41,228 nt of DNA from Gammaproteobacteria bacterium (lineage in GTDB: Bacteria > Pseudomonadota > Gammaproteobacteria > Steroidobacterales > Steroidobacteraceae): NCBI GenBank assembly GCA_005877965.1, contig VBNP01000025.1, positions 1 through 41,228 on the forward strand, written 5' to 3'. Shown here in pieces: positions 1 to 41,228 of the stretch. Below the pieces are notes generated by a model. The model ran no database searches. It was not told the DNA's origin and worked only from the letters and a program-made list of their open reading frames with translations. Within the stretch, counting starts at the first letter, position 1, and every line of letters begins with the position of its first letter. The position numbers were made by a program, and so were the translations under genes.

Positions 1-1
1 C

Positions 2-634
2 GAAGTCTCGATCGGCGACACCATCAAGGTGGGTCGTCGCGGCTCCCTGAGCGGCCGCCTCACCGTCCACGGCGTGCAGGGGCATGTCGCCTACCCGCAG
101 CTCGCCGAGAACCCGGTGCACACGCTGGCGCCGGCACTGGCGGAGCTCACCGGTCGCGGGTGGGACCAGGGGACCGAGCACTTCCAGCCGACCACCTTCC
201 AGGTCTCCAACCTCAATGCGGGTACCGGTGCCCCGAACGTCATTCCAGGCGAGCTCAAGGCGCGCTTCAACCTGCGCTACTCGCCGGTGCAGACACTGGA
301 GCAGCTCAAGACGACAGTGGAAGAGATCCTGCGCCGCCACCGCGTGCGCTACACGCTGGAGTGGTACGTGTCGGGGGAGCCGTTCTACACCGCGCCCGGC
401 CTGCTGTGCGCGGCGGTGGGGGATGCGGTGGCGCAGGTGACCGGCGCGCGCCCGAAGCTATCCACCGGCGGAGGCACGTCCGACGGACGTTTCATCGCAC
501 CGCTCGGAGCGGAAGTGGTCGAGCTCGGCGTGGTGAACGCCTCTATCCACAAGGTCAACGAGTGCGTGCGGCTCGCGGACATCGACGCCCTGCATCGCAT
601 GTACGTCAACCTGCTGCGCCGGCTCCTCGCCTGA
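2..634 (+). CDS. dapE: succinyl-diaminopimelate desuccinylase, C-terminal part (5' end lies outside the window)
   Basis: The frame is open from the window edge (EVSIGDTIKVGRRGSLSGRLTVHGVQGHVAYPQLAENP...). It has the typical M20/DapE motifs and the C-terminal TSDGRF...GVVNASIHKVNE. The stop is at 632-634. Confidence 0.9.
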   Translation, partial: EVSIGDTIKVGRRGSLSGRLTVHGVQGHVAYPQLAENPVHTLAPALAELTGRGWDQGTEHFQPTTFQVSNLNAGTGAPNVIPGELKARFNLRYSPVQTLEQLKTTVEEILRRHRVRYTLEWYVSGEPFYTAPGLLCAAVGDAVAQVTGARPKLSTGGGTSDGRFIAPLGAEVVELGVVNASIHKVNECVRLADIDALHRMYVNLLRRLLA

Positions 635-1109
635 GATTCGCCGTCACGCCCAAGCCGCCAAGAACCAGCGCCCAGATCAGCACCCACGCCGGCATGGCGA
701 GGCCGAGGAATCGCCAGTTGACCTCGCCGCACTCCCCGCTCCCGGTGAGCACCTTGCGGATCACCTGCCACAGCGGCGTGAACTTCAAGAGCACCGCGAG
801 CGGGGCGCCACAGGACGGCAGGGAGCCGGGCGGCAGGCTCTGCACATACACGTGCCGGGCGGCCACCGCGAGCGTGGCCAGCGCGGCCGCTGCGATCAGC
901 AGCGCATAGCCGAAGGCGCCGCGGCCGCGCGGGTTGTGAAGCGCCGCCGCGAGAAACACCACTCCCAGCAGCGCCATGCCGATGCGCTGGAAGATACACA
1001 GCGGGCAGGGATCCAGGCCCAGGTGGAACTGGCTGTACAGGGCGTACGCGAGCAGCCCCGCGCACACGGCAAAGCCTGCGAAATTGACCAGACGGCGATG
1101 GGCTCGCAC
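606..1109 (-). CDS. dsbB: disulfide bond formation protein B
   Basis: The 167-aa product has four hydrophobic segments. A CPLC motif sits in the first periplasmic loop (LDPCPLCIFQR) and a second Cys pair later (SLPSCGAP...GECGEV). Its 3' end overlaps the dapE 3' end convergently. Confidence 0.85.
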   Translation of the reverse strand: MRAHRRLVNFAGFAVCAGLLAYALYSQFHLGLDPCPLCIFQRIGMALLGVVFLAAALHNPRGRGAFGYALLIAAAALATLAVAARHVYVQSLPPGSLPSCGAPLAVLLKFTPLWQVIRKVLTGSGECGEVNWRFLGLAMPAWVLIWALVLGGLGVTANLRRGAGAAG

Positions 1110-1129
1110 GCGCTTGGCTGGCGCGGCCC

Positions 1130-1879
1130 TTAGTCGGACGGCGCCGCGGCCGCACCGGCGGCGCGGCCCTCGCGCAGCTCGCGCTCGACGTCATCAAGAG
1201 AGGTGTGGCGGATGTCCTTGCCGTGCACCATGTAGATGACGTACTCGCTGATGTTCTTGGCGTGATCCCCGATGCGCTCGAGCGCACGCACCACCCACAT
1301 GACATCCAGGGCACGGCGGATGGTGCGCGGATCCTCCATCATGAAGGTGATGCTCTGGCGCTGGATCGCCTCGTATTCCTCATCCACCAGGCGGTCCTGG
1401 CGCGCCACGCGCAGCGCCGAGTCGACGTCCATGCGCGCGAACGCATCGAGCGCGTCGTGCACCATCTCCGAGACCACCCGCCCGAGATGCTTGATCTCGC
1501 GGTACTTGTCGGCCGGGCGCTCCATGGTCGCAAGCCGCGAGGCGATGTAGCCGATCTTCTCGCCCTCATCGCCGATGCGCTCCAGATCGGTGATGGTCTT
1601 GATGATCGCCACGATCACGCGCAGATCCCCGGCGGCCGGGGCGCGCGTCGCGAGGATGCGGCTGCATTCCTCGTCGATGGCCACCTCCATGTTGTTCACC
1701 AAGGTGTCATCGAGCGCCACCGCCTCCCCGAGCGTGCTGTCGCCCTCCACCAGCGCGGTGATGGCCTTGTGCAGCTGCTGCTCGACGAAGCCGCCCATGC
1801 CGAGCACCTTGCTGCGCACGCGCTCGAGGTCTTCGTTGAAGCGACGCGAGATGTGGTGACTGAGGTCGGCGGTTTCCAT
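1130..1879 (-). CDS. phoU: phosphate signalling complex protein PhoU
   Basis: The 249-aa product carries a duplicated PhoU repeat with the conserved DLERIGD / ALERIGDHAKNI motifs. Confidence 0.9.
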   Translation of the reverse strand: METADLSHHISRRFNEDLERVRSKVLGMGGFVEQQLHKAITALVEGDSTLGEAVALDDTLVNNMEVAIDEECSRILATRAPAAGDLRVIVAIIKTITDLERIGDEGEKIGYIASRLATMERPADKYREIKHLGRVVSEMVHDALDAFARMDVDSALRVARQDRLVDEEYEAIQRQSITFMMEDPRTIRRALDVMWVVRALERIGDHAKNISEYVIYMVHGKDIRHTSLDDVERELREGRAAGAAAAPSD

Positions 1880-2057
1880 CAGTTGGCGTCTCCGGCTTCG
1901 CTCGTCTGCCGGCGCGCGGCGATACGGGCGATAATAACGGAACTGCGGCTGACAGCCAGCGTGGCACGCAAACCTCCCCAGGGTCGTCCGGCAGCGTGTC
2001 GGTCCTGTGACGGCTCGGCTAAGAGTTTCTTACGAATTAGGCAGTTGCGCAGAGAAT

Positions 2058-3383
2058 CTAAGCCGTTGCGCTGGTCAGGGGCTGGAGCTGCGCCTTGATG
2101 CGCTCGGGCGGGAAATGGCAGGTGAAGGTGCTGCCGCCTCCGAGCGTGCTCCGCACTTCGAGCGTCGCACCGTGGCGCTGCAGCACGTGTTTCACGATCG
2201 CCAGCCCCAGGCCCGAGCCGCCGGTGGCGCGCGAGCGCCCGGCGTCGACGCGATAGAAGCGCTCCGTGAGACGCGGAATGTGCTCGGGCGGAATGCCCAT
2301 GCCGGTATCGCTCACCGCGAAATGACCGCCGTCCTCATCGACCCACCAGCGCATCTCGAGCGAGCCTTCGGCCGGGGTGAACTTGGCGGCATTGTCGACC
2401 AGGTTGGAGAACGCCGAGTGGATCTCCGGCTCGTCGCCGATGAGCCGGGCGTCGGAGTCGACGCGCACCCGCACGTCGCGCGGGTGTACCGGCCGCGCCA
2501 GGGTGTCCTTGCGCAGCAGCGCGAGCAGCGCCACGACGTCGATCGGCTCACCGCCGACGATCTCGCCGGTCTCCTCGAGCCGCGACAGCTCGAGCAGATC
2601 GCGGATGATGGCGGTCATGCGCTCCGCCTGGCGGCGCATCTCGGCGAGCGGTGCGTGCAGATCCGGATCGAGCGCCGGATCCTGGCCGAGAGTCTCCAGG
2701 TAGCCTGAGATCACGGTGAGGGGGGAGCGCAGCTCGTGCGAGGCGTTCGCCACGAAATCTCGCCGCACCGCCTCGAGACGCATCTGGCGCGACACGTCGC
2801 TCACCAGCAGCAGCAGCTGCCCGTCCCCATACGGGGCGACCTGCAGCGACAGGTAACAGTCCTCCCCGGTCATCGGGCGGATGATCACCGGGTTGCTGAA
2901 GTCCTGTCGCGCCAGGTAGCGCACGAACTCCGGCTCGCGCAGCAGGTTCTCGATGCGCATGCCGAGGTCGGCCGTGCGGCGCAGACTCAGCAGCCGCGCC
3001 GCCATGCGGTTGAACCACACGATCTCGCGCTGCGCGTTGAGGATGACCACGCCGTTTGGCAGCGCCGCGGTGGAGCGCTGCAACTGGCGCATGAGCTGCA
3101 CGAAACGCTGCTTGTGGAAACGCTTGCGACGGTGCAGGCGCACGATCTGGGCGATGATCTCGCCCCACACCCCGCCGATGTCGGGCGGATCAGCGTAGCT
3201 GCGGTGGCGCAGCCACCATTCGAGGCGAGCGAGGTTCGCGAGCACCCAGGCGAGATGCAGCGCGAGTGCGGCGGCGAGCCCGCCGAAAGGGTTGCCGAAC
3301 AGCCAGCCGGCGCCGAATCCGGTCACGGCGGTGCCGAGCAACCGAACGGCCGCGAACCCCCATGCCTGTGTCGCCGGTTGCAT
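2058..3383 (-). CDS. phoR: phosphate regulon sensor histidine kinase PhoR
   Basis: It has an N-terminal membrane segment, a PAS-like region, an H-box (FVANASHELRSPLT) and ATPase N/G boxes (NLVDNAAKF, DTGMGI, GGSGLGLAIVKH). I start it at the ATG at 3383 (MQPATQAWGF...) because the longer track ORF would overlap phoB. Confidence 0.9.
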   Translation of the reverse strand: MQPATQAWGFAAVRLLGTAVTGFGAGWLFGNPFGGLAAALALHLAWVLANLARLEWWLRHRSYADPPDIGGVWGEIIAQIVRLHRRKRFHKQRFVQLMRQLQRSTAALPNGVVILNAQREIVWFNRMAARLLSLRRTADLGMRIENLLREPEFVRYLARQDFSNPVIIRPMTGEDCYLSLQVAPYGDGQLLLLVSDVSRQMRLEAVRRDFVANASHELRSPLTVISGYLETLGQDPALDPDLHAPLAEMRRQAERMTAIIRDLLELSRLEETGEIVGGEPIDVVALLALLRKDTLARPVHPRDVRVRVDSDARLIGDEPEIHSAFSNLVDNAAKFTPAEGSLEMRWWVDEDGGHFAVSDTGMGIPPEHIPRLTERFYRVDAGRSRATGGSGLGLAIVKHVLQRHGATLEVRSTLGGGSTFTCHFPPERIKAQLQPLTSATA

Positions 3384-3429
3384 CTGTGACACGCGCCTTA
3401 TGTAGACCGTGCGCCCTGGGATGGTGCGC

Positions 3430-4125
3430 CTAGATGGTACGCGCCGAGAAGCGATAACCCGAGCCGCGGACCGTCTGTACGAAGCGATCGTACCCGAAAT
3501 CCTCGAGCGCCTTGCGCAGGCGGCGGATGTGCACGTCGATGGTGCGTTCCTCCACGTACACGTTGCCGCCCCAGATGCGATCAAGCAGCTGATCGCGCGT
3601 GTACACGCGCTCCGGGTGCGTCATGAAGAACTCGAGCATGCGGTATTCGGTGGGCCCGAGCGCCACCGTACGCTCGCCGACCGTCACCCGGTGGCTTCCC
3701 TGATCGAGGACCAGGCCGTCGAATTCGATGAGCTCCTCGACGCCAGTGGGACCGCTCCGGCGCAGCACGGCGTTGATGCGCGCCAGCAGTTCCCGCGGCG
3801 AGAAGGGCTTGGTGACGTAATCATCCGCTCCGCCCTCGAGGCCGGCGACCTTGTCGCCCTCCTCGGCGCGCGCGGTGAGCATGATGACCGGCAGCTCGCG
3901 CGTTTCGCGGTCGCGCTTCAGCGAGCGCGTCAGCTCCAGCCCGCTCATGTCCGGCAGCATCCAGTCCACCAGCACCAGGTCGGGGCGCGCATCCGCCAGG
4001 GCGGCGCGTGCGGCGCGGCAATCCTCCGCTTCCCGGACCTCGAAACCGGCGCGTTTCAGGCCGAAAGCGATCATTTCGCGGATCGGACGCTCGTCCTCGA
4101 CGATCAGTACCTGTTTGGCGGGCAT
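3430..4125 (-). CDS. phoB: phosphate regulon response regulator PhoB (OmpR family)
   Basis: The 231-aa product has a receiver domain (LIVEDE...[14 protein letters not shown]...TARAEE) and a winged-helix output domain ([14 protein letters not shown]). It lies immediately upstream of phoR. Confidence 0.95.
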
Positions 4126-4165
4126 GGTGTTGATTCCGCAGCAGCGCGGCTATTACAGAGGCTCC

Positions 4166-4186
4166 GTGTTGCAGATTCATGACACC
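4166..4186 (-). promoter_or_regulatory. possible Pho box upstream of phoB
   Basis: The minus strand reads GTGTCATGAATCTGCAACAC, 42-60 nt upstream of the phoB ATG. It resembles the two 7-bp half-sites separated by 4 nt of the CTGTCAT-N4-CTGTCAT consensus. The second half-site is degenerate. Confidence 0.3.
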
Positions 4187-4204
4187 GCCGCGGCAGGTGT
4201 CAGT

Positions 4205-4912
4205 TTAATGGCCGTCCCCCGTGGCGTGGGCTACATCGTCGCGCAGATACACCGGTAGGGCCTGCTCGGCGGGCAAAACGCGCCCGCACGCCACTTCCGG
4301 GAGCGCCAGTCGCGCAATCTCGGCCGCGCGCGGCAGCAGCCCGTCATGGACGCGCTCCAGATGTCCGGCCAGGGCCGAACGCAGCTCCGGGTAGGCGGCA
4401 AACCCGGATCCGGCCGCATGCACGGCGCCAGGCGCTTTCGACCAGCTCGCCGGCAGGGTCACCGCGGCCGGTCTGCCGACCTGCTCTTCCTGCGCCGCGG
4501 CCGCGACCGCCCCCGCTGCCGCACGCTCGAAGCAGCCCCAATACACCTCGTGCATGCGCGCATCGTTGCACACCAGTACGCGCGTCACCGCCGCGTCCAG
4601 TTCCATCACCCGTTGCGCGAGCGCGCGCAGATCGGAGATCGGCACCACCGGCAGGCCCGCGCCGAACGCCAGCCCCTGCGCCACGCTCGCCGCCAGCCGC
4701 ACGCCGGTGAAGGAGCCCGGGCCGCGACCGAAGGCAATCGCACTCAGTGCGCCGAGGGACATGTCGGCCTCCTTCAGCAGCGCATCGGCCATCGGCAGGA
4801 TGTGCTCGGCGTGGCCGCGCTCGAGGAGCTGCTCGCGCGCGATCAGCCGCCGGCCGATCAGGAGCGCGACCGAGCAGTTCTCGGTGGCGCTGTCGAGCGC
4901 GAGAATTCTCAC
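4205..4912 (-). CDS. tsaB: tRNA threonylcarbamoyladenosine (t6A) biosynthesis protein TsaB
   Basis: The 235-aa product begins MRILALDSATENCSVAL and contains GRGPGSFTGVRLAASVAQGLAF, both typical of YeaZ/TsaB. Its start overlaps the helicase stop by 4 nt. Confidence 0.9.
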   Translation of the reverse strand: MRILALDSATENCSVALLIGRRLIAREQLLERGHAEHILPMADALLKEADMSLGALSAIAFGRGPGSFTGVRLAASVAQGLAFGAGLPVVPISDLRALAQRVMELDAAVTRVLVCNDARMHEVYWGCFERAAAGAVAAAAQEEQVGRPAAVTLPASWSKAPGAVHAAGSGFAAYPELRSALAGHLERVHDGLLPRAAEIARLALPEVACGRVLPAEQALPVYLRDDVAHATGDGH

Positions 4913-6945
4913 GGCGCGCTCGCCGCCCGCGCCGGCGGCGCCGCGCGCGGCGCATGCCGGCGCAGGAAACGCCGTGCCTCCGCGGCATCCTGCGTCACGG
5001 TCATCGCCGGCAGGGCGGCGAGAAACACCCGGCCGTAGCCGCGGCCGAGCATGCGCGGATCGCAGATGACCACCACGCCGTAGTCGTCCTCGCTGCGGAT
5101 CAGGCGCCCCGCCCCCTGCTTGAGCGCCAGTGCCGCTTCCGGAAGCTGGTAGTCACGAAAGGCGTTGCCGCCGCTCGCCGTGAGGTGCTCGATACGCGCG
5201 CGCACCAGCGGATCGTCCGGCGAGGCGAACGGCAGCTTCTCGATCACCACCAGGCGCAGTGCCTCGCCCTTCACGTCCACGCCCTCCCAGAAGCTCGCCG
5301 TGCCGAGCAGCACGCCGTTGCCGTCGGCGCGGAATTCCTGCAGCAACCGCTCCCGCGGCGCCTCCCCCTGGACGAACAGCCGGTAGGGTGCGCCATCCGC
5401 CCAGCGCGCGCGCAGCAGCGCTGCGCCCTGCGAGAGGGCGCGGTGACTGGTGAACAGCACGAATGCGCCACCGCCTGAGGCCTCGATGAGCGGTACGGCG
5501 GTGTCGATTACCGCCGGCACGTAGCTCGCTGCGGCCGGCTCCGGCAATCCCACGGGCAGGTACAGCAGGCTCTGCCGCTCGTGATCAAAGGGACTGTCGA
5601 TCCGCAGCGTCGCGGCTTCGGTGAGCCCGAGTCTGCCGGTGAAGTGTCCGAACTCCTCGCCGAGGGAAAGCGTGGCGGAAGTGAAGATCCAGGCGCCGCG
5701 GCGCCCCTGCACCAGCCCCCGGAAGCGCTCCGAGATGTCGAACGGCATGAGGCTGAGGGTAAAGCCGCGCGCCGTGACCTCGAGCGTGCGCGCGCCCTCG
5801 AGCTCATCGACCGCGGCAATCCGCGCCAGGCTCGCCGCGAGCTCCGCGGTACGTGCGGCCAGTTGTGCAAGCGCGCTCTGTATGTCGGCGCCGGCCAGGG
5901 CTGCTGCCAGATCTTCCAATGACTGCATGAGCCCCCGCACCGCCGCGCTCACTGCGAAGTCGCCCGGGTTCCACGCGAACCGCCCGGAGGCGCGCGCGCT
6001 TGCGGCACGCACCTGGCCCAGAGCATCTTCCGCGGCGCGCACCGCCGCGGGCGCCTGCCGCGCCTCCTGGCCCCTCGAGCCAGCCGCGGCACGCGCGCTC
6101 AGCTCGAGCCGCACATCCTTCAGGAGCAACTCCACCTGGCGGCTGCTCACGTGGGCGCCGAAGAACTGCGTGGCGAGATCCGGGATCTGATGAGCCTCGT
6201 CGAGAATGACCGCGTCGGCGGATCCGAGCAGGTCCCCGAACCCGTCCTCCTTGAGCGCAAGATCCGCCAGCAGCAGGTGGTGGTTTACGATGACGATGTC
6301 CGCCTCCAGCGCCTCGCGTCGCGCCAGCACCACGTGACAGCGGGAGATTTCCGGACACCGCACCCCCAGGCAGCTCTCGCGGGTGGCGGTGATCTGCGGC
6401 CACACCGGGTGGGAGTCCGACAGGCCACGCACTTCCGCCAGGTCCCCGCGCCGCGTGGTGCGCGCCCAGCGCCGGATGCGTGCCAGCATGGCATGCGAGG
6501 CGCGCGGCCGGGCGGCAGCCGATTGCTCCAGCGTCAGTTGCTCGCCGCCCTCGTCTGCGCGCGCCAGGCGGTAGCGGCACAGATAATTCGCGCGACCCTT
6601 GAGCAGGGCGACACGCGCCGGGCGCCCGAGCGCCGCGGCTACCAGCGGCAGGTCCTTGGAGAACAGCTGGTCCTGCAGCGTGCGCGTGCCGGTCGAGATC
6701 AGCACGCGCGCGCCACACAGCAGCGCCGGCACCAGGTAAGCGAAGGTTTTGCCGGTGCCGGTGCCCGCCTCCACCACCAGTGACTCGCGTGCGGCGAGCG
6801 CTCCGGCCACGCGCTCCGCCATCAGCAGTTGTTCGCGCCGCACCTTGAAACCGGTGAGCGCCCGCTCGAGCGGTCCGCCGTGACCGAAAATGTCCTCGAG
6901 ATCCAACATGTCGGGGAGCGCCTGCGCTAAGCCTGGGGTGACCAT
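4909..6945 (-). CDS. ATP-dependent DNA helicase, DinG/YoaA (XPD-like, Fe-S) family
   Basis: It has Walker A (EAGTGTGKTFAYLVP), a DEAH box (VILDEAHQIPD) and a Cys cluster between them (YLCRY...SCLGVRCPEISRCH). The C-terminal helicase motifs are FTSATL and GAGRLIR. Confidence 0.85.
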   Translation of the reverse strand: MVTPGLAQALPDMLDLEDIFGHGGPLERALTGFKVRREQLLMAERVAGALAARESLVVEAGTGTGKTFAYLVPALLCGARVLISTGTRTLQDQLFSKDLPLVAAALGRPARVALLKGRANYLCRYRLARADEGGEQLTLEQSAAARPRASHAMLARIRRWARTTRRGDLAEVRGLSDSHPVWPQITATRESCLGVRCPEISRCHVVLARREALEADIVIVNHHLLLADLALKEDGFGDLLGSADAVILDEAHQIPDLATQFFGAHVSSRQVELLLKDVRLELSARAAAGSRGQEARQAPAAVRAAEDALGQVRAASARASGRFAWNPGDFAVSAAVRGLMQSLEDLAAALAGADIQSALAQLAARTAELAASLARIAAVDELEGARTLEVTARGFTLSLMPFDISERFRGLVQGRRGAWIFTSATLSLGEEFGHFTGRLGLTEAATLRIDSPFDHERQSLLYLPVGLPEPAAASYVPAVIDTAVPLIEASGGGAFVLFTSHRALSQGAALLRARWADGAPYRLFVQGEAPRERLLQEFRADGNGVLLGTASFWEGVDVKGEALRLVVIEKLPFASPDDPLVRARIEHLTASGGNAFRDYQLPEAALALKQGAGRLIRSEDDYGVVVICDPRMLGRGYGRVFLAALPAMTVTQDAAEARRFLRRHAPRAAPPARAASAP

Positions 6946-7094
6946 CCTGGCGCGCGTTCGAGGGGCGTGTCGAGACGCATATCTTACTGAATTTCCTGCA
7001 AACTGGTACGCGGCGCGCCGATGGACGAAAATGGGGTCCGCATCGGTACTGTATCAGGGCCAGGGACCGGCCCGGGATATACTTGGAGCTACGG

Positions 7095-8867
7095 ATGGCT
7101 ACGGCCGCACATGCACTGACCCCGCTTGCGCAGCTGAGCCGCGCGGTGGCCGACTGGGTGAACTCGGTGCGCGAGCTGACGCAGCCGCGCGCGGTTCACT
7201 GGTGCGAGAGCACCGAGGCGGAAGCCCGGGAGCTGACGGCGCAGCTGCTGCGCGGCGCAGAGCTCACGGCGCTCAACCCCGAATACTTTCCCGGCTGTCA
7301 CCTGTATCGCTCGGCCCCGGGCGACGTGGCGCGCGTGGAGCATCTCACTTACATCTGCACGCGCTCGCAGGAAGATGCCGGTCCGAACAACCACTGGATG
7401 GACCCGCAGCAGGCGCACGCGAAGATGCGCGAGCTGTTTCGGGGCTGCATGCGCGGGCGCACTCTGTATGTGATCCCGTACTGCATGGGGCCGATCGACT
7501 CGCCACTGGCGCGCTGCGGCGTGGAGATCACCGACAGCGCTTACGTCGTGCTCAACATGCTGATCATGACGCGCGCCGGCCGCGCCGCGCTCGAGCGCAT
7601 CGCGCATGAGGGCGGTTTCGTGCGCGGGCTGCACTCCGTCGGCGAGCTCGATCCCGAGCGCCGTTTCATCATGCACTTTCCCGACGAACTGGCGATCGAG
7701 AGCTTCGGCTCCGGTTACGGCGGCAACGCGCTGCTCGGCAAGAAGTGCCACGCGCTGCGCATCGCCAGCTGGCAGGCGCGCGGCGAGGGCTGGCTCGCCG
7801 AGCACATGCTGATCGTGGGCCTGCAGAACCCGCGCGGCGAGACGCACTATCTCGCCTGCGCCTTTCCATCGGCCTGCGGCAAGACCAATCTCGCCATGCT
7901 GATTCCACCGGCCTCGCTCCCGGGCTGGCGCGCGTTCACGGTCGGTGATGACATCGCGTGGCTGCATCCGGGCGAGGACGGACGGCTGTGGGCCATCAAC
8001 CCGGAAGCGGGCTACTTCGGCGTGGTTCCGGGGACCAACCCCGAGACCAACCGCAACGCCTACGAGATGATCCGCCGCGACACCTTGTTCACGAATGTCG
8101 CACTCACCGCCGACAACCAGCCCTGGTGGGAGGGCCTGACGAGCGGCAAACCGGTGCTCGACTGGCAGGGTCGGCCGTACGATCCGGCGCGCGGCCCGGC
8201 GGCGCATCCGAATTCGCGTTTCACCGTGTCCGCGCGGCGCAACCCGGGTTACTCGCCCCACGCCGAAGACGCCCGCGGCGTGCCGATCAGCGCGCTCGTG
8301 TTCGGCGGCCGGCGGCGCGAGCTCGCGCCGCTGGTGTACGAGGCGCGCGACTGGAAGCACGGGGTGCTGGTCGGGGCATCGCTCGCCTCGGAAACCACCG
8401 CCGCGGCCGTCGGTCAGGTGGGTGTCACGAGGCGCGATCCGATGGCCATGCAACCGTTCTGCGGATACAACTTCGGCGACTACTGGCAGCACTGGCTCAA
8501 CATCGGCGCGAAACTCGCCCGCCCGCCGCGCGTCTACCACGTCAACTGGTTCCGGCGCGACGCGCACGGCAAATTCCTGTGGCCGGGCTACGGCGAGAAC
8601 CTGCGGGTGCTCGCCTGGATGCTGGATCGCTGCGCCGGCAGGGCGGGCGCGAGCGAATCGGCGATCGGGTGGCTGCCGCGGCCCGCGGACCTGGACACCC
8701 GCGGACTCAACGTGGGCGCCGATGCGCTCGCCGCCCTGCTCACGGTCGATCCGGCGCTGTGGCGCAAGGAGCTCGCCGAGCTGCGCGAGTATCTGGGCAG
8801 GTACGGCAGCCGCCTGCCGGCGGCGCTGCTCGCGGAGCTCGAAGCGACCGAGGAGCGGTTGGCCTGA
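7095..8867 (+). CDS. pckG: phosphoenolpyruvate carboxykinase (GTP)
   Basis: It carries the GTP-PEPCK kinase-1a motif FPSACGKTNLAML, plus GDDIAWL and NSRFT motifs. I prefer the ATG at 7095, which is preceded by GGAG with a 6-nt spacer, over the TTG at 7083. Confidence 0.95.
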   Translation: MATAAHALTPLAQLSRAVADWVNSVRELTQPRAVHWCESTEAEARELTAQLLRGAELTALNPEYFPGCHLYRSAPGDVARVEHLTYICTRSQEDAGPNNHWMDPQQAHAKMRELFRGCMRGRTLYVIPYCMGPIDSPLARCGVEITDSAYVVLNMLIMTRAGRAALERIAHEGGFVRGLHSVGELDPERRFIMHFPDELAIESFGSGYGGNALLGKKCHALRIASWQARGEGWLAEHMLIVGLQNPRGETHYLACAFPSACGKTNLAMLIPPASLPGWRAFTVGDDIAWLHPGEDGRLWAINPEAGYFGVVPGTNPETNRNAYEMIRRDTLFTNVALTADNQPWWEGLTSGKPVLDWQGRPYDPARGPAAHPNSRFTVSARRNPGYSPHAEDARGVPISALVFGGRRRELAPLVYEARDWKHGVLVGASLASETTAAAVGQVGVTRRDPMAMQPFCGYNFGDYWQHWLNIGAKLARPPRVYHVNWFRRDAHGKFLWPGYGENLRVLAWMLDRCAGRAGASESAIGWLPRPADLDTRGLNVGADALAALLTVDPALWRKELAELREYLGRYGSRLPAALLAELEATEERLA

Positions 8868-8893
8868 GGTCGGTAGGTAGCGCCCGCGCCCCG

Positions 8894-9799
8894 TCAGTCT
8901 TCCTCGCAGGTGAAGTCGATGGTCGTCGCCGCGCCCTGCTCGGGCAGGCGCCCGAGCCCGATCATGCCCTGGCCCTTGATCTGCAGGCTGTCGCGACGCA
9001 CGAATGACTCCTCGCCGTCGGCGCTCTGCACGAACGTGCCGTTGGTGCTCTGATCGATCAATACGAACTTCTTGCGGCTGATCTCGATGCGCGCGTGCAG
9101 GCGCGAGATCAGGTTGCCCTTCACCACCACGTCGTTGTCCTCGGCCCGGCCGATGGTGATGCTCGCATGCCGCTCATCGACCAGCAGTTCGCGATCCTGA
9201 CACCGCAACCGCAGTCGCATGTGGTGCGCCGACCGCCGCTGATCGCTCGCAATCCCCGGCACCATGCTGGTCACGTCCTCGGTCTGCCAGAGCACCTCGT
9301 AGAGAGTGACTTCACTGCCCTGACCCTTGAGCGTCGCGACGTCGATCTGGCGGCAGGAGGCGCGCCACTCCGGTGACAGCTGGTCCACCGTCGCCGCGGT
9401 GGTCATGATCTGTCCGGCCTTGGCCTGACTGGTCATGCGGTTGGCGGTGTGCACGGCGGCGCCGAACACGTCTCGATTCTCGAGCATCACCGGACCGTAG
9501 TGGCAGCCGATGCGGATGGCGACCGGCTGTCCGTCGACCTTCAGTTGCGCGTGCGTGGAGATCTGCTGCTGCATCTGCGCGGCGGCGTTCAACGCGGCGT
9601 CGGCGCTCGGAAAGGTCGCCATGACCTCATCGCCCATGGTCTTGATGACCGTGCCCTGGCGCTGCTCGGTGGCAGTGCGCATCACGTCGATGCAGATCGC
9701 CACCATGTCGCGTGCGCGCAGATCGCCCATGGTGTCGTAGAGCCGGGTCGATCCGACGACGTCGGCAAACAGGATGGCGAGTTCAATATCCTTGCCCAT
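8894..9799 (-). CDS. class III adenylate/guanylate cyclase with C-terminal FHA domain
   Basis: The N-terminal cyclase homology domain reads LAILFADVVGSTRLYD...IKTMGDEVMATF. The C-terminal FHA domain reads ITIGRAEDNDVVV...ISRLHARI...LIDQSTNGTFV. I start it at the ATG at 9799 (MGKDIELAILF). Confidence 0.85.
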   Translation of the reverse strand: MGKDIELAILFADVVGSTRLYDTMGDLRARDMVAICIDVMRTATEQRQGTVIKTMGDEVMATFPSADAALNAAAQMQQQISTHAQLKVDGQPVAIRIGCHYGPVMLENRDVFGAAVHTANRMTSQAKAGQIMTTAATVDQLSPEWRASCRQIDVATLKGQGSEVTLYEVLWQTEDVTSMVPGIASDQRRSAHHMRLRLRCQDRELLVDERHASITIGRAEDNDVVVKGNLISRLHARIEISRKKFVLIDQSTNGTFVQSADGEESFVRRDSLQIKGQGMIGLGRLPEQGAATTIDFTCEED

Positions 9800-9836
9800 G
9801 AGTGCGGCTCGATTATACGCGAGCGCTTTCGCACCG

Positions 9837-10937
9837 CTAGCAAACCTCCCGGGCCCGCGCGGCGGCAGGAATCGCCTGTCGCAGCAGCTCCGGACCCACT
9901 CCGGGGGCCCGCGCACCTTCACTCAAAGTGCGCCGGTAGTCGCGTGCCCCGGGCTCGCCGCTGTACAAGCCGAGCATGTGGCGCGTGATGGCGGCGAGGT
10001 GCCCGCCGGCGGCGAGCTCGCGCTCGGCGTAACGCTGCATGCGCGCGATGAGCGCCTCGCGGGTGGGTGCGACGCCGGCACCGGGACGCAGCGCGCACCG
10101 CAACTCGGCGAGCACGTACGGCCGGTGGTAGGCCTCGCGCCCGAGCATGACGCCGTCGCACCAGCTGAGCGCCTCGAGCACCGCGGGCGGCTCGCGCAGA
10201 CCGCCGTTGACCACGATCGGCAATGATGGGAATGCCGCCTTCAGCCGCCGCACGATCTCGTAGCGCAGTGGCGGGATCTCGCGGTTGTCCTTAGGTGACA
10301 GGCCACCCAACACCGCCTCGCGGGCATGCACGATGGCGGCCTGGCAGCCGCCATCGCGCACGCTGCTCACGAAGTGACACAGGGCCTCGAAATCGCTCTC
10401 ATCGAACTGCGCCACGCTGCCGTGCGCTCCCGGCTCCGCGCCATTCACCACGCCGATCCGCATTTTGACCGTGACCGGCACGCGCACCGCCGCGCGCATT
10501 GCGGCCACGCACTCGGCAACCCGGGCGGGCTCGTGCATCAGGCAGGCGCCGAAGGCGCCGCTGGCGACGCGGTCGCTCGGACAACCGCAGTTCAGGTTGA
10601 TCTCGTCGTAGCCAGCCTGCTCGCCGGCGCGTGCCGCCGCCGCGAGCTCGCGAGGCTCGCTGCCACCCAACTGCAGCGCGACCGGGTGCTCTTCGGGGTC
10701 GAACGCCAGCAATCGCGCGCCGTCACCGCGCACGATGGCCGCCGCGGTGATCATCTCGCTGTACAGCAGCACATCGGGCGAGAAGCCGCGCAGGAAGTAG
10801 CGGCAATGGCGGTCGGTCCAGTCCATCATGGGAGCGACTGAGATCCGCCGATCGAGCTTTTCAGCCTTTTGATCGGAGGAAATGCCTATTTTTGTAGGCG
10901 TTTCTGCGAGCGGCGTTTCTGGGGGATTCTGGGCCAT
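9837..10937 (-). CDS. dusA: tRNA dihydrouridine(20/20a) synthase DusA
   Basis: The 366-aa product has RISVAPMMDWTDRHCRYFLR near the N-terminus and a TIM-barrel Dus core (LNCGCPS, VTVKMRIG). The first ~35 codons (10836-10937) lie beyond the repeated core and may be supplied by an inserted element. Confidence 0.9.
   Translation of the reverse strand: MAQNPPETPLAETPTKIGISSDQKAEKLDRRISVAPMMDWTDRHCRYFLRGFSPDVLLYSEMITAAAIVRGDGARLLAFDPEEHPVALQLGGSEPRELAAAARAGEQAGYDEINLNCGCPSDRVASGAFGACLMHEPARVAECVAAMRAAVRVPVTVKMRIGVVNGAEPGAHGSVAQFDESDFEALCHFVSSVRDGGCQAAIVHAREAVLGGLSPKDNREIPPLRYEIVRRLKAAFPSLPIVVNGGLREPPAVLEALSWCDGVMLGREAYHRPYVLAELRCALRPGAGVAPTREALIARMQRYAERELAAGGHLAAITRHMLGLYSGEPGARDYRRTLSEGARAPGVGPELLRQAIPAAARAREVC
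10817..10835 (-). repeat. dusA 5' core, copy A (within the functional dusA; candidate att crossover region)
   Basis: TCCAGTCCATCATGGGAGC is identical to copy B at 18 of 19 positions. Beyond this core, similarity to B and C drops to roughly 60-70%, although the encoded peptide (RRI[SA]VAPMMDWT) is preserved. Confidence 0.6.
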
Positions 10938-11068
10938 TGGGGGGAGTTTATCGGTTGCCCAGGCGAGGTAAAGGCGACAGGAATCCCATGTCGCCTCCGA
11001 GCTCGCGATGAGCCCTGCCCCGATCGCGGTCTGCGAGTGCGGATGGCACGCTCCGCCGGCGCATCGAG

Positions 11069-11275
11069 CTACTTTCGGAGCTCGCGGTTCGCGTCGGCCC
11101 AGCCCATGGGCTGCTCGGCGCCGGATTCACAGCGCTGCTGCGTCTCGTTCAGAGCCGGTTCGTGCCAGGGCGGCGATTCGTAGCAGTCACCCTCGCGCGT
11201 AATGGAGTCCCACAGCTCCTCGAGCGTGCGCAGACTCTCTTCCCAGGACATCCGTTCGATCGCGGGTGTGGTCAT
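11069..11275 (-). CDS. putative addiction-module antitoxin component (TIGR02574-like), orphan
   Basis: The 68-aa product reads MSWEESLRTLEELWDSI...W...NRELRK. This matches the characteristic L..LaeeLWDSl ... W.ev pattern of that small antitoxin family. No intact RelE/ParE partner lies downstream. Confidence 0.65.
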   Translation of the reverse strand: MTTPAIERMSWEESLRTLEELWDSITREGDCYESPPWHEPALNETQQRCESGAEQPMGWADANRELRK

Positions 11276-11284
11276 ATCTCAAGC

Positions 11285-11602
11285 CTATTCGGCGGCCGTG
11301 CCGGGCACCGATGGCGGCCGCACCTCGATGATACTCATCATCCCGTGGTCCTCGTGCTCGGCCCCTCGGGCGTCATGAAGCAGAACATCATCTCCCAGCA
11401 GACACCGCGGATGCGGCCACGCTTGGCGCGGACCCGACTTGACGTTGAGCGCGGCGCTGCAGCTGGCTTGCGCGCCTGTTGCGGCGAGCGGCGGACCGCT
11501 GAATTGCCGTTCGAGCTGCACACAAACCTCATCGCCGACGCCCGTGCTGCTGCCCGTGGCGGGAATTCTGTAAGCGATCCCGAATTCCGAGCGTCGCGGC
11601 AC
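11285..11602 (-). CDS. hypothetical protein (weak call)
   Basis: This is a 105-aa ORF ending 10 nt before the antitoxin-like gene. By hand count, third-position GC is about 74% in this frame and about 72% in the antisense frame, so it does not discriminate. I recognise no family, and there is no signal peptide. Confidence 0.3.
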   Translation of the reverse strand: MPRRSEFGIAYRIPATGSSTGVGDEVCVQLERQFSGPPLAATGAQASCSAALNVKSGPRQAWPHPRCLLGDDVLLHDARGAEHEDHGMMSIIEVRPPSVPGTAAE

Positions 11603-11644
11603 ACCTATTGCTCCAGGGTGATCGTACGACTGCGGCGCGCTGGG

Positions 11645-12304
11645 TCAGAAGGCATATGCCGCACCCGCAAGAAAGTCGAACTGGAAGAACGAGGAACCCC
11701 GTACCCGCACCTGGCAGAGAGCACCGCTCCGATCCGAGCGGCAGAAGAACGCACTATCCGTATTAAGCGGCGTGAGAAGGCCGCGTCCTTCGAGGCGCAG
11801 CGAGAAATGGGGACTCACCGGCACGCGCAGGCCGAGTGCGAGAGATACCGAAAAACGCGTGTCTTCGTGACCGAGAGCAGCATCCGGGCTGAACCGCGTG
11901 ATCCCGAGACCGCCCGCGAGATAAGGCTTCACGCGCTGCGCCTCATCGAGCGCCACGGCGCCGCCGATGTGCAGATATTCCACGTCCATGCTGACGGGGG
12001 CGAGCGCATCTGCGCGCAGCACCGTGGACTGCCGACCGTAGAACAACTCGTATTGGCCGGATTCCTCGGCACGCGCATCGAGCGTGAGCGCGAAGGAGCC
12101 GTGGTCATCGAGCTCGACGTGCTGGCCGGCGTCGATCAGCTTGAAGCTGCCACCGACGCGGTAACCGATGAACGGAGTCACTTCAAACTGCTGCGCCTCG
12201 CGCGCGGGCCGCTCCGCCGTCGCGGGCGCGCTCGCGACCACGGCGCCGAGGAGCAACACGGTACGCAGTGCACCGCGCCAGCCTGATGTGCGCGCGCGCG
12301 TCAT
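11645..12304 (-). CDS. outer-membrane beta-barrel protein (OmpA-like beta-barrel/OmpW-like size)
   Basis: It has a signal peptide (MTRARTSGWRGALRTVLLLGAVVASAPATA), alternating beta-strand pattern and a C-terminal AAYAF ending in Phe. I start it at the ATG at 12304. Confidence 0.75.
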   Translation of the reverse strand: MTRARTSGWRGALRTVLLLGAVVASAPATAERPAREAQQFEVTPFIGYRVGGSFKLIDAGQHVELDDHGSFALTLDARAEESGQYELFYGRQSTVLRADALAPVSMDVEYLHIGGAVALDEAQRVKPYLAGGLGITRFSPDAALGHEDTRFSVSLALGLRVPVSPHFSLRLEGRGLLTPLNTDSAFFCRSDRSGALCQVRVRGSSFFQFDFLAGAAYAF

Positions 12305-12389
12305 CCCTCGTGAGCTCTCCTGGTCATGCGCTCTCACCCACACAACTGCCCTTGCGCCTCAGACTCGGCGGCTGCGGCTCGGCGCAAGG

Positions 12390-12857
12390 CTACTGCGGCT
12401 TGGCGACCATCAGCCAGAACACCAAGACCACGGCGGTGAACGCTGGCACGCCCAGCCAAAACCACAAGCGCGCGTACGCGCGATACCGTGAGCTGATCGA
12501 CGTACCCTCGCGTACCGACGTCCGGGCGAGGTCTCGCATCCGAAGCTGTAACCACACAACCGGAACCCAGCAAATGCCGGCGAGGCAGAACAACGCGATA
12601 GACCATGCGAGCCAGCCGTGGTTCAGTGGATAGCCAAGCAACCTCGCCAGCGCAAGGCCGGTCAGCGCCTGAACCACAATCGCGGGTAGTGTGAATAGCC
12701 AGTCAGCCAGCACGACTTTATCGGAGACCACCTGGATGGCCGCGGCATTTTCGGTGCGGTCAGTGATCCACTTGAAGAATGCGATTCCGAGGCCGGTCCC
12801 GAATAACACGGCTGCGCTGGTAACGTGGATCGCCTTGAGCAAGAGATAGGAGTTCAT
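12390..12857 (-). CDS. DUF2269 family integral membrane protein
   Basis: The 155-aa product has four hydrophobic helices. The N-terminus LLKAIHVTSAAVLFGTGLG is typical of DUF2269. Its start overlaps the stop of the upstream saccharopine-dehydrogenase-like gene by 4 nt. Confidence 0.8.
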   Translation of the reverse strand: MNSYLLLKAIHVTSAAVLFGTGLGIAFFKWITDRTENAAAIQVVSDKVVLADWLFTLPAIVVQALTGLALARLLGYPLNHGWLAWSIALFCLAGICWVPVVWLQLRMRDLARTSVREGTSISSRYRAYARLWFWLGVPAFTAVVLVFWLMVAKPQ

Positions 12858-13928
12858 TGCACCGTTTCGCTGATATCAAGCTCGCAAAGGGGTTCGAGAA
12901 ACTCTTCGACGGTCAATAAACCCATGCAGGGCATTGCCCCGGCCGGCAGTTGCGCGCCCGATGCGATCTTCCTCGCCAAGGCAATGGCGGCTCCGCACGG
13001 AATATGCGGCCCGTGATTTCGCTGGGCAATCAATGTCCACGTGATGTTCAGCGGCGCTTCGTCCGAACCTCGACCATCGAGTCTGACGAACATTCCTCCC
13101 TTGTCGCTGATGACCGGCTCCATCCATCGGCTGATGCGATTCAGCGGCATGGCAAAGGCACCCATGCCAGGCAAGATCCCGGCCTTCACAAGTCGAGCCA
13201 ACGTCCAAACCACCAGATGACCCACGTCGCTTGCGAACCCCGCTTGGAAGGAAACGGTTTTCACCGTGGGATATCGCAGTGGAAACAACTCGAGGTCGGG
13301 GATGTCGCAGCTTCCAAGCCACCGCTTTCCAAGCGGTTGCGGAAATCGATGCCTGCGCAAATCCAACCAGCCGTAGGCGTCCACCCATGCGCCGTTTTGC
13401 AAGGAGCGGAACGGCCTTCCGCCGTAACTGAAGATACCTTTGACCGTGGCCAATCCGGGGGCACGCGCCCCTGAACTTATACCGATATGAATCGAATCGA
13501 GCCGCCGAAACCTCCCCAGATACCGGTCTACCACCGCTGACGACAACGCCGGAACCGAACTCGCACCGCTAATCACACTCACACCGCTTGCCAAGGCCGA
13601 GGCATTGAGAGAGTCGATGCCGCCGACGAAGTGGCGACCGTCAGCCAAATCAACATAGTGACAACGCGCCTCGATCGCGGCGCGCGCAACCGAGTAATCC
13701 TGGCCTTGAAAGGGCCCTGCGGTGTGGATAAGGGTGTCGACCTGCATGCGAGCCAACGACCGCGCGAGATTGACGTCACGAGCGTCGATTGCGATCGCCT
13801 GTTCGGAGGGTAGACCCACTGCGTGGGCTGCGGCAGTAGCCCGACCTAAGGGACGGAGTCGACGCCAGGGCCGCGCCGATGCGCTGGCCGAAGAATCCGT
13901 AGCCTCCGAGCACCAGAACCGTCTGCAT
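12854..13928 (-). pseudogene. saccharopine dehydrogenase-like NAD(P)-binding protein, frameshifted near codon 25-30
   Basis: The Rossmann N-terminus MQTVLVLGGYGFFGQRIGAALAS starts at the ATG at 13928 in one frame. That frame stops after about 50 codons. The rest of the protein (...GRATAAAHAVGLPSEQAIAIDARD...HTAGPFQGQDY...) is in the frame offset by 1 nt. Total length is 1075 nt, which is not a multiple of 3. Confidence 0.65.
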
Positions 13929-14108
13929 TAGCGCCCGTCGCCGCCGCCAGGCCTTCGGGTGCGCTCCGTTTGGGATCCTTCGCCCGCTCGCGCGTTCTTG
14001 GAGGCGCCGGCTGAGTCGCAGTTCGACAATGGCAGGGGAACGTAGCAGGCCGTCCGACGCCCGAACCAGCGGTATCGGTTACCATGCTGGGCCAACAGCG
14101 CTTCATAC

Positions 14109-15572
14109 CTAGTGCGCGTGCATTCTGGCCATAAAGGCGAGCGCCTCATCCAGATCCCTCGGAGTGATCGCGTCGTCACGCCAGTATTCGCCGAAAAGAA
14201 AGGCAGCCGCAGTCTGGCCAGTCTGAGAACACACGGTGGCAAGTGCACGTGCCAGCGCACCGCTTTCGAGATGCTTTTCCATTATTGGCTGCGCTCTTGC
14301 CACCAACGCCTGGGCTGCAGCGATGTCACGCTGCGAGCTGTACAAATACGCAAGGCCCGACCAGGAGCGCAGATAGTCCGGATCAAGGCTTATGGCACGC
14401 TCGTACGCGTCCTTGGCACGCCGACTCAACGTGTCGGAGTCCACTCCAATCGACGCCTGCCTTGCCGACACTTCGCGCGCGAGTTGGGACAAAACCTCGC
14501 CGCTGTCGGCAAGTGCCGCTGCAGAAGGAGTGGATAATGCATCAAGCTTGTCCACGGCCCCTAGCGAAGCGCCGAAATTACCCTCCTGCAGATTCGCGCG
14601 TGCCAAGACGCGCAGCGATAGCTCACTGTTGGGATCTCCCTGGAGCGCCTCCGAGGCCAAGCGCAAGGCATTGGCCCGACGCTGCCACTGCAGGCTCAGG
14701 TCCGCCAGCCTGGCTTTGGTCTCGGCCTCAGGTAGCTTCCGCGGCTGTTCGTTATCCGCCGGTTCGCGCGGCACCTCCACGACGAAGACGTGCGCTGGCT
14801 CTTTCATCGCGCCCACTAACAGCTTATCCAGATCCTCATAACTGAACTTGAAACTTGCGGCAAACGCATCCGCTTCACTCTTGCCGTCCTGCATGAGACC
14901 CAGGTAACGCCCGAACTCATCCCGCAGCTTCCCTTCGACATACACCTCGCGCGCCAAGTACCAGCTCTCCGCTTCAAACAGGCTCTTGAAGCCAGATGAG
15001 CCGCGCAGTTGCGGATCGCTGCCTTGCACGCGCAACAAGATGCGCATCGGAATGAGTTTGGCCCCCAGCAGCGTCTGCGCAAACCCGGCAGATACGCCGC
15101 CGGTCTTTACCCGCCCCGACTCGAACTCGGTGTGGGCGAACAACTGCGGCACGCCAACCTGGAACCAATAGGGGGAGCGCGATGCCCGCCCATTCACCAA
15201 AAGGCTTCCGGTATAGCCGAACAGCGCACCCCAATACCGATTGTTCGAATCAGCCCCGGTATCGGTGATCACCGAGACCTCGTACCCGGAAAACTTAAAG
15301 GAGACCACGCCTACCTCGCCGAGCAGTTCCTTTTCCTGCTTGGGCGGCAGCTCGTAGATGTGAGTGGGAACGTGTTTTTCTGACAGCCGCAGAATGCGGG
15401 TGAGTGCCTTGTCGAAACGGGCTAGGTCGTGAGCTAGCGATACGGTATAGCCGCTGCCAGCGGCTGTAGTGACGTCGAAGTTTTTATACACGTAGCTCCA
15501 GTAGTCCTCGGCAATGGCAGCGTGGCTCACGGGGCAGAGCAACAAAGCGGCGTGGATGCTGGCACGTTGCAT
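14109..15572 (-). CDS. secreted hypothetical protein with C-terminal TPR-like repeats
   Basis: The 487-aa product has a signal peptide (MQRASIHAALLLCPVSHAAIA). The N-terminal ~270 aa match no family I recognise. The C-terminal half is helical and TPR-like (AKDAYERAISLDPDYLRSWSGLAYLY). Confidence 0.7.
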   Translation of the reverse strand: MQRASIHAALLLCPVSHAAIAEDYWSYVYKNFDVTTAAGSGYTVSLAHDLARFDKALTRILRLSEKHVPTHIYELPPKQEKELLGEVGVVSFKFSGYEVSVITDTGADSNNRYWGALFGYTGSLLVNGRASRSPYWFQVGVPQLFAHTEFESGRVKTGGVSAGFAQTLLGAKLIPMRILLRVQGSDPQLRGSSGFKSLFEAESWYLAREVYVEGKLRDEFGRYLGLMQDGKSEADAFAASFKFSYEDLDKLLVGAMKEPAHVFVVEVPREPADNEQPRKLPEAETKARLADLSLQWQRRANALRLASEALQGDPNSELSLRVLARANLQEGNFGASLGAVDKLDALSTPSAAALADSGEVLSQLAREVSARQASIGVDSDTLSRRAKDAYERAISLDPDYLRSWSGLAYLYSSQRDIAAAQALVARAQPIMEKHLESGALARALATVCSQTGQTAAAFLFGEYWRDDAITPRDLDEALAFMARMHAH

Positions 15573-15602
15573 GGTGTTGCCTCCCGCGGTTGTCGAAGCC
15601 GC

Positions 15603-16886
15603 TCAGAGTCCGACCCCGGGCACCGCATAGGCGCGAATACGACCGTATGCGCCTACCGCCTGGCGGATCTCCGGCCGGCTGCGCACGGCCTTTTGTCGCT
15701 CGCGCCAGCCGATCGCTCGTGCAGGACCCGGGTTGTCCGCGTAATCCTGCAATTCCACCAGCGCATCGGTTCGCAGGTCGGGATCGGAGAGCCGTGCAAC
15801 GAGGGTGGCGGCGGCCTCGTCTTCTCTTCCGGCAATGATCAAGGCGCTTTCACGGGTGCCCGGATAGTCCTGCGCGTGAGCGCGCAGGTCATCCAGCGCC
15901 GCCTCGAGGCCGGCCGCATCATCGAGTTCCGAGGCGACCACCACCCGCACCCAGGCAGCGACAGCGTGTCCATACACGCTCGCGTGTTCAAGAGGCGGAA
16001 TGGCGGCCAGCGCCTCCTGCGGACGATTCAGCGCCGCGAGGAAGCTCGCAAGATTGAGCGAATGGCTGACCAGATCCTCGCTTGATTCCTGGCAGGCGCG
16101 GCGCAGGAGCGCGACCGTCTCATCGTACCGTCCGAGTGCGCTCAAGGCACGTGCGCGCACGTTGAGAATCCACGGAAACTCCCGCTGCAGATCTTCGTAG
16201 GGAGAGGACTCAGGAGTTGCCGCCTGCTTACCCTGCAGCACCGGATCGGTCAGTTTCAGAACCTCGTCATAGCGATGCAGCAGCATGAACCCCCGGGCGA
16301 CCTGCACAACCCGACTGAGATCGCGCGGCCGCTGCCTGGCTGCAGCCTGGCGCTGTTCGAGTTCTTTCCGGGTGGCTTTGAGGATGTCTCGCTCCACAAA
16401 CTCTGATTTTGCGATGCGCTTGTAACGGTTGTCGGCCTGCAAACCAACCAAGGCGTAAGGATCGGTGATGTGTGCCGCAACCGCAAAGGCTTCCTGCTGC
16501 CGGTTGTGTTCCAGAAGATCCAGACTAAGCTGCAGCCACCAGCGGCTGGGTTCGCTGCCGTCACTGTGCAGCCACCGCAGCTCATAGAGCATTTGCAGCA
16601 GTTCAATGCGTGATCGCCCGAGTCGCGCCGGCTCGGACTCGCTGACCGCTTGTTCGATAAGGCGATGCGGCAGCGTGTTTAGTGCCCAGGTCCAGCGGCG
16701 GCCGATCGTCGTGACACAGAGGAGCTCATCGGCAGCATCGTGATGTTTCGCGGCCGCGGCTAACCGATCACTCCACTGTTTGTACTCGGCGGTGGCCTCC
16801 TCACTCGCACAGGCAATCGCAGAATATCCGTATACCAGCGTCGCCATTGTGAAGGCGGACGCGAGCACCGAGGCGCGCCGCCCCAC
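15603..16886 (-). CDS. secreted hypothetical helical-repeat protein
   Basis: The ORF is open to 17027. A GTG at 16886 gives a plausible signal peptide (GRRASVLASAFTMATLVYGYSAIACA/SEE). The rest is helical-repeat/TPR-like. It ends 30 nt upstream of the start of the next gene in the operon (14109-15572). Confidence 0.55.
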   Translation of the reverse strand: MGRRASVLASAFTMATLVYGYSAIACASEEATAEYKQWSDRLAAAAKHHDAADELLCVTTIGRRWTWALNTLPHRLIEQAVSESEPARLGRSRIELLQMLYELRWLHSDGSEPSRWWLQLSLDLLEHNRQQEAFAVAAHITDPYALVGLQADNRYKRIAKSEFVERDILKATRKELEQRQAAARQRPRDLSRVVQVARGFMLLHRYDEVLKLTDPVLQGKQAATPESSPYEDLQREFPWILNVRARALSALGRYDETVALLRRACQESSEDLVSHSLNLASFLAALNRPQEALAAIPPLEHASVYGHAVAAWVRVVVASELDDAAGLEAALDDLRAHAQDYPGTRESALIIAGREDEAAATLVARLSDPDLRTDALVELQDYADNPGPARAIGWRERQKAVRSRPEIRQAVGAYGRIRAYAVPGVGL

Positions 16887-17063
16887 CGAGGCCCAATGCG
16901 GTGCCTTGTTTGTTTGAGGTCTGTCGGACAGTTCATCCCAAAACCCCAATTCGCCTAGACAAGCAGTAACTATGCCCCTCCCGGGCAAGCTGCCGAAATC
17001 TGAGGTGACGTAAAGGTGACAAGCCATTCTTTGGGCCTACAAGTGATTGATTCGACAACCTCA

Positions 17064-17159
17064 TTAGACTTCGTTGGTCCAGTCCATCATCGGAGCCACG
17101 GCGATGCGGCGATCTAACTTCGACGCGCCGACGGAGTTACTATTCAGACGCGTCGTCAT
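17064..17159 (-). pseudogene. displaced dusA 5' fragment with its own ATG (31 codons; contains repeat copy B at 17078-17126)
   Basis: It translates as MTTRLNSNSVGASKLDRRIAVAPMMDWTNEV-stop. The ATG at 17159 lies inside the last codons of the nucleotidyltransferase gene. The DusA sequence ends right after the MMDWT core. Confidence 0.55.
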
Positions 17160-17766
17160 CCAGACCCTTGCCGGAGTCACGCTCTAACTCGCTGCGCTTC
17201 GACGAGTCATGCTTCTCAGCTGCCCGCTCCTCGAGACCTCGCTCGGCGTGAAAGTCGCGGGTGATCTGGTCGCGCATTCGACTGCGCAATTGCTGGTCAA
17301 TTTGGGTCTGGTCCAGCAATGTAAACAATCGCTCCTCGGAAACGATTCCGCGACGAGCAAGTTCACGTGTGAATATCAGGTCCTTCTCGCGCGCCGCGGC
17401 ATACTTTGCGATAGCGAGGTCATGAGGATCGAGGCACAGCCCTCTCACGCCCTCGGTCTCGCCGGGAGGCAAGTTCACCAAACGCTCTTTCCAGCCCTTC
17501 GGAAGGGTCGCAGTGTTCAAGTCAACCGGGTCAGCGTAGTAGCCGAGACTTTCGTGAAACGGTGAATCGACCCCTATTACGTTGAGCCATTCGGTTCGAT
17601 CTGCATTTTTCGACGCGACCAGATCCACCTCAAACGACGTGAGGATCTCGTCGGCAATATCCGGGTACTTTCCGTGGAGAGACTGGCTCCCAATAATGAT
17701 GAACTGCTTTTCGCCAGTGATGCGGCCAGCAGCGCGCAGCACATGATCAACCTGCTGCTTCTTCAT
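17140..17766 (-). CDS. Pol-beta-fold nucleotidyltransferase-like protein (DUF6036-like), putative TA toxin component
   Basis: The 208-aa product has FIIIGSQSLHG...EVDLV (an hG[SG] ... [DE]xD nucleotidyltransferase signature), GYYADPV..TATLPKGW and a C-terminal AKYAAAREKD helix. Its start overlaps the upstream AbrB-type gene by 20 nt. Confidence 0.7.
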   Translation of the reverse strand: MKKQQVDHVLRAAGRITGEKQFIIIGSQSLHGKYPDIADEILTSFEVDLVASKNADRTEWLNVIGVDSPFHESLGYYADPVDLNTATLPKGWKERLVNLPPGETEGVRGLCLDPHDLAIAKYAAAREKDLIFTRELARRGIVSEERLFTLLDQTQIDQQLRSRMRDQITRDFHAERGLEERAAEKHDSSKRSELERDSGKGLDDDASE

Positions 17767-18187
17767 TTAATTTTCTGACTTGCTCTTTCGGAAGTAATCC
17801 GACGAACGGCGCCGATTGTCGAAGTCGGACCGCGTTCTCGTCACGGCCGAGCATTGCGGCGAAGAGTTCTCCATCGTCTAGCCCCTCCGCAATGTCTTGC
17901 CATTCTTTGTAAGCCGCACCCCAAACACCCTGTCGTCTCCAACGATGGAGGTTCGCGAGAATCTGCGCGCGTATTTCGCGGGGCGTGAACCGGCGTACGA
18001 CCTCAAGAGCCATGGTTCGCCTGAGCTCGTCCAATTCATGGTGCATGAAGCCCCCCCGCCCAGCGGGACGAAGGCCGTGTTCCGTCAGGTGCAGAGCGTC
18101 GCCCTCGCCCACGCCCCACGCGTCGAGCGTTGCCTTCGGAAGTAAGACCCCGAGGGAATTTCCGATACGTCGTACAGCAACTTTCAT
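17747..18187 (-). CDS. AbrB/MazE/SpoVT-family DNA-binding protein with ~100-aa C-terminal extension, putative antitoxin
   Basis: MKVAVRRIGNSLGVLLPKATLDAWGVGEGDALHL is a typical swapped-hairpin AbrB/MazE N-domain. I start it at the ATG at 18187. The longer track ORF (to 18343) only adds the dusA remnant MAPMMYWTD. Confidence 0.8.
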   Translation of the reverse strand: MKVAVRRIGNSLGVLLPKATLDAWGVGEGDALHLTEHGLRPAGRGGFMHHELDELRRTMALEVVRRFTPREIRAQILANLHRWRRQGVWGAAYKEWQDIAEGLDDGELFAAMLGRDENAVRLRQSAPFVGLLPKEQVRKLNEEAAG

Positions 18188-18193
18188 AGTGCA

Positions 18194-18222
18194 ATTATAA
18201 CATGTTATTACATCTACGGCAA
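18194..18222 (-). promoter_or_regulatory. sigma70-like promoter of the AbrB-type gene, predicted leaderless; overlaps the 12-bp palindrome ATAACATGTTAT (18197-18208)
   Basis: The minus strand reads TTGCCG-17 nt-TATAAT-tgcact-ATG. With the -10 ending 6 nt before the ATG, the transcript would start at or next to the start codon. A perfect palindrome spans the spacer and the -10. Confidence 0.5.
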
Positions 18223-18321
18223 AATGTCCGGCAGATTGAATACCGGGGCGACGTAAAGGAGACACGGGCGTTTCGCGCCTGTCCAAGCACATGATTCCAC
18301 GCGGGAAATCAACTCCGTCCG

Positions 18322-18370
18322 TCCAGTACATCATCGGAGCCACGGCGATGCGGCGATCTAACTTCGACGC
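18322..18370 (-). repeat. dusA 5' core, copy C (distal remnant, no start codon)
   Basis: It is identical to copy B (17078-17126) at 48 of 49 nt, with the single mismatch at 17084 C versus 18328 A. It encodes ...NSVEASKLDRRIAVAPMMYWTD and then diverges from DusA. Weaker similarity (~60%) extends about 35 nt to the left and 14 nt to the right. Confidence 0.85.
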
Positions 18371-18401
18371 CTCGACAGAATTGCGGGACTCCCCTGCTCG
18401 C

Positions 18402-19760
18402 CTACCTCGAGAACCCTACAACGAGCACGATGGCAATCCCAAGCGGACAAACGTAGCGCAGCGCGAACAACAGCAGCCGTCGCGACCGGAGAGATAGACC
18501 ACTCAGTTCGCCTTCCGGAATCCGTTTCCCCATCCGCCAGCCGATGAACACGCTGACCAGAAGCGCTGAGATCGGCATGAGCAGGTTGGCAGCCAGAAAA
18601 TCGACCACGGCAAAGAAATTCAATCCTGCCAGGCGGGGAATCGACCGCAGCGGATGCCAGTCCTTCAAGTGGCCGAACGAAAGCACCGAGCCCTGACCGA
18701 TCAGCCAGCCGGCGCCCAGGCACAGGCACGCCGCGGTCGCGCGCCTCAGGCCGGCGCGCTCCGACAGCCACGCAATCCAGGGTTCCATGAGGCCAATCGA
18801 AGGAGTGAATGCGGCCAGCGCGAGAAGCGCGAAGAACAGAGTGCCGATGAGGCGGCCGCCGGGCATTTCGGCAAACGCTATCGGCAGAACCTGAAAGACG
18901 AGTTCCGGACCCTCGGCGGGGTTCAGACCGTAGTGGAACATCAGCGGGAAGATCACCACCGTCGCGAGGAGCGATACTACGAAGATCGAACCGACAACGG
19001 CCGTTACGCTGCGCTGCAGAGACTCCCCGACCGGCATGTACGCCCCGTAGGCGATGATGATGCCGGCGCTCACGCCCATCGCAAACAGCGCCTGGCCGAC
19101 GGCGCCGAGAACAACCACCGATGTGAGCCGGCTCAGGTCCGGCGCAAATGCGAAGCGCAGTCCGCGCGCCACGTCTCCGGTAGCCAGCGAGTATGCGACG
19201 AGCACCAGGAGAATCGCGAGCAGCCCGGGCGCACGCCAGCGGTTGGCCCATTCGACCCCGCGATTCAGTTGCCGGGCCGAAACGACAGCAACCAGCGCGA
19301 AAAATCCCAGCTGCCACAGCGATACAGCGCGTGAATCGGCAACAAACGCGTGGAACTTCGCGACCACCGCGGGCGGTCCACGAGCGTAGTTGCCGGAAAG
19401 AAAGTACCAGGTGTAGGCGAGCACCCAGCCGGCGATCATCGTGTAGTACGAGATGATCAGGAACCCGGCGATAGAGCCGGTCCACCCGACGACGTCCCAC
19501 AGCGCTGAGTCCCCAAAGCGTCCGGCTATGACGCCCGCCGCCCGTGGCGGGGAGTGCCTCGACCATCGGCCGAGCACTGCCTCGGCGATGAAGACCGGAG
19601 CACCGAAGGCCAGACAAGCGAGGACGAATACCGCGATGAATGCGAATCCGCCCCCGGCGGCTGCCAGATACGGAAAGCGCCAGATGCTGCCCATGCCGAC
19701 GGCGGCTCCGACGGCGCCGAGCAGGAATCCCAGCCGCGAGACCCACCGCTGGCTGTTCAC
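18402..19760 (-). CDS. sodium-dependent transporter, neurotransmitter:sodium symporter (NSS/SNF) family
   Basis: The 452-aa product has the N-terminal motif RLGFLLGAVGAAVGMGSIWRFPY and is predicted to be a multi-pass membrane protein (about 11-12 transmembrane helices by eye). Confidence 0.9.
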   Translation of the reverse strand: MNSQRWVSRLGFLLGAVGAAVGMGSIWRFPYLAAAGGGFAFIAVFVLACLAFGAPVFIAEAVLGRWSRHSPPRAAGVIAGRFGDSALWDVVGWTGSIAGFLIISYYTMIAGWVLAYTWYFLSGNYARGPPAVVAKFHAFVADSRAVSLWQLGFFALVAVVSARQLNRGVEWANRWRAPGLLAILLVLVAYSLATGDVARGLRFAFAPDLSRLTSVVVLGAVGQALFAMGVSAGIIIAYGAYMPVGESLQRSVTAVVGSIFVVSLLATVVIFPLMFHYGLNPAEGPELVFQVLPIAFAEMPGGRLIGTLFFALLALAAFTPSIGLMEPWIAWLSERAGLRRATAACLCLGAGWLIGQGSVLSFGHLKDWHPLRSIPRLAGLNFFAVVDFLAANLLMPISALLVSVFIGWRMGKRIPEGELSGLSLRSRRLLLFALRYVCPLGIAIVLVVGFSR

Positions 19761-19806
19761 GCTGATCGTTCTGTCAAGCCGGGCGCCCGCAGCGGCGCCG
19801 TGCCGG

Positions 19807-20628
19807 TCACGGAATGATGGCGATCACGCGCGCCGGGAAGCCGGTACCGCCATCCGGCTTCGGCCAGGTCACGATGAGGAGTGCACCCGCCTCGGGGACC
19901 TGGTCCAGGTTCGTCAGCATCTCGATCTGGTAGTGGTTGAGACCGAGTATGTAACTCTCCAGTGAGTAATCATCGTGCGTCGTCGCGACGCCGGGATCGG
20001 TATCGGTGGTCTCATGGCCCGAGGCCGTGATCTTGCGGTCCTCAAACAGGAGCTTCAGAACGTCCTTGCTCCAGCCGGGATAGTGGGCGACACCTGCGGC
20101 GTCCCGGTTCTGCATGGCGGCATCGTTGGGCCAGCGCTTCGCCCAGTCAGTGCGCATGGCCACGAACGCATGCTCCGGAATGCGACCGTGCTTCGCCTCC
20201 CAATCGCTCACGTCTTCGAGCGCCAGCGTGTAGTCCGGATTCCTGGCGACCTTGCCATGCACGTCGATGACGACGAGTGGCAGCAGCATTTCCTGCGGCG
20301 GAATCTGATCTACCGTGCGCAGACCCTCGTGGAAATGCGCCGGCGCGTCGATATGGGTACCCCACTGCCCCACATGAGTGAACTGCTGCACGGTGAAACC
20401 GTCTTTCTTTATTGTGTACAGCGTCGTCACTCTCTCCTCGCCGAAGCCCTTCCAGTGCGGCGTGGTCGGCCCGAACGTGTGCGTGAGATCGACGAATCGC
20501 TTCGTCGCCAGGGTGGCGTAAACATCGCTCAGGCCGACGGCAGGCTTGGCAGGGGCGGACGCCGCGCCGGCTGTGTACAGGACCGCGGCAGCCGCGCTGA
20601 TGGCTGCGACTCGTGTCTTGTTCAACAT
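19807..20628 (-). CDS. cyclase-family protein (kynurenine formamidase-like metal hydrolase), secreted
   Basis: It has a signal peptide (MLNKTRVAAISAAAAVLYTAGAASA) followed by FVDLTHTF...GTHIDAPAHF, typical of the putative cyclase family. I start it at the ATG at 20628. Confidence 0.85.
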   Translation of the reverse strand: MLNKTRVAAISAAAAVLYTAGAASAPAKPAVGLSDVYATLATKRFVDLTHTFGPTTPHWKGFGEERVTTLYTIKKDGFTVQQFTHVGQWGTHIDAPAHFHEGLRTVDQIPPQEMLLPLVVIDVHGKVARNPDYTLALEDVSDWEAKHGRIPEHAFVAMRTDWAKRWPNDAAMQNRDAAGVAHYPGWSKDVLKLLFEDRKITASGHETTDTDPGVATTHDDYSLESYILGLNHYQIEMLTNLDQVPEAGALLIVTWPKPDGGTGFPARVIAIIP

Positions 20629-20706
20629 CACTCTCCCTCCCCTGGTACAGCAGCGCCGAGTCCCGCCGGGCCGCTCGCCTGACAGGCCCGGCCGCATCCG
20701 CTGTCT

Positions 20707-23130
20707 CTAGAATTTGTAGTGCAGGTGTACCTTGAACCACCGCGGCATGCCGGGATACACCTGCGCCAGGCCGTTGATCGACGTGTTGTCGAAGCCCATC
20801 GTGCCGTAGTGCTTGTCGGCGAGATTCTCGACCGAGACACCGATCTCGAGCTTGCCGCTCGCAGGTGTGTAGCTCGCGCGCGCGTTCGCGATGCCGAACG
20901 CCGACTGCAGCACCGCCGGGTTGTCGGACAGGTTGAACCAGAAACTCGACAGGTAGTTGCCGTCGACTTGCAGCGCAACGTGTCCGCTGCCGACGGGAAA
21001 CGTGTAACGCGCCATCGCGTTCGCGGTCCATTTCGGCGCGTTGCCCGGCACGTAGTCGCCCTTGACCCCGGTCCCGCGCGTATCGACGTTCTTCACGATC
21101 GCATCGACGTAGGCGACACCGGCGCCGAAACGCCACGCTTCGGAGGGCGCCCACTCGAGCTCGAGCTCGGCGCCTTTGTGCGTGGCGTCGGCGTTGACGA
21201 TCAGCTGCTCGAGGCTGACGGTGTAGATCAGTGCCTGGTAGTCCTTGTAGTCGTAGTAATACGCCGCGCCGTTCAAGCGCAGCCTGCGATCGAGGAACTC
21301 GGACTTCAACCCGACCTCGTAGGAGGTCAGCTTCTCGGGCCTGAAGATCAGTGCGCTCGTGTCGTTGATGAAGAACGGAAACAGCGGTGCGGTGAAACCG
21401 CCACCCTTGACGCCGCGGTTGACGCCGGCGTAGGCGAGCAGATCCGGTGCGAGGTGGAAGTCGAGCTGCGCCTTGCCGCTGAACAGCGTGTCGGAGCGAC
21501 TGTTGGGGTAGTGGTGCAACTGCAAACTCGCCGTCTGCGTCAGCACGGTGATCTGCCCGGTCGGGCTCTGCGGATAGTAGAGGTACGGGATCCAGGTGAA
21601 ATCAAAGTCCTTCTTGTCCGAGGTTACCCGGCCACCGAGAGTTAGCCCGAGGAGGTCGGTGAAGCGGTACTCGACCTGGGCGAACCCCGCGTACGACTTG
21701 GTCAGCAGGCTGTACGGCGAGCGCGTCGCGGGAACCGAGCCCGGCGGCGCCAGCGTCGAGCCGGGTGGCGCCTGGACGACGTCGTTCCAGTACGGCGCCG
21801 TGCCGATGGGCCAGGCGCCATCTAGTGGGAACCCATAGGCTTTCTGATAATTCTGCCTGTTCGGATTGGTCGGGCTGTTGAATTCCTGCGCGGTAAAGAA
21901 TGCAGGACCCTCCCAGCCCTCGAAATAATCGCCGTTGATGCGCAGCCCATAAATGCCCGCGGTCCAGTTCAGCTTCTTGTCTCCCCCGTTCAGCCGCGCC
22001 TCGATCGACTGCTGGTCGACGTTGCTGCCGTTGAAGAACTGGAACAGCGTGACCGGCGAGGCGTCCGAATCCTCCTGGTAATCCTTGCGCCAGGTCGAGT
22101 AGTCTCCGATGACGGTCAGCGACTTACCGGCGAAATCGCGCGTGTACCGAGCAGTGAAACCGGTGGCCTTCTCGCGCGTAAAGCCGCTGATGCTGTCACG
22201 GATCACGAACGGGCCGCTGTTCTTCAGGCCGCTCGCGTTGCAGCCCGGGCACGTGACGTAGGGGTTGTCGTTCGGACCTGCGAGTGCGTCGTAGCCGGTC
22301 GAAATCGGCAGCGTCGCGTATTCCTCCCACGAGCCGGCGTGCACGTCCTGGCGCGCGTAGCGCGCACTCATGAGCAGCTGGGAACTGTCCGGCAGCTTGA
22401 ACAGCAACTGGGCGCGCAACGCGAAGTCGTTGCCGTTCTCGGCATCACTCGCGCCGCCAAACAGGTTGCGAAACAGCGGGTCGTAGTGATTGGACTGGAA
22501 CGCGAAACGCCCGTCGACGCTGCTCGACAACGGGCCGTTGATCGCGCCCTCGACGCGCCCGAGGTTGCGCTGGCCGAAGGTCGTGTCGAGGTAACCGCCG
22601 GCCTGGTCGGTCGGCTTGCGGGTGATGTAGTTCGCGAGTCCACCGGTCGCGTTGCGGCCGAACAGCGTCCCCTGCGGCCCGCGCAGCACCTCGACACGGT
22701 CGACGTCGAACACCGAGAACGCCAGGCCGACCATCTGGCTCACGTAGACATCGTCGACGTAGATCGCGGCCGGGCTCTCCTGGTGGTCGGCGAAGTCGTT
22801 CTGCACCACGCCGCGGATCGCGAGGCTGAAGGAGGATGGACCGTTCGGCTGCGTCAGCACGACCGCCGGCATCGATTTCGTGATGTCGGTGGCGCCCACG
22901 ACTCCGAGGTCGGTCAAGTCCGCCGCGCTGATCGCCGACATTGCGATGCCGATGTCCTGCAGGTTCTGCTCGCGCTTTTGCGCCGTGACGATGACCTCCT
23001 GAAGCCCGCCGGCCGGCTCCGTCGATGCCGGAGCCTGCTGGGCAGCAACCGTCTGCAGGAGCGCTGCGGACACGCACGCCAATGCGGCCAGGATGACTCG
23101 CGCTTTAGTCGTCGATTCCGGTTTTTTCAT
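20707..23130 (-). CDS. TonB-dependent receptor
   Basis: The 807-aa product has a signal peptide, a plug domain (EVIVTAQKREQNLQDIGIAMSAI...VEVLRGPQGTLFGRNATGG) and a 22-strand-type barrel ending ...HLHYKF. Confidence 0.9.
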   Translation of the reverse strand: MKKPESTTKARVILAALACVSAALLQTVAAQQAPASTEPAGGLQEVIVTAQKREQNLQDIGIAMSAISAADLTDLGVVGATDITKSMPAVVLTQPNGPSSFSLAIRGVVQNDFADHQESPAAIYVDDVYVSQMVGLAFSVFDVDRVEVLRGPQGTLFGRNATGGLANYITRKPTDQAGGYLDTTFGQRNLGRVEGAINGPLSSSVDGRFAFQSNHYDPLFRNLFGGASDAENGNDFALRAQLLFKLPDSSQLLMSARYARQDVHAGSWEEYATLPISTGYDALAGPNDNPYVTCPGCNASGLKNSGPFVIRDSISGFTREKATGFTARYTRDFAGKSLTVIGDYSTWRKDYQEDSDASPVTLFQFFNGSNVDQQSIEARLNGGDKKLNWTAGIYGLRINGDYFEGWEGPAFFTAQEFNSPTNPNRQNYQKAYGFPLDGAWPIGTAPYWNDVVQAPPGSTLAPPGSVPATRSPYSLLTKSYAGFAQVEYRFTDLLGLTLGGRVTSDKKDFDFTWIPYLYYPQSPTGQITVLTQTASLQLHHYPNSRSDTLFSGKAQLDFHLAPDLLAYAGVNRGVKGGGFTAPLFPFFINDTSALIFRPEKLTSYEVGLKSEFLDRRLRLNGAAYYYDYKDYQALIYTVSLEQLIVNADATHKGAELELEWAPSEAWRFGAGVAYVDAIVKNVDTRGTGVKGDYVPGNAPKWTANAMARYTFPVGSGHVALQVDGNYLSSFWFNLSDNPAVLQSAFGIANARASYTPASGKLEIGVSVENLADKHYGTMGFDNTSINGLAQVYPGMPRWFKVHLHYKF

Positions 23131-23168
23131 GGTGTTCTGCCATAGTTATTGGTTCTGATGTTGCACGC

Positions 23169-24272
23169 TCACGTCCCGACACGTCCGTGCCGATCAGGGC
23201 GTACGAGCGGAATCACCTCACTCGTCCAACCGTATGGGTCGGGCGCCCGCCTCTCCTGGATGGCGAGCAGCCGCTCGCGAAGCTCACGCGCCCGAGCGTC
23301 GATCACTCCTGGCCGATATTCACGGCCGTCGCTGTCGCCGATAAGGCTGATCGGGCAGACGATGGCCGCGGTGCCGCAGGCAAATACCTCACTGCACTCT
23401 CCGCTCGCGAGTTGTCGCAGCAGCTCCGCGACAGCCATGCTTCTCTCGATGACGCGCCAGCCCGAATCACGCGCCAGCACGATCAGGGAGTCACGGGTCA
23501 CGCCCGGCAAAATCGAATCGTTGAGAACCGGCGTATGCAGCTCATCGCCGATGACCGCGAACAGATTCATGCCGGAGAGCTCTTCAATGTTCTGCCGCGT
23601 CGTAGGATCGAGCCACAGAGCGACCGTGTAGCCGCGTTCGACGGCACGCGTCGACGCCAGCAACGAAGCCGCATAGTTCGCCCCGGCCTTCACCGTTCCG
23701 AGCCCCCCGGCGGCGGCCCTGACCTGCTCGCGCTCGATCAGAACCTTCATGACGCCCGCGGAGTAGGCCTCGGACGGGTTCGCGATGACCATGAAGCGCG
23801 CGCTAGTGGAGGCGCGCACCGCGTACCCCGGTTCGGTGCCGAACAGGAACGGCCGCACGTACAGCGACTGGCCGGACTTGTCCGGCACAAACGCAGTACA
23901 AGCCCCGACCACCGCGTGAATGCCTTCAAGGAACAGTTCCTGCGGCACCGGCCTCATGGCAAGTCGTTCGGCGGATCTCTTGAAGCGCAGGTAGTTATCT
24001 CGTGCGCGGAACAGATTCGCGGCCGGGCGACCAACCCGGTAGGCCTTCATGCCCTCGAACACCTGTTCCGCGAAATGCAGCGCGCGAGCGCCGGGCAATA
24101 TCTCGATCGCTCCGTACGGCAGCAGCTCGCCCTGCTTCCATTGCCCGCCCTCGAAAGTTGCGCTGTACATCACCGGTGCGGCGACCAGTCCGAAGCCCAG
24201 GGAATCCGGCAGCCTGAAATCCGCGAGGCATTTCCAGACTTCATTCCGAACGAGGTAGGCGGCGGTCGGCAC
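23169..24272 (-). CDS. ilvE: branched-chain amino acid aminotransferase (class IV PLP enzyme)
   Basis: It contains FEGMKAYR, YVRPFLFG, GTVKAGANYAASL and LPGVTRDS motifs. I start it at the GTG at 24272, preceded by GGAG with a 7-nt spacer. The longer track ORF would overlap the SDR gene. Confidence 0.85.
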   Translation of the reverse strand: MPTAAYLVRNEVWKCLADFRLPDSLGFGLVAAPVMYSATFEGGQWKQGELLPYGAIEILPGARALHFAEQVFEGMKAYRVGRPAANLFRARDNYLRFKRSAERLAMRPVPQELFLEGIHAVVGACTAFVPDKSGQSLYVRPFLFGTEPGYAVRASTSARFMVIANPSEAYSAGVMKVLIEREQVRAAAGGLGTVKAGANYAASLLASTRAVERGYTVALWLDPTTRQNIEELSGMNLFAVIGDELHTPVLNDSILPGVTRDSLIVLARDSGWRVIERSMAVAELLRQLASGECSEVFACGTAAIVCPISLIGDSDGREYRPGVIDARARELRERLLAIQERRAPDPYGWTSEVIPLVRPDRHGRVGT

Positions 24273-24301
24273 GTGCGGACTCCGTGATCGAGCAAACGAT
24301 C

Positions 24302-25036
24302 TCAAATCGACTGCAGCAGCCCGCCATCGCAGGCGATTGCCTGGCCGGTTACGTAGCCCGCCGGATCCGATGCCAGGAACGCCGCCACCGCGGCAAGCTC
24401 CTGCGGGCGTGCGAGCCTGCCGGCCGGAATCTGCGCTGCCAGCTTGGTTACATCGAGCTGCAGTTCCTCGAGTCGCTCGGTCAGTGTGTATCCTGGCATG
24501 AGCGCATTGACGGTGACCTGGTCCGCGGAGACTTCCCGGCTGAGCGCATTGACGAGACCATGCAGGCCCGCACGCAGTGAGTTGGACAGCATCAGATTGG
24601 CTACCGGCTCGCGCGCAGCGATTGAGGTGATGAGGATGACTCGCCCCCAGCGCCGCGCACGCATTCCGGGCAGCGCGCTGCGAATGGCGCCGACGCCGCT
24701 CATCCACAAGCCTTCAAAGGCGGCTCGCCACGCGGCATCCGACAAGTCTACGAACAGCCCCGGTGGTGGCCCCCCGGTATTGACGACCAGGACGTCGAGC
24801 GGCCCGATGCGCTTCTCCGTCTCACGGATGAGGGCCGCGGCAGCGCCAGGGGCCGACAGGTCGCAGACGATTCCCTCTACGCCAAGCTCGAGGGCGGTCG
24901 CGCCGAGACGCTCGGCGTTACGAGCACAGATCGCCACGCGCGCGCCTTCCGCAACCAGCGCCTGCGCAATGGCTTTGCCGAGCCCGCGCGAGCCGCCCAT
25001 CACGAGCGCGCGACGCCCCTCCAAGCCAAGATTCAC
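24302..25036 (-). CDS. SDR-family oxidoreductase
   Basis: The 244-aa product has the cofactor-binding motif ALVMGGSRGLGKAIA and classical SDR length and layout. Confidence 0.9.
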   Translation of the reverse strand: MNLGLEGRRALVMGGSRGLGKAIAQALVAEGARVAICARNAERLGATALELGVEGIVCDLSAPGAAAALIRETEKRIGPLDVLVVNTGGPPPGLFVDLSDAAWRAAFEGLWMSGVGAIRSALPGMRARRWGRVILITSIAAREPVANLMLSNSLRAGLHGLVNALSREVSADQVTVNALMPGYTLTERLEELQLDVTKLAAQIPAGRLARPQELAAVAAFLASDPAGYVTGQAIACDGGLLQSI

Positions 25037-25037
25037 C

Positions 25038-25418
25038 TCAACTCCTCAGGTAGGCGTCGGTGCCGGCCAGCCAGTCCTGCCGCGGTGGGCTGAAGACGTC
25101 CACATCCAGCGTGTCCTCGAGCGCCAGAGCACGGTGCGGCACGTTCGACGGAATGACGAGCACCTCGCCCGCGCGCACGGTCAGCTCCCGCTCGTCATTC
25201 GCGCCGAACCAGAACTGCAGCGCGCCCTGGAGTATGTAAGTGAGCTGCTCGTTCTCGTGCGAGTGGCGCGGAACGTCGTCACCCTTTTTCAAGTACACGT
25301 GCGCGATCATCATCCGCTCGCCCGTGACCAGGCGCCGCGTGATCGTGCCCTTGAGTGACTCCTCCGGAATGCGATCCCAGCGATGGTGGCTCACGCTCTT
25401 GAAGTCGGCGACGCCCAT
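25038..25418 (-). CDS. cupin domain protein
   Basis: The 126-aa product has the cupin motifs PRHSHENEQLTYILQG and VLVIPSNVPH. It starts 1 nt after the SDR start boundary. Confidence 0.85.
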   Translation of the reverse strand: MGVADFKSVSHHRWDRIPEESLKGTITRRLVTGERMMIAHVYLKKGDDVPRHSHENEQLTYILQGALQFWFGANDERELTVRAGEVLVIPSNVPHRALALEDTLDVDVFSPPRQDWLAGTDAYLRS

Positions 25419-25431
25419 GAAGGTACCCTCC

Positions 25432-25827
25432 TCAGAGAAACTGTGGATCGACGGCTACGTCGAGCGCGATGACGAGACGGTTGGTTTCATTCACCAGGCC
25501 GACGATCGCCAGCAGCTCCGAATACTGGGCCTCCGTCATGCCCTTGTTGCGCGCCGCGGCGCCGTGGGAAGCGATACAGTACCGGCAGCCGTTCGAGGCG
25601 CTTACCGCAAGGTACAGCAGCTCCTTGGTCAGCGGATCGAGCGTTCCCGGACCCATGACTTCCTTGATGTTGGTCCAGATACGCCTGAGGGTGCGCGGGT
25701 CGTGCGCGAGCACCTTCCAGAAATTGTTGACCCAGTCGGTCTTGCGGGTCGCCATGATGTCGTCGTAGATCTCCCGCACTTCAGGTGTTGCTTCGCTGTA
25801 TTCGACCGGCTGTCGCCTGGCGCTCAT
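25432..25827 (-). CDS. carboxymuconolactone decarboxylase (AhpD-like) family protein
   Basis: It has the CxxC-type motif NGCRYCIASH in an all-helical ~130-aa protein. The ATG at 25827 is preceded by a G-rich ribosome-binding site. Confidence 0.85.
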   Translation of the reverse strand: MSARRQPVEYSEATPEVREIYDDIMATRKTDWVNNFWKVLAHDPRTLRRIWTNIKEVMGPGTLDPLTKELLYLAVSASNGCRYCIASHGAAARNKGMTEAQYSELLAIVGLVNETNRLVIALDVAVDPQFL

Positions 25828-26012
25828 ACGGCCCCCTGAGCTACTCGCTTCCCTCAGGCCCAGTGTGTACCACATACGGTACATCCCTCAAATGGGACCC
25901 GAAGCCCCAGCTGCAGCAGCTTGAGCCGTACCTCTGGGTCGCCATGGGACTGGCCTCCGGCCGCCTGGTGCTGCAAAGCGACGCAACGCTCGTCCGTTCA
26001 CCGCACGCGCCT

Positions 26013-26044
26013 TTGTCGTCTGATAGCTTTCTCGCTATCATAGC
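26013..26044 (+). promoter_or_regulatory. sigma70-like promoter of the XRE gene, predicted leaderless, with overlapping palindromic operator candidates
   Basis: The sequence reads TTGTCG (26013-18)-17 nt-TATCAT (26036-41)-agcggg-GTG (26048). TGATAGC-N6-GCTATCA (26021-26040) is a perfect inverted repeat. GCTAT-C-ATAGC (26034-26044) overlaps it. Confidence 0.5.
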
Positions 26045-26047
26045 GGG

Positions 26048-26386
26048 GTGGCTCAGACAACTGCATCACGACTGCTGATCTTGGCCCGGCGCAGTGCCGG
26101 GCTCACGCAACGCGATCTGGCGCGCCGCGCGCGCACCTCACAGTCCGTCATTGCCCGTATCGAGAGTGGCGCTGCCAGCCCAAGCTGGAAAACTCTGCAG
26201 CGTCTGGTGAACCGTGCAGGTTTTGACTTGCAGGGGGTACTCAGTCCGAGGCCTCGCAACCGCTCGCATATGCTCGCTGACGTCCCCCGTATATTGCGAT
26301 TGACGCCGGAACAGCGGCTGCTCGAACTGCATCACGCCGCGCGCTTCTTTGCGGCCGCGGCGCGTATCGATGACGGGTCCGTTTGA
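26048..26386 (+). CDS. XRE-family helix-turn-helix DNA-binding protein, putative antitoxin
   Basis: The 112-aa product contains LARRSAGLTQRDLARRARTSQSVIARIESG, a classic Cro/C1-type HTH. Its 3' end overlaps the next gene by 17 nt. Confidence 0.8.
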   Translation: MAQTTASRLLILARRSAGLTQRDLARRARTSQSVIARIESGAASPSWKTLQRLVNRAGFDLQGVLSPRPRNRSHMLADVPRILRLTPEQRLLELHHAARFFAAAARIDDGSV

Positions 26387-26858
26387 CCCGGAGCGAATAC
26401 TTCGCGCCCTGTCGAAACGGGGAGTGCTTTACATCCTGGTCGGCGCCACCGCTGCGCGCCTGCAGGGTTTCCCGCGCCTCACGGCCGATGCCGACATTGC
26501 GCCAGCCACCGATACTGACAATCTCAAACGCCTGTCGAGGGCGCTGCGCGATCTGCATGCGCGCGTTTACACGGAATCCGTGCCCGAAGGGCTACCCTTC
26601 AGCTTTGATGCCGAGACCCTTTCACGCGCCAATGTCTGGAACCTGACGACCGACGCCGGCCGGCTGGACCTCATCTTCAAGCCGAGCGGCACCCAGGGCT
26701 ACGACGATCTGGCCAAGTCGGCTGTAACCTTTAAGGCCTTTGGTATCGAACTGCGCGGCGCGAGCCTCAAGGACATCCTGCGCTCAAAGCTCGCATCGAA
26801 TCGCCCACAGGACCAGCAGGATGTGATCATCCTCACCGAGATGCTGAAACGACGTTAG
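26370..26858 (+). CDS. small Pol-beta-fold nucleotidyltransferase-like protein, putative TA partner
   Basis: It has YILVGATAARLQGFPRLTADADI (hG[GA]..A....G..R.T.D.D signature) and a C-terminal ILRSKLASNRPQDQQD helix. I prefer the ATG at 26370 over the TTG at 26349. Confidence 0.7.
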   Translation: MTGPFDPERILRALSKRGVLYILVGATAARLQGFPRLTADADIAPATDTDNLKRLSRALRDLHARVYTESVPEGLPFSFDAETLSRANVWNLTTDAGRLDLIFKPSGTQGYDDLAKSAVTFKAFGIELRGASLKDILRSKLASNRPQDQQDVIILTEMLKRR

Positions 26859-26923
26859 GAGGCATCCTGCAGCCCGTTCAGCGTCTCCTCGACGCTCGGG
26901 CGGACGACCTCGCCGCTACCTGA

Positions 26924-27589
26924 TCATGCCTGAAGCCCGAGCTCATCGAGCGAGCGCAGCAGTTCGGCCGGATCGCGATAGACGCGAAATGCTCCGGCAC
27001 TGAGGAGTTCAGTCTCGCCGTAGCCGCCACTCAGCAGCCCGACGCTCAGAATCCCAGCGCGGCGCGCCGCAAGCTGATCCCAGACGGCATCACCGATGAC
27101 ATAGCATTCGCTCGGCGCAACCCCGAGTCGCTGCCCGCAGGCGATGAACAGGTCCGGCTCAGGTTTGGCGCGCGCGACGTCGCCTCGTTCGACGACCACG
27201 ACGTCGTTGTCGACGCCGAGTACCTCGAGCGAGCGATCGATCTCGGGGCGCCGGCCGGAGGTGGCGATACCGTACGCGATCTTCCGCCGGCGCAGATCTC
27301 TCAGCAGCTCCACGGCGCCCGGAAGCGGCCGCCGCTCCGGGAGAAATTCGCGGAATAGTTCCCCGTGGCGCCTCTGCAGGTCTTCCGCTGCCGAGCCGTC
27401 GATGTCGTGCCCGAGCTCACGCGCCGCCGCACGCGCGAACAGGCCGCCGCTCATACCGATGCGGCGGTGAATACGCCAACCGTCGATGGCAAGACCCGAC
27501 TCTGCAAACGCGCGTTGCCAGGCAAACACATGCGCGTAAACGGTGTCCACGAGCGTGCCATCGAGATCAAAGATGAGCCCGCGCATCAC
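26924..27589 (-). CDS. HAD-family hydrolase (phosphoglycolate phosphatase-like)
   Basis: It has motif I (LIFDLDGTLVDT), motif II (ATSG) and motif IV (GDAVWD). Confidence 0.85.
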   Translation of the reverse strand: MMRGLIFDLDGTLVDTVYAHVFAWQRAFAESGLAIDGWRIHRRIGMSGGLFARAAARELGHDIDGSAAEDLQRRHGELFREFLPERRPLPGAVELLRDLRRRKIAYGIATSGRRPEIDRSLEVLGVDNDVVVVERGDVARAKPEPDLFIACGQRLGVAPSECYVIGDAVWDQLAARRAGILSVGLLSGGYGETELLSAGAFRVYRDPAELLRSLDELGLQA

Positions 27590-27765
27590 GACATCGTGCT
27601 CCCTCTCCGGCTAGCGAGCGTTTGCGGCTCTCGCATTGTCGCAGCTTTCGACGCCGGCTCACAGCCGTGCCATTTGACGTGGCTTTCGTCGGCGGCGGGT
27701 CAATGTTAGCGTGCACACGATGGCCACGACTGTTTCGCTGAAGACTTGCAGCGGGAGGGGATGAT

Positions 27766-28398
27766 ATGGCTGGCGGCGCTTACACGCTTTACGGCAGGGC
27801 GAACGCCGGGTCGCTGGCCGTGCAGATTGTGCTCGAGGAGATCGGCGCGCCCTATGAGCTGCGGTGGGTCGGCAAGACTGCGGCTGAGCTTGAGACCTTG
27901 CGCCGCATCAATCCCGCCGGAAAGGTGCCGGCGCTCGTGCTGCCGGATGGCACGGCGGTGTTCGAGTCCGCCGCAATCCTCATTCACCTGACCGACGCGC
28001 ATCCGGCGGCGGATCTGGCGCCGGTCGCCGGCAGCACGGCGCACGCCCGCTTTCTGCAATGGATGTTATTTCTGTCGTCGAATGTCTACGAGGCGGCGCT
28101 GCGAATCTCCTACCCGGAGCGCTACTCGACGGCCGGGACAGCCGCGGCCGACCAGATCAAGGCGCAAGCCTTGCAGGACTACGCCCGCCAACTCGAACTC
28201 ATCCACGGCGCGCTCTCGCCCTATGTACTGGGCGAGAAGCTGTCCGCTGCGGACCCGTACCTGCACATGCTCGCCGGTTGGTATCCCGATGATGCCGCCG
28301 CGCTGGGCTCCCGACTGCCGAAGCTTGCTCAGCACGCTGCACTGCTGCGCCGCAGGCCGGCGACCCGCAAGGCCGAACAGGATCACGCCGGCACCTAG
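27766..28398 (+). CDS. glutathione S-transferase
   Basis: The 210-aa product has an N-terminal thioredoxin-like GST fold (NPAGKVPALVLPDGTAVFESAAILIHL) and a helical C-terminal domain. Confidence 0.9.
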   Translation: MAGGAYTLYGRANAGSLAVQIVLEEIGAPYELRWVGKTAAELETLRRINPAGKVPALVLPDGTAVFESAAILIHLTDAHPAADLAPVAGSTAHARFLQWMLFLSSNVYEAALRISYPERYSTAGTAAADQIKAQALQDYARQLELIHGALSPYVLGEKLSAADPYLHMLAGWYPDDAAALGSRLPKLAQHAALLRRRPATRKAEQDHAGT

Positions 28399-28490
28399 GC
28401 GACCTCATCGCCACCGCATCAGGCGACGCGCGCCCAAAACCCGGCGCTTGCCGGCGCGCACACTCCAGATGCCACGGGAGGATCACGATC

Positions 28491-29180
28491 ATGAGTCTCG
28501 CTCCTTTGCACGGCATTCGGGCCTGCGTGTTCGACGCCTACGGCACGTTGTTCGACGTCGCGGCCGCGGCGCGGGCCTGCGGTCATGAGCTGGGCGAGAA
28601 GTCGAGTGCATTGAGTTCACTTTGGCGTGAAAAGCAGCTCCAATATACGTGGCTGCGGGCGCTGCAAGGCAGGCACGCGGACTTCTGGCAAGTGACCGGC
28701 GAGGCCCTCGACTTTGCGCTCGACACGCTGCAGATCTCCCGCACCGGGTTGCGGGAGCGGCTGCTGAACCTTTACCTCACGCTCGGCGCCTTTCCGGAGG
28801 TACCTGACACGCTGGCGCGGCTGAGGCGGGCCGGGATGAGGACTGCAATACTCTCCAACGGCTCCCCGCACATGCTGAAAGCCGCCGTGGAGGGCGCCCA
28901 AATCACTCACTTGCTGGACGCTGTGCTCTCGGTTGAGGAAGTCGGGATTTACAAGCCGCACCCGAGGGTTTATCAGCTTGCGGTAGAGCGCCTGGCGCTC
29001 GAGGCGGGCGCGATCGCGTTCCAGTCGTCCAATGCCTGGGACGCCTGGGCCGCATCCGCCTTCGGCATGCGGGTGGTGTGGTGCAACCGCTACGATCAGC
29101 GTCCCGAAAGGCTCCCGGGCAAGCCTGATCGGGAAATCAGGTCGCTGGCGGAACTGCCGGCCCTGTTAGGTCTGAACTGA
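28491..29180 (+). CDS. haloacid dehalogenase type II (L-2-haloacid dehalogenase)
   Basis: It contains CVFDAYGTLFDV (nucleophilic Asp), WREKQLQYTW, ILSNGS and FQSSNAWD, all typical of HAD type II dehalogenases. Confidence 0.9.
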   Translation: MSLAPLHGIRACVFDAYGTLFDVAAAARACGHELGEKSSALSSLWREKQLQYTWLRALQGRHADFWQVTGEALDFALDTLQISRTGLRERLLNLYLTLGAFPEVPDTLARLRRAGMRTAILSNGSPHMLKAAVEGAQITHLLDAVLSVEEVGIYKPHPRVYQLAVERLALEAGAIAFQSSNAWDAWAASAFGMRVVWCNRYDQRPERLPGKPDREIRSLAELPALLGLN

Positions 29181-29208
29181 CACCCTCGGAGTCCGGGATC
29201 CGGGGCAT

Positions 29209-29892
29209 TCACACCCCCGCGGCCGCGCCTTCGTGAACGGCCTGCACGATCCTGGCGGCAATCTCAGCCGGCGTTGCGGTTGCGGGGATCGCCACGCGAA
29301 TCCGCTGCTGCGGATCAACGAGCAAGACGAACGCGCTATGTTCCACCGCATAAGATCCCGATTTCGCATCGAGCGTCCGCCGGTCGAAGAAGATCCGGTA
29401 CTGTTGGGCGACGCGCTCCACGGCGCGCGGCGAACCGCTCAGGGCAATGATGCGGACATCGAAGGCGTTTACATAGGCTGACAGCGCCCGCGGTGTATCG
29501 CGTTGCGGGTCGACCGAAACGAATACCGGAAGGATCCGAGCCGCGTCGGGCCCGAGCTGCTCGAGAGCCTGATGAATTCCCATCAGGGTGAGCGGACACA
29601 CATTCGGGCAGGTCGTGAAGCCGAATGTCACGAGGCGATAGCGCGTGGCGAGAGCGTGCTCGTCAACGGCCACGCCCCGTGTGTCGCGGAGCCCGGCGAA
29701 CGAGGCATCAATCTGCTCGCCGGCACGTGGCGCCGACCCGACCGCACCGCCCGACAGGGTCTGAATCAGCATCCACACCGCCATCGCGGCGCTCACCGTG
29801 AGACTCACCAGGAGCGCAACGCCCATACGGCGAGTCCGGCGGATCACCGCACGCGCCCCGCTGAGTCCTTTGACGTGTGGCCTTTTTCCCAT
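29209..29892 (-). CDS. SCO1/SenC-family copper chaperone / thiol-disulfide protein
   Basis: It has an N-terminal membrane anchor and the CxxxC motif FTTCPNVCP, followed by a conserved His region (VEHSAFVLLVD). Confidence 0.9.
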   Translation of the reverse strand: MGKRPHVKGLSGARAVIRRTRRMGVALLVSLTVSAAMAVWMLIQTLSGGAVGSAPRAGEQIDASFAGLRDTRGVAVDEHALATRYRLVTFGFTTCPNVCPLTLMGIHQALEQLGPDAARILPVFVSVDPQRDTPRALSAYVNAFDVRIIALSGSPRAVERVAQQYRIFFDRRTLDAKSGSYAVEHSAFVLLVDPQQRIRVAIPATATPAEIAARIVQAVHEGAAAGV

Positions 29893-29922
29893 GATGCCTC
29901 GAGCTGCCCGGTCACCCGGGTG

Positions 29923-30486
29923 TCATTTCGCTTCCAGGAGCGGCGAGACGATGCGCGCGAGCCGTTCGCGTGTCCACACGGGATTCCGGTCCTTCCACCC
30001 GTCATCCACCAAACGGCCGGCGCGGTCGATGGTGAAGTTTACGGGAATACGCCAGATGCGTCCGTAGCCCGGCGCGCTGGAGCGCTCCAGGAAGCCCACC
30101 GGAAAGCTCAGCGTCCGTGCCACGGCGCGCACCTCATCGAGCTCATCGGGTGTATTGAGAGTGAATCCGAGCACGGAGAGTCCCTGAGCGGCATGCTCGG
30201 CCGCGTACCTCGAGAGCAGCGGGAGCTCCTCGCGGCAGGGCACGCACCACGTGGCCCAGAAGGTGAGGATCACGACATGGCCTGCCAGCTCCGGCGTAGA
30301 CAAGCGCTTGCCGTCCAAGGTCATCAGCGTCGCGGCGGGCGCCGGCTGTCCGACGCGCACCTCGTTGGCCTGGGCCCGTGGCGCAAGCAGATTCCCGAAG
30401 CCCAGCAGACTGCACGCCGCCGCGCCTTGCAGGACGCTGCGCCGCGTGGGGTTCGCCAACTGGCGGACTTCAAATCGAGTGCTCAT
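29923..30486 (-). CDS. TlpA-family periplasmic thiol:disulfide oxidoreductase (redoxin)
   Basis: It has a Tat/Sec-like signal (RRSVLQGAAACSLLGFG) and the thioredoxin motif FWATWCVPCREELP. Confidence 0.9.
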   Translation of the reverse strand: MSTRFEVRQLANPTRRSVLQGAAACSLLGFGNLLAPRAQANEVRVGQPAPAATLMTLDGKRLSTPELAGHVVILTFWATWCVPCREELPLLSRYAAEHAAQGLSVLGFTLNTPDELDEVRAVARTLSFPVGFLERSSAPGYGRIWRIPVNFTIDRAGRLVDDGWKDRNPVWTRERLARIVSPLLEAK

Positions 30487-30489
30487 GGC

Positions 30490-31530
30490 TCAGGGTGAGA
30501 ACGCGTAGCTGCCCCCGACCGTTACCGTCCAGTGCGGAAAGAGCTGGTACCCGTCGAGCCTGGCGTACACCGGTAGCTGCGCGAAGGCGTAGAGATACAG
30601 CTTGCCCATCACGTGCAGTGTCAGACCCGGACTCAGATAGGCCACGGTGCCTGCGGTATCCGGGGTGTCCGCCAGGGCTCCCTGATCGGCGCTCTTGCGC
30701 AACAGGTTCACCTGCAATTGCGGGACCCACTGCGGATGAGCCTCGTAGCGCAGACCGAAGCTCATCGTCGCGGCATTGCCGGGCCGGAAATCGTTGCCGG
30801 GCTTGTCCTGCTTGTGCCTGACCGCGCTCTGGAATTGACCGTTGACGAAAGCATCGAAATTCTGGCTCACGGCCTGGTAGTAGTAGGCGCCCACGATCAG
30901 GTCGGTGCTGCCGGTGCCCGCCTGCAGGCTCGCATCCAGGGGAGTCCCGGCGTTGGGGCCGGTGTTGAAGTTCACCGCCGTGCCGTAGTGGCCCGTGGGG
31001 AGCTTCACACCGAGTTGCACCCCCAGGTTGTGGGTCGGCAACAGCCCCTGGTAGCTGCCGATGATCTTGACGTCGCCCAGGTCGGAGAGACTGGAGCTGC
31101 TGATCTGACTTGCTGCCGTTTCGGACGCGGTGTACGGCGATGGCTGCTCGCCGAAAGTCGTATGAGAACGCATGACGTACGGCACCAGGACACTCACGTT
31201 CCATTCGGAATTGGGGCTGTAACTCATCCCCATGGTCAGATAGCGGTTGATCGTCTGTTTCTCGATCTCGGCACCACCGAGCGCGGGATTCGACGGATTG
31301 TTGACGACCTGCGCCGGGGTGGCCGCGCCGGTGCCACTCAGCAGCCGGTCCTGGTTCACGTAGTCGTACTCGAAGTTGAAGCGCAGTCCCGGGACGGCCG
31401 AGTAACCGGCCGCCGCGTCAGCGCTGAGCGTGCAGCCGCAGGTGGCGCAGGCCCACGCCGCCACCGGGACCGCGGATGATAGAACACCGGCCAGCGTCAA
31501 AAGCGGCAGGCGGTTGAACAGGCAAGACAT
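30490..31530 (-). CDS. outer-membrane beta-barrel protein with N-terminal CxxCxC motif
   Basis: A signal peptide ending VAAWA is followed directly by CATCGC. The rest has an alternating amphipathic beta pattern and ends GGSYAFSP. Its stop is 3 nt upstream of the TlpA-gene start. Confidence 0.7.
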   Translation of the reverse strand: MSCLFNRLPLLTLAGVLSSAVPVAAWACATCGCTLSADAAAGYSAVPGLRFNFEYDYVNQDRLLSGTGAATPAQVVNNPSNPALGGAEIEKQTINRYLTMGMSYSPNSEWNVSVLVPYVMRSHTTFGEQPSPYTASETAASQISSSSLSDLGDVKIIGSYQGLLPTHNLGVQLGVKLPTGHYGTAVNFNTGPNAGTPLDASLQAGTGSTDLIVGAYYYQAVSQNFDAFVNGQFQSAVRHKQDKPGNDFRPGNAATMSFGLRYEAHPQWVPQLQVNLLRKSADQGALADTPDTAGTVAYLSPGLTLHVMGKLYLYAFAQLPVYARLDGYQLFPHWTVTVGGSYAFSP

Positions 31531-31635
31531 GTGAATTTGTTCCCCGTTCGCCGTGGCGAACCCTTGTTAGACGAGTGAACTCGGCACAGCCGGGCGCCCG
31601 AACTGGGTGGGCGCGCGAGGCCGACGAAGGCTGCT

Positions 31636-32013
31636 TTAGGCGAAGCGGGGGGGACCGCGAGGCTGTTGGACGCGAACGAGCCCTACGTTGAGGTGTAGCG
31701 GCTCAGAGAGGAGCAGGATCGGCCCGGCAGCGCTGACCGGGGTCGGCAGGACCCGAGCCACCTCCATGGCCGGCCCGGCAGCCGGCGCGTTGCCGAACGC
31801 GCAGTGCTCGGTGTGAGGCGCATTCCCCGGGTGCCGGCCGGTATCCTGCGGCGAGGAGGGGGCTGGAAAATCGGGCCGGCAGATCGTGAGGGAAAATGGC
31901 TTGCCGCTGGCGGGCATGAAGCCGGCGGGGATCAGCGCGTGGAACACCACGGCGACCAGCAGAATGCTGGTAACGAGCTCGCGCCTACGTCGATTGAACA
32001 GAGTCGAGCGCAT
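31636..32013 (-). CDS. DUF2946-like small membrane-anchored protein
   Basis: The 125-aa product has an N-terminal TM helix (LVTSILLVAVVFHALIPAGF) and a His/Cys patch (PHTEHCAFG) similar to DUF2946 proteins that accompany copper-uptake genes. Confidence 0.6.
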   Translation of the reverse strand: MRSTLFNRRRRELVTSILLVAVVFHALIPAGFMPASGKPFSLTICRPDFPAPSSPQDTGRHPGNAPHTEHCAFGNAPAAGPAMEVARVLPTPVSAAGPILLLSEPLHLNVGLVRVQQPRGPPRFA

Positions 32014-32183
32014 GTCCGGCAGGGCTGGTGCCTTGGTGCGGAGAGTCTAAAGGGTCCGACACGCCGCCGCGACCGGCGGGCACCCTACGGCAAGATACTG
32101 CAATACCCGACCGGTGCGACCGATCATACTGTGGCGCGAGGGCACGATCGCTTCGAAACGGGTGCTTGGGGCGCCACCCTTAT

Positions 32184-32197
32184 GTCAATGCATTGAC
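32184..32197. repeat. 14-bp perfect palindrome GTCAATGCATTGAC
   Basis: Read directly from the sequence. It lies 20 nt downstream of the 32217-32606 gene and about 170 nt upstream of the DUF2946 gene. There is no loop and no T-tract, so it does not look like a terminator. Confidence 0.6.
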
Positions 32198-32216
32198 CAC
32201 AGACCGCGAGGGGTCT

Positions 32217-32606
32217 TCAGGAGAGCGGGCGCTTGCGTCGCCCCTTGCGCACGGAAAAGAACAGTTGCCGGTGTTCACCGGCACGGGTGATGGTGGCCCA
32301 CTGCAGCGCGACCAGGACATACAGGACATTCAGTGCCAGCAGCCGAGTGGGGATGTGCCTGGTGCGTTGCGCCATGGCGAGCACCTGGTTCGCCGTCACG
32401 CCCCGTGTTCCGCCGACGCGCTCGTGTACGTAATCGACGGCGGCCTTGTCGACCAGATTGAAGTAGCCGGAACCACGACGCGCCTTCGACAGCGCGAACG
32501 ACAGCACGAAAAAATAACCCTCGCTCTCGAACACATGATAGGTCTGACGTACCGCCGCGACCCGACCACAGTATTGGAGTCCACGTTGCAAAGTACGGAT
32601 ATTCAT
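32217..32606 (-). CDS. hypothetical protein (orphan, lower-GC), possibly winged-helix-like C-terminal half
   Basis: This 129-aa ORF stands isolated between two operons. I recognise no family. It has a basic C-terminal tail (RKGRRKRPLS). Confidence 0.45.
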   Translation of the reverse strand: MNIRTLQRGLQYCGRVAAVRQTYHVFESEGYFFVLSFALSKARRGSGYFNLVDKAAVDYVHERVGGTRGVTANQVLAMAQRTRHIPTRLLALNVLYVLVALQWATITRAGEHRQLFFSVRKGRRKRPLS

Positions 32607-32673
32607 ACCACCCTACCCACGGCAGTCCGAGTGCTGCTGCAAAAAGAGGTACCTAGGACAAATAACGCCCCTG

Positions 32674-35600
32674 TCAGTCTCCCTGGCCCCCCTCGAGCCG
32701 CGGAACGCCTGCCTCCTGCATCCGTGTATTGAGCGCCGGCAGCTCGGTGTTCGCGAGCGTCTTCCACTTGTCGAGCTGCTCGACCAGGCGTCGATGCAGA
32801 CCGGCGTACACCTCCTGCTGCGCCACCGTCGGAGCCACGTCGTCCGCGTCGATGGTGGCAATGAAGGTGTCATATTGCTCGTTGAGGCGGTTGGGATAGC
32901 GGAGATTGTCTTCCGATGCCTTCATGTTGACCTGGATGAGCTCCTCCTCGATCGGTGTCATGTGCTTGTCGAAATCCGCGGCGGCGGCCAATAGCGTCTT
33001 GCTGCCGGCCTCGCCGCCCGCCCAGGCCTGCAGCGTCGCGAGATTGCGGCGCATGGTGCGTATCTGATTGACCGCGCGGTGCAGCGCATCGATATCCTGT
33101 GTCGTCCGTGTCGCCAGATCCCAGTGCGCGGCCATGTCGGGCGCGCTGACCGTGTCCTTCAGTCGTGGGTCGAGCACCACTTCCAGTGGCACCGACTGCA
33201 CTCCGCTGCGGGTGCTCAGGCGAACCAGGTAGGAGCCCGGATTGACGACCGGTCCGCGCGGACCTTCGTCGGCGTAGAAGGCTCCGGGGATCTCGCGCGG
33301 ATCTTCGACGCGCAGATCCCAGGCGAAGCGGTTCATTCCAGGCGCGTCCGGCAGCAGGTCCGCGGGCGGCTCGCGATCCGGCCATTCGGCCGGTTGCTCG
33401 AATCTCTCCTTCTTATGGTTCGAGAGCGTGCGCAGCACCTTGCCCTGGGCATCGAGGATCTCGAGCGTGATCTTCTCATCGGCCGCCGGCTTGGTCTTCA
33501 GAAAATAGTCGATCACCGCGCCTCGGGGCGGGTTATCTCCGACCGGCCGGCGTCGGTTCACATCGAGAGGGAAATGCAGGTGGTAGGCGGGCTGCGGATG
33601 ATACAGGCGCACCTCGGGCACGGCTGCCCCCGGGTCGAGCTGGCGCAAGGGCGTCAGGTCGTCGAGGATCCAGAACGAGCGGCCGTGGGTCGCGACCACG
33701 AGGTCATCGTCCTTCACGACGAGATCATGGATCGGCGAGACCGGCAGATTCAGCTGCAGGGGTTGCCAGTGTCCACCGTCATCGAAGGACACATAAACCC
33801 CGAGTTCGGTCCCCGCATACAGCAGTCCCTTTCTTCTGGGATCCTCGCGCACGGAACGGACGTAAGCGCCGTCGGGTATCCCGCTGACGATGCGAGTCCA
33901 GGTCTTGCCGCTGTCGTGCGTGCGGTAGATGAGCGGCTTGAGATCGTCGACCTTGTGCCGGTCTATCGCGGCAAACGCGCTGCCGGCCTCGTGCGGCGAG
34001 GCCTCGATGATGCTGACCATGCTCCATTCGGGCATGTCTTTGGGCGTGACGTTGCGCCACGTCTGCCCGTCGTCGTGGGTCACGTGAATCAATCCATCAT
34101 CGGTGCCCGCCCACAGCAACCCCTGTTGCACCGGTGACTCGGCGAGCGCAAACACGGTGTCGTAATACTCGACGCTCGTGATGTCGAGCGTGATAGGTCC
34201 ACCCGAGGGCCGCTGCTTGCTCTTGTCGTTGCGGGTGAGATCGGCGCTGATGCGCCGCCAGCTGCGCCCCTGATCGGGGCTCTTCAGCACGAATTGCGCC
34301 GCCGTGTACAGAACCTTCGAATCGTGCCGGGAGACGAGCACCGGTTCGGTCCACTGGATGCGGTACTCGAGATCGTCCGCACCGTTACCGGATACGTCGA
34401 GGGGATGTATCGAGACGTCGCGCAGGTTGCCGGTGCGGTGATCGTAGCGCGTCATCTGTCCGCTGTCGGCATTCGCGTAGATGATCTCCGGATCGCGTGG
34501 ATCGGGCGCGATGTAGCCGCTTTCACCGCCGCCGACCTCATACCAGTCCTGTCGGCCGATGACGCCTTCGTCGTCGCGGCTGGCGATGGCGATGGTGGTG
34601 TTGTCCTGCTGGGCGCCGTAGATGCGGTACGGCCAGTGGTTGTCCACGGCGACGTGATAGAACTGCGCCGTCGGCTGGTTGTACTGCTGCGTCCAGCTCT
34701 TGCCGCCGTCGACGGAAATGGTCGCGCCGCCGTCGTTACCGTTGATCAGGCGCCTGGGATCGCGCGGGTCTATCCATAGCGCGTGATGATCACCGTGCGG
34801 AGCCGGCAGGAGCTCGAAGTCCTTGCCGCCGTTGGTGGAGCGAAATGCGCCCGTGTCCAGCACGTACACGGTATCGAGTGCGACCGGATCGGCGAAGATG
34901 TGCGAGTAGTACCACGCACGTTGCCGGAAGCGGTGATCGGAATTGACCCGCATCCAGCTGTCGCCACCGTCATCGGAACGGAAGACCCCGCCCTCCTTCG
35001 CCTCGATAGCGGCATAGACACGGTTGGAATCCGCGCCGGACACGGACACCCCGATGCGACCGAGCGGCCCGTCGGGCAGGCCGTGGCGTTCGAGGAGCTT
35101 CCAGGTGAAGCCCCCGTCGGTCGATCGATAAAGTCCCGAGCCCGTCCCGCCGCTGGAGAATCCCCATGGTTGGCGGCGCATCTGCCATAGCGAAGCGAAC
35201 AGCGTATTCGGATTGCGGGGATCGAAGACGACATCGATCCCGCCGCTGTCGCGGTCGTGGAACAGCACCCGCTGCCAGGTCTTGCCGCCGTCGCCGGTGC
35301 GGAAGATCCCGCGCTCGTCGTTGGGGCCGAACGCGTGCCCGAGCGCGGCGACGAACGCGATATCCGGGTTTCGCGGGTCGACGACGATGGCGCCGATGTG
35401 GCGCGTGTCGCGTAAACCGAGGTGCTGCCAGGTCCGGCCGGCATCGAGCGACTTGTATACGCCGTCGCCATAGGTGATGTTGCCGCGCGGGCAGGCCTCG
35501 CCGGTGCCGACATAGATGATATTGTGATCCGAGTCGGCGACCGCGATCGCGCTGCCAGGTGCTGCCGGCGTTGGTGCTCTTCCAGACGCCACCGGCGACC

Positions 35601-35803
35601 GCACCGAAATACCAGGTCGCCGGGTCACCCGCAACGCCGCTCACGGCGACCACCCGGCCGCCGCGGAACGGACCGATCTGGCGCCATTTCATGCCGCTGA
35701 AGAGTTGCGGATCGACCTGGCCGGCAGCCGATGCCGCGCCAGGCAGCAGCACCAGCAGCACACCCAAAGCGCTCACAAGACCGTCGAACCGGCAACGATT
35801 CAT
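32674..35803 (-). pseudogene. BNR/sortilin (VPS10)-like repeat glycosyl-hydrolase-family protein, disrupted by an internal deletion plus frameshift at ~35550
   Basis: The signal peptide and first blade (MNRCRFDGLVSALGVLLVLLPGAASA...GGVWKSTNAGSTW) are in one frame starting at the ATG at 35803. The remaining ~980 aa (...SAIAVADSDHNIIYVGTGEACPRGN...) are in the frame offset by 1 nt. The span is 3130 nt, which is not a multiple of 3. Confidence 0.75.
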
Positions 35804-35920
35804 TTTGCCCCCAACCAGGAGATGCGCCACGCGTGAGCGGCGATTATTCCACGGGACGGGTCAACGTGTTGATGAGATCGCGCATCGCCAGCCATGCCCG
35901 GCGAGGTGAAGCGGCGCGAC

Positions 35921-38062
35921 TCACCGGCGCAGGTCGGCCGTGATCGACAGCATCAGCAGCCGGGCAGGAAGCAGATAGTAGGATTGGTCGCCAAACTCGC
36001 TGGCGGTGACCGGATCGCGCCGGTCGGTCAGGTTTTGACCCTGCACCGCGATGGTGTATTGCCCGAGGCGCCGCCCCAGGCGCGCGTCGAGTGTCAGGTA
36101 TCCGCCTGCCGCAGCGGTATTCAGGCGATCGAGGAAGCGGCGCCCGACGTAGGCGGCCTGGGTGGCGAGCTGCCATCCGTCCGGACCTGAGACTTGCAGC
36201 CCAACGGCGGCAATGTTGTGCGGCGACAGGTTGAGCTGGCGCCCGTCAAGCTGTACCGGGGCTCCTGACTCGATCGTCATGGTATTGCCGAAGCGCGTGT
36301 CGTGATAGCTGTATGCCGCCGTCAGGACGGTGCCGGGCAGTGCCTGCCAGCGCAGCTCGGTCTCCGCACCCGTAAAGCGCTCGCGTCCGGCGTTGACCAT
36401 GACCGGGGCTCCGTTGGCGTCGGTCTGATTCACGACGAGATTGGCGAAATCGAGCTTGAACGCCGCGATCTCCCAATCGACGGCCCCGGCGAGAGTCTTG
36501 ACGCGCAGCCCGCCCTGGTAGGCGCCGGCACTCTCCGGGCGCAGGATGGTGGCGTTGACGTCCGGGCCGAAATCGATGGCGGCCGGCTTGAACGTGTTGC
36601 AATACTGAGCGAACAGGATCCCGCGCTGCGGCCCGTCGGCGGCGCCCCAGATCCGCAACGTCGCACCGAGATCGCCGCTGAGGCGCAGGTAGTTCTGCGA
36701 GTCGGTGAAATACCGGTCATTGGCCGGCTCGACGGTGTCCGCATGCGTCGTCACCTGGTGCTCGTGCGTGTCGTTGAGCCTCAGGCCCCCGAGAACTGCG
36801 AATCGCTCGTGAGGTTTCCAGTCGAGTTGCGCGTACAGGCCGCCGAACTCGCGACGGTCATCGAGCCCATTGATCTCGTCAATAGGCCGCGAGGCACTCG
36901 GAGGCGGTGCCCTGCCGTCGGGCAGCGCCACATACGCAAAATTCCGACTCCGCTGCGTTCCATCGCCGGCGAGCCAATCGAGGCCGGTGGTCAGATTGAG
37001 CGAAGCCGACAGCGCGACGGAGACAAACGTGTCGAAGTACAGCTCCCGCACCCGGCGATCCTGGTTGAAGCCATCGGCATTGTTGCCGTCAGCGCCGAGC
37101 GCCAGCTGCGGCCGCAGGAAGCCGCGTACGTCGTGGGTCGTCGAACCCGTGTACGAGAGCACCGTCCGCCATTCGCCCTGGCGCAGCGCCCGCTCGAAGC
37201 TCATGGCCAGATGCGTGCGGTGTTCGACGATGCCGGAATCGGCGGGATTGAAGTTGCCATCGAGGGGAGTGAGCCTCGTCAACGAGGGTCCGTCGCGAAG
37301 CACCGGACTCGTCGGCAGCTGCGTCTGCGCCCAGTACTCGAGGTCCACTCCCGCGTTGCCGCCGAGGAACGCAGCGGCGGCGCGGTACAGCCCGTGGGCG
37401 CGGTCAAACCCCTGGTCGCGGCCGCTGAGCCGCGTGCGCTCAGCATCAAGGAGCAGGGACTGGCGATAAGAGCCGATGAGCGGCAGCGCCGTGGACAGCG
37501 AACCGGCCGCGCTGGAGCGGCTGCCGCCGGCGACGCTCAGCTCGTCGGCGCTCTCGCCGGCAGGATAGCGGATCACATGAATCACGCCGACGAAGGAAGT
37601 CGCTCCGAACATGACCGGCGCCGCGCCTTTCATGATCTCGATGCGCTCGACGTCGTTGAGATCCAGCGTCGGAACGGCCGGGTTGAACGCGCCGCCCCAG
37701 GGCACACCGTCGACCACGAGCAGGAAGGCGTCGAACTCGTGCAGTCCCCACAAGGACGGCACGCTGCCCGCGGGGCCGGAATCGCCTCCGGGCGGTGCGT
37801 CGACGCCCGCGACCGTTGCCAGCGCCGTACGCAGATCGGCGGCACCCAGGCGCCGAAGTTCCTCGCCCTGAATGACCGTCAGCGAGGCCGGCACGTAGTC
37901 GACCGCTTCGGACACGCGCGTCGCGGTGATCTGCACCTCAGGTAGGAGGACTCCTGCAGCGCCCCCTGTCTGTTCAGCGGCGTGCGCGAAGCTCGCTCCA
38001 CAGCCGAACAAGAGCACCAGCGTCAGCAAGACGCGGTGGCCGACGGCGTCGAAGCCGGACAC
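35921..38062 (-). CDS. TonB-dependent receptor
   Basis: It has a signal peptide (...HRVLLTLVLLFGCGASFAHA/AEQ), a plug domain (PEVQITATR...IEIMKGAAPVMFGATSFVGVIHV) and a barrel with a C-terminal ...LMLSITADLRR. The start is uncertain. A GTG at 38062 is one option, and the ORF stays open to 38209. Confidence 0.85.
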   Translation of the reverse strand: MSGFDAVGHRVLLTLVLLFGCGASFAHAAEQTGGAAGVLLPEVQITATRVSEAVDYVPASLTVIQGEELRRLGAADLRTALATVAGVDAPPGGDSGPAGSVPSLWGLHEFDAFLLVVDGVPWGGAFNPAVPTLDLNDVERIEIMKGAAPVMFGATSFVGVIHVIRYPAGESADELSVAGGSRSSAAGSLSTALPLIGSYRQSLLLDAERTRLSGRDQGFDRAHGLYRAAAAFLGGNAGVDLEYWAQTQLPTSPVLRDGPSLTRLTPLDGNFNPADSGIVEHRTHLAMSFERALRQGEWRTVLSYTGSTTHDVRGFLRPQLALGADGNNADGFNQDRRVRELYFDTFVSVALSASLNLTTGLDWLAGDGTQRSRNFAYVALPDGRAPPPSASRPIDEINGLDDRREFGGLYAQLDWKPHERFAVLGGLRLNDTHEHQVTTHADTVEPANDRYFTDSQNYLRLSGDLGATLRIWGAADGPQRGILFAQYCNTFKPAAIDFGPDVNATILRPESAGAYQGGLRVKTLAGAVDWEIAAFKLDFANLVVNQTDANGAPVMVNAGRERFTGAETELRWQALPGTVLTAAYSYHDTRFGNTMTIESGAPVQLDGRQLNLSPHNIAAVGLQVSGPDGWQLATQAAYVGRRFLDRLNTAAAGGYLTLDARLGRRLGQYTIAVQGQNLTDRRDPVTASEFGDQSYYLLPARLLMLSITADLRR

Positions 38063-38119
38063 CTCGAGCAGCGTCCACTTGAGTGTGCTCGACCCGGCGT
38101 TCAGCACCAGTACGCGCAC
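38063..38119 (-). pseudogene. ackA: acetate kinase N-terminal remnant (19 codons) in frame with the TonB-dependent receptor ORF
   Basis: From the GTG at 38119 the frame encodes VRVLVLNAGSSTLKWTLLE. This matches the ASKHA phosphate-1 motif that opens acetate kinases (hLVLNxGSSShKa). It lies divergently next to phosphoketolase, the usual genomic partner of ackA. Confidence 0.45.
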
Positions 38120-38221
38120 GTCACCATCCCGATCTTCTTCTCCTGCCGCAGAGAATAGCGGACAACGCGACCTCGGGTTCGACAAGACGACACGGCAACA
38201 ACGGCGCATACTAAGTGTCGG

Positions 38222-40636
38222 ATGTCGGCAATGGATAGCGGGGATGGGACGATGGCGCCGGCGTCGGAGCGTGAGCTCGGCCTGATCGATGCGTGGTGGC
38301 GGGCCGCCAATTACGTCTCAGTGGGTCAGATCTACCTGTGCGACAACCCGCTGCTTGCCGAACCCCTTTCCGCCGCGCACATCAAGCGCATGCTCCTCGG
38401 GCACTGGGGGACCACACCGGGCCAGAATTTCATCTACGCGCACCTCAACCGCATCATCCGCGCCTACGGCGTCAACATGATCTACATCTCCGGCCCGGGT
38501 CATGGCGGACCGGCGCTGGTGGGCAATGCGTATCTCGAGGGCACCTACGGCGAGATCTATCCCGAGATCTCCGCCGACGCCGCCGGCCTGAGGAAGCTGT
38601 TCACGCAGTTCTCGTTCCCCGGCGGCATTCCGAGCCACGTTTCGCCCGAATGCCCCGGTTCCATTCATGAGGGCGGAGAGCTCGGCTACTCGCTCAGCCA
38701 CGCCTTCGGCGCGGTGCTCGACAACCCGGAGCTGATCGTCGCCTGCGTGGTCGGTGATGGCGAAGCGGAAACCGGACCGCTCGCGACCGCCTGGCATGCC
38801 AACAAGTTCCTGAATCCGGCCACGGATGGGGTGGTACTGCCGATTCTGCATCTGAACGGCTACAAGATTGCCAATCCCACGATCCTGGCGCGCATCTCCC
38901 GCGGCGAGCTGCGACAACTGCTGCAGGGCTGCGGGTGGACACCGCATTTCGTCGCCGGCGAGGAGCCGCAGACGATGCACCGGCTCATGGCCGATGCGCT
39001 CGACACGGTGATCGGGCGCATCCGGGAGATCCACGAGGCCGCGCGCGTGAAGGGCGACCGCTCTCGCCCGCCGTGGCCGATGATCGTGCTCGAAAGCCCG
39101 AAAGGCTGGACCGGACCTAAAGAGATCGACGGGCAGCGCATAGAGGGCACCTTCAGAGCCCATCAGGTTCCGCTCACCGACCCGCGCAGCAATCCGGCGC
39201 ACCTGCGCCAGCTGGAGAGCTGGTTGCGCAGTTACCGGCCGCAGGAACTGTTCGACGCGCAGGGCCGGCTGCGCGCGGAACTACGCGCCCTCGCGCCCGC
39301 GGGCGAGCGCCGCATGAGCGCCAATCCGCACGCCAACGGCGGCCTGCTGCTGCACGACCTGCATCTGCCCGACTTCCGGGCCTACGCCATCGAGGTGCCC
39401 GGCCCGGGTGCCGCGCAGGCCGAAGACACACGCGTGCTCGGCAGGTATCTGCGCGACGTGATCAGATTGAACGCCACGCGCAGGAACTTTCGCATCTTTG
39501 CGCCCGATGAGACGATCTCGAACCGGCTCACTGCGGTGTTCGAAGCGACCGCGCGGCAGTGGAATGCCGCGACGCTCGAGGGGGATGAGTTCCTCGCCAA
39601 CGACGGCCGGGTGCTCGAGATGCTGAGCGAACACCAGTGCCAGGGCTGGCTCGAAGGTTATCTGCTCACCGGCCGTCACGGGCTCTTCAACTGCTACGAG
39701 GCTTTCGTTCACATCGTCGATTCGATGCTCAACCAGCACGCCAAGTGGCTCAAGGTCAGTGCGCAGCTGCCGTGGCGGCGCAGGATCGCCTCGCTGAACT
39801 ACCTGCTGACCTCGCATGTCTGGCGCCAGGATCACAATGGCTTCACGCACCAGGATCCGGGTTTCCTCGATCACGTCGTCAACAAGAAGGCGCAGGTGGT
39901 GCGCGTATATCTGCCGCCGGACGCCAATTGCCTGCTCTCGGTCATGGACCACTGTCTGCGCAGCCGCCATTACGTCAACGTCGTGGTGGCTGGCAAGCAC
40001 GCGGCGCCGCAATGGCTGGCCATGGATGCGGCGCTCGAGCACTGCACCAGGGGTGTGGGGCTGTGGCCCTGGGCGAGCAATGACGCCGGCGGGGAACCGG
40101 ACGCGGTGATGGCCTGCGCGGGGGACGTGCCGACGCTGGAGACCCTGGCCGCGGTATCGATCCTGCGCAGCGCACTGCCGGAGCTGAAGATCCGTGTGGT
40201 GAATGTCGTGGATCTGATGAGACTGCAGCCCGACACGGAGCATCCACATGGGCTCTGCGACCGCGACTTCGACTCGCTCTTCACGCCGGACAAACCGATC
40301 ATCTTCGCGTTCCACGGATATCCCTGGCTCATCCACCGCCTCGCCTACCGCCGCAGGAACCACCGGAACCTGCACGTGCGCGGATACAAGGAGGAAGGCA
40401 CGATCACGACCCCCTTCGATATGACGGTACTGAACGATATGGATCGCTTCCACCTCGTCCAGGACGTCATCGACCGTCTGCCGCAGCTCGCCGGGCGCGG
40501 CGATTACCTCAAGGACGAAATGCAGAACCGGCTGATCGAGCATCGCCAGTACATCACCCGCCATGGCGAGGATATGCCGCTGGTGCGCGACTGGCGCTGG
40601 CCCGCGCACCCATCCCCGGGCCCGGCAAGACGGTGA
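38222..40636 (+). CDS. xfp: phosphoketolase (xylulose-5-phosphate/fructose-6-phosphate phosphoketolase)
   Basis: The 804-aa product contains [47 protein letters not shown] and [15 protein letters not shown], which are signature TPP-dependent XFP motifs. Confidence 0.95.
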
Positions 40637-40674
40637 CGCGCCCGGGAGGCAGCCGTGGCTCGGCCGCATCATCC

Positions 40675-41228
40675 ATGCGCGCGCGGCTCATGGCGGCCGC
40701 CGCGGCGGCGCTGGGCGTTGCCGGTTGTTCTCTGATCACCCTGAAGAGTCCGGAGCGGCCGCTCTCGAGTCGCGATCTGAATGCGCGCATTCTCACGCGC
40801 GAGTTCTCGTACCGTTTCATCGCGGTGGTCACGCAGTGCGCCGACGACATTGCGGCGCACGACACCGACCCTGAGGTGCTGGCGAATGCGCTGCGCTGGA
40901 AGATCGGCGCGGCGGCGGAGAGTCAGCGTGCGGCTACCCGCCTGGCCCCGATGATGGCTCTGCTCGATAGCTGGGCGCTGGCCTCGCAGATGCAGCAATT
41001 CCTGTCGCCGGGGCAGCCTGGCGGCGCACTGCTCGGCTCTCACCAGGAGGCTGCCCTGACGGTCGCGAGCGAGCTCGATGAGGGGGCTCAGGAGCTGGCG
41101 CGCAGGCTCATCGCTCCCGGTGAACTTGCGCAGTATCAGCAATTCGTCGCGACCTACACGCACGAGCATCCGCTCAGGGATCTGCAGTTCGTACGCGCCT
41201 CGGTCATCGAGCTGTGGAGCCAGAAAAG
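40675..41228 (+). CDS. hypothetical lipoprotein (3' end outside the window)
   Basis: This frame is not in the ORF track because it has no stop within the window. MRARLMAAAAAALGVAGCSLI carries a lipobox (VAGC). The frame stays open to the window end with protein-like composition. The minus-strand ORF 40669-41169 is its shadow. Confidence 0.55.
   Translation, partial: MRARLMAAAAAALGVAGCSLITLKSPERPLSSRDLNARILTREFSYRFIAVVTQCADDIAAHDTDPEVLANALRWKIGAAAESQRAATRLAPMMALLDSWALASQMQQFLSPGQPGGALLGSHQEAALTVASELDEGAQELARRLIAPGELAQYQQFVATYTHEHPLRDLQFVRASVIELWSQK

Follow-up and report, generated by a model that had tools for sequence, protein, structure and literature searches.

A probable fossil tandem array of two recombinase-less units at the dusA attachment site, one of them a recurrent two-gene cassette

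The 41,228-nt stretch of gammaproteobacterial DNA analyzed here (the window, W below) very probably carries a fossil tandem array of two recombinase-less units at the attachment site of dusA-specific tyrosine integrases (DAI/IntdusA). This view builds on direct observations, i.e., the identity of the junctions, the lack of a recombinase and the recurrence of one unit as a cassette with an incongruent phylogeny. Followed along dusA, on the minus strand, the order is NSS transporter gene, core copy C, small element, core copy B, 6.26-kb unit and core copy A in dusA (Table 1). Both units would be cis-mobilizable-type elements at dusA, which are of a known kind; the recurrent mini-cassette is the new part.

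Table 1. Features of the dusA locus and their coordinates in the window
Feature	Position	Strand	Evidence or remark
Intact dusA, 366 aa	9837..10937	-	Pfam Dus 7e-74
Core copy A (attR-type)	10812..10859	-	core CCCATGATGGACTGGAC at 10816-10832
Integrase-proximal (P) arm of decayed dusA-specific element	10860..11010	-	colinear with int-dusA intergenic region of L087, L002
Orphan antitoxin-like gene, 68 aa	11069..11275	-	PF09720
Multicopper-oxidase gene, 3' end remnant	11299..11563	-	blastn to L001, L003
Outer-membrane beta-barrel protein (OMP) gene	11645..12343	-	in relatives outside B-A unit
Lower-GC cargo	12390..17027	-	four genes
DUF2269 gene	12390-12857	-	Pfam
Saccharopine-dehydrogenase-like (SacDH) gene	12854-13930	-	frameshifted in window
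TPR protein genes	14109-15572, 15603-17027	-	Pfam
Integrase-distal (P') arm of 6.26-kb unit	17004..17076	-	motif D3b GTCACCTTTACGTCACC at 17004-17020
Core copy B (hybrid junction) in orphaned small-element replacement 5' end, 31-codon mini-ORF	17064..17159	-	core 17077-17093
DUF6036 nucleotidyltransferase-fold protein, 208 aa, long form	17140..17766	-	PF19502 1.9e-9
AbrB/MazE-type DNA-binding protein, 146 aa	17747..18187	-	PF04014 2.3e-5; TIGR02609 below cutoff
P' arm of small element	18247..18320	-	motif D3c GTCTCCTTTACGTCGCC at 18247-18263
Core copy C: truncated small-element-type 5' end, core and P' arm	18312..18391	-	core 18321-18337; attP-like junction
NSS (SNF-family) transporter gene, left neighbor of array	18402..19760	-	Pfam

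The dusA 5' core, positioned at the dusA codons ...VAPMMDWT, is present as three direct copies on the dusA coding strand (A, 10812-10859; B, 17068-17138; C, 18312-18391), as had been stated in an earlier interpretation made from the DNA letters alone (the sequence-only reading). A repeat search returned a three-copy family (10812-10859, 17073-17120 and 18317-18364; 79-81% identity to A) and a 71-nt pair linking B and C (17068-17138 vs 18312-18382; 89% identity). The 48 of 49 nt given earlier as identical in B and C agree with the one mismatch in 38 nt found over GATCGCCGCATCGCCGTGGCTCCGATGATGGACTGGAC. The core CCNATGATGGAYTGGAC is matched three times in the window (expected, 0.05), i.e., these copies and their flanks form semi-conserved direct repeats of an insertion in the dusA 5' end. 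A second motif, GTCnCCTTTACnTCnCC, which was absent from the sequence-only reading, is also found three times (10962-10978, 17004-17020 and 18247-18263; 0.02 expected); at B and C it is located 73 nt past the core start, which is the distal arm typical of the family.

The first ~26 codons of the intact dusA and the upstream arm are element-borne, and this N-terminal end (type A) is common to the integrase-adjacent dusA genes of L002, L087 and L015. Copy A together with 140 nt upstream matches, column for column, the intergenic arm between integrase and dusA in L087 and L002; the match extends from the core as far as the integrase ATG. This P arm harbors the replacement 5' end, GATAAACT, motif D3a (10962-10978), a palindrome, AGGCGACA-N9-TGTCGCCT (10972-10996), and an orphan integrase ATG on the plus strand (11008-11010), just past which the integrase has been deleted. 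At 6 loci the palindrome is placed at -163/-164 relative to the core, and its stem is found in four compensating variants. The mini-ORF around copy B has its own ATG, as previously noted, and its translation is exactly MTTRLNSNSVGASKLDRRIAVAPMMDWTNEV followed by a stop; in L085, L098, L101, L103 and L105 it is in frame with an intact dusA, as its start. The replacement dusA 5' end is thus supplied by the element, the end at copy A being homologous to those of L087 and L002 and the B mini-ORF starting other dusA genes. The proposal that the repeats are att junctions which bring such an end is borne out by the arms: that of A matches the integrase-proximal arm, while B and C are found with the integrase-distal arm.

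Copy C was considered as a native dusA 5' end, but this assignment was rejected; it is a truncated small-element replacement end, joined illegitimately to the NSS flank. Its conserved core harbors a G>T substitution (GAC>TAC), which yields Y for D, and its reported lack of a start codon is correct, as no ATG, GTG or TTG is found between the NSS stop and the core. Excision between C and A would leave dusA without a start. The left edge of copy C (18391/18392) is located 10 nt past the NSS stop and displays AGGG microhomology; rearrangements other than site-specific ones therefore also had a part in shaping the locus.

The earlier claim that neither interval encodes a recombinase was upheld and extends to the whole window. 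No integrase was found in the 41 kb (best tblastn E = 7.7; Pfam on all large ORFs gave no recombinase domain), nor a PrtN/RDF homologue, even at E <= 10. Within the two intervals, Pfam, NCBIfam and PADLOC searches of all genes gave no integrase, relaxase or RDF, and the gaps remaining after the Pfam search of all genes are each <=214 nt. The missing functions are found in relatives: L002, L017, L059 and L087 display the canonical dusA-specific layout, in which a PF00589 tyrosine integrase is divergent from dusA (start codons about 70 nt apart in L002 and L087). A PrtN/RdfN homologue is found in L087 (PF11112, 7.6e-15), L002 and L059, and L087 also harbors NikA and a MobA relaxase. The integrases beside dusA match IntI-related models weakly (NF040815, 25-30 bits; cutoff, 220). 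The distal-arm motif is seen at the family offset (mode +73) in 35 of 53 distinct orphan cores, including W_B and W_C, and in none of 91 intact dusA genes. Half-sites in the two arms of a given integrase-bearing element vary together (CGTAGC in L017, GTCGCAC in L059 and GTCTCC in L087), and the arm motifs are putative protein-binding sites.

[quoted passage not shown] 2015, PMC4482086; Durand et al. 2021, PMC8409611). When such an element leaves as a circle, dusA is restored. An RDF of the PrtN/RdfN type, which is required for excision in Vibrio, is found in about 64% of these islands, and a tandem of two dusA elements, IEVpaBan1a/b, is known (PMC4482086, PMC8409611). Farrugia et al. 2015 found an integrase in all 94 islands, the smallest of which was 4,758 bp (PMC4482086). 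The window shares with these islands the insertion site, the direct repeats and the replacement 5' end, and its relatives L087, L002 and L059 also share the integrase beside dusA and the PrtN/RdfN homologue. In contrast, both units of the window lack integrase and RDF, no integrase is found beside dusA, and one unit is a 1.24-kb two-gene cassette which recurs as such.

This smaller unit (C to B) spans 1,244 bp core to core. Its AbrB/MazE-type and DUF6036 genes are co-oriented with a 20-nt overlap; a promoter-like TTGCCG-17-TATAAT (18194-18222) precedes the former, and a palindrome, ATAACATGTTAT, overlaps the -10 box. These features, i.e., small overlapping genes with the AbrB/MazE domain encoded first and a putative operator over the -10 box, are those of type II/IV toxin-antitoxin systems, and the operon is probably a toxin-antitoxin-like addiction pair. 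The dusA-linked DUF6036 homologues are mainly of the long form; searches of PADLOC and NCBIfam gave the DUF6036 protein no family name, and a literature search returned no mention of DUF6036. The two genes are linked in every case: 75 of 80 metagenome loci have both, and in the remaining five the contig stops at the DUF6036 gene. The proximal arm (~130 nt) ends in its own dusA start (MTTRLNSNSVGASKLDRR...) and is kept across mosaic DUF6036 3' ends. It lacks the canonical palindrome and motif seen beside integrases and is therefore a candidate integrase substrate only.

The C-B unit is a member of a hitherto undescribed family of small two-gene cassettes, which stack at dusA in many soil bacteria. 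The small element is found, bounded by cores 1,244-1,399 bp apart, in W, L081-L085, L087, L088, L101, L118 and L164-L170. In more than 10 soil metagenome contigs its ends at the dusA core are the same, its upstream flanks are unrelated, and it brings a replacement dusA 5' end of its own. Homology among the copies begins exactly at the core, while the upstream 5' stubs are unrelated. Between W and L085 the small element is 97% identical over 1,140 nt and the host DNA 83.8% over 8,962 nt; at third codon positions the identities are 0.94-0.97 for the cassette and 0.65-0.82 for host genes, whereas other, equally divergent hosts harbor cassette lineages at 0.38-0.55. The phylogeny of the small element is incongruent with that of its hosts. 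The small element is also found in arrays with further toxin-antitoxin mini-cassettes, in variable order: L169 and L170 display core, MazE-PIN, core, small element, core, PIN-RHH and core-dusA, while in L087 the PIN-RHH cassette is located on the opposite side of the small element, which is there in tandem with an intact integrase-bearing element. L087 is the only contig with an intact integrase in the same array. No integrase-bearing ancestor was found for the small cassette, which behaves as a stable unit.

Of the two tandem elements originally proposed, the one between C and B stands as a discrete, recurrent unit, but the 6.26-kb interval between B and A has a mosaic interior and is a decayed mosaic island rather than one clean element. 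Its OMP gene, oxidase remnant and antitoxin gene are found elsewhere relative to the small element in L001, L084, L090 and L087; the OMP gene adjoins NSS in L087 and the far flank in L001. The multicopper-oxidase gene is apparently full-length in L001 and L003, as judged by C-terminal translation and a 2-3 kb spacing alone, SacDH is intact (366 aa) in L161-L166, and bases 11035-11227 are missing in sister strains. The expected lower G+C content was confirmed (0.56-0.63 over 12.3-18.6 kb vs 0.68-0.72 in pckG). Arm homology of this unit ends at the integrase ATG, and relatives display graded integrase stumps (residues 4-130 in L084, 1-104 in L164, 3-99 in L170 and 1-79 in L014); derivation of the unit by decay of a complete ICE/IME is plausible.

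These data can be accommodated in a model where the small element would be a self-contained, integrase-less cassette composed of a distal arm, a two-gene operon and a proximal arm with its own dusA start. The 6.26-kb unit would be the remainder of an integrative mobilizable element after loss of the integrase, RDF and mobilization genes, keeping the distal arm and an integrase-proximal arm (palindrome, putative promoter block and new dusA N-terminus). Expression of dusA would occur from the element-borne 5' end; a strict sigma-70 scan upstream of dusA found no promoter. Neither unit would be self-mobile, and excision or reshuffling would require IntdusA and RdfN in trans from a co-resident element. 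No excised circle, empty site or polymorphism was seen for either unit among eight or more near-identical W-type contigs, so that the W-type population gives no hint of present-day movement; the array is fixed there and is probably immobile unless an integrase acts in trans. The predicted empty site, with dusA abutting NSS, was not found; in L087 NSS abuts the OMP gene.

An artefact of assembly, i.e., collapse or a chimeric join of metagenomic reads at the repeat, deserves consideration, as the source is uncultured and repeats of 50-70 nt can cause errors in short-read assembly. This alternative, raised already with the sequence-only reading, is next to negligible because independent assemblies (L081/L161, L082, L089, L162, L163 and L165-L167) display this arrangement with 97.7-99.5% identity, and the order of junctions and genes is unchanged in eight or more assemblies from different projects (NCBI WNGJ and WNGO; ENA ERZ27253164; several JGI samples). 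The near identity of B and C over 49 nt, and a local 19-nt tandem duplication inside the B copy of L001, would also fit segmental duplication or gene conversion of the dusA 5' end by general recombination or slippage, with no integrase involved. We regard this explanation as highly improbable: the known att core marks where the repeats stop, the family distal arm, which integrase-bearing elements share, comes after every orphan copy at a fixed offset, copy A carries the integrase-proximal arm, and the arms are absent from 91 intact dusA contexts.

A more serious competitor, although unlikely, is decay without any trans-mobilization, where complete integrase-bearing elements were deleted down to addiction genes and arms, and the cassette recurs by vertical descent and homologous exchange anchored on cores or arms. 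This reading would agree with the integrase stumps common in arrays (L084, L164, L170, L014 and, distally, L002), the monomorphic W-type population, the lack in the small-element proximal arm of the palindrome found beside integrases, and the illegitimate junctions at the array edge and in L001. However, in more than 10 contexts, whose upstream stubs are unrelated, the cassette ends are the same and coincide exactly with the core, none of the cassette copies contains an integrase fragment, and cassette order is permuted between contigs. Furthermore, at synonymous sites the cassette is far more similar than host genes are in L085, and far less so in equally divergent hosts. From indirect signs, namely the incongruent phylogeny, the permuted order and the tandem with an intact element in L087, we infer that the small cassette family was probably mobilized in trans, repeatedly, in the bacterial lineage of the window.

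The array can be compared to CIMEs, which by definition keep attL and attR and lack integration and transfer genes (Guedon et al. 2017, PMC5704250). CIMEs have been seen as single, non-recurring products of decay, in most cases at the 3' end of a tRNA or protein gene in Firmicutes. The units of the window likewise keep attL/attR-type sites (C and B bound the small unit, B and A the 6.26-kb unit), lack integration and transfer genes, share a single target gene with related elements, to which they are in tandem, and would be expected to move only via a helper integrase. The reading as CIME-like units, or units served in trans, fits the comparative data. Unlike CIMEs, the small unit keeps its ends conserved, brings a replacement gene start, has spread from genome to genome and builds arrays of several cassettes, here in Gammaproteobacteria.

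The dusA arrays resemble integrons in their small, recombinase-less, stacked units, toxin-antitoxin-type content and variable order. Integron cassettes are small, mostly one- or two-gene, recombinase-less units, stacked head to tail by a divergent tyrosine recombinase gene; many of them encode toxin-antitoxin systems, and their order is variable. Large chromosomal integrons are the subject of PMC11023631. The dusA arrays differ in that they have neither the attC hairpin nor IntI, their recombination site lies in dusA coding sequence, the start of the gene has to be rebuilt by every unit, and lambda-like arm-type motifs flank the core. We tentatively suggest, at somewhat less than an even chance, that dusA integrases run an integron-like capture system, where recombinase-less cassettes would enter at the core, pile up there and change their order through integrases that co-resident mobilizable elements provide in trans. 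The cassettes in such a system, each with a distal arm and its own dusA start, might possibly be mostly toxin-antitoxin or defence modules (AbrB-DUF6036, MazE-PIN and PIN-RHH), with the C-B unit being one caught as an attP-like junction. The pdif modules and IMEX elements are also recombinase-less, often carry toxin-antitoxin or resistance genes and are moved by the host XerCD at dif-like sites; the dusA units are similarly bounded by recombination sites with the recombinase elsewhere, but their presumed helper is an element-encoded dusA-specific integrase rather than the housekeeping Xer.

The dusA gene of this locus lies on the minus strand, and the three copies of its 5' core (copies A, B and C) are therefore direct repeats on the dusA coding strand. 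A repeat search of the window returned them as one three-copy family, in which the B/C pair is longer (71 nt, 89% identity, a single-base difference across a 38-nt probe), and the core CCNATGATGGAYTGGAC occurs three times in the window where 0.05 occurrences are expected. The sequence-only reading, which reported three same-strand copies of the core, is thereby borne out, except that it overlooked a second triple repeat, GTCnCCTTTACnTCnCC (three occurrences, 0.02 expected in the window). Searching the window under relaxed criteria added neither a degenerate core nor an arm motif to these. As also reported in that reading, copy B forms a 31-codon open reading frame (MTTRLNSNSVGASKLDRRIAVAPMMDWTNEV-stop), no start codon is found for copy C downstream of the stop of the NSS transporter gene, and G+C is lower inside the array (0.56-0.63 over 12.3-18.6 kb vs 0.68-0.72 in pckG). 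The dusA gene itself is functional, with a 5' end that was rebuilt by an element. A strict sigma-70 scan gave no promoter upstream of it, and exact look-up of the DusA protein in public assemblies gave no match.

Coordinates of features discussed in the text (window, unless a relative is named)
Feature	Position	Strand	Evidence or remark
dusA	9837-10937	minus	Pfam Dus, 7e-74
core repeat, copy A	10812-10859		repeat search
core repeat, copy B	17073-17120		repeat search
core repeat, copy C	18317-18364		repeat search
GTCnCCTTTACnTCnCC repeat	10962-10978; 17004-17020; 18247-18263
palindrome	10972-10996		proximal arm
integrase ATG	11008-11010	plus	colinearity with L087, L002
indel	11035-11227		193 nt, most of the PF09720 antitoxin-like gene
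saccharopine-dehydrogenase-like gene	12854-13930	minus	321-aa ORF + 50-aa N-terminal piece
copy B open reading frame	17064-17159
DUF6036 C-terminus/proximal-arm overlap	17140-17230
AbrB-like gene promoter	18194-18222	minus	TTGCCG-17-TATAAT with TG, near-consensus
NSS transporter block	18392-26011		NSS transporter, cyclase, TonB receptor, class IV aminotransferase, SDR
tandem duplication in L001	9690-9740 (L001)		19 nt, GTCGAGGTTAGATCGCCGC

The relatives of the locus (loci and contigs L001-L170) include 80 loci from a DusA scan of species-representative genomes and 80 from scanning metagenomes with DUF6036. The clade consists of uncultured soil Gammaproteobacteria (Steroidobacteraceae-like), and throughout it the 3' side of dusA (FHA-cyclase, pckG, helicase) is syntenic while the 5' side is not. 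In the relative L002, a PF00589 tyrosine integrase is divergent from dusA, about 70 nt from the dusA start, and integrases of the same family occupy this position in L017, L059 and L026 and, among the metagenome loci, in L087. [quoted passage not shown] In Vibrio, the PrtN homologue was demonstrated to be a recombination directionality factor (RDF) (Durand 2021, PMC8409611).

In L087 and L002, the region between integrase and dusA is colinear with the window's dusA start and the 140 nt upstream of it, the common features being, in order, the integrase ATG, a palindrome, a TTTAC motif, GCAACCGATAAACTCCCC, the replacement start codon and the core. A proximal arm in the 10.8-18.4 kb segment carries two GCGTGACTC repeats. 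In six loci, the palindrome is found 163-164 nt before the core, with four differing stems, each self-complementary. Because the arm is colinear up to the integrase ATG and integrase homology in the window ends past it, copy A is an attR-type junction from which the integrase was deleted at its start codon. Truncated integrases form a graded series in L084 (residues 4-130), L164 (1-104), L170 (3-99) and L014 (1-79), i.e., such decay is common in the clade. A native origin of the type A 5' end, with the B type as the foreign one, was rejected, as type A is physically joined to the start of an integrase in L002, L087, L015 and L170.

The claim that neither interval of the array contains a recombinase was confirmed by scanning all interval genes (PF09720 antitoxin-like, outer-membrane beta-barrel (OMP), DUF2269, saccharopine-dehydrogenase-like, two TPR, DUF6036 and AbrB/MazE-like), none of which is a recombinase; the leftover gaps are each at most 214 nt. 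A tblastn search with three integrases found none in the 41-kb window (best E = 7.7), no PrtN homologue was found there, and the other large ORFs of the window are ordinary metabolic and transport genes by Pfam. The saccharopine-dehydrogenase-like gene is split in the window, as a result of a frameshift, pseudogene formation or sequencing error; it is intact (366 aa) in the near-identical contigs L161-L166.

Downstream of each of the orphan cores B and C, i.e., cores that do not continue into intact dusA, GTCnCCTTTACnTCnCC is found at a fixed distance. The same distal arm occurs in L002, where the element bears an integrase and the arm follows its distal core, and after the orphan cores of L001 and L010. 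Across all loci, this motif accompanies 35 of 53 distinct orphan cores, with a mode of +73, and none of the 91 cores that run into intact dusA. Because the motif is typical of orphan cores and is present also in integrase-bearing elements, copies B and C are genuine junctions of this dusA-targeting element family. The arm homologies to integrase-bearing relatives at A, B and C uphold the earlier proposal that the repeats are att junctions of such elements. Copy C joins a truncated proximal arm of the small-unit type, through the core, to the distal arm (18247-18320) that belongs to the small unit itself; it is therefore an attP-like junction, and its cut edge lies 10 nt past the NSS stop. No core-plus-arm pattern of the attP kind was found when viral contigs were scanned. 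The arm motifs are putative arm-type protein-binding sites. In three integrase-bearing elements, half-sites change in step in both arms (CGTAGC in L017, GTCGCAC in L059, GTCTCC in L087), and these co-changing half-sites (also in the L002 arms), together with the proximal palindrome and its compensating changes (within 10962-10996 in the window), look like element-specific protein-binding sites. In L001, an orphan B-type copy contains a short tandem duplication.

The small unit (C to B) encodes an AbrB-like protein and a DUF6036 protein. The two genes adjoin and were both found in 75 of 80 loci, the other five being contigs that end at DUF6036. A dusA core lies beside the pair in 22/31 loci with the long form of DUF6036 (at least 201 aa) and in 2/49 with the short form (172-199 aa); the short forms being mostly unlinked to dusA, the pair is a general module. 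Two cores 1,244-1,399 bp apart enclose the pair in the window, L081-L085, L087, L088, L101, L118 and L164-L170. When left junctions are aligned, identity is about 95% from exactly the core on, with no similarity upstream. The right, proximal arm (17094-17230 in the window; about 130 nt, with MTTRLSSNSVGASKLDRR at its end) stays conserved also in copies with a mosaic DUF6036 3' end, and it forms the in-frame start of intact dusA in L085, L098, L101, L103 and L105, so that the window's mini-ORF is an orphaned replacement start. Between the window and L085, the small unit is 97% identical over 1,140 nt and the flanking host DNA 83.8% over 8,962 nt; third-codon-position identity is 0.94-0.97 in the small unit and 0.65-0.82 in host genes (out-of-frame gene extractions, with values near 0.4, were left out). 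In L101 and L113, whose hosts are equally divergent, the cassette lineages share only 0.38-0.55 at this position. These comparisons show a horizontal history of the small unit.

The DUF6036 and AbrB proteins matched no defence or recombinase family, and either as a recombinase was rejected, most short-form homologues (172-192 aa) lying outside dusA contexts. The C-terminal ~30 residues of long-form DUF6036 occur mainly in dusA-linked copies and overlap the conserved proximal arm in the window and homologues, so the arm is apparently read through as coding sequence. The -10 box of the AbrB-like promoter is only about 6 nt away from the ATG and overlaps with ATAACATGTTAT, a perfect palindrome, which suggests an autoregulated, possibly leaderless transcript.

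Recombinase-less units at dusA range down to two-gene cassettes of 1.0-1.4 kb, each of which rebuilds the gene start, and arrays reach at least three small cassettes. In L169 and L170, the order within 3.8 kb is core, MazE-PIN (1.32 kb), core, AbrB-DUF6036 (1.37 kb), core, PIN-RHH (1.04 kb), core-dusA, with only an integrase stump upstream; these three core-bounded mini-cassettes before intact dusA lie at L169 1-4313 and in L170 (JGI Ga0137395_10015383, Ga0179596_10004012). The largest array seen, L092 2958-17730, has six dusA cores on one contig, with units of 5.9, 2.0, 1.1, 5.0 and 0.8 kb. A 5.3-kb unit between two cores in L010 (4799-10097) encodes AbiEi, a Fic/SoFic-like protein and a TOTE-type primase-helicase, without an integrase. 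Cassette order varies: PIN-RHH precedes the small unit in L087 and follows it in L169, and MazE-PIN precedes it in L083 and L094 and partly follows it in L100. In L087, the small unit stands in tandem with an intact integrase-bearing element.

These loci reveal that mini-cassettes lacking a recombinase form a recurrent family at dusA. The window's junctions, and the logic behind them, match dusA-specific islands, yet it lacks the integrase and RDF by which such islands are defined. In the founding survey, every island had an integrase and the smallest was 4,758 bp (Farrugia 2015, PMC4482086); a tandem of two dusA elements is on record, both with integrases (Durand 2021, PMC8409611). Because dusA islands are catalogued via their integrase, integrase-less units are invisible to such cataloguing, and we found no report in the literature of integrase-less dusA units, DUF6036 or cassette arrays at dusA. 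The window units match the definition of CIMEs, having kept att sites and lost integration and transfer genes (PMC5704250), while the likeness to integron cassette arrays is functional only, as attC and IntI are lacking. As the window locus and its relatives demonstrate, units without a recombinase accumulate at the dusA site, too. Mobilization of the mini-cassettes in trans is plausible; if so, they would be a second, independent case of tyrosine-recombinase cassette capture and shuffling outside integrons, would account for the spread of addiction and defence modules among uncultured soil Gammaproteobacteria, and would offer a simple substrate for the arm-site requirements of IntdusA and RdfN.

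The view of the B-A interval (6.26 kb) as one element holds for its arms, which are proper, and fails for its interior, which is mosaic. A block of OMP, oxidase-remnant and antitoxin genes adjoins the proximal arm in the window, L001, L084 and L090, and in the latter three the small unit has this block on its upstream side. In L087, NSS is followed immediately by OMP; compared with L087, the two genes are separated by 6.08 kb (18391 to 12309) in the window. The junction 18391/18392 vs 12308 is illegitimate, with AGGG microhomology at the bounds, and the L001 junction is illegitimate without microhomology. Both site-specific and illegitimate recombination thus acted at the locus. A single order of events for the window, L001/L084/L090, L003 and L087 was sought and not found: insertion and deletion scenarios are equally parsimonious and, given the illegitimate junctions as well, no single order explains all relatives. 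The NSS transporter block is missing at this position in the closest MAGs (L001, L003, L084, L090), where the far flank (26012-30682) abuts OMP.

None of the 170 loci has an empty site in which dusA abuts NSS; among single-core alleles, L003, L005, L006, L008 and L009 come closest. L003, the closest of these relatives, is a fossil and not a virgin site: its dusA starts with GTG and keeps a cassette-type 5' end (MANELCNNSVGESKLDRRISV..., 10020-10100), and a cassette without cores is found 3.4 kb upstream. The arrangement of the window is reproduced in at least eight independent assemblies (97.7-99.5% identity), none of which is a variant without either unit. This concordance excludes an assembly artefact, the alternative raised earlier, and likewise gives no sign of present mobility; the array in the window is a fixed relic, and its dusA has been rebuilt by an element. 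Directly beside the deleted integrase there is an indel polymorphism, the 193-nt segment being absent from the sister contigs L089 (11228 joined to 11034) and L081 (11224 to 11043). L162 appears to have the deletion too, judged from a unit 164 nt shorter and from gene layout.

Follow-up and report, generated by a model that had tools for sequence, protein, structure and literature searches.

Organization of the Cassette and Its Repeats

The window, that is, the whole 41,228-nt stretch of DNA that was analyzed, includes a compact cassette of two genes enclosed by direct repeats (17068–17138 and 18312–18382) which are 71 nt in length, share 89% identity and are spaced 1244 bp apart. The near-identical 49-bp repeats described in the original prediction were recovered as positions 17078–17126 and 18322–18370, which match at 48 of 49 nucleotides with 42 nt exact. 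The 30-nt repeat core occurs only twice in the window and gave no matches in 100 shuffles. As also had been predicted, precisely two genes lie inside the repeats: the only sensible open reading frames in this interval are both on the minus strand, and the first (18187..17747) overlaps the second (17766..17140) by 20 nt. The former specifies an antitoxin-like protein of 146 amino acids, and the latter a 208-amino acid protein with a DUF6036 nucleotidyltransferase fold that is a candidate toxin. Both repeats and a collinear arrangement were recovered in six independent metagenome or MAG contigs that are 97.7–99.5% identical to the window. Thus, the arrangement of the cassette is not an assembly artefact.

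Both repeats encode the N-terminus of DusA (ASKLDRRIAVAPMM[D/Y]WT) on the minus strand, and have in common the sequence CCGATGATG[G/T]ACTGGAC which specifies ...VAPMM[D/Y]WT. The left repeat (18312..18382, minus strand) is an attL-like, displaced fragment of a dusA 5′ end. Its 21-nt core CCGATGATGTACTGGACGGAC is located at 18337..18317, it encodes VEASKLDRRIAVAPMMYWTDG, and it was matched together with the adjoining P′ arm in nhmmer searches with an E value of 2e-20. The upstream side of this repeat consists of a truncated P arm of the cassette type that starts ~14 nt past the stop codon (18402) of an NSS transporter gene. The right repeat (17068..17138, minus strand) is an attR/attL hybrid with the core CCGATGATGGACTGGACCAAC at 17093..17073 (nhmmer E value of 4e-25).

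A conserved P′ arm of ~95 nt (18224..18316, minus strand) is situated downstream of the core in the cassette. The 3′ end of the arm bears two direct 7-mers with a period of 11 nt (GTCTCCTttacGTCGCCC, 18263..18246) which, from their position and conservation, are candidate integrase arm-type sites. The alignment of the P′ arm comprised 11 arms from eight genomes with five different cargo types, and the background frequency of the 7-mer motif is 0.03 per kb. The P′ arm of the next segment, which bears TPR genes, possesses the same architecture (16981..17072, minus strand; 7-mers GTCACCTttacGTCACCT at 17020..17003) and delimits the cassette on its outer side.

Relationship of the Cassette to dusA

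Genomic islands and prophages that are specific for dusA have semiconserved repeats of 21 bp at their ends and provide the gene with a new 5′ end (Farrugia et al., 2015; PMC4482086). The 94 such islands that were described range from 4.76 to 184.8 kb and all carry a dusA-associated tyrosine integrase, which is the only gene common to every island (PMC4482086). The cassette resembles these islands in its target, which is the dusA region encoding APMxDWTD, and in its semiconserved direct repeats of ~21 nt. The repeats therefore are of the dusA attachment-site type, in agreement with their original interpretation as att sequences. As in the islands, relatives of the cassette carry a substitute dusA 5′ end and have the native one displaced upstream. 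In contrast to the islands, the cassette is 1.24 kb in length, is without an integrase and contains only the toxin–antitoxin-like pair, and the copy in the window is set apart from dusA and provides no functional replacement 5′ end.

It had been proposed that the cassette doubles as the donor of a dusA 5′ end by virtue of an ATG codon at 17159 embedded in the nucleotidyltransferase gene. This codon (17159–17157) indeed sits within the last nucleotidyltransferase codons, the stop codon of which is at 17142–17140, and the P arm and core can be read from it as a dusA-5′-like open reading frame (17064..17159, minus strand; MTTRLNSNSVGASKLDRRIAVAPMMDWTNEV followed by a stop). However, the frame ends after 31 codons at TAA 17066–17064 and so is a dead end and not a working dusA start here. 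The intact dusA gene (9837..10937, minus strand; Dus Pfam match with an E value of 7e-74) is separated from the cassette by 6.1 kb, begins at a start codon of its own (10937) and has a 5′ end that is only ~80% identical to the repeats. The donor role thus does not apply in the window, but is borne out in relatives: the cassettes of L003, L013 and L019 abut dusA and supply its 5′ end. In L013 and L019, the cassette-type ATG serves as the working start of dusA, and in the former it reads into full-length dusA. In L003, the native dusA 5′ end (SISRKLPVVPMMDWTG followed by a stop) is displaced upstream and dusA bears the cassette-type end. Overall, 11 relatives use the right repeat as the functional 5′ end of dusA. 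A further P′-type motif, CTGTCGCCTTTACCTCGCC, is present just upstream of dusA in the window (~10950–11000). A degenerate att core upstream of the P′-type motif near dusA is tentatively plausible in L001 (CCCATGGGCTGGGTCGAC) and is not evident in the window.

Occurrence of the Cassette in Other Genomes

The genomes used for comparison were almost all MAGs. Searches with nhmmer located the dusA repeat and conserved ~95-nt arm directly upstream of the AbrB gene in nine distinct genomes, and at no non-dusA loci. The P′ arm of the cassette type also flanks units that contain VapBC only, as well as other cargo. Repeat-bounded units in which the pair is the sole content recur in other genomes; the unit is 1.24 kb in length here and 1.4–2.1 kb in relatives. 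The pair also is the only cargo at a tRNA-Leu(UAA) site, either between 60-nt repeats that are 1632 bp apart (L066) or between 40-nt repeats that are 1308 bp apart (L024), and is the sole cargo between other flanking repeats at L041 and L061. At L009, the cassette is in tandem with an element that encodes relaxase, NikA-like and DprA-like proteins. Separately, a stretch of 13.7 kb that is absent from L001 (12271–26011 of the window) was considered as an att-bounded island, and was discounted because of the metabolic nature of its genes and the lack of a dusA fragment at the outer boundary.

Absence of an Integrase and Current State of the Cassette

No Pfam match to an integrase was obtained between 11.6 and 27.6 kb in the window, and motif and tblastn scans detected none beside the dusA-linked copies of the cassette (~20 dusA loci). 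Among 86 scanned loci, integrases were detected only at L076, where the gene is 9 kb away, and at L025, which is of the tRNA-site type; the scans comprised regular expressions and two tblastn queries which divergent recombinases could escape. L025 is the only locus at which an integrase gene is beside the pair, which is inside a small island there. Relatives of the L025 integrase were evaluated as the cassette enzyme and were rejected as they adjoin partial tRNA 3′ ends and not dusA. The long P arm that extends from the nucleotidyltransferase gene to the att site in L002, L009, L010 and L012 yielded no integrase remnant by Pfam. As no dusA-specific integrase was found in the ~20 dusA loci, a trans-acting integrase is hypothetical.

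Pattern scans of metagenome contigs, in which rare events could be missed, produced no matches to the predicted empty site and none to a circle or tandem junction. The cassette is at the same position in six of six population contigs, and there is thus no sign of current excision; the cassette appears to be fixed within the population that was sampled. The separation from dusA, the dead-end reading frame and the single position throughout the population together indicate that the cassette probably is now a resident, stabilized passenger. As in CIMEs, both attL (core and P′ arm on the left) and attR (P arm and core on the right) are retained, and genes for integration or transfer are absent. 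With no integrase in the unit, the cassette is a CIME-like or remnant element and is not autonomous. The earlier suggestion of an att-flanked unit dedicated to a toxin–antitoxin pair is supported by the att-type repeats, the toxin–antitoxin-like features of the pair and the recurrence of the unit elsewhere, but did not take the lack of an integrase into account.

Evidence for Horizontal Movement

Simple vertical inheritance of the cassette was suspected because identities to L001, L002 and L003 tracked those of the flanks, but was overturned by analyses of 66 and 91 pairs. The identity of cassettes did not correlate with that of dusA (r = −0.03, 91 pairs). A synonymous-site proxy for the cassette compared to flanking genes gave r = 0.08 for 66 pairs, with some discordant pairs more similar in the cassette and others more similar in the flank. 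The values for cassette versus flank were 0.90 versus 0.64 for L002 and L010, 0.86 versus 0.57 for L010 and L007, and 0.50 versus 0.73 for the window and L013, whereas the window was concordant with L002 (0.71 versus 0.71) and L003 (0.64 versus 0.67). The lack of correlation at synonymous sites implies that the cassette moved or was replaced horizontally. Moreover, cassettes that are at least 96.7% identical have three different left flanks, and the order of the cassette and neighboring genes in the window differs from that in L001 which is ~90% identical.

These observations bear on whether the cassette is an inert scar, that is, the last remnant of a single ancient and decayed dusA island which has been inherited vertically, is immobile, and retains the repeats as leftover attL and attR. 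The lack of an integrase in or near the unit, the constant position in the six population contigs, the failure to find empty-site or circle junctions, and the similar divergence of cassette and flank in the pairs formed by the window with L002 and L003 all conform to this explanation. It is unlikely, however, in light of the overall lack of correlation between cassette and flank divergence with strong discordance both ways, the three left flanks among near-identical cassettes, the altered gene order compared to L001, and the presence of the repeat-bounded pair at tRNA-Leu and other sites.

If the cassette instead spreads by homologous recombination, DNA that arrives by conjugation, transduction or transformation would recombine through homology arms formed by the conserved dusA fragment, the P′ arm and dusA itself, with gene conversion maintaining the repeats. 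The identity of the window repeats over 42 nt extends far past the 21-nt core on the P-arm side, as this process might generate, and the hybrid junction of L001 falls within the P′ motif and resembles a homologous exchange between arms; the cognate integrase also was not found in the scanned loci. Nevertheless, end-to-end identity in L003, L009 and L013 is limited to ~16–21 nt of the core as expected of site-specific att sites, the left arm would be only ~100–150 nt with left flanks that otherwise are unrelated, and the architecture of the P′ arm, in which the paired 7-mers keep a constant distance to the core, is reminiscent of recombinase arm sites. Homologous recombination as the means of spread is therefore viewed as improbable.

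The AbrB/MazE-Type Protein and Its Promoter

The product of the first gene (17747..18187, minus strand) consists of an AbrB/MazE swapped-hairpin N-domain (~residues 1–45) and a conserved, six-helix C-domain of ~100 amino acids (~residues 49–145), in accord with the two-domain organization that was originally anticipated. The MazE_antitoxin family of Pfam matched residues 5–36 with a score of 24.7 bits, which is exactly at the cutoff, and the match was present in 25 of 25 homologues. In contrast, no Pfam family matched the C-domain when the protein and its homologues were searched. Homologues numbered 1950, nearly all of which are 146 amino acids in length. The AF2 model of the protein had a pLDDT of 81.8, and a Foldseek comparison of the model to the PDB revealed nothing below an E value of 0.39. 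When the PDB was searched by sequence and profile, only marginal matches to the AbrB N-domain, annotated as 'addiction module antidote', were obtained.

A promoter-like site precedes the gene (18194..18222, minus strand) and comprises a −35 element TTGCCG, a 17-nt spacer and a TG-extended −10 element TATAAT. The site matches the consensus at 10 of 12 positions, with one site found compared to 0.5 expected. The −10 element ends 6 nt ahead of the ATG codon, so that a leaderless mRNA is possible. This element is overlapped by a perfect palindrome of 12 nt, ATAACATGTTAT (18197–18208), which is conserved in L001 and exists in near-identical form in L002 and L003. Its position and conservation make the palindrome a candidate AbrB operator.

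The DUF6036 Nucleotidyltransferase

The 208-amino acid protein (17140..17766, minus strand) matched DUF6036 in Pfam with 38 bits and an E value of 1.9e-9, and this family also was identified in 22 of 22 homologues, which corroborates the predicted assignment as a DUF6036-like nucleotidyltransferase. The core of the protein spans residues 1 to ~175 and includes G26-S27...E46-x-D48 and invariant D116 and D129, followed by a variable tail (residues ~176–208) that is encoded by the P arm. The Pol-β-type G-S...E-x-D residues are conserved in alignments A2 and A7 in which the motif was read by inspection. An alignment of 22 sequences yielded an AF2 model that was not of usable quality (pLDDT of 54.7), and so the fold assignment derives from Pfam and inspection of the motif. 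There were 2880 homologues of the nucleotidyltransferase, and clustering at 50% identity resolved the DUF6036 family into 2202 groups.

Querying the PDB by sequence and by profile, with alignments that included the deeper A7, identified no relative of the nucleotidyltransferase, and 22 members gave no Pfam match to AbiEii/DUF1814 at E values up to 10. Comparison by hhalign with the AbiEii protein of L030 returned a probability of 0.3% from low-diversity profiles (Neff of 1.5) and was uninformative, as was the comparison with the second DUF6036-like protein of the window. The nucleotidyltransferase had no match to TA-family HMMs or in PADLOC, and neither protein of the pair matched PADLOC-DB v2 at E values up to 0.1. 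No homologue was found in 50,697 phage records. Papers retrieved by literature search made no mention of DUF6036 which, together with the absence of PADLOC matches and PDB relatives, agrees with the earlier view that the pairing is uncharacterized.

The Gene Pair as a Toxin–Antitoxin-Like Module

In 85 of 85 loci that were fetched, the two genes adjoin each other and show the same overlap of 20 nt. The families accordingly are linked genomically, and the pairing is obligate. Homologues of DUF6036 also are present on 57 plasmids, 28 of which are conjugative. In the three plasmids inspected (H1, H5 and H9), a partner gene is located upstream of, and overlaps, the DUF6036 gene. The C-domain of the partner is kept while the N-domain is swapped: AbrB in the cassette, Xre-HTH on a Hydrogenophaga plasmid, and a DUF6088-like domain on pMsip01. 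The relationship between the cassette C-domain and the plasmid-encoded DUF6036 partners with other N-domains was supported by hhalign probabilities of 98.5% and 92.4%. A shared C-domain that is fused to interchangeable DNA-binding domains and invariably is encoded upstream of DUF6036 is a hallmark of toxin–antitoxin systems. As in type II modules, the pair comprises two small, co-directional and overlapping genes, the first of which specifies a DNA-binding domain, and shows shuffling of N-domains and a patchy, mobile distribution on the 57 plasmids and in multiple att contexts. The pair is enriched at att-site hotspots beside VapBC, HipBA, HigA-like and AbiE modules, and on conjugative plasmids it adjoins an AbiEii pair. 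Thus, these patterns in the sequences mark the pair as toxin–antitoxin-like with the nucleotidyltransferase as the candidate toxin. By analogy, the cassette also might have a defensive function.

Nucleotidyltransferases with the Pol-β fold include enzymes that modify antibiotics, and the pair could instead comprise a regulator and a benign enzyme which nucleotidylates antibiotics or small molecules, or acts as a stress-response modifier, and is ordinary island cargo. The same possibility was put forward for MNT-HEPN by Makarova et al. (PMC2701414). The absence of PADLOC and TA-family HMM matches for the nucleotidyltransferase would fit with such an enzyme, as would the large, folded C-domain of the partner which is unusual for type II antitoxins. 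A benign role nonetheless is quite doubtful as it sits uneasily with the strict coupling of the overlapping genes at all 85 loci, the exchange of DNA-binding domains on a conserved partner domain, the enrichment at att hotspots that harbor other toxin–antitoxin modules, the location next to an AbiEii pair on conjugative plasmids, and the retention of the pair as the only genes in several repeat-bounded units. Reversed polarity, with the nucleotidyltransferase as an antitoxin that modifies a 146-amino acid protein with a toxic C-domain in the manner of type VII HepT-MntA, is highly improbable: the antitoxin of MNT-HEPN systems is a nucleotidyltransferase and the C-domain is large, highly conserved and had no fold relative found, but the first gene specifies a DNA-binding domain typical of antitoxins, the C-domain has no HEPN family match and no invariant R-x4-6-H motif (alignment A3), and the nucleotidyltransferase is the downstream toxin in the MenT and AbiEii precedents.

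Proposed Model and Comparison with Known Systems

The cassette is probably a CIME-like, integrase-less mini-element at dusA-type att sites whose sole cargo is a candidate nucleotidyltransferase toxin–antitoxin module, although this explanation is held with no great certainty. The module would be transcribed from the promoter at 18222–18194, and the AbrB/MazE N-domain would bind the palindrome over the −10 element to autoregulate the operon. The helical C-domain may bind or otherwise neutralize the DUF6036 nucleotidyltransferase, the translation of which would be coupled to that of its partner via the 20-nt overlap. Upon loss of the antitoxin, the nucleotidyltransferase might modify an essential molecule by nucleotidylation and thereby arrest growth; the MenT and AbiEii toxins suggest, by analogy, 3′ ends of tRNA as a possible target. 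Addiction of this type would explain why the pair is all that remains between the att sites. Past movement presumably relied on an integrase supplied in trans, on co-excision with a tandem island (cis-mobilization), or on homologous recombination via the conserved arms. A broader proposal is more speculative and on balance doubtful: integrase-less miniature cassettes with AbrB-DUF6036, VapBC or other cargo, each with a dusA-fragment core and P and P′ arms, would form an integron-like array at the dusA 5′ end in Steroidobacteraceae-like bacteria, and would be shuffled and spread horizontally by a trans-acting, dusA-specific integrase from transient islands or phages. AbrB-DUF6036 then would be a new nucleotidyltransferase toxin–antitoxin family, and its addiction or abortive-infection activity would underlie cassette persistence.

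CIMEs were defined at tRNA or other 3′-end sites in Firmicutes, are left by decayed ICEs or IMEs, and can be transferred in tandem with an ICE (PMC5704250). The cassette is similar in having kept attL and attR and lost integration and transfer genes, and in belonging to tandem att-bounded arrays that in L009 include a relaxase element. It differs in its location, which is a dusA 5′ end of Steroidobacteraceae-like Gammaproteobacteria, and in a cargo pared to one toxin–antitoxin-like, putatively mobilizable module that is encountered repeatedly in different genomes and at different att sites.

Among nucleotidyltransferase toxins, MenT1 is partnered with a MazE-related antitoxin (PMC7450476). The MenAT and AbiE (DUF1814) systems resemble the cassette pair in that the nucleotidyltransferase gene is downstream of a varying partner and the Pol-β-type motif is conserved. 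In contrast, the cassette family is DUF6036, the partner has a distinct, conserved C-domain of ~100 amino acids, and the pair is known from sequence. Toxin–antitoxin modules stabilize integrative elements, as exemplified by mosAT of SXT and sgiAT of SGI1, and also are found as cassettes in chromosomal integron arrays. The cassette likewise is an addiction-type module in an integrated element or array and, like the integron cassettes, is a small, repeat-bounded unit dedicated to the pair. However, nothing else of the element remains to be stabilized here, the att site is a gene fragment and not attC, and there is no integron integrase.

If the CIME-like explanation is correct, the pair would represent a large, uncharacterized candidate toxin–antitoxin family of ~2,200 clusters at 50% identity with members on conjugative plasmids, in which a DUF6036 nucleotidyltransferase is matched with a dedicated partner domain of ~100 amino acids on interchangeable DNA-binding domains. 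The dusA hotspot then could host integrase-less, att-bounded units far below the size of the described dusA islands, and such units would consist of an addiction module alone with a history that is independent of the host gene. A system of only 1.2 kb would allow a direct test of the old idea that toxin–antitoxin modules persist as 'last survivors' when islands decay and can hitch-hike on the recombinases of other elements.

Dissection of the Cassette and Its Flanking Repeats

The cassette is bounded by a 71-nt direct repeat (17068-17138 and 18312-18382; 89% identity) whose core (17078-17126 and 18322-18370) is identical at 48 of 49 positions, 42 nt being exact, with a spacing of 1244 bp. A 30-nt core occurred twice in the 41 kb and not at all in shuffled sequence, and minus-strand reading of both repeats yields the DusA N-terminus ...ASKLDRRIAVAPMM(D/Y)WT.... 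The arrangement is real: six independent contigs, 97.7-99.5% identical to the window, are collinear with it and have both repeats. Within the population sampled, the cassette appears to be fixed. Two minus-strand genes that overlap by 20 nt are located between the repeats, as originally described, and the AbrB/MazE N-domain and DUF6036 assignments were borne out by Pfam. The antitoxin-like gene (18187..17747) encodes 146 aa, among which residues 5-36 match MazE_antitoxin exactly at the gathering score; all 25 homologues tested also matched. The nucleotidyltransferase gene (17766..17140) encodes 208 aa with a DUF6036 match of 38 bits that recurred in 22 of 22 homologues tested, and searches of PADLOC, NCBIfam and PDB sequences added nothing for this protein.

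Residues G26-S27 and E46 of the nucleotidyltransferase are nearly invariant in alignments across the wide family, D116 and D129 are invariant across it, and D48 is invariant among close homologues. The C-terminal tail (residues ~176-208) is variable and is encoded by the P arm, the attachment-site arm on the nucleotidyltransferase side. Internal deletions occur in the tail, but its end, ...SGKGLDDDASE, is conserved and overlaps the region of the dusA start, which suggests that what is constrained there is the DNA or dusA initiation and not the enzyme. The predicted structure of the nucleotidyltransferase was unusable (pLDDT 54.7). The partner was modeled by AF2 with a pLDDT of 81.8; a beta domain at the N-terminus precedes six helices, and Foldseek found no PDB relative. 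A promoter-like site directly upstream of the first gene (-35 TTGCCG, 17-nt spacer, TG-extended TATAAT) ends 6 nt before the ATG, and a perfect 12-nt palindrome, ATAACATGTTAT, overlaps its -10 element. No stop interrupts the frame that runs from GTG 18343, in the displaced dusA fragment, into the AbrB gene (18187-18343, minus strand), and gene callers therefore give over-long products of 194-220 aa (P0121-P0127) in which dusA-derived residues are fused to the antitoxin-like protein. This fusion is not conserved, as a stop occupies that place in the related loci L002 and L003.

The Gene Pair Resembles a Toxin-Antitoxin Family

Close homologues of the nucleotidyltransferase number 2880, and the representative library contains 2202 clusters of it at 50% identity; the partner has 1950 homologues, almost all exactly 146 aa. 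Loci were fetched from 80 species-representative genomes together with five contigs. The proposed linkage of the two families held throughout this co-occurrence survey: an AbrB-type gene is directly upstream with an identical 20-nt overlap in 85 of 85 loci. The C-domain of the partner is homologous to the C-terminal part of proteins encoded directly upstream of plasmid-borne DUF6036 genes, where it follows a DUF6088-like N-domain in Methylovorus pMsip01 (hhalign probability 98.5%, E 2.5e-15) and an Xre-type HTH N-domain on a Hydrogenophaga plasmid (92.4%, E 5e-7), or stands alone as a 109-aa version on pALIDE01 with the ...LRQxSPxxxLLP motif weakly visible. Homologues of DUF6036 occur on 57 plasmids, 28 of them conjugative. 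A dedicated partner domain, interchangeable DNA-binding domains, gene overlap and plasmid carriage are the classic sequence signature of a putative type II-like toxin-antitoxin family; toxicity, neutralization and autoregulation by the pair are what we infer. The MenT nucleotidyltransferase toxins pair with varied antitoxins, one of which is MazE-related (PMC7450476), and so provide a precedent for such a pair. By sequence the enzyme is DUF6036 and not DUF1814/AbiEii, and no mention of DUF6036 was found in the literature searched.

The DUF6036 protein of pMsip01 (2501-3271) bears a C-terminal KfrB domain (E 8e-13) and is encoded directly after the traI relaxase gene, and the pALIDE01 pair adjoins an AbiEii pair and a site-specific integrase gene. 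A second candidate pair in the window (26048-26858, plus strand) consists of a 112-aa Xre-type HTH protein (HTH_31, E 1.3e-10) without the C-domain of the cassette's antitoxin-like protein and, with a 38-nt overlap, a 169-aa protein that matches DUF6036 weakly (23.1 bits versus a cutoff of 23.6) and has the motifs VGATA...DADI and SKLASNRPQDQQD. This pair is conserved in the related loci L001, L006, L013 and L015.

Attachment Sites at dusA

Islands specific for dusA insert in the 5′ end of the gene and bring a new 5′ end, are flanked by ~21-bp semiconserved repeats, and in all 94 cases encode an integrase, the smallest being 4,758 bp (Farrugia et al., PMC4482086). Relatives of the window match this geometry; unlike those islands, the cassette is 1.24 kb and has no integrase. 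L003 is a Steroidobacteraceae MAG in which the native dusA 5′ fragment (SISRKLPVVPMMDWTG...stop) has been displaced to ~170 nt upstream of the AbrB gene and is followed by the pair and then by dusA starting with the cassette-type LDRRVAVAPMMDWTDRHCRYFL, the whole insert spanning 1,460 bp. The ATG of the cassette, which overlaps the 3′ end of the nucleotidyltransferase gene, opens a frame that continues without a break into full-length dusA in L013 and L019. Thus, the original prediction that the cassette donates a dusA 5′ end is right for the family, but not for the copy in the window. There, the last nucleotidyltransferase codons do include the ATG at 17159, in frame with a dusA-like fragment, but the reading frame stops after 31 codons (MTTRLNSNSVGASKLDRRIAVAPMMDWTNEV*) and an intact dusA (9837-10937, minus strand; Pfam Dus, E 7e-74), with a 5′ end ~80% identical to the repeats, is 6.1 kb away with its own start. 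The intervening genes are two TPR-like genes and one gene each of the saccharopine-dehydrogenase-like, DUF2269 and outer-membrane beta-barrel kinds; no integrase was found among them or in the metabolic genes at 18.4-27.6 kb. A P′-arm-type motif, CTGTCGCCTTTACCTCGCC, is directly upstream of the intact dusA (~10950-11000), as if an old att remnant persisted there, and L017 has a similar partial arm ahead of its dusA. A 180-nt indel (11044-11223) separates the window from the population contigs L090 and L091.

The cassette directly abuts a live dusA in 11 genomes, and the left repeat and arm are directly upstream of the AbrB gene in nine distinct genomes. After every displaced dusA fragment there is a conserved ~95-nt P′ arm comprising the core CCGATGATGGAYTGGACCGAC, ~30 nt, TCAGnnACTTA, ~20 nt and GCTTGTCNCCTTTACGTCNCCTC, the last of which holds two direct 7-mers with an 11-nt period. 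Recombinase arm sites, like the operator, toxin and defense roles, are putative assignments. The identical arm type precedes differing cargo, namely AbrB-DUF6036, VapBC (L010, L012), the TPR segment of the window, a relaxase-bearing element (L009) and almost nothing (L001), and nhmmer recovered att plus arm only in dusA-linked loci. A second kind of unit with a toxin-antitoxin module as its only content is present in L012 (12797-14203), where att, VapBC and another att that is joined to dusA span 1.4 kb. These bacteria therefore have, at the dusA 5′ region, a hotspot filled with small att-bounded segments, many of them toxin-antitoxin modules.

Other arrangements were noted at these loci. In L010 (7950-10934) a HigA-like gene and VapC precede the AbrB-DUF6036 pair in a single att-bounded segment, VapBC and HipBA adjoin the displaced dusA fragment in L003 (6344-9258), and an AbiEi/AbiEii pair is at the dusA hotspot in L030 (12499-13901). 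In L001 (10620-11041) the P arm of the cassette contains a 19-nt tandem duplication (GCGTCGAGGTTAGATCGCC, twice), and a 353-bp cargo-less unit (att, P′ arm, P arm, att joined to dusA) separates the cassette from dusA.

The Pair as Sole Cargo at Other Sites

Most homologous pairs (L022-L085) are away from dusA, and their nucleotidyltransferases (~172-177 aa) have no tail. Several have direct repeats on either side, 1.1-1.6 kb apart. Those at the tRNA-Leu(UAA) 3′ end are 60 nt long (98% identity) and 1632 bp apart in L066, and 40 nt long and 1308 bp apart in L024; the same tRNA gene is directly upstream of the pair in L027 and L047. Further boundary kinds for a 1.1-1.5-kb pair unit are an 83-nt repeat in L041 (2372-2454 and 3844-3926) and ~52-nt repeats in L061 (9404-9455 and 10549-10598), each with a perfect 19-bp hairpin (AATGGGGTCAGAGTACATT...AATGTACTCTGACCCCAT). 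In L025 a divergent tyrosine integrase gene (Pfam E 1e-31) is 215 nt from the pair, and a Fic gene follows the pair; members of this integrase family adjoin partial tRNA 3′ ends and not dusA. The repeat-bounded copies and the L025 integrase therefore mark the pair as genuine cargo of integrative elements, and it is repeatedly the sole remnant between att sites.

Horizontal History Without an Integrase

No recombinase adjoined any dusA-linked cassette in motif scans of 86 loci and tblastn with two integrases; outside the window, detection relied on motifs and BLAST, and the comparison genomes are nearly all MAGs. Cassette and dusA identities were uncorrelated (r=-0.03; 91 pairs, 14 dusA-linked loci). 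Synonymous divergence was approximated by identity at the third position of codons that encode the same amino acid in both sequences, with the dusA, cyclase-FHA and PEPCK genes as flank, and again cassette and flank were discordant, in both directions (r=0.08, 66 pairs). Values for cassette versus flank were 0.90 and 0.64 for L002-L010, 0.86 and 0.57 for L010-L007, 0.79 and 0.65 for L013-L020 and 0.95 and 0.87 for the window with L001, versus 0.50 and 0.73 for the window with L013 and 0.46 and 0.68 with L021. Thus, the history of the cassette differs from that of the chromosome next to it. Three different left flanks accompany cassettes at least 96.7% identical: an NSS transporter (window), DUF885 (L086) and a Cu-oxidase/'U' segment (L001). 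The window and L001 (~90% identical) have the cassette and the OMP/'U' segment in opposite order, and the L001 junction is a hybrid formed within the P′ motif. In L009 the cassette is in tandem with an element encoding DprA-like, NikA-like and MobA/VirD2 relaxase proteins; tandem transfer of a CIME, a cis-mobilizable element, with an ICE has been observed (PMC5704250). Searches of metagenome contigs for empty sites and circle junctions found none, and no cognate integrase was found. Candidates for the mover are a trans-acting integrase, co-excision with a neighboring element and homologous exchange through the arms.

A 13.7-kb stretch of the window (12271-26011; L001 5432-5537) is absent at this position from the closest relatives L001 and L006, with flanks ~88-91% identical, and no att fragment was found at its outer boundary. 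It contains TPR, SacDH-like, DUF2269, cassette, NSS transporter, cyclase, TonB-receptor, aminotransferase IV, SDR and CMD genes; L001, unlike the window, has the cassette directly before dusA. The GC content drops from ~68-70% to 56-64% across 12-19 kb of the window. Contig L090 (1-2258) is only 82.6% identical to the window in the cyclase and TonB-receptor genes (19912-22147) and 99.5% identical from ~19800 downwards, which indicates a recombination breakpoint near the NSS/cyclase junction.

Overall Interpretation

The cassette finding is real and more general than sequence alone could reveal. The best-supported reading, which we consider somewhat probable, is that the pair is a candidate new nucleotidyltransferase toxin-antitoxin family seated in an integrase-less, CIME-like dusA mini-element. 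The AbrB N-domain of the partner would mediate autoregulation through the 12-nt palindrome and the C-domain would neutralize the DUF6036 enzyme, a predicted growth-arresting toxin. The ends of the mini-element retain the core together with the P′ arm, and a P arm able to rebuild the dusA start. The cassette relates to known kinds on both sides, dusA islands and CIMEs on the one and nucleotidyltransferase toxin-antitoxin systems on the other, and the toxin-antitoxin and mini-element halves are both directly testable with a 1.2-kb construct.
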